A DNA stretch of 61,910 bases, the filler included, from Basidiobolus ranarum (taxonomy: Eukaryota), in assembly GCA_040143965.1 (NCBI GenBank). It is 18 parts of 18 records of this genome, joined end to end, with 100 filler letters (N's around TTAATTAATTAA, not from the genome) between each part and the next. Parts side by side here need not be neighbours in the genome. Positions count along the whole stretch, not along the records: positions 34,528 to 37,869 come from JASJQH010009431.1; 17 more parts are not named here. One strand, 5' to 3'. The position numbers were made by a program, and so were the translations under genes. Below are positions 1-61,910 of this stretch, piece by piece (the stretch's first letter is position 1; each line of letters opens with the position of its first letter). The notes under the pieces are model-generated. The model made no database searches, was not told the DNA's origin, and saw only the letters and a program-made list of their open reading frames with translations.

Positions 1-99
1 ACCTATACCGCTGAAGATGGCTTTATGAATGATTTCCATCTTGTACATATTGGCCAATATGCCAATTATGGTGTTGGTTTAATCATTGTAGATTTATAA
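1..99 (+). pseudogene. Old yellow enzyme / YqjM-type NADH:flavin oxidoreductase fragment (contig edge)
   Basis: Frame 1 reads TYTAEDGFMNDFHLVHIGQYANYGVGLIIV, resembling the YqjM N-terminal motif (YS..DG..TDFH..H.G..A.GG.GLIIVE). It is followed by a stop or a possible GT donor. No clear continuation was found. Confidence 0.5.
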
Positions 100-608
100 A
101 AGATTTCTGCAACCTGCTGTCCATATGGGCTGCTTTTTGCAAGTCTCTGCATCGCATTTATATCTGGAAATATTTTAGAGATTGTGGAAAGGAAAGATGG
201 CCGTTATGCAACTACGTTACGAAAAACCACATTGTACTGCCTTGACCGTTTCTTGGTTTATCTCCATTAATTGGGAAAAACAAGGTTTGTATGGACTGTT
301 GTCTTCTGATCTGATCCCTAAGTAAGTGAGCTAGTTTACCCTCTAAAAGGCTGTAGTCGTTGTCATGTTACCATACTGTTATGTTCAATCTTTTGACTCA
401 ATGGTGATAGGCAGCTTCTATAGAGCTTCAATCGTCACTCACATTAGGCAGTGGTATAAATTTAACTCAAATTAAGTTTATTTTGAAAAATTACATAAAA
501 TATATAAGTATTTACTCTCTAGAATGCCGATTATGTTATAAGAAAATTGGTAATCATAATGAAGCATAGCTCCTATTTGGTACGATTTGATGTGATAGCT
601 CACAACGA

Positions 609-3208
609 TCAAGCTTTCAGTTCATTCAAAACGGTCTTTACCAGTTTGGCATAATGTGGAGCTCGTGTCATAATGCGTACCAAATCCTCCTCATGGGCCA
701 AAATGGCATTTCGAGCACTCTGAGCATGAGTTAGGTTACGAAGCAGAAGGCTTGTAATCAAAGGGATACTGCTAGACTCAATATTATTACGAAGAATTCT
801 CCTTGCTGGAGTATGAATGGGGTTCGAAGGTTTGGGTGACTGAGCAGAAGACTTTGGTTTTGGAGTGCCGAGATGCGTTTTAACATGTGCAAGAACAATA
901 TTGCGACTAAGAGCTGCTTGATCGCAGAATCGAGTACAGTTCATCCAATGACACGATAATTCTTGCTCACCATTCAAATGTGATTCCCCGATATGATTAA
1001 GAAGATCACTTTCTGAAGCAAAGAGGTTATTACACTCGGCCCACCGACATGAAATTGTAGGCTGTTGAGTAATGGCGGAATCTCCGGCTGGGTTGGTGGA
1101 GATTGACTTCTGTTGAATACCCTTGATTGCAATTGTTTGAAGGCCACCCTGGGTGGCAATATAGGCGACTGCATCCGGAAAAACTGAAGTCAATGCCTGC
1201 ATGAACTCCATTATTTGAAGAAGTCCTGTAGTGTTATGCCCGAAGAAAGTTACGTAAGAGGTATACAATTGAATCTGGGGGACAGTAGCGTCGGGGTTAG
1301 GGGCGAAGGAGTACCTCAACCTTAGAAATGTTTGGTTTTAATTCAATAAGATAAAGAGAATATAATGCAAACATTACCATTCTATAGTACGCCTAGGTTC
1401 GTTTAAGTCATTGAAATTCGGAGTAAGGGCTACCGAGGTAACAGGCTCAGATAGTTGCTGATTATCCATTTTCGAATTTTGAGATGGATCATTCAATTGG
1501 GTTGAATAATTTCGTAACGATGCAGGCACCGCAGAATGAGAGTTTAAGTGTTCTGATGAGACATTCTTGTCTTTGAAAACCTCATTCTCCATATTCCAAG
1601 TAAGGCATTTTATCAATATATTAATGGATTTCTGGGGCATATGGCGCACCAATTCAAGAGAGGTTTTGCTACTAAGATTTGAATAGCAATATAGGTATTC
1701 TACAGCAGCCTCCACTAGTTCTTCATCTTTAATTAGCAGTAACTCAAACATCCGTTGTATCAGCTTATCATCTACAACCGATAAAACACTCTCATTGGAC
1801 TCATTAAGTGCAAAGCGTGTGAGTGAATGGACACTACCAAGGACCAACGCTCTATCACTAGTGTATACTAGATGCTTTAAAGGTTTGATGAATCGTGCAC
1901 TACGATTTCGAAGTGTAATATATGGACACAAATTTTCAAAAGCATCTAAGCAGAGATGTCGAAGCTCCATTTTTTTACCATCTGAAGGCAATTCAATACC
2001 TCGCAATAATATCTCCAAATAAAAATCATGAGACGCCAAAGTTTGTGCATTATTGCCGAGAAATGATAAATTACGAGTAACATGGACTATTTGCAACGCT
2101 CTTTCCATGCACACCGTGTCTGTATCAAGATTGAAAAGGCTGTCAAATCTTCCATGATCAGGACCCAAACTATCGAGATCAAAGTAATAGAGAATGGCAT
2201 CCAACAAACCGGGAATACTGTCAATTTGAAATGTGTCGTCACATTTATAAGAGAGAACAATAAGATTGTTGAAAGCCCAATCCACTTCATTAGGCAGTGA
2301 GGATTTCAATGCTAAAAGGATTCGGTTTTGTGGTCCAGGCTCAGTATGTATTTCTATGTACCAATGATACGTTTTAATACTAGAGTAGATTTAAGATTTG
2401 TGAAAAAGGAAGAACCTTCGTTAGAATATGCGGCTGCTGGAGTATAATGTGGTGTTTGGCCTGCACCATGCAAAGACTCTAAAGAGTTTGGATGGTACGG
2501 GTAGGTACGAGTATTAGGTTCGTATCTTTGTCTTTTGGGCTCTGGTATAAACTGAGAAGCTATAGAGAGTATTAACATACTATTTATCAATATTTAGTAA
2601 TACGTCATCTCATACCAGAGTTATAAACATTCTTTGATGGAGCGGGACTGGATGGAGTTCTTTCCCGTGGTGTATGGGCTTTAGGAGTGGCTTGTGTGCT
2701 AGTAGCCGGCTGCCCCCAGTATATTTCTTTCTCGTACGGTTCTAGATACTTTGTATATACCGATTTCATCATATACGCACTATTGGTGCAAGTAGGCGGG
2801 AGATTCAAGGGTATCGTCAAGTTTCTCCATCCTTTCTCGGAAGTTACCTAAGCTCACATATACATGTCAACAATTTGATTTCAAACTAAAATTATGCATA
2901 AATCTAACTGGCACGAATAAAACGAGATTTTCAAGTGTTGTTAGTTAGTACCTTATCATAGCCTCCGCGTGCAAGCACGGATTTATATATCTCACATAAA
3001 TCCAACTTTCGAGAGCCGAGTACGGGCTCCTTTTGTAATAACGTTCTGAATCATCAGGTGAGATTGGTACAAGTTAACATGAAGTCACGATCAAAAATTA
3101 TGAATTAAATTTAGTGTACCCTCTTTGTTTGTGGAACTTTTCGAGCTTTGATATAAATTCTTCATATTCTGGTGTTCTGTTGATTGTGTCAATTAGATTT
3201 ACCCTCAT
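609..3208 (-). CDS. RSC9: RSC/PBAF chromatin-remodelling subunit Rsc9 (ARID2-like), 6 exons
   Basis: ATG at 3208. Spliced exons give an ARID domain (EFISKLEKFHKQRG-TLLQKEPVLGSRKLDLCEIYKSVLARGGYDK-VTSEKGW...YTKYLEPYE), then LKSSLPNEVDWAFN, ARM-like repeats and C-terminal CRWAEC/CHWMNC zinc fingers. Introns are GT-AG. Confidence 0.9.
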
Positions 3209-3361
3209 CCTCTTGAGTATTCTGCGCACCTTTTCCTTTAGGAAGAATTTCACACGAAAACTTAATAAATCTCAAGACCGAATATAACAATGCAATCAAC
3301 AGAGATGAATTGACCAAGTGATTAATAACTAAAAATCCAGCAAAACTCTCGCGACTAAGTG

Positions 3362-3461
3362 NNNNNNNNNNNNNNNNNNNNNNNNNNNNNNNNNNNNNNN
3401 NNNNNTTAATTAATTAANNNNNNNNNNNNNNNNNNNNNNNNNNNNNNNNNNNNNNNNNNNN
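3362..3461. other. Artificial contig linker (N-run + TTAATTAATTAA + N-run), first of 17
   Basis: The same 100-bp spacer with stops in all six frames recurs about every 3.45 kb. Flanking contigs decrease from 3361 to 3329 bp. Confidence 0.98.
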
Positions 3462-5332
3462 ATTAAACTAGTCATTCCTAATGTTGTAAATAGAATTATT
3501 AATGTATATGATGATCAAACGACCAGATCCAACTGTTAGGTTAGGGTTAGGGTAAAGTGATGGAGTGCTGGTTAAGCACATGCGACATGAACTCTGCACA
3601 AATCTGAGATGGTTTGGCTGGTCATCTCTTATGTGCTTACTTTGAGGATAAATAGGGCAAAATATCCCGCATATTAGGCAATTGATCCTCAAAAGAATGG
3701 TCTGAGAGACTATTGAATTCGACGACAATGAACTACCACTTCATCATTAAGGATGAACGATCAACCACCTGCCTAGGTCTACTTGAGGAAGTAGCCGTAT
3801 CATCAATATTAATCGTCGAATTCCAAGAAAATTTATGTCCAACTGCAGTAGGATGGTGATGCACCAGCTGGCTTTTCTTAGCGCTCCATGCCCCGCCCAT
3901 CTGTAGATGTAAGACAAATAGGCCAAGTCAAAACAGAGAGGGTATTGTTTGGATGAGCTATCTCACCCGGCTCTCGTCGTATGAGATGCAATTTAGAACT
4001 CTGATCACAGGTTCAAAATCCAAATGAATGAGCGTGATATTCACATGGGAGTTAATGTGATTGCAGCAGATAATCATGCCTGTTTCACTAAGATTGAAGA
4101 ATCTTCAGTCCCATATGACGCATTAGCTACAAACTCGTCAAGTACCTGAGCAACAGTAGCATTAGCAACTTCACACACTGAAATCGTTGGATCAGACATG
4201 TGGTTGGTAGTTGTGTGATGAAAAGGTTGAGCAACGAGAGAACTTGTTTCTGCTTAGATTTGCTGTTCCGGAATCTCCATCTTAACATGCTTGCAGCATG
4301 TGATGACCAGCTAACTTTCTCCCGCTAATTTACCACTATACTGCGTGGGCTAGTGCTTGTGTATGTATTAGGGTTAGATACATCCAGTGCTTCTGCCAAA
4401 TCCTTGCCTACAAAGTTCCGCATATTTCTTGGGAATGCACCTTGCTTGATGGGACAACGATCTGCAAAGCTTGGAATATCCATATTTCTCCATATTGCTC
4501 TGGTTCCTGGAAAATCTATTCTGAAATGGATTTCTGAGTGAAACCATTCGGAGTTAGGAGCGAAACTAACTCGAATAATTTAGGATGTTCCAGATGTTTC
4601 CTCTTCAAGCTAAATCATCAACATGTCATCTGATCTATTCAGGGTTCCATGCTTGCCAGAATGACTTTGTATCCTGAGTGCGCAGTTTAGCATGGCTCAT
4701 GACCCCTACTAATTTCATTTGATTTCACAAACTAATTGGCTCATGGCGACTAGCAGCGTCACCAAGTGTGGGGCCTGGCAGATCTTGTTTCTGTTGGCGG
4801 TGGTACTCAATATCGTGGATCGACAATATCCCATTTGGTACAATACCACTATTTTGATTGTTGACAGAGACCACAGGTTGTAGAGTAACCAAGGTTGTTA
4901 AATGCGCTTTACCTCTGTAGTTACACGTAATATCCTCCTTCGATCACTGATAATGTTTTGTCAGTTGGGTCAGAAGTGAGAAACTTGTGCCACCTGAGAA
5001 TAGGACGCTCTATGAAGCGAATCTACCAATCATCATCGCTAATATATAAATATCCTTTTTCATTTGGGCAATTGGGGGTCATTAGGTGAAACGAAAACGT
5101 ATATAATATAATATAATATATTACCATTGACAATACAGTTTGTGCACATCTCGGGCTCAGCTGAGGACCTCAATTTTTTGGTTTAAAGCAGGCATTCTTC
5201 CAAATTTGCACGGTGATTATTCTCATTCAACTAGTTCAAAGGTTTCCTTTTCATTCATCTCTGCACAGACTAATCCACCCACGATCCCTTGACTTCCGAT
5301 TTTTCGTCTACCCACCTCCCTTGCTGAGTCCA

Positions 5333-6584
5333 ATGCTATCCCCGATAGAGCAGTTCGAAGATATGTCCGACACGTCCAAATACGGCTACCATGATTTTTC
5401 GAGTGAAGGTATGGAATGATTTATGAATTTCTGGCTTTATAGACAGTATTAATTAACATACCTTTTATAAAGACTCTCCGGCTAGCCCTGAAGAACACTG
5501 CTCATCCCCTCCTGCCGACCAACCGCCTCAAAAAAAGAAACCTGGAAGGAAGCCCAATCCTGCTTCCCCGGCGTTACGAAAAGCTCAAAATCGTGCAGCA
5601 CAACGAGCTTTTCGTGAACGCAAAGAAAGACATCTAAAAGAGTTAGAAGTCTGTGTCAAGGAACTACGCGATAATCAGCATAAAGCCCATAGTGAGCTTG
5701 AAAGAGAAAATCAGAAGTTACGCTACTTGATTCAAATACTCAAGAATGATAATGTACATCTACGAAGCATAGTATCGAGTTTCAATTCTTCTATGGCGGA
5801 GAAACCGTTGAGTGGAGTAATGCAACCCGCCAATAAGAGCTTGAGTAGCCCGATGTTTACGCCTTCTTCAAACGTGTCCAATATCAACAGTGCATTAGTT
5901 ACCCCAATTCCCCTATCTAGGAGTTGTCTGACTGCCTCTTACCAACGAGACCCTTTATCATATTCATCGTTCTCTAATGAAGCTGATATAGACTCTGGAT
6001 TTTATGAGAGTACGTACCTCTCGGGAATGGAATATTCCACACCGTGTACAAGCATGGAATCTGAGTCGTGTGTACTTGAAAATAATGAAAAGATGTACTA
6101 CGCAGCGAGCGAAAAGCCAGTGAGTACTGACGTAGAGGATAACCTTCAGCAGGCCATTTTGGAAGGCAGCTTTCTAACTGTATTTCCGGATGGAGTTACT
6201 CTCACAATTCCTCCGCCTGATTTCGGTCACATTAATGGTGGAGTTGCTATGAATCTAATACCAGAGATTCGTGAGCCCAAATATATGTTTAAAGAGTATG
6301 ACTCTCGTATAGATCGAGTCCCTAGTGAGAAATTGAAAGAGCTGATGATAGAACAACAAGGCAACTACGATTTGGATGAATTGTGGGAGCTCTTCACAAC
6401 GAAGGCTGTATGTCATGGTGATCCTCGAGACCCCTCTGCTTGGGAACTACCAGATGAGTTCTATTCTCGGTTCCCAATGTTGGTAGATCCTGCGTTGAAA
6501 ACAAGAGAGAGAATGCGCACAGCATGGTGGCGACTAAATGGTCGTATTAAGATGGGGGATAAAGTTCGCAGCTATAGTTTCTAA
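5333..6584 (+). CDS. Yap/AP-1-family bZIP transcription factor, 2 exons
   Basis: ATG at 5333, intron about 5409-5472. Basic region KKKPGRKP...RKAQNRAAQRAFRERKERHLKELE. C-terminus DLDELWELFTTKAVCHGDPRDPSAWELPDEF resembles PAP1-C/DUF3425. Confidence 0.88.
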
Positions 6585-6937
6585 TGCGTTAAGGCACTAC
6601 TCAACAGCCAAGTTGAATTATTCTTGCAAGTAATTTCCAATTACTTGCATTCTCTACTCTAGATCGGTTTTACATCCATACTTTGTAGCCACCTCTCACC
6701 CATTTCATTCGCATTCCCATTGACCAGCAGTTGTACAGCATCCAGTATTCTTTGTATATTCTTACCTTACCATGCCATTATCTTTATCTCTTTTAATAGC
6801 AGGATATGTTATGCCAATANNNNNNNNNNNNNNNNNNNNNNNNNNNNNNNNNNNNNNNNNNNNTTAATTAATTAANNNNNNNNNNNNNNNNNNNNNNNNN
6901 NNNNNNNNNNNNNNNNNNNACAGAGAGTGCAAACTGG

Positions 6938-7297
6938 GGGCTCATAACCTGTTAAAGTATTTGGGGGCCTGTTGAGAGTGGTTTGGAGAATTAGAGGAAT
7001 TGGTGGTTTTCACTTATTGATTTAATGAGTAGAAAGTTGACATTTATAGTTTTGTCAAGATGTAAACAAACTAATGTGTAGAATGTGTTAAGGAAGGTCC
7101 CAGGAACATGTGTGCAAAGTTTGGGGATTCTAGCATAAGTTTGAAGAATCTATATATCTGAGAACTTCTAAGTTGATGTCAATATTTTAAGTAAATTCCT
7201 CATGAGAATAATGGATAATATCTTAGCAAAATATAAGATAACTAAGTACTAAGCTATATATGACTATACAGGTGTTTAGGCAATGCTAATTTCAACG
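6938..7297 (-). mobile_element. Ty1/copia 5' LTR (family A, 6950-7297) with primer-binding site (6938-6949)
   Basis: Reverse complement of the LTRs at 60055 and 60852. The LTR end ...ACTTTAACA is followed directly by GGTTATGAGCCC, a copia-type half-tRNAiMet PBS. Confidence 0.85.
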
Positions 7298-7673
7298 GAG
7301 AGGAGAGGAAAGGAAAGGAGAGGGGGAGGAGAACAACAGTGCTAATTAATCAACATTAAAAAGGGAAACTATTTCGAGGAGATCTTATGGAAGGGATTTA
7401 TTTGGAATGAAATGAAGTTCAATGGCAGGTGCAGTGGGGACTATAAACATAAATGATGTGGATTAAAGAAGTGGAATATGAATACACTTGAATTAGGATA
7501 CAAACATTATGACTAATGCAAAACTGTAAATCAACCCTCTCCACCTCGAAGATAAATTAGATTACCGTGTATTATATGGCTACATGAAAATATTCAATCC
7601 ACTGGAAAATCCCATTCTCCTCCCCTAATAACTAGATCAAAATGCATAGAATAGACTTGGTATAACTTGGCTC

Positions 7674-8786
7674 TTACTCGAGTATTTCAATCTCCAACTA
7701 AATCAATTCATGTTAAGGATAAATTACCTTCACATAGCTTTCAATCGACATCTAGTACCTAGTAAAAAGGATACAAATAGGAAGGCTGTTCTTCGGGGGT
7801 CTCTTAGATGCAATCCTGCTGGTAAGTATAAATTCGAGTTCTCTGAATCAACCGTATCATGAAGTCTGTTTATACACTAGATGGATGGTTAATATTAGCT
7901 GATACATAAAAGATTAATAGAAAGATGTACTACCTTTTGATAAAAAGTTCCAAAGCAAAGTGGAGAAGTATATAAAGTTAGACACGAAATAAAGTTATCA
8001 ACGGAGTTTCGTAACCAAGAACTCTCAGCTGTATAAAGTATATCATTGATTTTAACAATGGATTTTCTAAATGATTCGGGAGATATCTGAATATTCAGTA
8101 AAGTGTGCAGTTTAGTATTGAAAAAACGAAACCATTCCAACTCTAAAAATAGAGCTTACCTTGCCATTCAGTTCAGTTGGATATATGAGAGAAAATTGGC
8201 AGAGCTCTCCTTTCGAATAATCTCTCTCTATTCTAATGATCCCCTGACTGCTAGTGGGAAGTGGTTCTGGAGCAGAAGGTTCCAAAGAATCAACATGGTC
8301 CTCATCCGAAAGCCCCGAGTTCTCACCCAGAGCATAACTTAACCTTGAAAAAACTGTAGCCGTAAAATCAGTAGATATACGCCTCAGATTTAATCTAGGT
8401 GGGGAATTCTCTTTTGTATTATTCCCATCTGAAGTTTGAGCGGGGATTTGTTCAGGTTGTCGCTTCTCCGATAATTTTAAGAAAGAAGAGTCCGAATTTG
8501 AAGAAGACTGCAGGGCTACTTTTTCTACGCTTGAAATGGTTGGATCTGTCTGTGCAAACTGTGCTGATATACTGCTTGTTACTGGCGATATAGGCTGAAT
8601 TAAGTTAGAAACCTGACTCCGAGGGCGTTGGGGAGTGGGGGTTGATAAGGTGTAAGAAGAGGAAGTGGAAGTGGTAGGAGAAACTGAATAGTATGAAGAA
8701 GGAGAGTGTGAAAGTAGGTAATTAGTTGTAGAAGCACTTGAGGATAGTTGGTTGCGTTTAGAGTTAGTCGGTGGATGAAGATTCAT
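7674..8786 (-). CDS. ERF4: Ras palmitoyltransferase accessory subunit ERF4 / golgin A7 family, 4 exons
   Basis: Ser-rich N-terminus, then IIRIERDYSKGELCQFSLIYPTELNGK|ISPESF...INDIL...DNFISCLTLY|...ENSNLYLPAGLHLRDPRRTAFLF|LEIEILE*. Introns at 8087-8159, 7877-7933 and 7698-7774. Confidence 0.88.
7698..7774 (-). other. U12-type (minor spliceosome) GT-AG intron in ERF4
   Basis: 5' splice site GTATCCTTTT. Branch site TCCTTAAC (7719-7712) lies 14 nt upstream of the intron 3' end, with no polypyrimidine tract. Confidence 0.9.
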
Positions 8787-9931
8787 CTCAGTATTTAGTT
8801 TATTGGAAGTGAATATTATGTTAAATGCTGCGTAAGTTGACTAGTTCGTAACTTTATGTTTGGTCTACAAGAAAATAGTGTTGTTCAGTTTGGGAAGAAA
8901 AGGAGAATAGTTTGTACTCACTCACACAAGGCAACAGTCGCGATTAATTCTGAAATCAAGTTTTCACATAGCTACTGCTTGATATAAATAACGTACTATG
9001 TAAGTGTATGCAAATAACTAATAATTAAGAATTTTATAATAGCCATCTCATGAAATGCTGAGGTATTCTTGAATCTTGAATTATCGGAAATTGATCAGTA
9101 ATTCTTGAAATCAAATACTCGGAGTTATGTGAGAAATCAAGTTTCACTGCATCCATATTGTGATCCACACTGTTGGCAATAATCTGCATTATTTGTGGAT
9201 GGCATCTACTGACAACACATCAGTTGAGGCTAATTGCATTCTACTTGCGCTTCGCAAATATGATTCTGGAGGTGCGCTATGGTTTACTCTAGTCGATAAC
9301 TTTGTCCACACGCTGTATTGTTATTTTAGCGCTACTGTGCCTATTGAAGGATGGTTAGCACTCAATGTCTTGGGATCTGAAGGCTTATACTGACCGAATG
9401 CCAGGGGTAGATATGTAGCCTCACTGGTGAGAGACCGGTGGTCATAGAACCGGTTCCATAGTCAACTGCGCAGACCTTACCTGCCCATTTAACAGTCTAT
9501 AATCAGAGTGATCGCTCACATTGGATCAGACCGCCAACAACAAGGTTCCAGCTTGGTCAGTACTAATGCATAATATACGGGCTTAGCACCAAGTATCTGG
9601 TCATTTTTTGGGATTGAATAGGAATTGGTGGCTAAAATGTTGAGTAATTCTAGATTTGGGAAATATCTCATCAAGTTCACTATCGAAATACTTACGATAG
9701 GACATATAGGTTGGGCTAAGTTTTAAGCCTTGAGAGTCTCCTGTAAACCCTTTTTCAAGGCTCTTCTTTCCCGCTCCCCTCCTTTAAATCTTCACAGAGG
9801 TTACCCATTGCCCTAGCTACTCTTTCGCTCACCTACTCTATTTTATGTTACATATTCAACTAGCTACTTTATTTCAATAAGTGGAATTACTGATAAAACT
9901 TAAGAAGCAAGTAGTTTCAAGTGAGAGTAAA

Positions 9932-10276
9932 ATGCTTTCTAACAGTGAAACCAGCTTCTCTGAAACGTATGAACATGCGCTTAGATTTGCTTTGTTACAA
10001 CAAAACATCGCTAGAGAAGTTTATAAAGCTGGACAAGAGACTTATAAAGAAAAATTTCAAACCACCGAGACCCCTCTCTCTGCTACTTTCTTCAATAATC
10101 TATGTGGAGTATTGGAAAGAGGGACAAATGCACCCCTAACCCCTAATGCCCACCCCTTGGAGCCTAGTCAAGTAGCTGCTCGATGTTATGGAAACCTAGC
10201 TAGAGCTCTTCGCACTCAAGCATCAGCAGAACATATCACCCTTGAAAAACATGTTCAACTATATGTGGATTATGTT
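9932..10276 (+). CDS. 5' part of an unassigned protein, possibly a fungal Munc13-homology (MUN/C2) protein; truncated by contig end
   Basis: Open frame from ATG 9932 to the contig end. YEHALRFALL resembles the N-terminal Y.YALR.A.L motif of that family; the assignment is weak. Confidence 0.4.
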
Positions 10277-10590
10277 NNNNNNNNNNNNNNNNNNNNNNNN
10301 NNNNNNNNNNNNNNNNNNNNTTAATTAATTAANNNNNNNNNNNNNNNNNNNNNNNNNNNNNNNNNNNNNNNNNNNNTTTGTCCAGTAGTTCTGGAGATAT
10401 TTGCATTTCTTTGCTTGTTTCGGTGATTGTGAGACGTGTAGGAAAGGTGTAGATATGAAACTGGGTGCCTGGGAAGGTTTGCTTATGCGCGTTATGTGTA
10501 CGAAATATTGTGTTGATTGAGACATTATGTTGTCTCCAAAATTGCCATCGCTTTTGTCTGATAATCCAATTTCGTAACACTTGTGCACAA

Positions 10591-10663
10591 GGCCCTGTAG
10601 CTCAGTGGATAGAGCGTCCGCCTCCTAAGCGGAAGGTCCCGGGTTCGACCCCCGGTTGGGTTG
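10591..10663 (+). tRNA. tRNA-Arg(CCT)
   Basis: Cloverleaf: D arm GCTC/GAGC, anticodon stem TCCGC/GCGGA with loop CT-CCT-AA, T arm CCGGG-TTCGACC-CCCGG. The acceptor stem is weak (three G-U pairs, one U-U). Confidence 0.85.
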
Positions 10664-12136
10664 TCTTTCTTCATGATGCAGTTCTCTCGATAAATAGGTA
10701 ATTCCAGTGTTGAAAGAAGTCCTTCGCCATAGTGGGAAGGTTATAATCAAATTTGATTGTCATTCGTATTTACATTTGCTCAATTTGGTAGATACAAGTC
10801 AAGCAATAAACGCAGAACCCTGGCTGCTGATGATTTGGCGGTGATAATTAAGGAAAATATGCAGCATGGAAGGCGGTCAAAAACTGTTCACTTGTTATAG
10901 TAAATTTTCGTAAAATAAAAGGTAATCACGAATATATATTTCAATGAATCAAGTATTATCAATTACATAAGTTTTATTTACTACAGTATCTGTTGGAACT
11001 GACTGTTACATAGGTATGGAGCTATTAAGGTAATAAGAGTGCCACAACTAGAGTCCTGAAAAGGCTCTATTTGTTTGTAGTAATATTAAATAAACCCTAT
11101 ATGTAACTTTCTTACACCAACTCTGATCCCACAATTCCCCTTTCAAATCAGAATCTGGTATAATTACCCATGTATTATCAAGAGAAACTTTAGAATCATG
11201 CTTCGTGACAATCTTATCGGTACTACGGATGGATTGAATTCAATTCTTTCAGAACTTCCTATGGTACAATCATTGTTCTAGCTAAAGTAACCCTGCTGCA
11301 TCCACACCGACATTACAACATTGTTGATCTCACTGTAAGTTGGTACTAATTGCAGAATACATTTTTCTCATCAATCTTAAATTCTACTCAATGTATCGTC
11401 TCCATTCTGATATCGAGGTAGGTTGTACAATGTTGGCTTCTACCTTATTACACCTATCTATATGGATGATTTGTGGGATAATGGAGAATTTGTAGATCTC
11501 AAGTTCCTTTTCCATTCATCAAAAAAAGTATAAATACAGCAACTCTGGATATGAATATCCTCACGACTGTACTTTACAGGATTATGTATATACATTCCCA
11601 GTCTTTGTTTCCATCTCAGTTGATGATCTTGCCGGTCGATTATTCCAACGACCAGGCGAGGATGGCCTGCACATTCTGGCAGCTTACTACTATATTTCAA
11701 AACCTAATTAGTTTTTACTCTCGCATATTGAACTATCTCGGTGCTGGTGAGATGAGCAAGTGATCTAAGGCACTGCGTTCAGGTCACAGTTTCTTCGGAG
11801 GCTATTGTGCCAATATACATAAAGGTCATCCTATAAGCCGTATAGCTGTCGTTGTAAGTTAGATTTGACAGGAAATTTCAAGATATGCTAACCAAATGTT
11901 TGAAGACAAAACCGGAAAATGACCCTACTTAATTTTTCAGCTACATTCCATCAATATGTTAGGTCCACAAGAGTTTGCTTTAAGTGGACTTGAGAGTATT
12001 AGCTATTAGAAAATGGGTTTGAGAATAACACTATTTGATAGAGATATTACTGTAAAGATGAATATTTTAAGGTCGAAACTGTTTACCGTGTCTCTATATG
12101 GTAGAGAAGACCTTCCTTCCCAATTATAAACGGATT

Positions 12137-12209
12137 GGCCCTGTAGCTCAGTGGAAAGAGTGTCTCCCTCCGGAGGAGAAAGTCGTGGGCTCGACCCCCA
12201 CTCGGGTCG
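12137..12209 (+). tRNA. tRNA-Arg(CCG)
   Basis: Anticodon stem TCTCC/GGAGA with loop CT-CCG-GA, T arm GTGGG-CTCGACC-CCCAC. Followed by a T8 Pol III terminator. Confidence 0.85.
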
Positions 12210-13396
12210 TTTTTTTGAGGATGAAACAACTTTTTCTAGATTACTGTTCAGGCTTCTGTTAGCGCGAAGAATATTAGTATAATTTGACTCTTCTTAAATA
12301 GTCGATCATCTACATAATATTAGTATTGCTTTTCTTTGCTGAATAGAATCGGGATTGACTAATATATTTTTGGTATGATATGTATGTATAGATAGATCAT
12401 ATAACCCACGTATCCAATAATAGGGGAAGTGGTTTTCTTGCATAAACGTATAACAAGGATTACGTTGTAGTTGATGCAGTCTGAAGCTTAATACTTGGCT
12501 ACTCTCTTCGTTGATACCGAAGATATCAGAAAATTTGGAGAATTAATTTTTTGTTTGTTGACCTACAAAATAGTAAAAATCCCCTAAATTATTACCCAGT
12601 TTCATGGATTAGAAAACCACTTTGACCTCAGCGTGTTACACACACTTCCAAGCATAAAAGATTTCATCTTGTAAAGAATTTTGATAGAGTTAAGCAGATG
12701 AAGTATTATTTCTATATGTAGAAAGCCCCTGAATGTAGAATAGAAGGGTATTTCAATGGAAAGAATACCCTCTCCTGTACTTTGGGTAAAGGAAATCAAA
12801 AGTACTAATCCTAAATGTGTATTAACTAATGTGTTAAAATCTTCTTATCCATTGAAAATAATTGGAACTACTATCCCTGTAATTCCAACACAACGAGTGA
12901 TTTTTTGTTAGCTACAGACTCTAGCTCTACCCAATTACTTTCGAGAATGCGTGAGAAATCAATTGTTGGTGATATGTTAGTAATCAGTGTTTGTGACGAT
13001 TAGTCGTCATTTTAATCCAGTAATATGATGAGAAATGTTATCCGATAGGCACTAAAGACATCCTAAAAGGTTCAATTTGGGTTGCCTTGTGCATAAGAAA
13101 GCAATTCATTAGCTTCTATCCCAGTAAAGAGCAAATTTTCATTGAAAGGAACCTTGTATTATTCGTGTCAAACTTTCCTAATTACAGTATTTCGGTGCTT
13201 TCGAACCGAGCACTTTCGTAGACCGAATACTTTCCGCAAGCTAATGCGATATCGATGGCACCTAGGAATATGATAGGTTACTGTCACTGAATTTGCGTAG
13301 ATACATAGATAGTGTTAGCGCTTGCTTGTGGGTCTCAACTTCTAGTATATAACATGCATCTTTCTCCTGAATCTGCATTCATTACATTATCTCAAC

Positions 13397-13732
13397 ATGT
13401 CTATGAAGTGCGCAGTCTTTAATCAGCCAGGCAGCGTCTTGGAAATAGTCGAGGTACCCATTCCCAAGCCAGGTCCAGGTGAGGTTCTAATCAAGGTAGA
13501 AGCATGCGGAATTTGTCATGGGTAAGATATTCTAATACACTGTTAGGTTATTATATGCTATTAAACAACCCTTCTTATGAATATTGATAGCGACTGTATT
13601 CTTGAGCATAATCATATGCCTGGAATTAATTACCCTGTGATTCCAGGTCACGAGGTTGTCGGTAGAATCCATGAAGTGGGTGAAAATGTAGGTGATTTTC
13701 GAAAGATATGAACTGTAATGGCCTTAAATTAA
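13397..13732 (+). CDS. Zinc-dependent (MDR) alcohol dehydrogenase, 5' part only
   Basis: MSMKCAVFNQPGSVLEIVEVPIPKPGPGEVLIKVEACGICHG|D...YPVIPGHEVVGRI contains the GICH and GHE zinc motifs. One intron; truncated by contig end. Confidence 0.9.
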
Positions 13733-14490
13733 NNNNNNNNNNNNNNNNNNNNNNNNNNNNNNNNNNNNNNNNNNNNTTAATTAATTAANNNNNNNNNNNN
13801 NNNNNNNNNNNNNNNNNNNNNNNNNNNNNNNNAATCTGGAGATAGTAGCAAATCCATGGTTGGCCGTTAGATAGCCACTTGGGCATCCATTGACAGTAAA
13901 AAATACCTCGAAATATCCATCTTGTATGAAATAATATGGAAAGCGAATTCTACTTAACAGCTCTCTCTGAGTAGCATCTGTGCATAAAGCAAGTCATTTC
14001 AATCCGCCTCCAGAGAAGAAAATCACCTAATAAATCTTACAAAATCACAATATTAGTCTAGAGCATATGAATGGTCCTTTTGGGAATCCGATGGACCGAT
14101 GTTCCAGCATAAAATACTCAACCTTCAGGTCTTGTAAAGAGTTGCAACAACACACGTTTCAATATTGAGGATTGATTCGAGCTCTCTAGCAATGCTACAA
14201 GCAGCTAGATAAGTGCAACAAAATGTCAATCGTTGTCACCACCGATGTTGTATATAAATGGCTGGAGAAATTCCAACTTACTGATAGAATAATAGTTAAT
14301 CAATGTTGAATAAATTAAAATCTCTATGATCGTCACAAATTTGGAGATTGAAGACGAATTAGAGTACTTGATGTAAACAACGATTGACAATTTAGCATTT
14401 TACTTGATTAACATGATATAATTTCGCGAATATCGTGTCGTGGTTTGAGTTGATAGTCAAAGCCCAAGTATTACTAAAGCATCTGAAAAA

Positions 14491-16479
14491 ATGCCTCCCC
14501 CTTTGTCTAAGATCTCTAAAGGCTTATTATCCCGTGAGTTGGGTGTCCATTATGATAAAAAGAATACCTGGTATAGCACGATTCCTGAGAGGTGTGTATT
14601 CTATATGACTATTGCACCTTACCAATCTCGTCTCAATCGATATAAACCAATTTCTAAACCTATACTAGATTGCTCTATAAAATTGAAGATGTGACTGACC
14701 TAAATGAAGAGGTAGTATTGAAGTTTAGTGTTATTCTATTGAGCACGATAACAAATTATAGAACAATGACATTAAGTAGCTTTCTCATAGATCAAAACAG
14801 TCATTATACTTGGTTTCATGAAAGACGGTTATCACTTATGTTAGTATGCTTTATTTTTTATGGATCTATAATCCTTTTGGCTTGAACTTTATCCTCGTAC
14901 AGTGTCATATCAATGCATCATGAGTGAAGAGCATTATGGGATCAAATGGGAGTATTATGCGATATTTTGGGAGTTCCAGCTAGCCGGGCGTTTGAGAAAA
15001 GTAGCGACCACCTACTTGTTTGACTCAGAGGGTATGTTGGTTGTTGTTATCTTCCTGCAGTGTGAACCCTTGAGCTAACCTTATTGTTGAATCTTTAACA
15101 GAGGAGATGGAATTAACCGCTGCAGAATCCAAGGATGAACGGTTTGCCTGTAAATTACATTCCTTACATATCGTATTTGTGCAGTACACTTACCTCACTC
15201 TACACTAGTTTTTCATGGTAGACATCATTCCAGTGCAGTCTGTATAATACTAGACTTGGATTGTGAGTACATTTTACCAAAGAAATCCTCACAATTACCG
15301 CTAACATGGGCTTTGATATACAAGTTCTACAAAATCCCAAGAGTAGAGCCCGGGCAGGGATGTTTCGCTTAAATTATACATTACATCCGCCCTATCCTAA
15401 AGCAAATATCGCGGTTCTTTTTTCAAGCCCAAATACTCTCATTTTGAACTCAGGTGAAGCTATCCATTTTGTACATTATCGAAATGTAAATGATTTGAAA
15501 GGTTTCACAGAAACGCATACTCTACAAGTATTTTCTATACTACGTAAGAAAATTGCACTATATCTCTTTCTCACTATTGCTCCAACATAGGATAAGCTGT
15601 GGTCGAAAAATTCGGATCTATTTTCTGAAAGCTTTATGATGGACATGGACACTAGATCCACGTTGAGTATAACCTCTTTTCAGGTATGTTGAACTATACA
15701 AGCGAGCCTACAAGGTCCGTTTCTAATGTATCATCAAATTTTGAAGCATAAACAAATATCGTTCGACCTCGAAGGCTACCTCAGCTTAGAAATGGATGCT
15801 CTCGAAGACGGTCTCCGTATTGTGGACTATAACTCTAGAATTTTACTCGTAAGAAAGCAATACTCATATTACTACACAAATTCGTGATAACTTATGCTGA
15901 TTTATTGCTCAAGAATTTCCCGAACGAAGATTATATCTTACTCTTAGTATCTGCGTTTGCTTCTTGTACCTTGAGCTTGAATAACTCGTAAGCATCTTCT
16001 ACTCTTCTTGACATTCATTTTGTATGCTAACTTGACCTAAAATATAGTCCGCAGGCATACGTTTTTCTGTTAACAGTGAACTACCAGACTGGTAAGTTTC
16101 TAAGAAAATTCCGTTACTTTTACTGAACCTCATTGAACGGATTCATTTCGATTAGGCGACGTATCAACCATAAAGCGCTGGACTCCCAACACTTGTATTA
16201 TCTCGGATATCCCGTTGACACCATCGATCATCATTCGCGAGTTGCATGCGGTATGCAAGGGATACAGTGATTTGTTAGTATCCAGTCGAGATATCCATGC
16301 ATTCTTGACAAATCATGGCGTCATTAAAGGTTAGTTACTATTTCGATGCCAACCTTGAACCGCTATCTAACGCGTCTCTCTCGTGCCCATTTAAAGGGCG
16401 CTCTGTTCCATTGATCAAACATCCATCGTATCCACTAGGCCTATTAGGTTTTAATAGAAAATTATTTGGATGGTCTTAA
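14491..16479 (+). CDS. DCAF15: DCAF15-like CRL4 substrate receptor, multi-exon
   Basis: Manual splicing gives IILGFMKDGYHLLSY...YYAIFWEFQLAGRLRKV...LF...FRLNYTLHPPYP...TLILNSG...IVDYNSRIL...LTNHGVIKGRSV. These blocks are collinear with animal DCAF15 motifs as I recall them (IFLGFSKCGRYVLSY, YHLYWWEF, KYQVVYPFP, VLLNT, MTNEALHKG). Confidence 0.65.
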
Positions 16480-17287
16480 GCTTCATCAGTTAGCAATCTT
16501 GTACTCTCCAGCAAAGTCATGGAATGCACATACATACACGCGCGCCCGCTTTCCTCTTTATGAACGAATATTGGCTGACTTTTGTCTACCAATTGGATAT
16601 CACCTCATTCTCAAAGATAATCTGTACATTTGTATCTTGGCTTTATAACAAATAAAATACCATCTAGATGTGCTCACTTTCCAGCAGTTTGATCTATAAT
16701 GAGGTCGATCACATGACCACCATCGTTTGATATCCAAGAAGGTTTGGTGGGATGTAATCGAGCTTCTTGGGAACATCGAGAGATCTAGACACTAAGCCGC
16801 AGACTCAACGATGCATTCAAGTAAAATTATGGAATGATCTAGAGTTTACGAAATACGGGTCTTATAGCTACTCTTGTAATACGTGCAGTGAATTGGATCA
16901 CACACAATAGGGTAAAAACCCTCGGGGCGACTAGCAATTCAGTATCATGTGAAGTTCCAGGATGCAGTCACAATGATGCCAAGGTTCCTGGAAGAAAGTG
17001 AGATTGAATATATCATAAACGCCATTCAATCTTGAATCAATGGTTGCCAGAGATGAGTTTGGACTCGTGTCTAGACCTCAACTTACTGAACTTGGTTGGC
17101 TACACTATTCATCTTAGGAACTGGTAAGCAGTCCCCACAGCAATTGCTTGGTAATATAGTTGTCGCCAATGTCGCTCCTTTCTGCGGNNNNNNNNNNNNN
17201 NNNNNNNNNNNNNNNNNNNNNNNNNNNNNNNTTAATTAATTAANNNNNNNNNNNNNNNNNNNNNNNNNNNNNNNNNNNNNNNNNNNN

Positions 17288-17469
17288 TTTGAGGTGATTT
17301 GGAGAAGATTTGAGAAAATAGTGAAAATTGGTAAAAGTGATCTAATTGATATTTCTATCAATTAGAGCAATAAACACACATTTTTGAATGACAGAATTGG
17401 GTACTAAATATTCAGAATATGAGTTTACTAATTACTGAATAATGAATTGCTATTTATCTAATTTCATCA
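17288..17469 (-). mobile_element. Partial copia LTR (family B)
   Basis: Reverse complement of the 5' half of the LTRs at 20050 and 40430. Confidence 0.8.
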
Positions 17470-19004
17470 CTAATCTTCTATGCCATATACAAACATCTGG
17501 ACAAGAGTAAGTACCAAGGAGCATGCTACCAGACAAGCATCAGGTGTACTACTGTGCAACTGAAACTAAAGGCAACTGCAAGAATTATTGAATCTTCCAC
17601 TTTGTGGGATGTAGATTGGCTGCCTGAGAGCCAACTGCTATGACAGCAATCAATTAGAATATGCATCTTCACAAGACCAAGACAATGAGTGTTTTAGAGA
17701 GATAGTGGAGCTCCTACTGAACTTGAAAAAGCCACCTTCAACAAGCACTAACATCAAGGTAGACATTATTTTTTGACACATTCCAATTTGCAACAGAGGT
17801 CAATGCCAGTCAACAGTGATGAAGCAAACCTAAAGAAAGACATTCTAGGTCAGTGCTTAAAACTCTGTCCAGCAGCAATGGCTGGTTGACCACACAAGTA
17901 AAGTTTCTACTTAAGAAGAGACTGTGATACAAACAAACCATAAACAAGACCAAACAAGGCAACCCATGTCACAGCACACTGACCTTAAGCCACACCACAT
18001 GCTGGCCAAGGTAGAGGAAGTTCAGTGGATCAAACCAGCCAACCCAGCACAGAGGTTCAAGCAAAGTTCCTTTGTGGAAATATCTAGAAGACAGCAAAAT
18101 ATCAGAGGCAAATCAGCATATACCACTTCAAACCTGGGCAATTGCTGAATGTTCTTGTTACTACTTACATCATCCCATTTTTACTGCTTGGCACATCACA
18201 TGTATTCAAAGTGGATTGCAGTCAACAATGGCATAAACTGCTTCAATAAGATCATGATTACTTAAATCTTTATGAGATATTAACAGAGTAAAGTTGTTAT
18301 AGAGCAACAAATTGAAATTATATCCCATGAATTCAAACAATTTCACTAAAATAAATGAAAGGTGTCTGTCAGTAAACAGCTTGTGTAGCTGTATTGGCTT
18401 GATATAGGTCAATTTACTCACTTTCTCACCAAGTTAGAAGCTTAAAAAATAGAGTGCATAAAATATATTTGTTGATCTGAAAATGATGCATCTAGTGATC
18501 CTGATCAAGAGTGTTTTACCTAAGATCAATCTACTGTAGATTACTGTGATTTGTTACCTGTATGCTAAAACTACTGGTGAGTCATAATGCAGGAACCATT
18601 GGGCCCAACTGAAGTTGAGGATATTCTATGAGTCAGAGAAAAGTGATTTCTGTATTCACATGCACAGTCTCAGTTATACTTTTAATTAGACAAGTTACTC
18701 TATATATTGTTTATTCTTACATGTTCAATAACTGCTAAGTTGTGAACCAAGGGATGAACTTACATTGTCAGTTACCCTATGTCTTGATTTGGCAATAATA
18801 ACTGGAGTTACTTTGTACAAGCTGGCACAATATTTCTAAAATATCACTATGTCTGATTGTAGCGAGATGGTGCCATTGTGTTTCTTATAGTGTCCAATTA
18901 TGTGTCATAGGACCAGGCCATGGTAACTAACAAATTGCACCACACAGTGTCTTTGCATGCCTGATTGAGCAATCTAATCTGACCAGGCCTAAAGGAAACA
19001 GTCT
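17470..19004 (-). mobile_element. Degenerate left arm of an IS5/Harbinger-like element
   Basis: Reverse-complement homology to 25822 onward (about 27000). Ends in a degenerate AGACT(T)GTTTCC terminus at 19004. The inner boundary is approximate. Confidence 0.6.
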
Positions 19005-20049
19005 AATACCTTAATTCAATCATGTCAGACCTCCAAAATTTGTTTGAGGAGCTAATTAGTTTCCAATTAAGGGCTTCTTGATCCTTTGATGGTAGGGGAC
19101 ATGACACCCACATTTAGTTGTCCTTTAAGGAAGAAATACCCACATTTGTTTTTCCTTTAAGGAAGAAAACTCATTTTATATTGTTTCTCACATTAACTTG
19201 AATCAGCAGACTGCAGCTTTTGATCTGGAGTGTGCGGCTTGTCACAAATGCAGCAAAAGTATAACTGGTATCATTGGAAGTAATCCGCTATTTCCCTCTC
19301 TAAGTTATCCCTTTGAATGACATGCTGGATCCTAACTCATGTTTGAAGTAATTTGAGCTGAATATTTAGTTAGATTAGGCCCTCATAATGCCAGAATTCT
19401 CTCAAACATTGTTTTATGCTTTTCATCAAGAATCATTACTTTGTACTATACCAACATATGATTTCTAGTACCCAACAATTGGTAGGCCTTAAATCTAGCA
19501 TCATAACCAACAAGAACTCATTCTCTGCCTCTAAGTTCCAATTTAGAGTGTTTTGGAGTGGGAATTAGGCAATTCACAGTGCAAATGATGATCTTGAGTA
19601 TGTCTGCACATAGTTTTAACTTACATGGCACTTCAAATGGAGCAGAATTTTGCAGTAATTGTGTTGGGCTTCAGTCTTTGATAATGATGGTAGTGGATAC
19701 ATATTTAGCGCAATATGGGTAATGCAACTTGTGATCTTGTAACATTGATCTTGCCATTTATTGAGCCAGACAACCAATAGTTCTTCCTTGATTCAGATTG
19801 GAAATATCACAAATCAACGTTCCACATTTCCAAGATTTCCTCAGCAAATACTAATAGAACAGACACTAATAGATATTCTCTGACAGTGCTCAAATCATAT
19901 GCCTGCTTGAAAAACAGCTTTCTGGCAAATATTCTTTTACTGCTATCTTTTATGAAATAGCCTGGTTGCATACAATTCTTGTGAATGATTGAATGCCTGT
20001 CAGGGATGTTAGAATTGAAACCTATCAGACATCTTTTTGACTAAGTGCT

Positions 20050-20642
20050 TATAGAAATTAGGTAAATAGCAACTCATTATTGAATAGTTAGTTTATTCAT
20101 ATTCTGATTATTTAGTACTCAATTCTGTCACTCATAAATGTGTGTTTATTGCTCTAATTGATAGAAATATCAATGAGATCACTTTTACCAATTTTCACTA
20201 ATTCTCAAAACTTCTCCAAATCAGCTCAAATTTTCACCCATGCTTAACAGGCATGTTTGTTATGATCTAAGCATGTCCAATAGTCCTATTTCATCATAAA
20301 CTATAAATAGGACTTATTCAATTCAATAAAACTTAAGTGTCTAATTCACAAATCCAAATCTTGACCAAAACACTTCCAAATCCCCTAAGCACTCTTATCA
20401 AGTCATGAGCCCCAAGTTAGCTGTTAAAGGAATGTCTACTAGTACTATTACTAATGTTTTTGCATCCACAGAGAAGTTTGATGGTCAAGACTTTCACCTT
20501 TGGAAGTTCAAGATGCAAATGGTGCTAGAACACAAGGACCTTTGGGGATTTGTTGCAGGAGAAGAAATAGAGCCAAAGGGACCACCAGAAGCTATCCTTG
20601 CCTTTCACAAGAAGCAGAGGAAAGCACTCTCTACACTTTGTT
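20050..20642 (+). mobile_element. Ty1/copia 5' LTR (family B, 20050-20400), PBS and start of gag
   Basis: The LTR ends ...CTTATCA and is followed by AGTCATGAGCCC (PBS variant). The gag frame from 20432 reads EKFDGQDFHLWKFKMQMVLEHKDLWGFV (DUF4219-type). Confidence 0.88.
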
Positions 20643-20742
20643 NNNNNNNNNNNNNNNNNNNNNNNNNNNNNNNNNNNNNNNNNNNNTTAATTAATTAANN
20701 NNNNNNNNNNNNNNNNNNNNNNNNNNNNNNNNNNNNNNNNNN

Positions 20743-21123
20743 CAAGTATGTGCATATGTAGAGACTAAACACAACAAGATTCTTGTATTTTTTGATTCTC
20801 ATTATGGCTGGAATACAAAGCCTAAAATATCTAAGTAAAGGCATGCATATCAATTTGAATTCCTACAGCAGTAAACCCAGTGATTTGCCATTCAAAAATC
20901 AGTTTTTGCAAAAATTGTTGGAAATTAAGTAATGCATGCCAAATAAAAGGGTCACTATTTTATCATGTATGAATATTGTTGAAATACCATCAAGAAGCTA
21001 CTGTCTCAACAACAAAATCCCTGGCAGAATGCAAACCACCAATATTGTGATGGTTCTCTGATGGTTTTGTGATCCACAAGGGTGGATCCAACCCAGATCA
21101 AATCAATTTTATCTTTGTTAGAG
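20743..21123 (+). mobile_element. CACTA-type element, 3' end
   Basis: Homologous to 49735-50113. Ends TCTTTGTTAGAG, a degenerate TGTTAGGG. Confidence 0.75.
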
Positions 21124-24100
21124 AGTAGTCTACTGAGGGCTAGATTTTTGCTTTAGCTAAATGACTGGAGAAATCTACTGGTCAAGAAGTGGATAGCTGC
21201 ACCATTGTCAAATCCACTATCATGCTGAAAACTGGTATAAGATGACCCTCTTGTTTCTGAAGTAGCTTTATAGCTACATGAAACAAAACAGCCCAATATT
21301 GTTGCCATACACTTCCAGCTAGACTTTTGGAAGCAATATCTTGCCTTGGAGAGACCATTTTTGATCTCCCATTATTCCAAGTTTTTAACCCATTGTTCAT
21401 CTGGTTTGAGCTGAGTATCTTCCTTTCTACTTACCACCTATGCCCCTTATCTCTATATTTACATCCTCAGAACTGGATTACATTGGTCATCAAGTTAAGT
21501 ATGGATATGATCCAGTTTTGTCACAATATCTTAAAAGAATGAAGTCATGATTGTCACTTTGTTTAGATTAGTATGTAAGCTGGATAAAGTCCACACCACC
21601 TGGTGCTTTTCAACCCCCTTTGTGAATCTCTGTCTCATTCCACTAATTTCTATTGTTGACTAACCATTTTTACCTTTGTTACTCCCTCCTACTGCACTTA
21701 ATAGTGTCATAGACTCTACTGGCTTAACTTTTCTACTTTGTAACATTCATACCAATACTCCAGAACTTCACACTTTGATTAAGAAGCTACAAAAGTAGTT
21801 GTGGCTTCATTGTTTTGTTTGCAATAAAGATTTAACCTGGTGATGACTGTCTCCCCCTAATGCCTTTAATATATGGGCTAACCTTTACTTTTCCTGCTAG
21901 TTAGGGTTAGGTGAATGGGATCCAACAATGATGGCACGTTTTAAATACACTAAGATATTTGTTGTGGCATCTAATCTTGATTCATCATGCAGGCAATTTG
22001 ACTTTAATCAGGACTATTGTATCTTGTATGCATGAAGCCAAGATTAGTGCTGGATCAGAATAACGTGGTTTAACTATTGTCTCAGATATGCATTTTTGAT
22101 CGGTAAGAGACCAGGTAATTTACCTAGGTGCCTTATTAGTCATGCTAACCCTAAGCCTAACTTTAAGTTTTCACCAATATCTCTGGCCTAGTAATGGCAA
22201 GGAAAACTGAGCCTAGATTGCTGACACTATCACTCGATACACTCTAAGTACTATTGCTATCATAGGTGTGCAGAACGAAGCTAAGAGAAGTATAATAGAA
22301 TGATGTATATTTACTGAAATGATCTGATATTCACCTAAAAGTTATTCATTTGAAGAATTACCAATTTATGCTCACCATCGATGCTTCCTTTGAGTTTATT
22401 CTACTTCTCTCCTTTGTAGATATTTTGTAGTATGCTTGTTTAAATGAGCCTTCACCGAAGTATCTCCCCTGATTCTTTTTTATTTGAAATAAGCAAGTAT
22501 ACTTGTTTTCTTGTGTGTATCCTTGTTAAATGTATAGGAAACCTCATAACATGTCAATGGACTCTGTTCTAAGATACTACATTACAGATCATAAACAATT
22601 GCTACCTTGAGCCAGGATTTGTTCTTGAAGCGAATAGCATAGCACTGAATGGCAACGACCATGATTCGGTCTACCCATAGTATCTCTCTTACCATAAACA
22701 AAATTGCATGTATTGAATGAAGCATTGATACGGTTTTATAAATGTTCAGTAAAAAGTGGCAAAATGCCAGATATTGAGAGAAACAGGGTTAAATCAGTCA
22801 ATATTTAAATATGAAGTTTTTACTATCAAGTAAAATACCCGTTTCGAAAGTATCGGTAAAAAGTATCGGCAAAATGATAGCAAGCATCTGGAAGCTGAGA
22901 GAGCCTTATGTCAAAATCAAGCTCAATCTTATTTCTCTCTCTGCCCTCTCTTTCAATATCAGCTAGTCATTCCGAACAAAACGTGTCCTTCAAATCAAAA
23001 GCCACATGAAATTTGTAATACTGAGTCAGAATTTGTTCCTGCTCTCTTTCAGCTATGGACTCGTACTTTTTTACCTTCTTCAGTAACTCGTATGTCCTCT
23101 TACTTGCCCTCTACCGCAACTATAGCAACATATATCTTTGTACCATATAAAATCAAAAAAGCTGCGTTCCCTCTCTACCCTGTCAATGATTGGCCTATGT
23201 GCTACTTCTGTAATGTTGTAAAGAAATGTTCCGAGATGGTATGCTTCAGGTAACTTGACACGCTTCTGAGAAAGTCAAAACCGGTGCGCTGGAGCTATTC
23301 AAGATCCAATCCGCACAAGAACAAGATAAATTCCTCATGGCCAATTTAAAGAACAGGCCCAACAGATCTCGCATTTACAAATTAATTAGTTGCACTATTA
23401 AAGTAGCACTTTTCCAGATCTACTCTCATATAAATAAGGATATCCCGACTGCAGTTTTTGAAGTTTTGCTTTCGTGGTCACTTAGCTGGCATTTGTCCCT
23501 CTTGATATTCAAGAGCTATGGGAGCGATCAACTTATATTCTATGAAATATTGATCTATCAACAATTATCGGAACTGGTGAGTTATTTACCAGTTAATGGC
23601 AGTCGAAACTTTGTTAATACGTTATACTCTATCGACCAGTAAATATCAGAATCGATCAAAATTGTGTTGTATCACACTGCTTTCTTGCCTTTACAGCAAT
23701 ATACTTTAGTTACTTTTCTCGCGTTTATACCAGTTATTATAACTTGGTTGTTCAACTTATCCAGGTCATTCACTATGAAGTATCTTCATATGTAACTCTT
23801 AGCTTTTAGCCTCTTTAAAGCAGTTCTCACTGTTGCTTTACATGATTGGTATTCTCTGAGAAAGCGTGTCAAAAATATATCCTGATAAATGAGTCCATAG
23901 CTATAGAAAGATGCATTAACACTAGTAGCTATTGTCAACGTAACTTGCTAGAGTGTAAATATAGCTTAATGCATCATACTTTTTTTAAAAAAATGAATTT
24001 ATTGGTTTTGCCTTTAGGTCTTTCCAATGGTATATGTACTAAAAGACCATATATTTATGGATGTAGAAATGTACTTATTAACCAAAAAATCTNNNNNNNN

Positions 24101-24192
24101 NNNNNNNNNNNNNNNNNNNNNNNNNNNNNNNNNNNNTTAATTAATTAANNNNNNNNNNNNNNNNNNNNNNNNNNNNNNNNNNNNNNNNNNNN

Positions 24193-24490
24193 CCAGAAAT
24201 AAAGCATTTATACTTTTTGGTGGAAATACAGAAAACTAACACTGGGGTTGTGTTCAGAACATCTGTGGGAGTAAAATGAGCTATCTTTGGGGCAATTTGG
24301 ATGTGTTTGAAATTTCCAATATGGAATTGCTAATTCTCACATTATTCACAAATATATATAATATATGTTCCGATTTTCAGCTAAGTAATATTTGACTTGG
24401 TATTGTTAACTAACTTATATGTGATATATGAAATAGTTAGGTGTATAAAGATAGAGATAATAAATATGATAAAGACAATAAACTTCAACA
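24193..24490 (-). mobile_element. LTR-like repeat (family C)
   Basis: Inverted copy of 27193 to about 27490, with a TGTT terminus. Confidence 0.65.
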
Positions 24491-24589
24491 TAAATATGAT
24501 CTAAAAAGGTTGGCTATGGATATTTCAGGGTAACTTTAAAAGCTATGACCTACATACTCTATAATACCAAGCTTTCTTAGTTAACCAAG

Positions 24590-25198
24590 CCCAGGGATTT
24601 TTTATTTGAGGAATATGAAATATGTTTGCCCAATTTGGCTTCAGAAGAAGACAAAAAACTATTTTTCCCAAACTAATCTTGTAAATCAATTTGAATCAAA
24701 ACTACAAAGAAAATAGCATTCTGGTGGACTCTTAAACTGATATTCTGCCTACAGAAGTGACCAATATTCTGCCAGAAGTTGCAGGATCTTTATCCCTGAC
24801 AAGAGGTCAAATTAGATCAGAAAATGCTCTGATTATTATACCCTTGAGTCCCAATAATGGGCCCATGCCTGCCCAGCTCAGGTACATGAACCCCAGACTG
24901 TAAAAGAGGCCCTTAATGACCCTCACACAAAATTTTGGATATCTGCAATGGCTGATGAGTACCAGGCTTTGTTTAATAATCAAACTTGTATTTTAACCAA
25001 TTTACATGATGATAGCAAATTAGTTAGATGCCATTGAGGATTTGAAGGTAAATTCAGCTTGGATGGCAACATAGAAAGATACAAGGCTAGACCAGTATTC
25101 AGTGATTACTCCTAAACAGCAGGAATAGATTATATAAAAGCTTTGGCTCCTGTAGCAAAGTTTGACTCAATTAGATTAATTTTGGCGTTTCAGCTACA
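24590..25198 (+). pseudogene. Copia pol remnant (start of reverse transcriptase, RVT_2)
   Basis: EPQTVKEAL...WISAMADEYQAL...ERYKAR...GIDY...APVAKFDSIRLILA, with internal stops. Interrupted by a CACTA end. Confidence 0.85.
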
Positions 25199-25821
25199 CC
25201 ATAACAGAAATTTGAGGATTGTTATTTTAGGAGAGCCATTACAATTTTAATCCATTTTGGATTGACTTTTTACTTACTATCATACAATTGTCTGGTCAGA
25301 TTTGATTTTAGTCAATTTTTTCAATTTCAAAAGGGGAATTTCAAGATATCACAAAATAGGTGCATGTGATTGGCTACAATCCCAGAGAACTATGGATCAA
25401 CACATGTAAAAAAAACATAACTCAAATTTTTTACATCTACCCCTTCAATGCTAATTTGTCAACTTTGAATTCCCTAGCTTCTTTGATATATTCTCCCAAA
25501 TATTTTACTAGAGTTTTTTATACACAAGCCCTGACAGAAATTTGAGGATTGTTATTTTTGGAAAACAATCACAATTTTAATCCATTTTGGATTGACTGTT
25601 TACTTACCATCACACAATTGTCAAGTGATATTTGATTTTAATATATTTTTTAGGTTTCAGGAGTGAAATTTCAAGATCTTAAAAAAAGTAGCACATGATT
25701 GGCTACAATCTCCAACAACTATGGATCAACAAATGTGCAAGAAATGTAACTCAAATTTTACACATTTACCGCTTGAATGCTAATTTGTCATCTTCAAAAT
25801 TGCTAGTTTCTTTGATACATT
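25199..25821 (+). mobile_element. Two tandem/nested CACTA-type left ends (starting at 25199 and 25529)
   Basis: Both begin CC(C/A)T(A/G)ACAGAAATTTGAGGATTG. The same sequence occurs at 47701 and inverted at 38630 and 41505. Confidence 0.75.
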
Positions 25822-27192
25822 AGACTTGTTCCATTGGACCAGGTCAGATTGTGCCACTCAATCCAGTCTGCCATCACACCATTGGGCAGGATCTGTCAAT
25901 TACCATGGCTAGGTCCTATAACACTTGATTGGACACTATAAGGAACAATATGGGACTATATGACCACAATTAGACACAATGACTTTTTTGGAGATATCAT
26001 GCCTGCCCATATCAAGTTACCCAATTTAGTATTGCCCAATTAAGATTTTGGGTAATTGACACAGCTAGTTCATCCCATAGTATGTAATTTACCCACTACT
26101 GAATGTGTAACAAAAACAATTTATACTGTTACTTACCTAATCAAATGTATAACCAAGAGATTCACATATTTTTAGGCGAATCATTTGTCCATCACTAACA
26201 CAATATCCTGATTTTCAATTGGGCCCTATGGCTCCTGCCTTGTGAAATACCAGTAGCTTTGGCGCACTGGTGACAAATCACAGCACTTGATGCTGGATCA
26301 ATCTGCAGTATGATAGTAATGATCAGGATTGCTTGATTCTTCATTGTTAGATCAGCAAATTATTCATTCAATCATTTAGGCTTCTAATTGAGTGAGAATG
26401 TGAATGGATTGAGCCATATCAAGCCAGTATAGCTGCACAAGCTTTTTATCAACAGACATTTTTTATTTAATTGTAGTGGAATTGCTTGTGGTAATAAGCT
26501 TTCATTGATTTTTTTGATATATGACAATTTGATGCTATCTGTGTTTCATAATGACATAAGCAATCATGATCCAACTAAAGCAATTTATGCTATATTTAAG
26601 TGCAATCCATATCAATTTAGCATAATATGCTAAACAGTAAAGAAAGGATAATGTAAGTATTAACCAGAGCATTCAGCAGTTGCCCAGGTTAGAAGTAGTA
26701 CATATTGATTTGCTTCTGTTATTTTTATTGTCTCCTTGATATTTCCATGGAAGGAACTTTGCTTGAATCTCTGCAATGAGTTGATTGGTTTCATCTTGTT
26801 AAAGTTCCTCTACCTTGGCCAGCATGAGTTGTAGCTTGAGGTCAATGCACTGTGGTATGCATTGGCTTGTCTGGTCTAGTTTGAGGTTTGTTTGTATCTA
26901 CAATATCTTTTTCAGATTTGGAGCCATCACTTAAAGGCTCAACCAGCCATTGCCACTGGCATGCAGTTCTACAAATTCACCTGGAATGTCTCACTTGAGG
27001 TTTGTGCTTTACAGTTATTGATTCTTCAACCATGGTAGAAGCTTATATCTTATAACTGGCCATGACCATGGTTGCATGGCAGTATGTGTTGGAGTGAGTT
27101 GTCTACCTTGAGGTTTGTGTTTGGCAGTTCTTGCCTCTTTAACCATGGCAGAAGCTTCATCTCTATTGACTGGCTGTGGTAACATGGCAATA
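25822..27192 (+). mobile_element. Left arm of an IS5/Harbinger-like element
   Basis: Starts AGACTTGTTCCATT, the same TIR as at 40708, 47989 and 37985. Homologous to 17470-19004. Confidence 0.65.
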
Positions 27193-27540
27193 TGTTCAAG
27201 TTTATTGTCTTTATCACATTTGTTATATCTATCTTCATACACCTAACTATTTCATATATCACATATAAGTTAGTTAACATTACATAGTCAAATATCACTT
27301 AGCTGAAAATTGGAACATATATTACTTATATATGTGAATAATGTGAGAATTAGCAATTCCATATTGGAAATTTCAAACTTGTCCAAATTACCCCAAAGTT
27401 AGCTCATTTTACTCCCAAAGATGTTCTGAACACAACCCCAGTGTTAGTTTTCTGTACTTCCACCAAAAAGTATAAATGCTTTATTTCTGAACAATAAACA
27501 ATTATCTCACAAAGCTATTCACAACTCCACTTGTCTAAAG
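27193..27540 (+). mobile_element. LTR-like repeat (family C)
   Basis: Starts TGTTCAAG. Close inverted copy of 24193-24490. Confidence 0.65.
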
Positions 27541-27640
27541 NNNNNNNNNNNNNNNNNNNNNNNNNNNNNNNNNNNNNNNNNNNNTTAATTAATTAANNNN
27601 NNNNNNNNNNNNNNNNNNNNNNNNNNNNNNNNNNNNNNNN

Positions 27641-27919
27641 AAGAGATATAGCCCGTACTCGTATCAAGGAATATACAAGGGTACAGTACTCAATACAGTT
27701 TGGTGCCAAGATTCCTACCACAGTGTTTTCTTCGATCGGGATTTGATTCTTAGACCATAAATGGAAGCTGTTATAAAGGGTCAAATCCCGGAACTGCTTG
27801 TATGTGATTTGCTGTTCTTCACCTTGAGCATCGGTGTAAATAAGAGCGACTTTTGTCCCATTCTGTTTGCCATGTAAATCTAGAAGGGTGTTCAAGTCGT
27901 TGGGTTGGAAGATGGGCAT
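27641..27919 (-). CDS. NRPS-like / carboxylic-acid reductase paralog, N-terminus (truncated by contig end)
   Basis: MPIFQPNDL...VVGILAPNCIEY is closely similar to the N-terminus of the gene at 51720-53544. Confidence 0.85.
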
Positions 27920-29491
27920 TGTCTGTTGAATAATAAACTTATGTGTGGTCAGAACGAACTAGTGACTATTTTATAGACAATTGAATGCCATCACGAACAT
28001 AACGTTCTCCGCAGTATGAACTAGATTGAGATGCATAAATCATACAGGAACGTTCAAGAATCGACAACATGTAAACATGAAATCAAGGAAATACTTTTAT
28101 CCCGGAGAACCGATGGACTCAAACAATCTGACTAAATAGTAACTTTAACTCTTATACTGTCTGGGTGTTTTCGAACTTGCTACCACCAATTTTACCTCAC
28201 TCTCTTGGTATTTTAAATCAATTTATTACAATTTATTCTCCAGAAATTCTCTTGGAGGATAAAGTTGTCTCTAACAGACGAGGGCCATCAATTGAGATCA
28301 GCCAAGAGTCAATACGACTAAAATTGGGGGTGGTAGAATTTGCACTATATGTTTCTGGAGTACAATTGACACAGTCCAACTTTGAAACAGTAGCATCCCA
28401 ATGCCATGCCACAATCAATCTTGTCCGTTGATATAAGGATATTTCATTGCATAGAAAACTCGGGGGATCCGGATAAGCACATTTGACAAGTTAATATACC
28501 ATTTGGACTTTGCTTATATGAAAGTTATGGAGGTTAGGTAAGCTTATTGAGGGCCCAGCATTGCTCTTTTCCCACAAGGAATATACTATTTTAGGTGACG
28601 AATGGATGATCTTACCGGTTATTTCTCAATAGAGCAACAAAATTAGCATGTTGCTCGGAGTCACTCCATCCCTTGGTTGGTAGACGTAGCGAACTCACTA
28701 TGTATAATCTTGATTACTTGTCTTACTCAGAATCAGCCCGTGATTCATGTCTGGTGATCCTGGCCATATCCAACTAGATTACATGTTCTTCGGTGAGCAA
28801 GTCACAAATAATATTGACATTGTAATGTGAAATAGATGGCCTTGAATTGATTACTAGCAAATAATGAAAGCTAGAATTAAACCGAAATAAAGATAAGCCA
28901 CTAGAGTATAGTCAATTGGGATTAGAATTTGTAATTATATTTTACCCAGGTATCAGATTATATCAAACACAACACAGGATCAAGATAGCTCAGTAGCTTA
29001 GCCTTCAGTATTTGTTTCGCTTTGAAGGTTTATGATAACGTTGAAGTCGATGTGCAGGTAAGGAGTTAAGAAATATGATTAGATCTGCGACTGGTTCATT
29101 ATTTTGCATGCATTATTCAATTGACCATGTCTCTGTATTCACTCCGTGTTTCCACTTGATATTTGTCACACAGCCTCATGAGAGCCTTAATAATCCTGGA
29201 TATTATGGAGGTGGTTCTGCTACTCTTGGTGATGTTAGAGTCACTTGTGCTAGTTATAGCTAGTAGATCAGTTTTGAGCGCAACATGCTTTTTGCACTGA
29301 AAATATAAGTTTTTCATTAAAATGTTTGTAGACACTACATTATATCTAATCCAAATTTTTGACATCATGGTTTTAGCCTGTAGCACTGTATGTATCTTAT
29401 AAGTAGTGCTCGCTTGCACCAATCAAATATGAATGCGAGTCTGTCAAATTTGCACCTAAATGATATAAAGATGATATTTACTAGTATTTTG

Positions 29492-29758
29492 TGATGAAAT
29501 ATTTTGAGAGTTGTTGGTAGTGATTTGGAGAACTAGAAGAATTGGTAGCTTACACTTAATGCTTTCTTGAAGGCAAGTTGACATTTATAGTTTGTCAAGA
29601 AGTAGATAAACTAGCATGCAGTGTCAGAGTTTGAGAAAATCATATACTTAGAGAACTTCCAAGTAAATCCCTCATGAAGATATTTGATAATAAAATAGTG
29701 AAATTTAGGTAGCTAGCTATATGATTATGTAGATGCTTAAACTATGTCATTTTCAACA
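29492..29758 (-). mobile_element. Degenerate, internally deleted solo LTR (family A)
   Basis: Shares GTTGACATTTATAGTTTTGTCAAGA and the TTTCAACA end with 6950-7297. Confidence 0.7.
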
Positions 29759-30630
29759 TTATATCCATTGAATATGACTCCTAGAGTAATTTGTTCAATA
29801 ACTTTCCATCACTTACTAAATGTTCATGATCAAAAATTTCATAATCAGATATATAGATTGAAAGAGATTTGTTCTGCTTCTCCTAAATGACAAATACATA
29901 CATCAAAATGTAGTCAAATCAAGGAAATATCTCAGGCAGCATCACAAATAGCTAGATGACTTCACTAATTGTCTCAACTCCACGAAACTACAAAGCTCAC
30001 TTGGCATTATGAACATGAGCAGGCTATATGAATGTCTATTTCGGGATATATAGCTAGTTTGATTACCATGATTACACTTTTTACAATACAATTTTTATCC
30101 TGGAAGTACTAAGCGTAGGCGGACACATGTTTAACTGAACATGTATATTTTCTAAGTGTTAAATCTCATATATCAAGAGCTAAAAAAAAGCCTTAAAGTT
30201 ATATCTAATAAGATGAAAGTGCCAGAAGGTAATATATGACCAACTATAATAATGGACAGTGCCAAAATATGATTACTGAAAAAACATTATTAAACGATAT
30301 AAGCTAAAAATTGATTCACTGATAGTGCAGAACACAAACGTATATAGTATCACACAGAGTGGCAAAAGCACTTTCATAATATCATTAGGTCTTTGATTAG
30401 GCTAGTTGATAATTATCAAGTTAAATTATGAAGTAAATGCAGAGATACTGTCATTTTAAAAACGAAGTACCTACTGAGTTTTCTTAGTCTACCTTATTAA
30501 ATAATTCAATATGGACTCAACGGAAATCAGAAAATTTTGAGCGAGTCAAAGTTGACCATAATTTCCAAAGTACCGCCATCGCCATGTATTATTGTACTGT
30601 ATAGAATATCGCGACCATCACTTACGAATA

Positions 30631-30986
30631 CTACAACGGAATTGGTAAGAGATTAACATCATTCAAAAATCCGATTTGCTTCCAATATGCGAGATAGCGC
30701 GAGATGAGCGACTCGTCGATGATCGGACAATCACTAGCCAGGGTAGGTGATCTTTCGCAGGTTATCTTGGTTTCCAACCTGATGTCAACGGAGTCCGAAG
30801 GTGAACTGGCCATTTTCTCTAAATATGGTAGCAGTGTGAAAATTGGATCTGCAATTCGAAGATCTTCATCTGCTTGAGCAAGTTGCTGCAAGTTCGACCA
30901 CCATTCTTGTAATGGCACCATTCGGATTTTACGGCCTGTAATATGGCTAACATATTTGATGAATTCAGTCCATGGCTCAGCGGGAN
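30631..30986 (-). CDS. NRPS-like protein, C-terminal thioester reductase domain (5' part off contig)
   Basis: PWTEFIKYV...PLQEWW...LISRYLAYWKQIGFL; paralogous to 54484-55051. Confidence 0.85.
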
Positions 30987-33900
30987 NNNNNNNNNNNNNN
31001 NNNNNNNNNNNNNNNNNNNNNNNNNNNNNTTAATTAATTAANNNNNNNNNNNNNNNNNNNNNNNNNNNNNNNNNNNNNNNNNNNNATTCATCCGAATGGA
31101 ATTGGTGGATCACTTGGGTACGATATATATACTGACCAATTACAGCGGAGGGTAACGCGCTCTCTAATTTTACGATTCTCACCCAACTATCTTATGCCTC
31201 CACCAAATATACCTTACTCGGCCATTCATTCTAGATTATTACTCACATCTCTTCATCTGCAGCGTTTCTGCAAGTCAATAATTATGCTGTACCTCTTTTT
31301 AAATTAGTGGTGAATCGTTTGACCACAACTTGTTAGTTCAATTACCTTTAATATCCAGACTGCCTTCCCATACATGCTGGTGTAAGCGTTCATTCCATCC
31401 ACAAAACTATGAATTCGTTCATAACACGCTTCCCTACACGCCCTTGAGCAACTTGTTACCTTTCACTTACCATCCTACACCAGTATTTTACTTGCTTTTG
31501 TCTAGTGTCTCTGAACAATTACGCAAATGGCCAATTATGAAATATCATGGTCGCGTAAGTGTGGATATCTGGATCTGTATAAGTAAATATATTACGAGGT
31601 GTATTCTAGTCCTGTTCGGATCAAGCACAAATGCACAGTTCCCAAATATTCCCTGCAAAAACAATGCCTTGATGCTAATGTACTTTCATTTGACAGCAAA
31701 GCTACAGCCATTTGAATATCCTTCATTGAGCTTCATAATATCCTTTGAGTCTTAAAACTTCCACTGAAAAGAGCTCAGTTGTATTTAAGGATAACTAACT
31801 GTATATTTCTAACTCGCTAAAATAAGCATTTCAAGCAAAACCAAAACTAACGTTCATCAAAGTACTACACAAGAAGAATGAATGTTTGTAAAAATGAGAT
31901 ATATCAGCAATCTATACAAACATGACTGTGTTCAAGTTAGACTTGCTTTAACATTCTAGAGGAATCAAGAGGGGAGCTTTCAACTAGAGTATACTAACTT
32001 TCTAACAGAGTATGCCCCTTGAATTTTGAAAGGGGAGAAAGTATTAAAAGTCAGAGTCTACATGCTATCGAACAAAATATCTGCACTCCTGGCAATCGAT
32101 ATCAAATATCTCTAGTACACCATTTTATTAATGAACTACATGAACATTGAAATCGGCTATTCTCTCGTAATGCTGCCGATTGACTAAAAATCAAATCGAT
32201 TAATACTGCTTTGTTTAGCAGCATGTATCTCTCACATTTCTTTAGAGAAAAGGTATACACACAAGTTTACAACCATCACTGACGATCTAAGGGCTATGGC
32301 GTGCTAATGCTTCTTTCCTATTAACCCTGAAGCTAAGGCCTCGCCAGAGTCCTCATTGTTGAATAACTCAATCAGGGCACTCCTAATTTTAAAGGATTCC
32401 TGGCAAGTTCTTTGCTTGCTTTGGACATTCGTAATTGGGTGAATGAATGATTGTTGAAGAGAATTACTAATGGTGTCTTTTCCGATGCATGCTCATAGTA
32501 TTCAGCCATTAAGCCTTACTTTATATTGTAGATAAAACCCCTTTTGAAAATGATCATAGACATCACAATTTTCCAGCATACTTCTCATGCGCTACACCAT
32601 TTCCGAGCCACTAAAGAAAAGCCTTGCCTTACAACCAACAGGATGTTGGAGGGGGAAATAGGATATAGTTCCTAATGTGTGCTCTTAGCGTATCCAATGG
32701 ACCTTGACTATATATATTGCAGTCTAGACGTGCTGTAACACGCATTCCCCAAAACTCACATTGGTGATTCAAAACTGAATAGGCTATACATGTGGAATTC
32801 AATTACCCAATTCGGAATGTAATGGTTTCAAAACATGTATCCAGAGTAATCACTGTATTGGTCACTCAATGAGGTTTAATGTATCCAGGGAGCATCCTGT
32901 AGCGAGAATGTAAGATGATGCTCACCAAGTGGTGTGTATTTTACATGGTGGGAATCCAATATTGGACCAAATTTCCGGATATATCGAGGACCAAGAGGTG
33001 TACAGAGAGGATATGGTGCTGAATCTGCAGTGAGCAAGAGGAATATACATGCGGTTGTTATTGCGCAACAATGAGCCCCTCACCAACATGATTCATCTTC
33101 CACAAACAATCTTGTAGGATAAACTTGTCCGGGTCTAGTAAAACAAAACCATGCGTATGGCCTCATGTTGCTTGATTAAATATATCTGGTTCCTTTTTGA
33201 AGTTTCATTCAAAGAGATTTCTGGTTGCCTAGTGTACTCCATAATATAGATATTATGATCCAAGGGTGCTGTGTGATTCTGAATATTGATGTGTTTTTAC
33301 TAGGAAATGCTAGCATATCTTAATTACAATGAGGTCAAGCTCAAGCTCAACCTCAACCTCATTACCATTCTCACCCTTAATTACTGTCATCTGGGTGCTT
33401 TTACTCCGGGTTTTGGAACACTATTTACTCCTAAATGCACTCTGAAATCATCGCCACGAAGTTGGTATCTCACTCCACGTTCTGTCCTTCCTTCCATGCT
33501 TGGTACGCTTAATTAATTTTAGTGGCAGTTAATCGACTGGAGGTGTATGCTAATACATCGCTCCTTTGTTGTTACAAAATGACGAAATACACTCACCATT
33601 CAACTGTGATTTCATATATTTTGTGTTTCATTCATGGTATCCATTGGTTTCTTGCTTGATCGTTGACTGTGATTCTACTGGCAACTTTGGTTAATCGATC
33701 CTATCAAAATCCCTTGGAGTTATACCTTCGGAGGATTTTACCAATCACCTATAAATCCTTTCATCCTGCTGAAGCCCAGAATCTTTAGACAGTGTTATAT
33801 TCTGCTTAGTCCTTGTCAACTTTCACATTTTCTTTACTGCTCCATAGTGGTGTTTGAAATTTGCAGAATCTTAATTACTCTCTGTTAAATGCTCCTTTGA

Positions 33901-33996
33901 ACAAAAGTAATCTTGTACATCTCTAATACTTTCCATACCCTTCTATTACTCTTCACCACTCAGTCTCTACTATAGACCGCTGGTAACTTGCCAAAC

Positions 33997-34427
33997 ATGG
34001 ATAGCGTAAACGTGCCTATCGATAACCCTGCCCAGAGCCTTAGGAAACGTAAGAGTGTGAGGTCAATGTTTGGCCGACCTCAAAGCGACATCGACGCGGG
34101 TAAGTTCTTGAGCACTGCCATGCTTTTCTGCTCCAGGAATTTTTGTACTAATCTACTCTCTTTCCTTCAATACTTTTATCTTAGGTCAAGATTACTCGCT
34201 ATCTCCTGATACTCTTCGTTCGCAAACTTTGGCACTAAGCAACTGGGTTTTGAATGAGTCCACTAGCACTAACCCTGGTTTATTGGGAAATTCGCACCCC
34301 ACCCAAAATTTTAACAACTATGCCACAGTGCAAGGCCTGTCTCAATCCTCGCCCAATCAATATGGACTTCCGTTACGCCAAACAGCTTCTATGGAGAATA
34401 GTAGTTATCGCTCAAGCGGCATAAACT
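33997..34427 (+). CDS. 5' part of an unassigned protein (2 exons seen)
   Basis: ATG at 33997. A GTAAGT...TAG intron at 34100-34184 joins in frame to a low-complexity S/N/Q ORF that stays open to the contig end. Confidence 0.6.
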
Positions 34428-34581
34428 NNNNNNNNNNNNNNNNNNNNNNNNNNNNNNNNNNNNNNNNNNNNTTAATTAATTAANNNNNNNNNNNNNNNNN
34501 NNNNNNNNNNNNNNNNNNNNNNNNNNNAGAAACTCTACTAACTGTACTTTGGTCTTTTTGAGTTGAGGATTAATTTGAATA

Positions 34582-34797
34582 GAATAATATAATAATTCAC
34601 GCTCAGCTATCTTGACACAATCAGGTACAAATAACCGCTCTCAAAGCTTCCATCCCCGAGAGGCTTCAGCTAAGAGAGTAGTCAAAAGGTAGACTCCCGC
34701 TAGTGGCATCGCAATATCATCAGCGCGTGATATGTATATTATTTGTAATTGCAGTCTTAGGTTATAACTAAGACGTAAGGTTTCATGGTTGTCGATG
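34582..34797 (-). ncRNA. Putative box C/D-like RNA gene, copy 1 (core 34597-34730)
   Basis: Terminal stem TCACGC/GCGTGA, box C TGATGA, box D CTGA, two internal hairpins. Four differences from copy 2 over 216 nt. Confidence 0.65.
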
Positions 34798-35146
34798 GCT
34801 CCATATTTATGGATATATAGTTACTGTGGGAGGTGGTAGATCATTGGTATGATGAGGAATTTTTCATTTTTTTCCCCTTAAAACCAAATGATACAAAGAT
34901 AATGATATCGATCGAGAGTTTTGTGAAACCTGACTTTTTGGTATACTCATGGTGAATTGATTCCTCATACTATTTTTTATTCAAATTTCAAGGAATTTTT
35001 AGAAGAAAGAATATATATTACACATGATAGAAAGGAGGGGTTAGAGAGAGGGGAGAATCTAAGGGGAACAAAGGAGTTGTACATTTTTACTATTTGAAAG
35101 ATGTAACTGAAACGAGTTTAGCAGAGAGTACACAGGGTGGAATTTC

Positions 35147-36556
35147 CTAAATTACAATCAGCAAAATGTTAGTGAAAATTGGAATGAAAATAGTGAAGTG
35201 ATTAAGGGATTTACTTGATTTATTGTGAACATTGGGATTTTTTCTTTCTCCATTTATCGTGTGTTCTCGTGCATGTATGTGATGATTAAAAAAGCGGGAT
35301 ATACTTGAACGTTCAGATTTAACATCATGTTGAGAGGTGGTTTCTCCGTAGGTAGAACGGGTTAATTTGTCAACTCCTCCTATCTTGGTTCCGCGTAATC
35401 TAGGAATAATTCCTTGAACTTCCTCGGTATCCGATATATCATCGGATTCGGAAGGAGACTCACTAGAGTCATCATTCTGATTATAGCGCGAACGTAGCCA
35501 TCGGTTACATGGTCCACTCTTACTAAGCTCGCTCACCTTGAAACCATAAATGCGCGGTGTGTACGTGTTGACTTTAAAATGAGTATAGATGCTTGGATTG
35601 AAAGTCATGAAAAACAAATGGGCAAACGTAGCACCAAAGAAGGCACCTAAATGAATTAATATAAGTATCCGAGATGAACGAATATAAAGTGCCTATATTA
35701 CCATCAAGATCCTGGAACCGAGAGCTAGGTGGTGTATAGATATCTAGACAATTTGGACAGTATAATCGTACAGGTTCAATGCCCAGTGAGTCGGATCTGC
35801 CTGTTGGAACTACTGCTACACCGTTACAATAGTATCTTGGGCAATCCCCAAAATCTCTGTGATCATATTTGTTCGCCTATAAGAAGATTGTACAAAATAG
35901 CGTTAATGTCATTGTACAGAAGCAATGCCTGCTGAGTATGTTATCCAAGGATAAAGAAAGAACCAAATTTCCTACCATCTCGTTCATACCCTGGCGAGTC
36001 AATATGTATCTCTGATGAATCAAGCCATAAAGTCTTTCGGCCGACGATTCAATAAGACTAGTATCAGCTCCGGAGTATTTACGCTCTGAATTAAACCAAT
36101 AATTAGATGTTTTGATCAACAAGCTGTATTACACATACACGAACCTGGCTCGATATCTAAAATCATCTCCAAAGCTTCCTGATAAAAAGGCACGGTAGAA
36201 CCTAAACCAGTAAAGTTGAAATCGTCCTCCAAGAAGTTATCAGCCACCTCTACCAAATACTCTTTTCCGGGAAGGGAGCAAAACCAAGTGACCCAAGAGA
36301 TTTTTTCGTGGTCAGAATCGTGTGCGGAATCTGTAGTGACTTTATATGAGATAAATGATTAGTCGATAATAAGGGAGAGTTGGTAATCAAGAGAAAGTTC
36401 TTTTGAAGTTCATTATTGTTCATTTATTCGCGTTTCTTTATCTAATTGGTACAAAGGGTAGTTTATATTTGAAGGTTATGAGAGATTGAACTCACCAGAA
36501 TATTCTTCACCATTTACAGGTACTTTAGAGGATCCCTGAGTTTTTACGGGATCCAT
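35147..36556 (-). CDS. CKB1: Casein kinase II regulatory (beta) subunit, multi-exon, with long C-terminal extension
   Basis: SWVTWFCSLPGKEYLVEVADNFLEDDFNFTGL, SAERLYGLIHQRYILT, FGDCPRYYC, LYCPNC, DGAFFG and YTPRIYGFKV. Confidence 0.92.
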
Positions 36557-36887
36557 ATTTGAGAATATTGGTCAAGATATAATGGATATTCTGTAAAGGA
36601 AAATTAGTAACTAGGTTGATTTACAACCTTTTTAGTTGGCAAGTGATGTTCTTACAGCGTAGATATAAACTGAAGTATGTGGAAGCGGAAGCGGAAGGTC
36701 ACGCGTGCTTTGGATGTAAAGATCAAGTAAATAACAATCCCTTTTTTTTGTATGATCAGATCCGTCAATAATCAGAAATTAATATTACCTGTTCGTATAT
36801 TAAAATACTAGCTGAAACAATCAATTCAAACGCCACAGGTTGGAGTTTGACTCAAAATAAACACTTTCAGAGATATATATTCTCTAG

Positions 36888-36915
36888 TCCCATGACCTTC
36901 GGAATCCCATAAATA
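36888..36915 (+). promoter_or_regulatory. Putative upstream element (TCCCA) and TATA-like box (ATAAATA) of the C/D-like RNA gene
   Basis: Both motifs recur at the same 21-nt offset in all three copies (36888/36909, 37633/37654, and 34831/34810 on the minus strand), while the spacer sequence differs. Confidence 0.55.
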
Positions 36916-36921
36916 TTGAAT

Positions 36922-37137
36922 CATCGACATCTATGAAACCTCACGTCTTAGTTATAACCTAAGACTGCAATTACAAATAATATACATATCACGCGCTGAT
37001 GATATTGCGATGCCACTAGCGGGAGTCTAACTTTTGACTACTCTCTTAGCTGAAGCCTCTCGGGGATGGAAGCTTTGAGAGCGGTTATTTGTACCTGATT
37101 GTGTCAAGATAGCTGAGCGTGAATTATTATATTATTC
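36922..37137 (+). ncRNA. Putative box C/D-like RNA gene, copy 2 (core 36989-37122)
   Basis: Same features as copy 1. The 5' extension contains the hairpin GTCTTAG-TTATAAC-CTAAGAC. Confidence 0.65.
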
Positions 37138-37666
37138 CACTCATATAATCTTAAAATAACAACATTTTATTCATAGTTTTTGTTTTTCAAGCACGATGGG
37201 AATTCAGAACTCGCGGTCTATTTAGTAAAGACTTGCTGCTGGAATTGCCTAACTAGCGACAATACAAAGATTATGTAAGAAATCAAGCAAATATTTGCTT
37301 ATTCTATTAAATTTATCTAGATTTAAAGATATCTCATCACTAATCATAATAATATATAATATTTGAAAATACTGATGAAATGTTAGAGATGTGTCACATT
37401 TTAACTTTGTTCTATTTAAGTAACAATAGCATACAAACAACACTTACCAAGGTACCAAAATAGGCAAGTACTTCCCAACAATATAGATCTGGTGTCTCTC
37501 AATTGTCGTTTAGATAGAATATTTTTGAAGTCTATCTCAAGTCTTGGGCTTTTTTCGGATCTATGATCTGTAGTAGTTGAAAGAAAACAAAATGATCCGC
37601 TTAATGGTGAAAAAAAAAAGATTATTCGTAACTCCCATAGATGCATACAATCAATAAATAGTCGAC

Positions 37667-37869
37667 CACCGACAACCATGAAACCTCACGTCTTAGTTAT
37701 AACCTAAGACTGCAATTACAAATAATATACATATTACGCGCTGTTGATATTGCGATGCCACTAGCGGGACGCTATCTTTTGCCTACTCTCTTAGATGTAG
37801 CCTCTCGGGGATTGAAGCTTTGAGTGCAGTTATTTGTAACTGATTGTGTCAAGATAGCTGAGCGTGTAT
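37667..37869 (+). ncRNA. Diverged copy 3 of the C/D-like RNA gene (possible pseudogene)
   Basis: Collinear with copies 1 and 2, but box C is TGTTGA, the internal CTGA is lost and the hairpins carry several substitutions. Confidence 0.5.
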
Positions 37870-37985
37870 NNNNNNNNNNNNNNNNNNNNNNNNNNNNNNN
37901 NNNNNNNNNNNNNTTAATTAATTAANNNNNNNNNNNNNNNNNNNNNNNNNNNNNNNNNNNNNNNNNNNNCCAATGGAACAAGTCT

Positions 37986-38630
37986 ATTCAATACTAAAGT
38001 ACTCACTGTAAAGCTAATGGATATCACTACCAGATTGTGAAAAGTCAAGGTTTCTTTGAGAACATCTATGATCATGCATTTGCATTGGCTCTGGATGGTT
38101 TCTTACTAAACAAATATACCACTAGAATGGCTTGCTGGCCAATAATTTTAACTAACTTAAATCTTCCTGCTTCTGAACAATGTAAGAGTCATAATATTTT
38201 GATACTATCCATCATATCTGGACCTAAATCACTAGTGCTTATAGATAGCTTCTTAGAGCCTTTGATTGCAGAACTTGAACGGTTATGTAATGGGGCTCAG
38301 ATGGGTGAATATTTTATTAAAGCTGATAGCATTGTATGTACTGGTGACACTCCTGCCATCAGTAAGTAGGGATTTTCAAAGGTGACAAATTGGTGTTCCA
38401 GTGGTAAATGTGTAAGATTTGAGTTATGTTTTTTGCACATGTATTGATCCATAGTTCTCTGAGATTGTAGCCTATCTTGTGCAACTAATTTGGGAGATCT
38501 TGAAATTTCACTCCTGAAATTGAAAAAATTGATTAAAATCAGATCTAACTTGATGACTTCATGATGGAAAGTGAATGGTCAGTCCAAATGGATTAAAATT
38601 GTGACAGCTTGCCTACAATTTCTGTTAGGG
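37986..38630. mobile_element. CACTA transposase fragment (+, to 38369) followed by an inverted CACTA left end
   Basis: ALALDGF...CWPIILTNLNLP...IISGPKS...DSFLEPLIAEL...GDTPA (Tnp2/Transposase_21-type). TGTTAGGG terminus at 38630. Confidence 0.85.
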
Positions 38631-40707
38631 TGCAGAGATGTGATTTTTGATGAAAAAGCTAATTTTTTTCCTCAAATCACCGTTCTTGATCCTAGAAACT
38701 CAATCAGCAATAGTCAGGAAGTGTCTGACAGAATTTCAGCTATATCTGAGCCTTATTCAACAGACATCTCAGTCCTAATTACACAAGAGGATGCATCAGG
38801 CCCCACAAGATCATCTAGAGGAATAAATAAGCCGGGGAACTAGTGGAACACTTCCAATGATGATGTATATGTTTATGCAGCATTCAGTGACAACCTAAAG
38901 ACTCTGTATCAAGCTCTGGAGTGTACAGAATCAAAATATGGCCAACAGCAATATCTGGTGATTCTTCTTCACTGCAAGACAGGAGAACATGGGTTTTGAG
39001 TCCTCTACAATCAGAGGGAAAGCCAATAGGTTGCAAACCAGTCCACAAATGAAAAAACTAAGCTGATGGAACCATAAAAGATACAAAGCAAGACTAATTG
39101 CAAAAGATTATTCCCTGACTACAAGAGTGGATATAAATGAAACTTTTGCTCTAATAGCTAAGTTTAGCTCCATAGATCAATTCTGGTACTCTCAGCAGCC
39201 TATAATGTTGATTTACATCAAATATAATGTAAGAACAACTTCTTTGAGTGGAAATCCAAAAGAAGATATTTATATGAAGTAACCAGATCAATTTATTGCC
39301 CAAAACACACTATATGGTCTGTAAACTGCAAAAATTAGTATATAGCATATTTGTAATTATTAGAATTCCAGAAATGAACAGTAGATCACACTATCTACAT
39401 CAAGACAACCAGATATAAGATCCTTCACTTAGTACTATATGTGGCTGACTTGATCATAGCCACAAATGATCTAGAAGCACTCAATCAGACAAAAAGCAGC
39501 TTATCAAGCCAATTTCAGATGACTGATATGGGTGAATTAAATCATTTTCTTAGAATCCAAAGCAAGCAAGATAAACCTAATCAGAAAATCAAGCTCAATC
39601 AGTCTAAAAACATCTTAGACATTCAAATATACTTCAATGTGGGGTAGAGCACCCAGTATGAACATCAGTGGATTTCAATGTGAAATTAATCAAATTTTCA
39701 TCTGATTAGGCCCAAAATGACTCAAATCAACACTAGGAGTTCCCTTTTCAGTCCATGGTGGGTAGGTTAATGTAGGTAGTGGTTGGAACACATCCAGACA
39801 TTGCTGCAGCATTGGGAGCTGTCACCTAATATCTCAAAAATCCATTATCTGAGCACAAACCTGCAGTAGAACAAATATTCAAGAATTTTTGAGGAACTGT
39901 AGATCCAATTCTGGAAAACTCTGCCACTCCTGATGCACAAATTTTGAAGGCTCCAGTGATGCAAACTGGGGAAGAAACCTTGATGATAGAATATCAGCAA
40001 CAGGGCAGACTTTTCTCTAATGAAATGTAGTCGTAACTTGGAATATTAAGAATAACCAACCATGGCACTTCCCACTACAGAAACAGAGTATATGGCTGCC
40101 TCTGATACTACACAAGAAACAATGTGGATAAGGAAGGTAATTACAGACTTATGATACATGCAAAAATGTGCTATTAGTGTATTTGAACATAATCAAAGTT
40201 GTATTTGCTTAGCTAAAAACTCTCCATTCCATGTTAAAACAAATCATATAGATATTGGGCATCATTTTGTTGGAGAAACAATAAATAATGATATAGTTGA
40301 ACTTGTCTATTGCCTGACTGAAGAAATGATTGCTGATATCTTAACCATACCTTTATCCTGAGCACAATATGAATTATTCAGATATAAGTTAAGTTTAATA
40401 GAAAGAGAAAGTAATATGTTCAGGTGGAATGTTGAAATTAGGTAAAGAGCAACCCAATATTAGTAGGCAGTTTATTCATATTCTGATCTTTAGCACTCAA
40501 TTGTGCCATTCAAAATCATATGTTTATTGCTCTAATTCATAGAAATATCAACTGGATCACTTTTACTAATTTTCACTATTTTTTTCAAAACATCTCTTAA
40601 TCACCTCAAATTTTCACCCATGCTTAACAGGCATGTTTGTTATGCTCTAAGCATGTCCAATAGTCTTATTTCTTATTAAACTGTAAATAGGACATAGTCA
40701 ACTCAAT
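38631..40707 (+). mobile_element. Degenerate Ty1/copia 3' half: RT, RNase H and 3' LTR (family B, 40430-40707)
   Basis: RDVIFDE, RYKARLIAK, LYVADLII, MTDMGELNHFL, ALPTTETEYMA, KTNHIDIGHHFV and EMIADILT motifs with stops and frameshifts. A purine tract precedes TGTTGAAATT. Confidence 0.9.
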
Positions 40708-41309
40708 AGACTTGTTCCATTTTGTTGAGCCAGATTAGGCCAGCTAAAAATTGTACCAGCACAAATTGGCATGATGTTATTTACCAATTTGGAAACAGTT
40801 TCTTTTACTTCTGTGGTATATTTAGGAAAAGTACTTTTAGACATTATTGCACATTCAAAAGATGATGAAACCTTTATTCATTGTGTCTTAAGTCTAGAGC
40901 TCTCAATGGATATCTTTGTGTATGAATGTATTGGGAAATAATCAAGATTTTGACTACTTTGCTAAACTTTGATTGAGGCCCACAAAATGATTTTCCTCCA
41001 TACTTTCCTGCTACAATGTTGTATCTCTTTAGGAAACCAAAGCTATGTTCTACTCTTACTCTAAAGTGGGAAAAAATGTCATTATAAAGCTTTTGCCTCT
41101 CTGTGAGTATCCCTCTTCTGTGCCTTTTGTTAGCTGTGACACATCCTAGCCTTTTGCATTCTTCCCCAAAATATGCCAAATCAGCCATAGTCTTCTCAAG
41201 TTTTACAAATGGTGCATTCCTCTCAACCCAAAGCCTTTTGTCATGGTGTCTCCCTGGATGTGGCCCACTAAACCAAATGATGTTTCCTTCCAAATCTGTC
41301 AAAGCCTGG
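40708..41309 (-). mobile_element. IS5/ISL2-PIF/Harbinger-type element, right end, with DDE_Tnp_4 transposase C-terminus (40874-41309)
   Basis: G..HD, ADLAY.G, LT..QK.YN and RVRVEH.FG.LKR motifs. The TIR AGACTTGTTCCATT is inserted at an AAT in LTR B. Confidence 0.88.
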
Positions 41310-41505
41310 NNNNNNNNNNNNNNNNNNNNNNNNNNNNNNNNNNNNNNNNNNNNTTAATTAATTAANNNNNNNNNNNNNNNNNNNNNNNNNNNNNNNNNNN
41401 NNNNNNNNNTTGACAATGGTAAAACAGTATGTAAACAGTATTTCCCCAATGAATTAAAATTGTGACAGTTTTCCTATGATGACAATCCTCAATTTTGTGT
41501 TAGGG

Positions 41506-43300
41506 TTTGCTGATACATTGTTAATCAGATTAGCATATGATCATACTGATGATTTCACAAAGTGCATCATTTCATTGCAGGAGCACTTCAAATGGGAACT
41601 CTTGGAATGTATAGCAAGGGCCTATAATCTCTAAGCATTGCAAAAGATTCAGCAGGGAATGTATTGAGTACCAGCATATGTTCAGTCTATCTTCTTTAAA
41701 CCTTTGATAAAGTTTTTCATATCTATTTACAAAATCTTTGCACAGTTGCTGTATCTGCCTGAGATCTGCCTATGTGCGTTGATGCCATAAGAATGGATCA
41801 ACAATATCAACAAGCAACTTGCAATGTTGCCAATACTTATCAGGCAGAAATCTTTTTAAGATTCCACTTGAATACATATAAATCCAATACTTTCAGTCTT
41901 TGCATTTGAATAAATGCCTAGATGAATGGATATTGATGGGAATCCTGAGAAAATATGATGGTATCAAGACATTTTCAAGCATTTTCCCAATTGACTCAAA
42001 TTTTGTTCCTATCTTGAATGGCTCATTCATATTGAATTTTCCACTATAAAATTGAGTAAGTAGTATTGGAATGTTGTTGAATAGTAAGTGTATAGTGCCT
42101 CATGGGAAGCTCTGGCTCCAGCTGATCCCCTTTAGCAATATAATCTTAGGCCTATGACTAATACCAAGTTTGTTGTTAGGCTGACTATTTGGTGATTTGA
42201 TATCAGTGATCATGTTGAAATATGACCAGACTCTTGATGGTAGAATCATGGAGTTTAGTTTGGTATTTGGATAGTAGTAAGGTGCATTCCTGATTGAGTA
42301 AACTGCATTGATTTGACAAAATCTACAGCAAGAGAGTGCATTGTGCCCACAAAAACCTCCAGGCTTACTGATGACAGGAGTGTCCCCAATACATACAATG
42401 ATATTAGCTTTGATCAAATATTCACCTATCTGAGCCCCACTAGAAAACCATTCAAATTACGCAATCAAAGGCTTCAAGAAGCTATGTGTAAGCACTGGTG
42501 ATTTAGGTCCAGATATGATGGATGTTATCATAATAATGTAACCCTTATACTGTTCAGAAGGAGAAAGATTTAAGTCAATTAAGCTTATTGGCCAGCAAGC
42601 CTTTCCAATGGTATATTTGTTTAATGAGAAACCATCCAGAGCCAATGCAATTGCATAATCCTGCTTGTTTTTAAAGACACCTTGACTTCTCAGATTCTGG
42701 TAGTGATATCCATCAAGTATGTTGGTAATACCATCAACTTTATAATTACTACTTTGGTAATCAAACAAACATCTATAACTTGGTGATTTCATCAAAACTT
42801 AAGACAGGGAAGCAACAGTATGTAAGCCAAACATGAACAATGTTTACCTGATTCAATGATTGCAAATTGTGTGCAAACAGTACATGATTTCTGGTTTTTC
42901 AGATCCTTAGTGAAAGCCAAACAATTATTTGACATGTAAGTAGCTTAATTACTGAAGGATTATAAGTCATATGATTGACAAGTGTTTTCCACTTGTACCA
43001 GGTCTGTGGTAAGCAACAGTTGCCAATCAACTGTGGTAAAAGTGTAGGAAAACCAATAAACACCTGGTTGCTAAGAATGGATTGAACTCTCTACTTCTCA
43101 ATAATCAAAGCTGCTTTCTTTATGGTTAGTGTCACAAGTGGACCAATGCTTGCCAATAACAAAGAGTCCATAACAAAACTGTTGTCTTCTTCAACTTCTG
43201 ATATACAACCTTCAGTACAGGAATAACCAAGGTCAACATCAAGCAGCATGTCCTCAAACTTGTCTGGACTTACTTGTTCCACCAAAGTTGCATTTCTACC
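41506..43300 (-). pseudogene. Degenerate CACTA (Tnp2) transposase; an inverted CACTA left end lies at 41410-41505
   Basis: ALALDGF, GDTP.ISK.GGFCGHNALSCCRFC, SFP and FLPDKYWQH motifs across broken frames. Confidence 0.85.
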
Positions 43301-43793
43301 TATATTATTTTGATTATATAAATGTGGTAACTAAAATGGTATCTTGAATTTTGGTAGTTTTACCTAAACTTTGAGGCAAAGCACAGGCAGTGGAAGCAGT
43401 GAGCAAAACTAAAGTAATTTTGTGCACTTATTACTGTTGACATTCACCTGGCTTTGTGCTACTGGTAGCTTTATATGGTGACTGGGCTTGTGATTAATTT
43501 TTCTATGAAGCCTCCAGCTTTCATAGCACAAAAATCTGTGACAATAATAGCAGGGCTTCTTTAAATGTTTGTGATGCATCATGAGAAGGATATTGTAAAA
43601 AGAAAACACCTCCTATGTAAGGGTGATATATTGGGTATAGCCCATCAAAATCATCAGCTGATTCTGAGATGGTGTTACAGATGATTTGTCAGGAAATTTA
43701 TAAGATATTTCTGGTAATGGATGGCACTTTTGGTTTATCATAAACTGCTTCTAAGCAACTTCATTACACGAAGTTAAACATCCAAAAATTTCA

Positions 43794-44747
43794 ATGCCAT
43801 TCAAAAAGCATTCAAAATCTAAATCAAAATTGGCTTCAAAGCAAAAGCCTGCTGGCACAAAAGGAAAAAAACCAGCAAGAACAAAGGACATAATTGATGA
43901 GCAGTCAAGTAATCCACTATCCATTTTGGAAGGCACTAACATGGCAGAAACTAACTCAAGTAATGATAAAGCATTATTCAATTTACCAGATGTTTCCCTT
44001 TCTAACAATAGTGTAAGTGAAGAGATTGTAATCCCCCAATTGTTTAGTAAATCAATAGTTGAGCAAAGTTCAACTGAAATACCATCAAGACCATCAACTT
44101 CCAAAATGGCTACTTTGCCAACTAGTGAACAACCCTCCATAGAAATTTGGGATAAAATTATTATTACAAGGGAATTGCAGGCAGAACACCATAACGATGT
44201 GCATGCAATCATAAGTAAAAACTACAAAGTTGCTATACAAGCAATGCAAGTAGCAACACCACAATGTTGCAAATAATGCAGCATTTGGAAGCAACTAGTC
44301 TACAGTCAGAGAGTCACTCAACAATGATACAAGACCTTCAGAATGCTGTACTTGAGCTACAGCAACATACTCACCATCTATCCATTCTCATATGGGTTTT
44401 CAATCAATCCCACACCATACATATGAACATCATCATGACAATCTAGCAGAGCAGATATTGGTTGGACCATTAAGCATACACAATGACCCAGAATTGCTTG
44501 GGCATAATAAAGTTAAAATCTCATGAGAAAACTGGCTAACCAAAGGACTCTGAATGTCAGAGCTGCCATCACTTGCTCTGATGATGAGTGGCCAAACATT
44601 TTGCAAGCTGCATGGAATCTTGCCCAATATTACCTTGATTTGAGCTAATGATGGAAAAACCAAAAACCCGGTGTTACTCTGAGCATTCGTGACTTATTTC
44701 AGGTAGCTTATCCCAGGCTTTTGCAAGCAAAGGGGAATTGGGCTTGT
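43794..44747 (+). pseudogene. Divergent second ORF, probably of the CACTA element (basic N-terminus, coiled-coil-like), disrupted
   Basis: A K-rich ORF continues through stops. It is CpG-depleted like the adjacent transposase. Confidence 0.4.
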
Positions 44748-44847
44748 NNNNNNNNNNNNNNNNNNNNNNNNNNNNNNNNNNNNNNNNNNNNTTAATTAAT
44801 TAANNNNNNNNNNNNNNNNNNNNNNNNNNNNNNNNNNNNNNNNNNNN

Positions 44848-46337
44848 CCTTACGGAAATTTGCCAAAATACAAGAGCTTATTCTCATTGTGAATGATAAC
44901 AAGAGTCAGCTATTTGCCAAGTGTCAGTGCTATTCAAAATCTCAGATGTTTAGCAATTTTTCCACTATTAGTTTACTGGTACACAGTATTATTGTTTTAG
45001 CCATGGGGTAATCTATTCCAGCAATGACACATCTACATGTGGCAGGACATTTGTTGACTGCAAGTTGGGGATATATTGGCAGAATTCTTTAAGGAAATTT
45101 GCCAAAATCCAACATCTTATTCTCATTCTGAATGGTAACAAGAGTCAGCTATTTGCCAAGTATCAATGCTATTCCAAATTTCAGATGTTTAGCAATTTTT
45201 CCACTGTTAGTTTGCTGGTAAAGCATACTGATGTTGTTTAGTTATGTCTAATCAGTCAAGTATGTGCATATGTAGAGACTTAACACAACAAGATTCTTGT
45301 ATTTTTTGATTCTCATTATGGCTGGAATACAAAGCCTAAAATATCTAAATAAAGGCATGCATAATAAATTGTATTCTTATAGCAGTAAACCCAGTAATTT
45401 ACCATTCAAAAAATATATTTTTGCAAAAATTGACGGATATTGAATAATGCATGCCAATTTGAGGATCAATATTTTTACATGTATGAATACCATTAAAATA
45501 CTGTCAAGAAACCGCCATCATATCATCAAAATCCTGGCAGAATGCAAGCTACCAATATTGTGATGGTTCTCTTACAGTCTTGCTCTTTTGGAGGGTGGAT
45601 CCAATCCAGATCAAATCAATTTTATTTTGTTAGGGTAATATAATGATATTTCTAGAAAAATCTGCAAAACAGACTAGTTGGTGAGATAGATCAAGATATG
45701 CACTAATATCATTTTTGCCATGGGGTAATATATTCAAGTATTGACATATCTACTTGTGGCAGGACATTTATTGAGTGCAGGTTGGGGATAGTTTTTGTGT
45801 ATTTTTTATGTCAATATGCAAAATCCTGCTTACTGTGTTTGTAGATGGTAACAGCAGCCAGCTATTTGCCAAGTGTCAGTGCTGTTCAAAATATCAGATG
45901 TTTAGCAATCTTTCCACCATTAGTTTGCTAGTAAAGCATATTGCTGTTGTTGAGTTATGTCTGATCAGTCAAGCATGTGCATATGTAGAGACTGAACACA
46001 ATGTGATTCTTGTATTTTTTGATTCTCATTTTGTCTGGAATACAAAGCCTAAAAAATCTAAAATTGGCATGCATATTAATTGGAGCACTTACAGTAGTAA
46101 ATGCAGTAATTTGCAATCTGAAAATTAGTTTTTTGCTAAAATTGTTGGAAATCTAATAACAAATGACAAGTATGAGGATCACTATTTTGCCATAAAAATA
46201 CTGTCAAGAAGGCACTATCCCACCATAAAAATCCCTGGCCAAATGCAAACCAGCAATATTGTGATGGTTTTCTGATGGTTTTGCAATTCAGAAGGGTGGA
46301 TCCAATCCTGATCAAATCAATTCTATTCTTGTCAGGG
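44848..46337 (+). mobile_element. Tandem nested CACTA 3' ends (termini at 45635 and 46337)
   Basis: Repeated unit of about 650 bp homologous to 49460-50113, ending TGTTAGGG or TGTCAGGG. Confidence 0.8.
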
Positions 46338-47700
46338 AATGCAAAAACCAGTGTGCATATTGAAAAGAGCCCTTTGTGGGAAGGTTAATATACTCTGGAT
46401 CCTGCTTAACCCATTACATTACTTCCATCACCAAACTTGCTGATCTGTTGTTAATCAGACTAGCTTACATTAATACTGACATTCCCACACATAGCATCAT
46501 TTCACAGCAGGTGCACTCTGTGGGGAACTCCCTAAATGTATAGTGATGGCCTACAGTCCCTAAGCCTTGTAAAAGATACAGCCAGGAATATATAGAATAC
46601 TGGCATCAATTCAGTCTATCTTATTTAAAGCCTTAATAAAATATTTCATATCCAATTACAAAATCTTTTCACAGTTTCACTATCTGCCTGAGATCTGCCA
46701 ATGTGAGGTAATGCCATACAAGTATATTAACAACATCCACAAATAACTCCCAATGTTGCCAATACTTTTCAGGCAGAAATCTTTTCAAGACTCCACTTGA
46801 ATATATATAAAATTCAATACGTCCTGTTTTTGCATTTGAATAAATGTGTTGCTGAGTGGATATTAATGAGAGTCCTGGAAAATTATGAAGGTATCTTGAT
46901 GTTTTCAAGCATCTTGCTAGTCAATTCCAACTTTGATACTATCTTGATTGGCTCATTTATATTGAAGTTTCCACCCTATAGCTGAGTAAGTAGTATTGGA
47001 ATGTTGTTGAATAGTAAGTGGATAGTGCCTAATGGGAAGCTCCAGCTCCAGCTGATCCCCTTTAGAAATATTATCTTAGGCTTATGGCTAATATCAAGTT
47101 TGATGTTAGACTTACTATTTGGTGAATTCATGTCAGTGAGCATGTTCAGATCTGACTCTGCTCTTGACAGTAAAATCATGGAGTTTGTGTTGTATTTGGA
47201 TAGTGGTAATGTGTATGCCTGATAGAGTAAGCTATGTTGATTTGATAAAATGTACAACTAGAAAGTGCATTATGCTTGCAAAAACCTCCATGTTTATGGA
47301 TGGCAGGAGGGTCACCAATAACTACAGTGATATAAGCTTTAGAAAGATATTTACCCATCTGAACCACATTAGATAACCATTCAAATTCTGCAATCAAAGG
47401 CTCCAAGAAGCTATGTAAACACACTGGTTATTTAGAACCAGATATGGTGTATAGTATCAAAATATTACAATTCTTATACCATTAAGATGTAGAAAGATTC
47501 AAGTTAATGAGAAATATTGGCAAGCAAGTCTTTCTAACCATATATTTGTTTAGGGAGAAACCATCCAGAGCCAATGCAAATGCATGATGATAAGTATTAT
47601 CAATGAACCCTTGCCTTTTCAGATTCTGGTAGTGATATCCATCAAGCATACTGATAAACCATCTTTAGAGTGAGTACTTTGGTATTGGATCAATGATCTG
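46338..47700 (-). pseudogene. Degenerate CACTA transposase
   Basis: SFLEPLIAEF, GDPPAI..GGFC.HNALSSCTF, SFPLGTIHLLFNNI and LKRFLPEKYWQHWELFV. Confidence 0.85.
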
Positions 47701-48184
47701 CCCTAACAAAAATTTGAGGATTGTTATTGTAGGAAAACCATTGTGGTTTTAATTCATTTGGGATTGAGTGTTTCCTTTCCATCATAAAATTGTCATGTTA
47801 GATTGGATGTTAATCAATTTTTGCAGTTTCAGGAGTGAAATTTCAAGATCTTTCAAAATAGTTGCACATGATTGGCTAAAATGTCAGAGAACTATGGAAC
47901 AACATATGTGCAAAAAACTTAATTCAAATTTAAATATTTATTACTTGAATGCTAATTTGTGACCTTCAAAATTCCTAGTTTATATAATAGACTTGTTGCA
48001 TTTTATTGAGCCAGATCAAGCCAGCTAAAAAGTGTGCCAGCACAAATTGGCATGATTGGGCACTATCCAGCATGATGTTATTTACCATTTTGGAAACAGT
48101 TTATTTTACTTATGTGGTATGTTTAAGAAAAGTACTTTTAGACATTATTGCACATTCAAAAGATAATGAAAGCTTTATTCATAG
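47701..48184. mobile_element. CACTA left end (47701-47988) interrupted by the right end of the Harbinger-like element (47989-48184)
   Basis: Starts CCCTAACA. AGACTTGTTGCATT onward is homologous to 40708-40880. Confidence 0.8.
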
Positions 48185-48284
48185 NNNNNNNNNNNNNNNN
48201 NNNNNNNNNNNNNNNNNNNNNNNNNNNNTTAATTAATTAANNNNNNNNNNNNNNNNNNNNNNNNNNNNNNNNNNNNNNNNNNNN

Positions 48285-50113
48285 GGGGTTTAGATGCATG
48301 AATATCTTGTTAAAGCTAAAATCAATTTATGTATTGGTGATGATCCTGTTATCAGTAAACTTGGAGGTTTTTGCAGGCCCAATGCACTATCTTGCTGTAG
48401 ATTTTGTCAAATCAATGGAATTTACACTAACAGGATTACACATTACTACTATCCAAATACAACACTAAACTTCATGATTTTACCATCAAGAGCTAGGTCA
48501 GATATCAACATGATCACTAATATCAATTCACCAAATACTCAGTCTAACATCAAACTTGGTATTAGGGGCAAGCCTGATATTATATTGCTCAAGGGGATCA
48601 GCTGGAGACAGAGCTTCCCATCAGGCACTATGCACTTACTATTCAATAACATTCTGATACAACTTACTCAGCTATATGGTGGAAAATTCAATATGAGTGA
48701 GCCATTTGAGATTGGATTAAAGTTTGAATTAATTGGTAAAATGCTTGAAAACATCAAGATACCATCACATTTGACCAGGACTCCCATCAATATCCACTAA
48801 TCTAGGCATTTATTCAAATGCAAAGACTGGAAATATTGGATTTGTATATATTCAAGTGGAATTTTGAAGTGATTTCTGCCTGATAAGTAATGGCAACATT
48901 TGGAGTTGTTTGCTGATATTGTTGATATATTCTTACTGCATCAACTCACATTGGCAGATCTCAGGCAGATACAGCAATTGGCCAAAGATTTTGTAATTGG
49001 ATATGAAAAACTTTATTACAGGTTTAAAGAAGACAGACTGAATCTATGCTAGTATTCAATACATTGCCTGCTGCATCTTTCACAATGCTTAGAGATTATA
49101 GGCCCTTGCTATACACTCTGGGAGTTACCAATGGAGCGCACCTGTGATGAAATGATGCTCTGTGTGAAAATGTCAGTATTACCATATGCTAATCTGGTTA
49201 GCAATGTACCAGCAAAAGCAGTGATGGATGTAATGCAATGGGTATTGGGGACTCCAGAGTATATTAACCTGCCAACCAAGGGCCTTTTTCAATGCACCAA
49301 TGGGTTTTCAGATTGTTTGAGCACAATAGCAGGAACAAAGCTCAATCCATGGACACAGAGTAAGTAGCTTTATTATTAGACTAATTTGCTTGTGTGATAA
49401 TCTGATGGTATTTTTAGGAAAGCTGCAATAGAGACTTCTTGGTGAGATAGATTGAGATATGCAGTATCATTGTTTTAGCCATGAGGTAATCTATTCTAGC
49501 AATGACACAAGTACTTGTGGCAGCACATTTGTTGACTTCAAGTTGGGAATATATTGGCTGAATTCTTTACAGAAATTTGCAAAAATCCAAGAGCTTATTC
49601 CATTCCAAATGGTAACAAGAGTCAGCTATTTGCCAAGTCTCAGTGCTATCCAAAATTTCAGATGTTTAGCAATTTTTGCACCATTAGTTTGCTGGTAATG
49701 CCTATTGATGTTGTTGAGTTATGTCTAATCAGTCAAGTATGTGCATATGTAGAGACTAAACACAATGAGATTCTTGTATTTTTTGATTTGCATTATGGCT
49801 GGAATACAAACCTAAAATATTTAAATAAAGGCATGCATATTAATTCAAATTCCTACAGCAGTAAACCCAGTAATATGATATTCAAAATTTATATTTTTGC
49901 AAAAAATGCTGGATATTGGATAACACATGGCAAATTTGAGGATCAATATTTTAACATGTATGAATACTGTGAGGATACCATCAAGAAACCACCGTCACAC
50001 CATCAAAATCCCTGGCAGAATGCAAGCCAACAATAATGTGACAGTTCTCTGATGGTTATGCTATTTTGAAGGGTGGATCTGATCCGGACAAATCAATTTT
50101 ATCTTTGTTAGGG
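48285..50113 (+). mobile_element. CACTA element 3' half with degenerate transposase, ending TGTTAGGG
   Basis: GGFCRPNALSCCRFC, SFP.GTMHLLFNNI and IHCLLHL..CLRD..PCYT.WE.PMER motifs. Confidence 0.88.
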
Positions 50114-50159
50114 TATAGCTAGCAAGGAAAACCTTACACCTTATGGTGTAAAGCAGAAA

Positions 50160-51619
50160 CCCTAAAAAAAACAAAATTAATTTGATCCAGCTGTTCTCCA
50201 CCATTCTGGATTGCAAAACCATCAGGGGACTGTCACAATAATGGTGGCTTGCATACTGGCTGGGATTCTGATGGTATGATGGCACCATATTGATGGGATT
50301 TTGATAGTAATCATACATGTAGGAATACTGATTCTACTATTTTGCTTGCATTATTTAAAATTCAATAGTTTTTGCAAAAAAACTAACTTTTGAATGGCAA
50401 ATTACTAGGTTTACTGCTATAGGAATATAAGCTTATATCCATGCTTTATTTAGACATCTTACGCTTTGAATTCCTGCCATAATGAATATCACAAAATACA
50501 AGTATTGTGTTCTGTTTAGTCTCTACTTATGCAAATACTTGACTGATCAGACATAACTCAACAACATTAGTATGCTTTACTGGCAAACTAATGATGGAAG
50601 TATTGCGAAACATCTGAAATTTTGAATACACTGACACTTGGCAGATAGCTGACTTTTGTTACCATTCCTAATATGAATACGCACTTGAATTTTATCATAT
50701 TTCCATAAAGCATTCAGCCAAAATATTTCCAACTTGCAGTTAACAAGTGTCCTGCTATAAGTATATGTGTCATGGCTTAAATAGATTACTTGATCACTAA
50801 AACAAGCCCTCAAAAAAATAAAATCTATTTGATCCAGATCAGATCCATCCTCCAAAATAGCAAAAACATCGGAGAACCATCACAATCTTGATGGCTTGCA
50901 TTTGGCCAGGGATTTTGATGATGTGATGGTGGTTTCTTGATCATGTTTTGACAATATTTATACATGTTACAATATTGATCCTCAATTTGGCACGCGTTAT
51001 TCAATATCTGGCAATTTTTGCAAAAATATAAATTTCAAATGGCAATTTACTGGGTTTACTACTCTAGGAATTTGAATTGATATGCATGCCTTTATTTAGA
51101 CATTTTAGGCTTTGTATTCCACCCATAATGAGAATCAAAAAATATTAGAATCTTGTTGTGTTTAGTCTCTACATATGCACATACTTGACTTATTAGACAT
51201 AACACAATAATATTGATATGGTTACCAGCAAACTAAGAGTTAAAAAATTATTCAACATCTGAGAATTTGGGTAGCACTGACACTTGGCAAATAGCTCACT
51301 CTTGTTACCATTCACAATGAGAATAAGCTCACGGATTTTGGCAAATGTCAATAAAGAATTCAGGCAATATATCCCTGACTTGAAGTCAACAAATGTCTTG
51401 CCACAACTAGTTGTGTCATTGCTTGAACAGATTACCCCATGGATAAAACAATAATACTGCATATCTTGATCTATCTCACCAAGAAGTCTGGCTTGCAGCT
51501 TTCCTCAAATACCATCAGATTATCACACAAACCAATTCGTCCAAATTATAGAGGTACTCACTCTGTGTCCATAGATTGGGCTTTGTTGCTGTAATTGTGC
51601 TCAAACAATGCAAAAACCC
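50160..51619 (-). mobile_element. Two further CACTA 3' ends in inverted orientation (termini at 50160 and 50807)
   Basis: Reverse complement of about 49300-50113, with CCCT termini. Confidence 0.8.
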
Positions 51620-51719
51620 NNNNNNNNNNNNNNNNNNNNNNNNNNNNNNNNNNNNNNNNNNNNTTAATTAATTAANNNNNNNNNNNNNNNNNNNNNNNNN
51701 NNNNNNNNNNNNNNNNNNN

Positions 51720-53544
51720 TAATTTTACCATGGAACTCCATTGCTGCGATCGAGTCCATCCCCATATCAACTAGAGATTTGGAATGATCGGCAAATTGAT
51801 CGCAAGGCTCATCCAAGATGGCAGCAATGGTTTTTTGCAGAAATGATTTGATGGAGTGTTCATTGATTTCTATCAGTGGTGAATGCTCTCGTCTCCTATT
51901 AACTTGCTCAAACAATTCGTTGATCTCTTTTTCATATTCCCTCATTATCTTCTTACGAGCAATATTGCCCTTCGCTGTGCACGGGAGGGTTCGGTTTGGA
52001 GGTAGGATATAAATCATATTCTTGCGAATTCTTGAATGCTTTGGGATTTGGCGATTGATAATTTCTAACAAATCTCGAATCAACTGAAGAGATGCTTTCT
52101 CAGTGTGACCTTTTGAAAGCTCTACAAGTAAGCATGTACCTGATCTATCAGCACCTAGTATGGCTACATTTTTAAAGGCACCTTTTCCATCGGCCATCAG
52201 TTGCTTCTCTATAGGCAAGGGTCTAGTTTTCTCACCATTGTCGTGGACAAGTATATCATCATATCTTCCCTTATACATCCACTTGCCAGATCCAGCTGGA
52301 GTCTCAATGAAAAGATCTCCTGTGTGGAAAGCTCTCGTCTCTGGATTGATTGCCAATCCTGGAGCTAATGTAGGCTCATCAGCACGAAATACCAACTCTT
52401 TTTCCTCTTCAAATTCTCCTACTGGTAAAAAAGCAGCTTGATCCGGGTTGAATGGAGCCAGCAAGTTCCATTCCTTGTTAGCCGGATCCGAATTCGCTGC
52501 TAGAATTAACCCAGTAGTTTCAGTCATTCCATACATTGAAGCAAGATTAATATCTTGCTCAAGTAGTCTAGTAGCTATATGTTCAGAAAAAGCTGCTCCA
52601 CAAACCATTACCACTCGTAACTTCCTCAGTAAGGGGTACACAGTGGGGTCCTCCTCGGCAACAAAATAGACTTGTTCAAGCATCCATGGTACAAGCAATA
52701 GCACAGTAGGCTGATACTTTTTCAAAGTATTGATGATGTTGTGACCAGAGGGAATGAAGGTCCCCAAATGCGAAGGTGGGATGACAAAAGTTGCACCATG
52801 ATACATCATTCTTATAAAGTCGCATATATTACTAGCAGCATGAAATAGTGGTAGGAAAGCACAGGTAACGCTCTCTGAGTCGACCAGCCCTCTTTGAGAA
52901 GCCTCACAGTACCTAAGACTGGCCAACATCTGCTTACTACCCTGAGTTATGAGTTTTGGAAAGAGGGTACTTCCTGAGGTATGGGTATACATGATGCGTC
53001 GATCCATATCATCAGGTCGTCCTTTTCCAAGTAATTCCATTTCGGGAGTTATCGTGAAGACCTGGTTGGTTTTAGGACTCAAATTCGGAATACGGGAAAA
53101 TTCGTCAGACTCAGGTTCAGTCAGAAGAAATATCTTTATATCAGGTAAGGATTCACGGATACCTTTGGCTATTTCAATGAACTGAGGATGTACTGCCAAG
53201 ATACTTGCCTTTCCTTCGTTCAGAAGGTGAATCATCCCTTCAGAAGAGTTTTTTGTACTCAAATTGAGGGTTACAGCCCGTGCTCTTATCAAGGAATATA
53301 CAAGCGTACAGTACTCAATACAGTTGGGTGCCAAGATACCCACTACAGTATTTTCTTCGATCGAGATTTGATTCTTAGGCCATAAATAATAACTGTTGTA
53401 GATAGTCAAATCCCGCAATTGCTTGTATGTGATCTTTTGCTCTTCTCCTTGAGCATCGGTGTAAATGAGCGCAGTTTTCGTGCTAGTTTTCTTTGCATAG
53501 AGATCCAGAAGAGTAATCAGGTCGTTGGGTTGAAAGATTGGCAT
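51720..53544 (-). CDS. NRPS-like carboxylic-acid reductase (adenylation + PCP domains; reductase part off contig), intronless
   Basis: A3 motif YTHTSGSTLFPK, A5 YGMTE, A7 FHTGD, A8 GRYDDILVHDNGEKTRP, A10 PCTAKGNIAR and PCP motif DMGMDSI. The ATG is assigned by match to the paralog at 27919. Confidence 0.92.
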
Positions 53545-54483
53545 GTTTTGTAGATCAGTAAGCACATATATTCCATGAGCAAATCAGTTACTACCTTTTA
53601 TACACATCTTGATGTTCCACGTTGTGATATAGTTTGGGTCGCGTAAATTGAACCGACGATCTAGAGTGTTCTTCTATATCTCCGACGGATCGGGAACGTA
53701 GCTCCGCATGTTGGACTGAGTGAGCTTATAGATATTCATGCCTTGTAGAGTAAGTTCATTACTCTTCAAAATTAGGTGCATTGATGCAAGAGGGGATCAT
53801 GTTTAAATGATCTTTTGCTGCTACAACAGCCGGGTTTAAGAAGAGAACAATTGTGTCCTCAACTATGCAAGCATATTCCTAATTGTCTTCGATTTTGTGC
53901 TGTCTCGATACAATAAATTATCTGGGATTTTTTGCGCCTTTTCTAGAATTGGAACAACCACGAATCCAATCGCTCGAATAGGTATTTCCTAATCGAAACT
54001 AGTAAACATTTGTATGTAGATGGCGGGATCGGGATTTGAATTCCTATCTTCTTGGCTCTAATGATTGATGATATTGACCCCAATTTTAAGATTTACAGAT
54101 TCCATTATCAAGATCCATCTTCCTAGATAGTTGTCAATGTTTATATATTTGATCACAATCTTAATAATCGATTAATCACTATATTTTTAACCATGAACTT
54201 CTGACGGTTCAGTGTTGAAACATGTAACCAATAAGGTTATTATAGGCAAGTCCACAACAAACATTGAATTGTGATCTGTAGCATAGCTTTTAGTTTTGGT
54301 ATGAAATGGCAGTGAGGCCACAGAAAAAAAACTTCTAAAAAGGTAATACAATTCTGTACATCCCATTAACAATATGTATATTTCTTTAGGACTAACTGAT
54401 ACGTCACTGCTAGTAATACACTATGAAAATACAACATCTCAGGGCTCTAGTAAATTGAGTAAGTTGACTCTCAACTACGGATA

Positions 54484-55051
54484 CTACAACGGAATTGGCA
54501 AGAGATCCAAATCATTAAGATATCCGATTTGCTTCCAATATGTGAGATATCGCGAGATAAGCAATTCGTCAATGATCGGGCATTCATTAGCCAAAGTGAG
54601 TGATTTTTCGCAGGTTATCGTTGTATCCAGTCTGATATCAAAAGAGTTTAACGATGAGCTGGCCATTTTCTCTAAATAGGGCAGCAGTGTGAAAATGGGA
54701 TCTTCAGTTCGGAAATCTTCATCTGCTTGAGCAAGTCGCTGCAAGTTCGCCCACCATTCTTGCAATGGCAACATTCGGATTTTACGGCCTGTGATATGGC
54801 TAACATATTTGATGAATTCAGTCCATGGCTTATTGGGATGAGGGTTTACTTGATGGTAAACATTGACACCCTCTTGTCTTGCTTTAGGATATGTAATCAG
54901 TTCAACCAAACTTTTGGCCCCAATGTTCACAGGGATCCAGTCGGTCGGCAGAGTTACTATTGGTGCGATTCCGGTAGTTATTGCGTTCCGAATGAGAATA
55001 GGGAATTGCTCCCGGGTATTCCAAGCACCCGACTCACTATTACCCGATATT
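54484..55051 (-). CDS. NRPS-like protein, C-terminal reductase domain (upstream tandem paralog)
   Basis: ISGNSESGAWNTREQFP...DWIPVN...VYHQVNP...RYLTYWKQIGYL; the frame is open from the contig end. Confidence 0.88.
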
Positions 55052-55409
55052 NNNNNNNNNNNNNNNNNNNNNNNNNNNNNNNNNNNNNNNNNNNNTTAAT
55101 TAATTAANNNNNNNNNNNNNNNNNNNNNNNNNNNNNNNNNNNNNNNNNNNNCTAGTATCAATTGTCAGATATCTTGTACTTACTGTATACTTTTGAATCG
55201 GATACAAACATCAATCCATTGCCTCGGAGGCCGAGCTGAATAAATACACCGAAATGTACATTCCTGCTTTGGGTTTTAGTGTGATTTATGACTCATCATC
55301 TCATTAACAGAATCTAACTTCATATTTTTAATCAATATTTTGAATTTGGCATTGGCTTTACTACAACGATCCATATTGCTTACTATGTATTTCCTTCTCT
55401 TACTTAGCT

Positions 55410-56711
55410 ATGGAGTTCGTTAAGCCCTCAACCCCGTTTCAACCGGCTCCAACTCAGATCCAGAAGGTGGTTACTAAACGTATTTCGTTATCTAGTACAC
55501 AATGTACTGAGCCTATCAAACGTATTGTTGAAGAGCCAGATGTTCAGATTTGGACAAAATCTGAGGCTTTCGCTCGTATTATGACGTATATCCATGCTCT
55601 CAATGAAAGTGTAAAGAACAAAAAAATTTCAGAGCAAGTAGAGATGTCTCAGGTATACCCTTCTTCAATATTCATCTTTTACTTCCGAGCATTATCATAA
55701 CTATAACATAATCTAGAATGTGACCAAAGTGTTGAGTGTTCTTGAAGTACTTGATTCGTGGATTGACGAAATCCCTCCTTTGCAAAACCCTCAACGTTTT
55801 GGAAACAAGGCATTCCGTACCTGGATGAAACGTCTTGAAGAAGTAAGTCGTGTAGCTTCCTTGACGCGCTCTTTTACTCAGTGTTAAAAAAAATCACCTT
55901 TTTTTAGAATTCTCAAACTCTCCTTGCTGAACTAGTATCCCCGGAACAACAGCAAAGTGTTGTAGAGCTAAAAGCCTACTTTGGAGGTGGTTTTGGCAAT
56001 GCAATACGTATCGACTATGGAAGTGGACATGAACTTTCTTTTGTGGCTTTTTTATGTTGTTTGGATTTGATTGGGTTTTTCGAAGAGTCGGATAGAGCTG
56101 CCACAGTGTTACGCGTGATCGTTAGGTAAAACTTTATTTTTCAATTGCATTTCGATCAATACTCACAAGAATCTTTTCGCTCAGGTATTTGGAATTAGTA
56201 CGTAGATTACAACGAGTGTACATGCTAGAACCTGCTGGAAGTCATGGTGTATGGGGACTTGACGACTATCAGTTTCTACCTTATTTATGGGGAAGTTCAC
56301 AATTATTAGGTACATATTACTTTAAATTCCTCTCTTTTCCCCTAGCTAACTGTCTTCAAGATCACAAGCGCATCAAGCCACGGTCTGTTCTTAGCAATGA
56401 CATTGTCGATGCGTATGCATCTGAATACTTGTATCTTCGATGCATTCAGTTTATACACGAAGTAATTCCATTTACTTCTCAAAATAGGTTTCCTTAAATC
56501 TAATCTCTTTTTTGTTTAGGTGAAAACGGGCCCTTTTCCAGAGCACTCACCTATTCTCCACGATATTTCTGGAGTTCCATATTGGGGAAAAGTTAACTCA
56601 GGCATGTTTAAAATGTACATTGGAGATGTACTAAATAAGTTTCCAATCGTCCAACATTTGCTCTTTGGAAGTCTTTTACCTTTTATTCCAGCACAATTGA
56701 ATACCGTTTAG
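55410..56711 (+). CDS. PTPA: PP2A phosphatase activator PTPA (Rrd1/Rrd2), 6 exons
   Basis: [47 protein letters not shown] and GPFPEHSP. Introns at 55653-55716, 55843-55907, 56126-56184, 56310-56360 and 56462-56519. Confidence 0.95.
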
Positions 56712-57377
56712 CTCACATACAGTAATATTCTATGATCCACTATCACTTGTACAAAATCTTGGAATTTGTATTTCATTAAAATAAACTCAATGTGTTGATA
56801 TCATAGTCGTAGTATTAACCGGGGAGTAGATATTCAGGATGCGTTGGTATCATAATCACCGAAGCCTCTATCACTGATTAGTAGTAAACACTATCTGGAC
56901 TCGAACATTCTTGCCCAAGAGATTTGCTCAGGGGTTGGAATGCTATCGTCGGCTCGACTGTTTGGTCCTCCATTAGATTAGAACTACCAATATTTATCAT
57001 ATTACTATACAAGATTACCTACTCGCAATGACTTCAACGCAAGTCCAGAGAAACCAAACCATTTAGCTTACTTTAGTAATGAGAGGTTGAGTGTCTGAAC
57101 AAACGGTATATATATCAGTTCATCACCATTTGCTTACAAAAAATTTAAAGCAACACCTGAATACTTCAATGTTATTATACAAGTTATGTTTGCCAACACA
57201 TCCTGTGAAGTACTAAGATTGCATCTTGATTGACTGATACGTAACAGGTGGATTTATTTAAAGATAAACAGATTGACTATCAGTGAATTTATTTATTACA
57301 TAAGTGAGAATGTACATATAACTAACAAAGAAATCTCGCAAAACCAAGTGTAAAAGAGACGCCATACAAAAAGAATT

Positions 57378-58481
57378 TTAACGAGAGCACTTGGAATATG
57401 TCTTTGACATGTCGTTCGTATGCGTACGGTGTCGAGTATTGGCTTTGAGATGGCGGTTTAAAGCATCTGTATGGTAATTAGTTAATTCAGTTCAAGTATC
57501 CAGCTAATGCGTAAGCGTATCAATACCTTGTCTAGCGAAAGATCTACTACAATTTTCACATCTAAAGGGTTTGATCCCCAAATGTAATCTTGAGTGTCTT
57601 TTCATATCATGTTGCCTACTGAATGTTTGACCACAAGTTAGGCAAACGAACGGCCTCTCTTGAGTGTGGATTCTCATATGGGACTTTAAATTGTAAGGTC
57701 GGCTGAATAACTTCTGGCATTCGGGATAAGTACATTTAAGTTTTTCCATTTTTCTAGCATCTTTGTTGACGCTATTTTTGAATTCAGTACTTGGATCAAC
57801 CTCAAGTGAGATAGATTTGCTACTTTTCGAAGATATTGAAGAAACTTCTGAGCTACTGGAATTGGTAGATGATCTCCTTGAATAGAAGTTATTAAGACCT
57901 TCATCTTTGTATCTAAAACCCAATTCTGCTATGATTGATCATTAAATATGGGTGAGTAATTTTGAATTCACAATAGACATTGTCGACATCTTACCCTCTC
58001 TGGCTTGCAGAATATCCGGGGATTCAAAATAAACGGTATCTAAATTAGGTAGGGTTTGGTCGATGTGATCCGTTGAGAAGCAAGTTGCAGTATGATTCAT
58101 CATAGAGACGTCAAATGATCTCAGAGGCAAGCAGTCAAATGAATTAGCGCTTAACGCAGCCGTAGCGTCGTTGAAGTCTTCTTGGATCAATGCATCAAAT
58201 TCCCCAGATGAAGGGCTACTTGCGAGCGACGTTTCTGGATTCATATTGTAAAAATTCAACGGTAGTTTCCCCATCATCGAAAGCTCACCTGCACCATTGA
58301 TTGATGCAGCTGGAGCATTCCAAGGTGAAAACAAGTTGTACTCGTACATATGATCAGCAAAGAAGATGAATGGGTTGTTGGAGGGCGGATACTGATATTC
58401 GAGCAACTCCTGACTAATTGAATCAGCCCCATTGTTGGATCCAAAAAAACCTTCAAAAGGAATGAAAGGACCATCTATCTC
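57378..58481 (-). CDS. C2H2 zinc-finger transcription factor (Crz1-like fingers); 5' end off contig
   Basis: Three fingers: [72 protein letters not shown]. Two introns. Confidence 0.88.
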
Positions 58482-60054
58482 NNNNNNNNNNNNNNNNNNN
58501 NNNNNNNNNNNNNNNNNNNNNNNNNTTAATTAATTAANNNNNNNNNNNNNNNNNNNNNNNNNNNNNNNNNNNNNNNNNNNNAAGGCAACCTGCTGAAACT
58601 ATGACAACCGCGCTATATGGGAAGCTCTAAATGAAGCACCAAAACCAAGCGCATTTTGTAACGTTCAATATATGAATACCATGTCCGAATGAGCCCGAAT
58701 TCATACTCAAATAGGAGACTTCCGGTCTACTCTAAGTATGTACTATTGTAACCAAGGGAAGCTACTGTAAAGGGCACTCAAAAGATGCACTTTCATTACT
58801 AAATGCTCATTGTGCTCAGAGATAGTGGATATCCCACTCTTAGCTGTGATAAATCAGTACAAGACGATGTTATTCATTTGGAAATGAAGTTCAATCAACA
58901 ACCATCCTACTCTAAGAAAGTGGTTGATATTTGCAAATCAAGAAACTGGTGTTCTGGCGATTGCCTATTTTCGACCTGTGTACTAATATCTGCTCTTTAA
59001 GTTTCCGGTTGTAGCATTATAATTCCTTCTGGTTACAAATTGTAACTCATCACTAAAGCGAGTTCTTTTTAGTAGATCCGCACTACATTACCAAGGCCTT
59101 GGTAACGTTACTGCACCTCAAAGGCCCAGAGTGGATCACTCAAAGAGATATCTCCGGTCTGTATCAGCTTCATTAATTTTTTCGGTTGAGGGGCAAGTCA
59201 GCAATTGATAATGAGTTCCGAACCAATTGTCATTACTCTATATTTCCAACTATGTTTGATAAGCCCCAAAGCTTCACATAACTCGATTAAATATTTCGAT
59301 GTGCATATAGTTCAGTATGAAGCAAGTCAAGTCCATACGCTTTTACACTATCAAAGTATGTAAAATGTCTAGACCCCTAACGATTGGATACTCTCATTGT
59401 GTGACATCACTTCCCCCTTGTTTGCTCCAAGCAAATGCTCCACTTAAGGTACTTCCTTAATAAATTCTTTGCTTGGATATTTTCGCTCCCACCAATTAGC
59501 AGGTAGGTGACTGGATCCGAGGGTTCTATTTACAATTCAAAGATGTTGGTCCTGTTGAAGCTTGCTGATTATGTATTTATTTCCATATTATATGTTTATC
59601 AATAGAAGACTAAAAAATGAAATATTTGAGTAAGTAGGGCCATATGGTGTTGAATTTATTCTCTAGGGATATTGATGATGGTACCATCTGGTTAACTTTG
59701 TACCTTATATCTAATGTCACCAAATCAGAACTCCAAATATTTGGAGATGAAATCTCCTACTTCCTTTGCCTTAATTGGTGTAATTGGAAGATGCAGCTCA
59801 TACTCAGACTGGATATGTATCAGTTAGTACACCAATTTCAGGCACTAAGTCTACTACATATATAAACTCATATGAGATGAAACACTCTCTTAATGTCACA
59901 CAATTAACATCTCCAGTAGGAATGGGTAAAGAGAAATATATTGCTGCAGGTATTTGAAATATATTGACAGTGCTTAGGGCACTTAGAAGCTGTATATAAT
60001 ATAACCTGATTGCTTTACTCAAGCAACTATGGTTCTTTTTGTCCATGTTGGAAC

Positions 60055-60399
60055 TGTTAAAATTAGCTTTACCTAAACACCTATATAGTTATATATAGCT
60101 TAGTACTTATCTTATAATTCACTAAAATATTATCCATTATTCCCAATGGGAATTTACTTGGAATATTTTTACCAACTTAGAAGTTCTCAGATATATAGAT
60201 TTTTCAAACTTGTGCTAGAAGTCCCAAACCTTGCACACATGCTTCTGGGACCTTCCTTAACACATTCTACATGTTATTTTGCTTACATCTAGACAAAACT
60301 ATAAATGTCAACTTTCCACTCAATAAATCAATAAGTGGAAAACCACCAATTTCTCTAATTCCCCAAACCACTTCCAACAGGCTCCCAAATACTTTAACA
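60055..60399 (+). mobile_element. Solo LTR (family A) with perfect 5-bp TSD GGAAC
   Basis: TG...CA termini. GGAAC occurs at 60050-60054 and 60400-60404. Confidence 0.92.
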
Positions 60400-60851
60400 G
60401 GAACTAGAAAAGGCAACAGTAGGGTTTCAGTTGTAAGCTATGGATAGAGTTGTGTTGTGTCCAAGAGAAGAGTGGATAAAAATCTTGAACTTTACTGAAC
60501 CAAAGAAACTGTTAAGTGCAGAATCTTAGAACTGTTTAAGCAGGATATGTTAGTAGAGCAGATCTAACTAATATATGTCTTGGGAATAGCAGTGGGTTGC
60601 TATGTTATGGTAGAGAGTAGGGTTGCTAGGCAGCTAGGCAGCTAGGCCTGGTGTTCTGTAGATGCTAGTGGATACTAGGCTTTGATAGAAATGAAAGGGG
60701 AATATTGAATTTGTTGAGACACACACTGACCAAAAGGTTCAGTTAGCTTTATTTTTACTTTTTGATAGCAAAGTGAATTAATCAGCACCAAGATAATAGA
60801 TGAGTAATTCTGATAAAAGAGAATATGATTGGATAGACAGATAGATTAGTT

Positions 60852-61200
60852 TGTTGAAATTATCATTGCCTAAACACCTCTGTAGTCACATATAGCTTGG
60901 TATTTAGTTATCTTATATTTCACTAAGATATTAACCATTATTCTCAATTGGAATTTACTTAGAATATTTTTACCAACTTAGAAGTTCTCAGATATATAGA
61001 TTTTGATAACTTATACTAGGAGCCCCAAACTTTGCACACATGTTCCTGGGACCTTGGTTTAACACATTCTACATGTTAGTTTGCTTATATCTGGACAAAA
61101 CTATAAATGTCAACTTTCTACTTAATAAATCAATAAGTTAAGACACCCAATTTCTCTAATTGTCCAAATCACTTCCAACATACTCCCAAATACTTTAACA
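60852..61200 (+). mobile_element. Solo LTR (family A) with near-perfect TSD TAGTT/AAGTT
   Basis: TGTTG...TAACA termini; homologous to 60055-60399. Confidence 0.88.
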
Positions 61201-61910
61201 AAGTTAGTCATGCATCAGCTGAAGTCTTGGTAGTGAAAGATCAATGGTTATGGTTCTTGTGACACATATTGGCTTGTGTCTGGGCAGATGACTCAGAGGT
61301 TAATACTGATTGGATGATGATCATGTGATGGATTATATGATCAGATTGATGGGATAAGAGAAGAGATTGTTAGTCATGTGATAAGTCACATGATAAAGCC
61401 ACTTGATAAGGTCAGGTGACTAGTTAGCAATGATGATAAAAAAACATATATTCATACAAGTTGTATAGAGAAGGTGTAAGTTACATGACTTTGTATGTTG
61501 GTGCATAACAAATTGGATATTACATTAAAGAAGTCTTCCACAATCCTGAACAGTTTATCATATATCTTTTTGTTCTAGAGATATTCACAATAAAAGGATT
61601 GAGGATAGCCAACATCATTTGTCAATATTTAGGCTGATGGTCATAATATGTTGATGAAAGTATCTTTTATGGCCATTCAGAATGGCAGCACAATGCACCA
61701 GCTTCAGATTGGGAATATGAGGAAGTCATGAGTGTTTGAAAGTAATGATTGTAAGATATTTTGGTGTAAAGTGTTTAATGATAAGCTGATATGTAGTGAT
61801 ACTGTTGGAGGATCTTGACATAATGGGGTAGACTTTGAGTATTAGAAGCAACTTATGATAGTGTGTTTTAGTTAGTTTATTCTTAAGAGTATATGGTGAC
61901 TTATATAGTA

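Follow-up and report, generated by a model that had tools for sequence, protein, structure and literature searches.

The window analysed here, the whole 61,910-nt stretch of Basidiobolus ranarum DNA, is a chain of 18 unrelated contigs (~3.3 kb) joined by linkers, and the usable context of the locus is therefore a single contig of 3,342 bp (window positions 34528-37869). This contig carries all three copies of a unit of ~240 nt, together with a CK2 beta gene of at least five exons located between copies 1 and 2 (35147..36571, minus strand). The gene was identified by Pfam CK_II_beta matches on four ORFs, which cover profile positions 1-182, and by a 100% match of the protein to the casein kinase 2 regulatory subunit of Basidiobolus ranarum, confirming the proposal in an earlier note on this DNA that the unit flanks CK2 beta. 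Repeat search and blastn agreed in placing copy 1 at 34573-34812 on the minus strand, copy 2 at 36907-37146 on the plus strand (240 nt, 96% identity to copy 1) and copy 3 at 37654-37869 on the plus strand (216 nt, 91%), where it is ended by the contig boundary. The three copies reported previously are nested inside these coordinates, and no further copy was detected in the window's other 17 contigs (58 kb).

To define the conserved unit we used an ungapped three-way comparison of copies 1, 2 and 3, given here in copy 2 coordinates. The upstream flank (36850-36887) shows random-level identity, with 5 of 38 positions invariant. Within this otherwise randomised region TCCCA is invariant at 5/5 positions, and is followed by a 15-nt spacer of fixed length (1/15 invariant) and by ATAAATA (7/7 invariant). 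The leader block at 36933-36988 is invariant at 55 of 56 positions and the 134-nt core at 121 of 134, in keeping with the earlier observation that some 55 nt upstream of the core are equally conserved. The 3' flank (37123-37137) is identical at 15/15 positions in copies 1 and 2, and identity decays beyond it. This footprint is the pattern of a promoter followed by a transcribed RNA, and argues against a young repeat or MITE.

In copy 2 the putative distal promoter element is TCCCAT (36888..36893, plus strand; TCCCAY across the three copies), and the putative TATA-like element is ATAAATA (36909..36915, plus strand). The pair TCCCAY-N15-ATAAATA occurs three times in the window, each time upstream of a copy, against 0.09 occurrences expected. 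We presume that the TCCCAYRG motif resembles the plant snRNA upstream element. The 5' arm described below has its first paired base at 36941, 32 nt after the start of ATAAATA, and the conserved 5' block is therefore most likely part of the predicted transcript. From repeat, C/D motif, motif pair and three-way comparison, the complete unit of copy 1 spans 34582..34831 on the minus strand (coordinates derived from copy 2 via x -> 71719-x), with TCCCAC at 34826-34831, ATAAATA at 34804-34810, a predicted RNA at 34597-34778 containing box C (TGATGA, 34717-34722) and box D (34603-34606), and the 3' flank at 34582-34596. Copy 3 occupies 37633..37869 on the plus strand, with the motif pair at 37633-37660 and a predicted RNA at 37686-37867.

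Motif and fold analysis defined a C/D-like core of 134 nt in copy 2 (36989..37122, plus strand), identical to that of copy 1 at 133 of 134 positions; the sole difference, at 37030, lies in a hairpin loop, as had been noted. The core is closed by the terminal stem TCACGC/GCGTGA (36989-36994/37117-37122), enclosing box C (CTGATGA, 36996-37002) and box D (CTGA, 37113-37116), and this previously described arrangement is present in copies 1 and 2. Two hairpins reported from inside the core, AGTC/GACT (37024-37039) and CTCTCGGGG/CTTTGAGAG (37057-37081), were also found. The second of these was picked up again by a bacterial promoter/terminator scan, which is irrelevant to a eukaryote. The earlier note had listed one internal CTGA; the element is present, but copies 1 and 2 each have two (37050-37053 and 37095 in copy 2), and a C'-like TGATTG lies at 37096-37101. 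The sequence AACUUUUGA (37029-37037), which we take to resemble an Sm/LSm site, varies among the copies at 37030.

Among 20,000 dinucleotide shuffles of the unit, 46 contained the combination of TGATGA, CTGA and a stem of at least 6 bp, and across the whole window there are three C/D motifs with such a stem, two of them being copies 1 and 2. The terminal stem comprises 6 bp with one bulged G; taking the three copies together, 94.4% of cells retain it. In the RNA, copies 1 and 2 would carry UGAUGA and CUGA, but because box C has a C where the consensus calls for R, the strict pattern RTGATGA is unmatched. The core alone folds no better than its shuffles (z = -0.88). The conserved 3' flank of copy 2, ATTATTATATTATTC (37123..37137, plus strand), can pair with 36976-36988 in an external stem of nine A-U pairs that extends the terminal stem. 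The strength of this external stem was reached by 11/3,000 shuffles for copy 2 and 76/3,000 for copy 1, and all 56 AT-rich 18-mers taken from other parts of the contig fell short of it.

Copies 1 and 2 are intact and copy 3 is degenerate, as judged from their motifs. Copy 3 differs from copy 2 by 13 substitutions and stops at the contig end, 2 nt past the terminal stem. Its box C has changed from TGATGA to TGTTGA (37742-37747; UGUUGA in the RNA), its first internal CTGA reads ATGT, and its terminal stem reads TTACGC/GCGTGT, so the box C, first internal CTGA and stem ascribed to the unit stand for copies 1 and 2 and are altered in copy 3. Copy 3 retains the promoter motifs, the leader and both arms of the helix described below. 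Three of its substitutions fall in the segment complementary to LSU rRNA, each hitting a predicted pair. A functional copy 3 would mean that neither box C nor the LSU pairing is essential.

The copy 2 leader, or 5' arm (36941..36988, plus strand), contains the GTCTTAG/CTAAGAC hairpin recognised earlier, here located at 36945-36965, and its 36976-36988 portion contributes to the external stem. Alternatively, the leader can pair with the 3' third of the core (37084-37122) through 34 bp (30 Watson-Crick and 4 G-U; -28.5 kcal/mol), an energy reached by 2 of 2,000 shuffles. This pairing buries box D, as does the most stable fold of the RNA (-55.9 against -48.3 kcal/mol). It also qualifies the earlier statement that the unit has neither TIR nor TSD: no TSD was found, but leader and core 3' third constitute a 34-bp imperfect inverted repeat.

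Database searches returned no family for the unit. The Rfam search proposed in the earlier note gave only two tRNAs at the gathering score across the whole window. On the contig, at E values up to 10, the matches were all far below thresholds: one to snoZ105 scored 23.3 bits and lies outside the unit, one to DUF805b scored 13.8 bits and runs antisense within copy 3, and the third was to TMV_UPD-PK3. The 251-nt unit alone matched only sR39 (11.2 bits) at E values up to 10. An orthologue search with a 20-mer from the most conserved stretch found no occurrence in metagenome and viral contigs. A two-anchor pattern recovered 40 metagenome loci, which were rejected as chance matches, with stems of at most 3 bp and no likeness beyond the anchors. 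When the 59-codon sense-strand frame was used as a query for spurious ORFs, zero candidates were found within 32-104 aa. The main text of a fungal snoRNAome survey, in the portion available, mentions no Entomophthoromycotina or Zoopagomycota (PMC5824354), and the corresponding portion of a fungal U3 survey names no member of Zoopagomycota (PMC5832005). Our literature search on snoRNAs in these taxa found only an unrelated springtail paper and a paper on introns. The snoRNA repertoires of Zoopagomycota are uncharted.

We investigated pairing of the predicted RNA with rRNA using stand-in fungal SSU, 5.8S and LSU sequences throughout, rather than those of B. ranarum itself. The LR11 primer sequence had no match in viral contigs. 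One segment of copy 2 (37075..37106, plus strand) is complementary to LSU nt 1-37 of the stand-in fungi and is a candidate antisense or placeholder element. Its 37075-37100 part forms 24 bp with LSU 9-37, plus GUCA/UGAC, and the pairing of 37075-37106 with the LSU 5' end has the top z-score (-3.53) among 251 rRNA windows, the next being -2.24. By raw energy the same window ranks 29th of 506. Shuffles reached this pairing in 8 of 2,000 cases, whether RNA or target was shuffled (p about 0.004, or about 0.02 after correction); as p of about 0.004 is the chance expectation for the best of 251 windows, the weight of this value comes from the site having been named in advance. Of six rRNA sites so named, only the LSU 5' end stands out (0/300 shuffles), the others being at chance (U13 site at the 18S 3' end, 59; U14 sites in 18S domains A and B, 47 and 178; U3 site at the 18S 5' end, 167; 5.8S 3' end, 196; each out of 300 shuffles). 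The 36-nt segment binds LSU with a predicted -36.1 kcal/mol, against -23.0 kcal/mol for the natural 5.8S/LSU duplex, and the pairing persists with eight fungal-type LSU variants.

Duplexes of other segments with rRNA were equalled or bettered by 10/40 shuffles for the leader, 19/40 for the region after box C, 3/40 for the centre and 18/40 for the D-guide. The suggestion that the 5' extension is an rRNA-binding arm in the style of U3, U8 or U13 was thus not upheld: the leader is at chance and pairs with the RNA's own 3' part, and the predicted LSU 5'-end contact is made by an internal segment. Nor did the ATTGTGTC/GACACAAU target put forward with it survive, since GACACAA and GACACAAU are absent from the stand-in rRNA. 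Against stand-in SSU, 5.8S and LSU, the canonical guides were equalled by 152, 158 and 117 of 200 shuffled guides. No antisense element of at least 10 nt at box D or D', with its target opposite the fifth position, was found against these rRNAs.

Taken as a whole, the unit is probably a functional small-RNA gene, and we put the chance that its RNA is a C/D snoRNA slightly above even. Our main reading, to which we assign a probability of about 0.5, is that the unit represents a lineage-specific, independently transcribed box C/D snoRNA gene family of B. ranarum, and probably a non-guide one. On sequence grounds, the unit is an orphan C/D-like gene with a predicted transcript. The earlier proposal of a new, independently transcribed snoRNA class draws support from the promoter footprint, the non-random C/D motif and the lack of an Rfam family, but the word class is too strong.

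The most serious competitor, which we nevertheless consider unlikely, is another undescribed structured ncRNA in which the long terminal helix is the native fold, with a 5' arm (36941-36983) and a 3' arm (37084-37122) closing a branched central domain, and in which the C/D resemblance is fortuitous or vestigial. The 34-bp helix rarely matched by shuffles, and its status as the minimum-free-energy fold, speak for this reading, as does its position, beginning at the transcript start predicted from the ATAAATA spacing and ending at the last base of the core. The helix favours the plus strand (-28.5, compared with -19.4 kcal/mol) because it contains four G-U pairs and no A-C mismatch, and is kept in the three copies (-26.3, -28.5 and -27.1 kcal/mol). 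Substitutions in copy 3 avoid its arms (2 at the 82 arm positions, 11 at the other 100; p = 0.04), and the box C change of that copy sits in a bulge of the long-helix fold. However, the C/D motif with its stem is itself improbable by chance (46/20,000, as above), the conserved 3' flank lies outside the helix and is accounted for by the C/D fold, and the shape matches no known family; covariation across three copies is uninformative for both folds and does not separate them. The same inverted repeat could be taken as the mark of a non-genic repeat lacking any RNA function, whether foldback/MITE-like or produced by local segmental duplication. Such an origin would also fit the two ends of the contig, one of them 45 nt past copy 1 and the other within copy 3, as in assemblies that break at repeats, and a unit with no Rfam match, orthologue or expression evidence. 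We regard it as quite improbable: the TCCCA and ATAAATA islands at fixed spacing in randomised flanks, with identity decaying gradually at both ends, indicate selection rather than recent insertion. Conservation passes the inverted repeat by at least 50 nt upstream and by 15 nt downstream, so that in place of the terminal inverted repeats and TSDs that characterise a MITE there is a repeat internal to the conserved unit, with no TSD at either candidate boundary. The CpG observed/expected ratio is 1.0 for the unit but 0.04-0.05 on five contigs, of which some carry decayed Transposase_21 ORFs; this bears out the earlier remark that the unit keeps CpGs lost in this genome's transposons. The lack of a copy in the other 58 kb of the window is weak evidence in the same direction.

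Two further explanations would accept a C/D RNA and assign it a known function. A conventional 2'-O-methylation guide, which we consider about as improbable as the repeat, could use the 11-nt stretch separating the C'-like UGAUUG from box D to direct modification of a C located in LSU domain II (stand-in position ~1199, ...ACAUCUUGACA...). This site offers nine contiguous Watson-Crick pairs in the canonical register k3-k11 and is identical in four of the five stand-in LSUs aligned. However, 123 of 3,000 shuffled guides equal this 9-nt run, the best Watson-Crick run obtained; the duplex would be disrupted by CATCTAGACA, the sequence present in the fifth LSU (L027); and the region upstream of the internal CTGA lacks any canonical Watson-Crick run. 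To our knowledge, no methylation is known in yeast at the site equivalent to LSU ~1199. A divergent copy of a known processing snoRNA (U3, U8, U13, U14 or snR190) would share the plan of an independent gene with a 5' extension, C/D boxes and no convincing methylation target. This is the least probable of the explanations weighed here: the 251-nt unit matches none of these families in Rfam at E values up to 10, the U13, U14, U3 and 5.8S 3'-end sites are at chance, and the snR190 box A and B targets give no signal. The U3 boxes given in the available part of the fungal survey (A' TACTY, A GYATCW, B AGYGA; PMC5832005) are absent or misplaced, with TACTY found in the unit only at 37039, in mid-core, and GYATCW and AGYGA absent from it. 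This agrees with the failure of the earlier note to find U3 box A, U14 domains A/B or the U13 guide.

Returning to the main reading of an independently transcribed, probably non-guide C/D snoRNA, we propose that the bipartite promoter (TCCCAY, 15-nt spacer, ATAAATA) would drive each gene, with transcription probably starting ~30 nt downstream of ATAAATA, near 36941. From such a start, the primary transcript would run from a leader of ~48 nt through the 134-nt C/D core into a short A/U-rich trailer. In a fold competent for snoRNP formation, the leader hairpin would form and the 3' part of the leader would pair with the trailer, extending the 6-bp terminal stem and thereby uniting box C with box D. 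The RNA is probably no conventional methylation guide, and the role we prefer is that of a placeholder or chaperone. Segment 37075-37106, whose ends resemble the 5.8S 3' terminus, would pair with the first ~37 nt of LSU rRNA and keep this site occupied until 5.8S pairs there, in line with the model for vertebrate U8 and with the principle demonstrated for yeast snR190. The leader may alternatively pair with the antisense segment and box D, masking both. That the small RNA is an LSU 5'-end placeholder is a tentative suggestion, with odds well short of even. More speculative still is the full model, in which Basidiobolus has evolved its own U8 counterpart: a ~182-nt C/D RNA under a TCCCAY and ATAAATA promoter, of which an internal segment would mimic the 5.8S 3' end and occupy the first ~37 nt of LSU during early pre-60S assembly, and switching between a leader-masked closed form (long helix) and an open form (k-turn and antisense).

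Expression would make this a lineage-specific addition to the C/D RNAs, transcribed independently and preceded by a clear promoter footprint; without expression, the finding reduces to a small local repeat. A genuine LSU pairing would be relevant to the way in which organisms without U8 prevent the 5.8S/25S junction from pairing, and would provide a second independent self-masked placeholder snoRNA besides snR190.

Comparison with known snoRNAs places the unit among several designs. Like U3, it is multi-copy and, as predicted, independently transcribed, with a 5' domain preceding a C/D-closed 3' domain. With the fungal C/D guides, as described in the available part of the snoRNAome survey (PMC5824354), it has in common a box C-like element, box D, a terminal stem, a D'-like CUGA, a degenerate C' and a size within the fungal range, but it differs in its long conserved leader and in having no antisense above chance against rRNA at a guide position. 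Saccharomyces cerevisiae snR190 is described in the part of the source available as a non-methylating C/D placeholder that occupies 25S sequences, including one to which 5.8S later pairs, and part of its antisense box A is tied up by an internal stem (PMC8536666). This stem parallels the proposed masking of the antisense segment by the leader of the unit. However, the targets of snR190 are H73 (domain V) and a domain I sequence that binds the 5' part of 5.8S; the unit gave z = -1.88 with a scattered duplex at the box A target (~25S 2350-2410), and z between -1.6 and +2.0 for the box B target, in domain I windows beyond nt 20. In addition, snR190 is expressed together with U14, whereas no U14 gene lies near the unit, which has no Rfam match to snR190. 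Vertebrate U8 (SNORD118) is modelled to pair with the LSU rRNA 5' end, so controlling 5.8S/28S pairing, and is stated to be unique to vertebrates, according to the available part of the source (PMC8993069). The unit matches the Rfam U8 model neither in sequence nor in structure, and its antisense is internal, just upstream of box D, whereas that of U8 is its 5'-most 15 nt. The two share several features: a box C/D plan, C/D-like in the unit, with the 5' end extended ahead of box C and with box D placed at the 3' end, and, as predicted for the unit, a promoter of their own; U8 is not a methylation guide and the unit has no convincing methylation target; and the predicted RNA of the unit carries a segment complementary to nt 1-37 of the stand-in LSU.

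The window consists of 18 length-sorted contigs of 3,330-3,361 bp separated by linkers of the form 44N-TTAATTAATTAA-44N. Adjoining contigs are unrelated, and 'synteny' across the linkers is meaningless. The real context of the repeated units is the contig at 34528-37869 alone (3,342 bp), from an early-diverging (zoopagomycete) fungus. This contig also carries a CK2beta gene on the minus strand, whose four ORFs span positions 1-182 of the Pfam profile and which is a 100% match to the casein kinase 2 regulatory subunit of Basidiobolus ranarum. A second B. ranarum CK2beta (P0002), encoded on a 9,980-bp contig, is 71% identical over the exon compared, and a B. meristosporus protein (P0003) showed 68% identity in the CK2beta comparison. 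As an earlier note on this DNA had claimed, the unit is present in three copies: copy 1 at 34573-34812 (-, 240 nt), copy 2 at 36907-37146 (+), with 96% identity to copy 1 over 240 nt, and copy 3 at 37654-37869 (+), with 91% identity over 216 nt and cut by the contig end. No further copies were present in the other 17 contigs. The contig starts (34528) 45 nt past copy 1 and ends (37869) 2 nt past the terminal stem of copy 3, as expected had the assembly been interrupted by additional copies of the unit.

The unit has kept its CpGs, as previously claimed, with an observed/expected ratio of 1.0 (0.87 for its contig) compared with 0.04-0.05 on five other contigs. Across the window this ratio is bimodal. 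It is 0.04-0.05 at 17288-20642, 24193-27540 and 37970-48184 (three contigs), less depleted at 48285-51619 (0.11) and 58582-61910 (0.22), and 0.5-0.87 on the remaining contigs, which have the same G+C content as the CpG-poor ones. Two of the five CpG-poor contigs bear decayed ORFs with fragments of Transposase_21 (tnp2), at 37998-38369 (+) and 42457-42798 (-). Together, the CpG loss and decayed tnp2 suggest methylation-driven or RIP-like C-to-T decay of B. ranarum repeats.

Conservation of the unit was analysed in a three-way alignment, ungapped from about 36880 on (coordinates of copy 2). Upstream, at 36850-36887, only 5 of 38 positions are invariant and pairwise identity (12-14/38) is at the random level. 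Downstream, the motif TCCCA is fully invariant (5/5), the 15-nt spacer that follows is not (1/15), and ATAAATA again is (7/7). Invariance is 8/17 at 36916-36932, 55/56 in the leader at 36933-36988, a conserved block which the earlier note had also recognised, and 121/134 in the core (36989-37122), where copies 1 and 2 agree at 133 of 134 positions. These two copies are also identical over 15/15 nt of 3' flank, with decay beyond. The window has exactly three instances of the composite motif TCCCAY-N15-ATAAATA, one per copy (expected 0.09; 0/100 shuffles reach three). Neutral sites between copies are saturated, yet a pair of short motifs has been retained together with its spacing and some 200 nt of downstream sequence; the alignment pattern is one of purifying selection on a putative promoter and transcribed region. 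A recent duplication or transposon insertion would show sharp edges and uniformly similar flanks, which is not the pattern here, and no target-site duplication is present at the unit, as had been stated. ATAAATA starts 32 nt upstream of 36941 and is a candidate TATA element, which would place transcript start near 36941 with the leader included; this supports the earlier proposal that the 5' block is part of the RNA. We put the probability that the unit is a functional small-RNA gene at roughly 0.8.

Copies 1 and 2 contain the terminal stem TCACGC/GCGTGA, CTGATGA, CTGA and two internal CTGAs. The stem, box C, box D and internal hairpins of the earlier description are all present in these copies, and their one core difference is indeed in a loop, at 37030. 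The description does not extend to copy 3, in which TGTTGA replaces box C and ATGT replaces the first internal CTGA, changes it had overlooked. Strict RTGATGA was not found in the unit, where the R position is C. Among 20,000 dinucleotide shuffles of the unit, 46 contained a TGATGA...CTGA pair with a closing stem of at least 6 bp. The window as a whole has three such pairs, two of them in copies 1 and 2. The third, at 11151-11373 (-), has a 6-bp stem, boxes 222 nt apart and no more than 7 nt in its best canonical Watson-Crick run to rRNA; it is probably due to chance.

The k-turn fold, in which the terminal stem joins box C and box D, is mutually exclusive with a long helix between leader positions 36941-36983 and 37084-37122, an arm that takes in the C'-like motif, box D together with its guide, and the terminal stem's 3' strand. 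This helix comprises 34 pairs, of which 30 are Watson-Crick and 4 are G-U, and is free of A-C mismatches. Its energy of -28.5 kcal/mol (null -13.2 +/- 3.1) is reached by 2/2,000 shuffles; the helix of the opposite strand has -19.4 kcal/mol. The earlier statement that the unit has no terminal inverted repeat needs qualifying, as the leader and the 3' part of the core form a long inverted repeat inside it. The long-helix fold is the minimum-free-energy fold of the 216-nt unit (-55.9 kcal/mol, z = -2.47), compared with -48.3 kcal/mol for the C/D-constrained fold, and the core alone is of ordinary stability (z = -0.88). When folded under the C/D constraint, the leader makes a 7-bp hairpin by itself, and 9 A-U pairs join the leader's 3' part to the 3' flank; this second pairing would explain why the flank is conserved. 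As good a pairing was reached by 11/3,000 shuffles for copy 2 and by 76/3,000 for copy 1, and by none of 56 AT-rich 18-mers from the rest of the contig. The two folds fit the three copies equally (96.2% and 97.8% of cells paired; 169 and 176 of 500 shuffles as good), with a single compensatory change, in a 4-bp hairpin. Copy 3, lacking box C and one internal CTGA, has kept both arms of the long helix, the promoter motifs and the full set of 56 leader positions. Its substitutions fall at 2/82 arm positions versus 11/100 central ones (p = 0.04), 11 of 13 are transversions, and three changes in the LSU-antisense segment (37075-37106 of copy 2) are all on predicted pairs. There are two ways to read copy 3: as a dead copy whose upstream part was repaired by gene conversion, or as an indication that the long helix is more important than the k-turn. 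On balance, we lean slightly towards the RNA being a C/D snoRNA.

Targets were sought in stand-in fungal rRNA (a full SSU, the 5.8S, and positions 1-2260 and 2270-3401 of the LSU model), which is not that of B. ranarum and was recovered, with standard primers as search patterns and Rfam annotation, from fungal rDNA contigs contaminating prokaryote assemblies. Eukaryotic rDNA contaminant contigs occur in many public bacterial assemblies and MAGs (rDNA loci L001-L063), and a single prokaryote assembly among the sources held about 30 short ITS-like contigs. For the 20 nt 5' of each of the three CTGAs, 152, 158 and 117 of 200 shuffled guides were as good. With Watson-Crick pairs only, the internal guide gave no run against this rRNA, and the box D guide gave a 9-nt run (k3-k11) to LSU ~1199, equalled by 123/3,000 shuffles, at a site that is the same in 4/5 stand-in LSUs and changed in the fifth. 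The GACACAAU target site proposed earlier was not found in the stand-in rRNA. As a methylation guide, the RNA is probably an orphan.

Six rRNA sites that define known processing snoRNAs were named beforehand and each compared with 300 shuffles. Shuffles were as good in 59 cases for the 18S 3' end (U13), 196 for the 5.8S 3' end, 47 and 178 for the U14 domain A and B sites, and 167 for the 18S 5' end (U3), and in none for the first 60 nt of LSU (U8). This last duplex is colinear, with RNA 37075-37100 pairing stand-in LSU 9-37 over 24 bp, including UACCUGAUU/GAUCAGGUA, and GUCA of the segment pairing UGAC at LSU 1-4. The LSU 5' window ranked 29/506 by raw energy. Scored against its own dinucleotide-shuffle null, it was the sole outlier (z = -3.53; runner-up -2.24; mean 0.18, sd 0.96) among 251 windows, two of the 253 having been dropped for N. 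Its energy was reached by 8/2,000 shuffles, whether RNA or target was shuffled; this p = 0.004 is at chance level for the best of 251 windows, and the weight of the result comes from the top window being among the six pre-named sites, for which the corrected value is about 0.02. The signal is suggestive, not conclusive. The 36-nt segment of copies 1 and 2 pairs stand-in LSU at -36.1 kcal/mol, and that of copy 3 at -26.6. With eight fungal-type variants of the LSU 5' end, which came from 17/59 loci, the segment gave -31.6 to -36.1, and with one divergent variant only -23.5; the natural 5.8S 3'-end/LSU 5'-end duplex was computed at -23.0. With CCUG at its start and GUCA at its end, the segment resembles the 5.8S 3' terminus, and their predicted LSU contacts are shared.

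At gathering score, Rfam identified only two tRNAs in the whole window, 1.5 kb apart on one contig (10591-10663 and 12137-12209, both +; 58.9 and 48.9 bits). At E up to 10, the Rfam check suggested earlier left the unit with no meaningful family match: its contig gave three sub-threshold matches, none meaningful, one of which, DUF805b (13.8 bits), was antisense inside copy 3, and the 251-nt unit alone matched only the boxes-only archaeal sR39 (11.2 bits). Adjoining the copy 1 promoter, 34844-34955 (+) weakly matched snoZ105 (23.3 bits, gathering 45, E = 0.97); it has AUGAUGA, GGUGA in place of box D and a pre-box segment whose Watson-Crick run to stand-in rRNA is only 7 nt, and is probably a chance candidate. 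Fungal U3 has boxes A' (TACTY), A (GYATCW) and B (AGYGA) (PMC5832005); the unit contains neither GYATCW, the box A reported missing, nor AGYGA, and its sole TACTY, at 37039, is misplaced. The main text of a fungal snoRNAome survey names no Entomophthoromycotina or Zoopagomycota (PMC5824354), and literature searches found nothing relevant on Basidiobolus and snoRNA, and only work on introns for snoRNA in early-diverging fungal phyla. Within the scope of these searches, the RNA has no earlier description.

We propose that the units are a lineage-specific family of independently transcribed box C/D snoRNA genes, two of them intact. The most likely role of the RNA would be as a placeholder that occupies the LSU 5' end ahead of its pairing with 5.8S, with a leader able to mask the antisense segment; we offer this role tentatively, as a possibility with the odds against it. 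The RNA belongs to neither the U8 nor the snR190 family, and the targets of the two snR190 boxes in stand-in rRNA gave no signal with it. U8 is described as unique to vertebrates, carries a TMG cap and is required for 5.8S/28S processing; its pairing has been modelled with the 28S 5' end, yet PARIS data indicate the 3' end (PMC8993069). The modelled U8 site corresponds to the LSU 5' end to which the unit's segment is complementary. In yeast, snR190 does not guide methylation but serves as a placeholder for a 25S sequence that partners 5.8S at a later stage, and an internal stem covers part of its antisense box (PMC8536666), much as the leader of the unit RNA could mask its own antisense segment.
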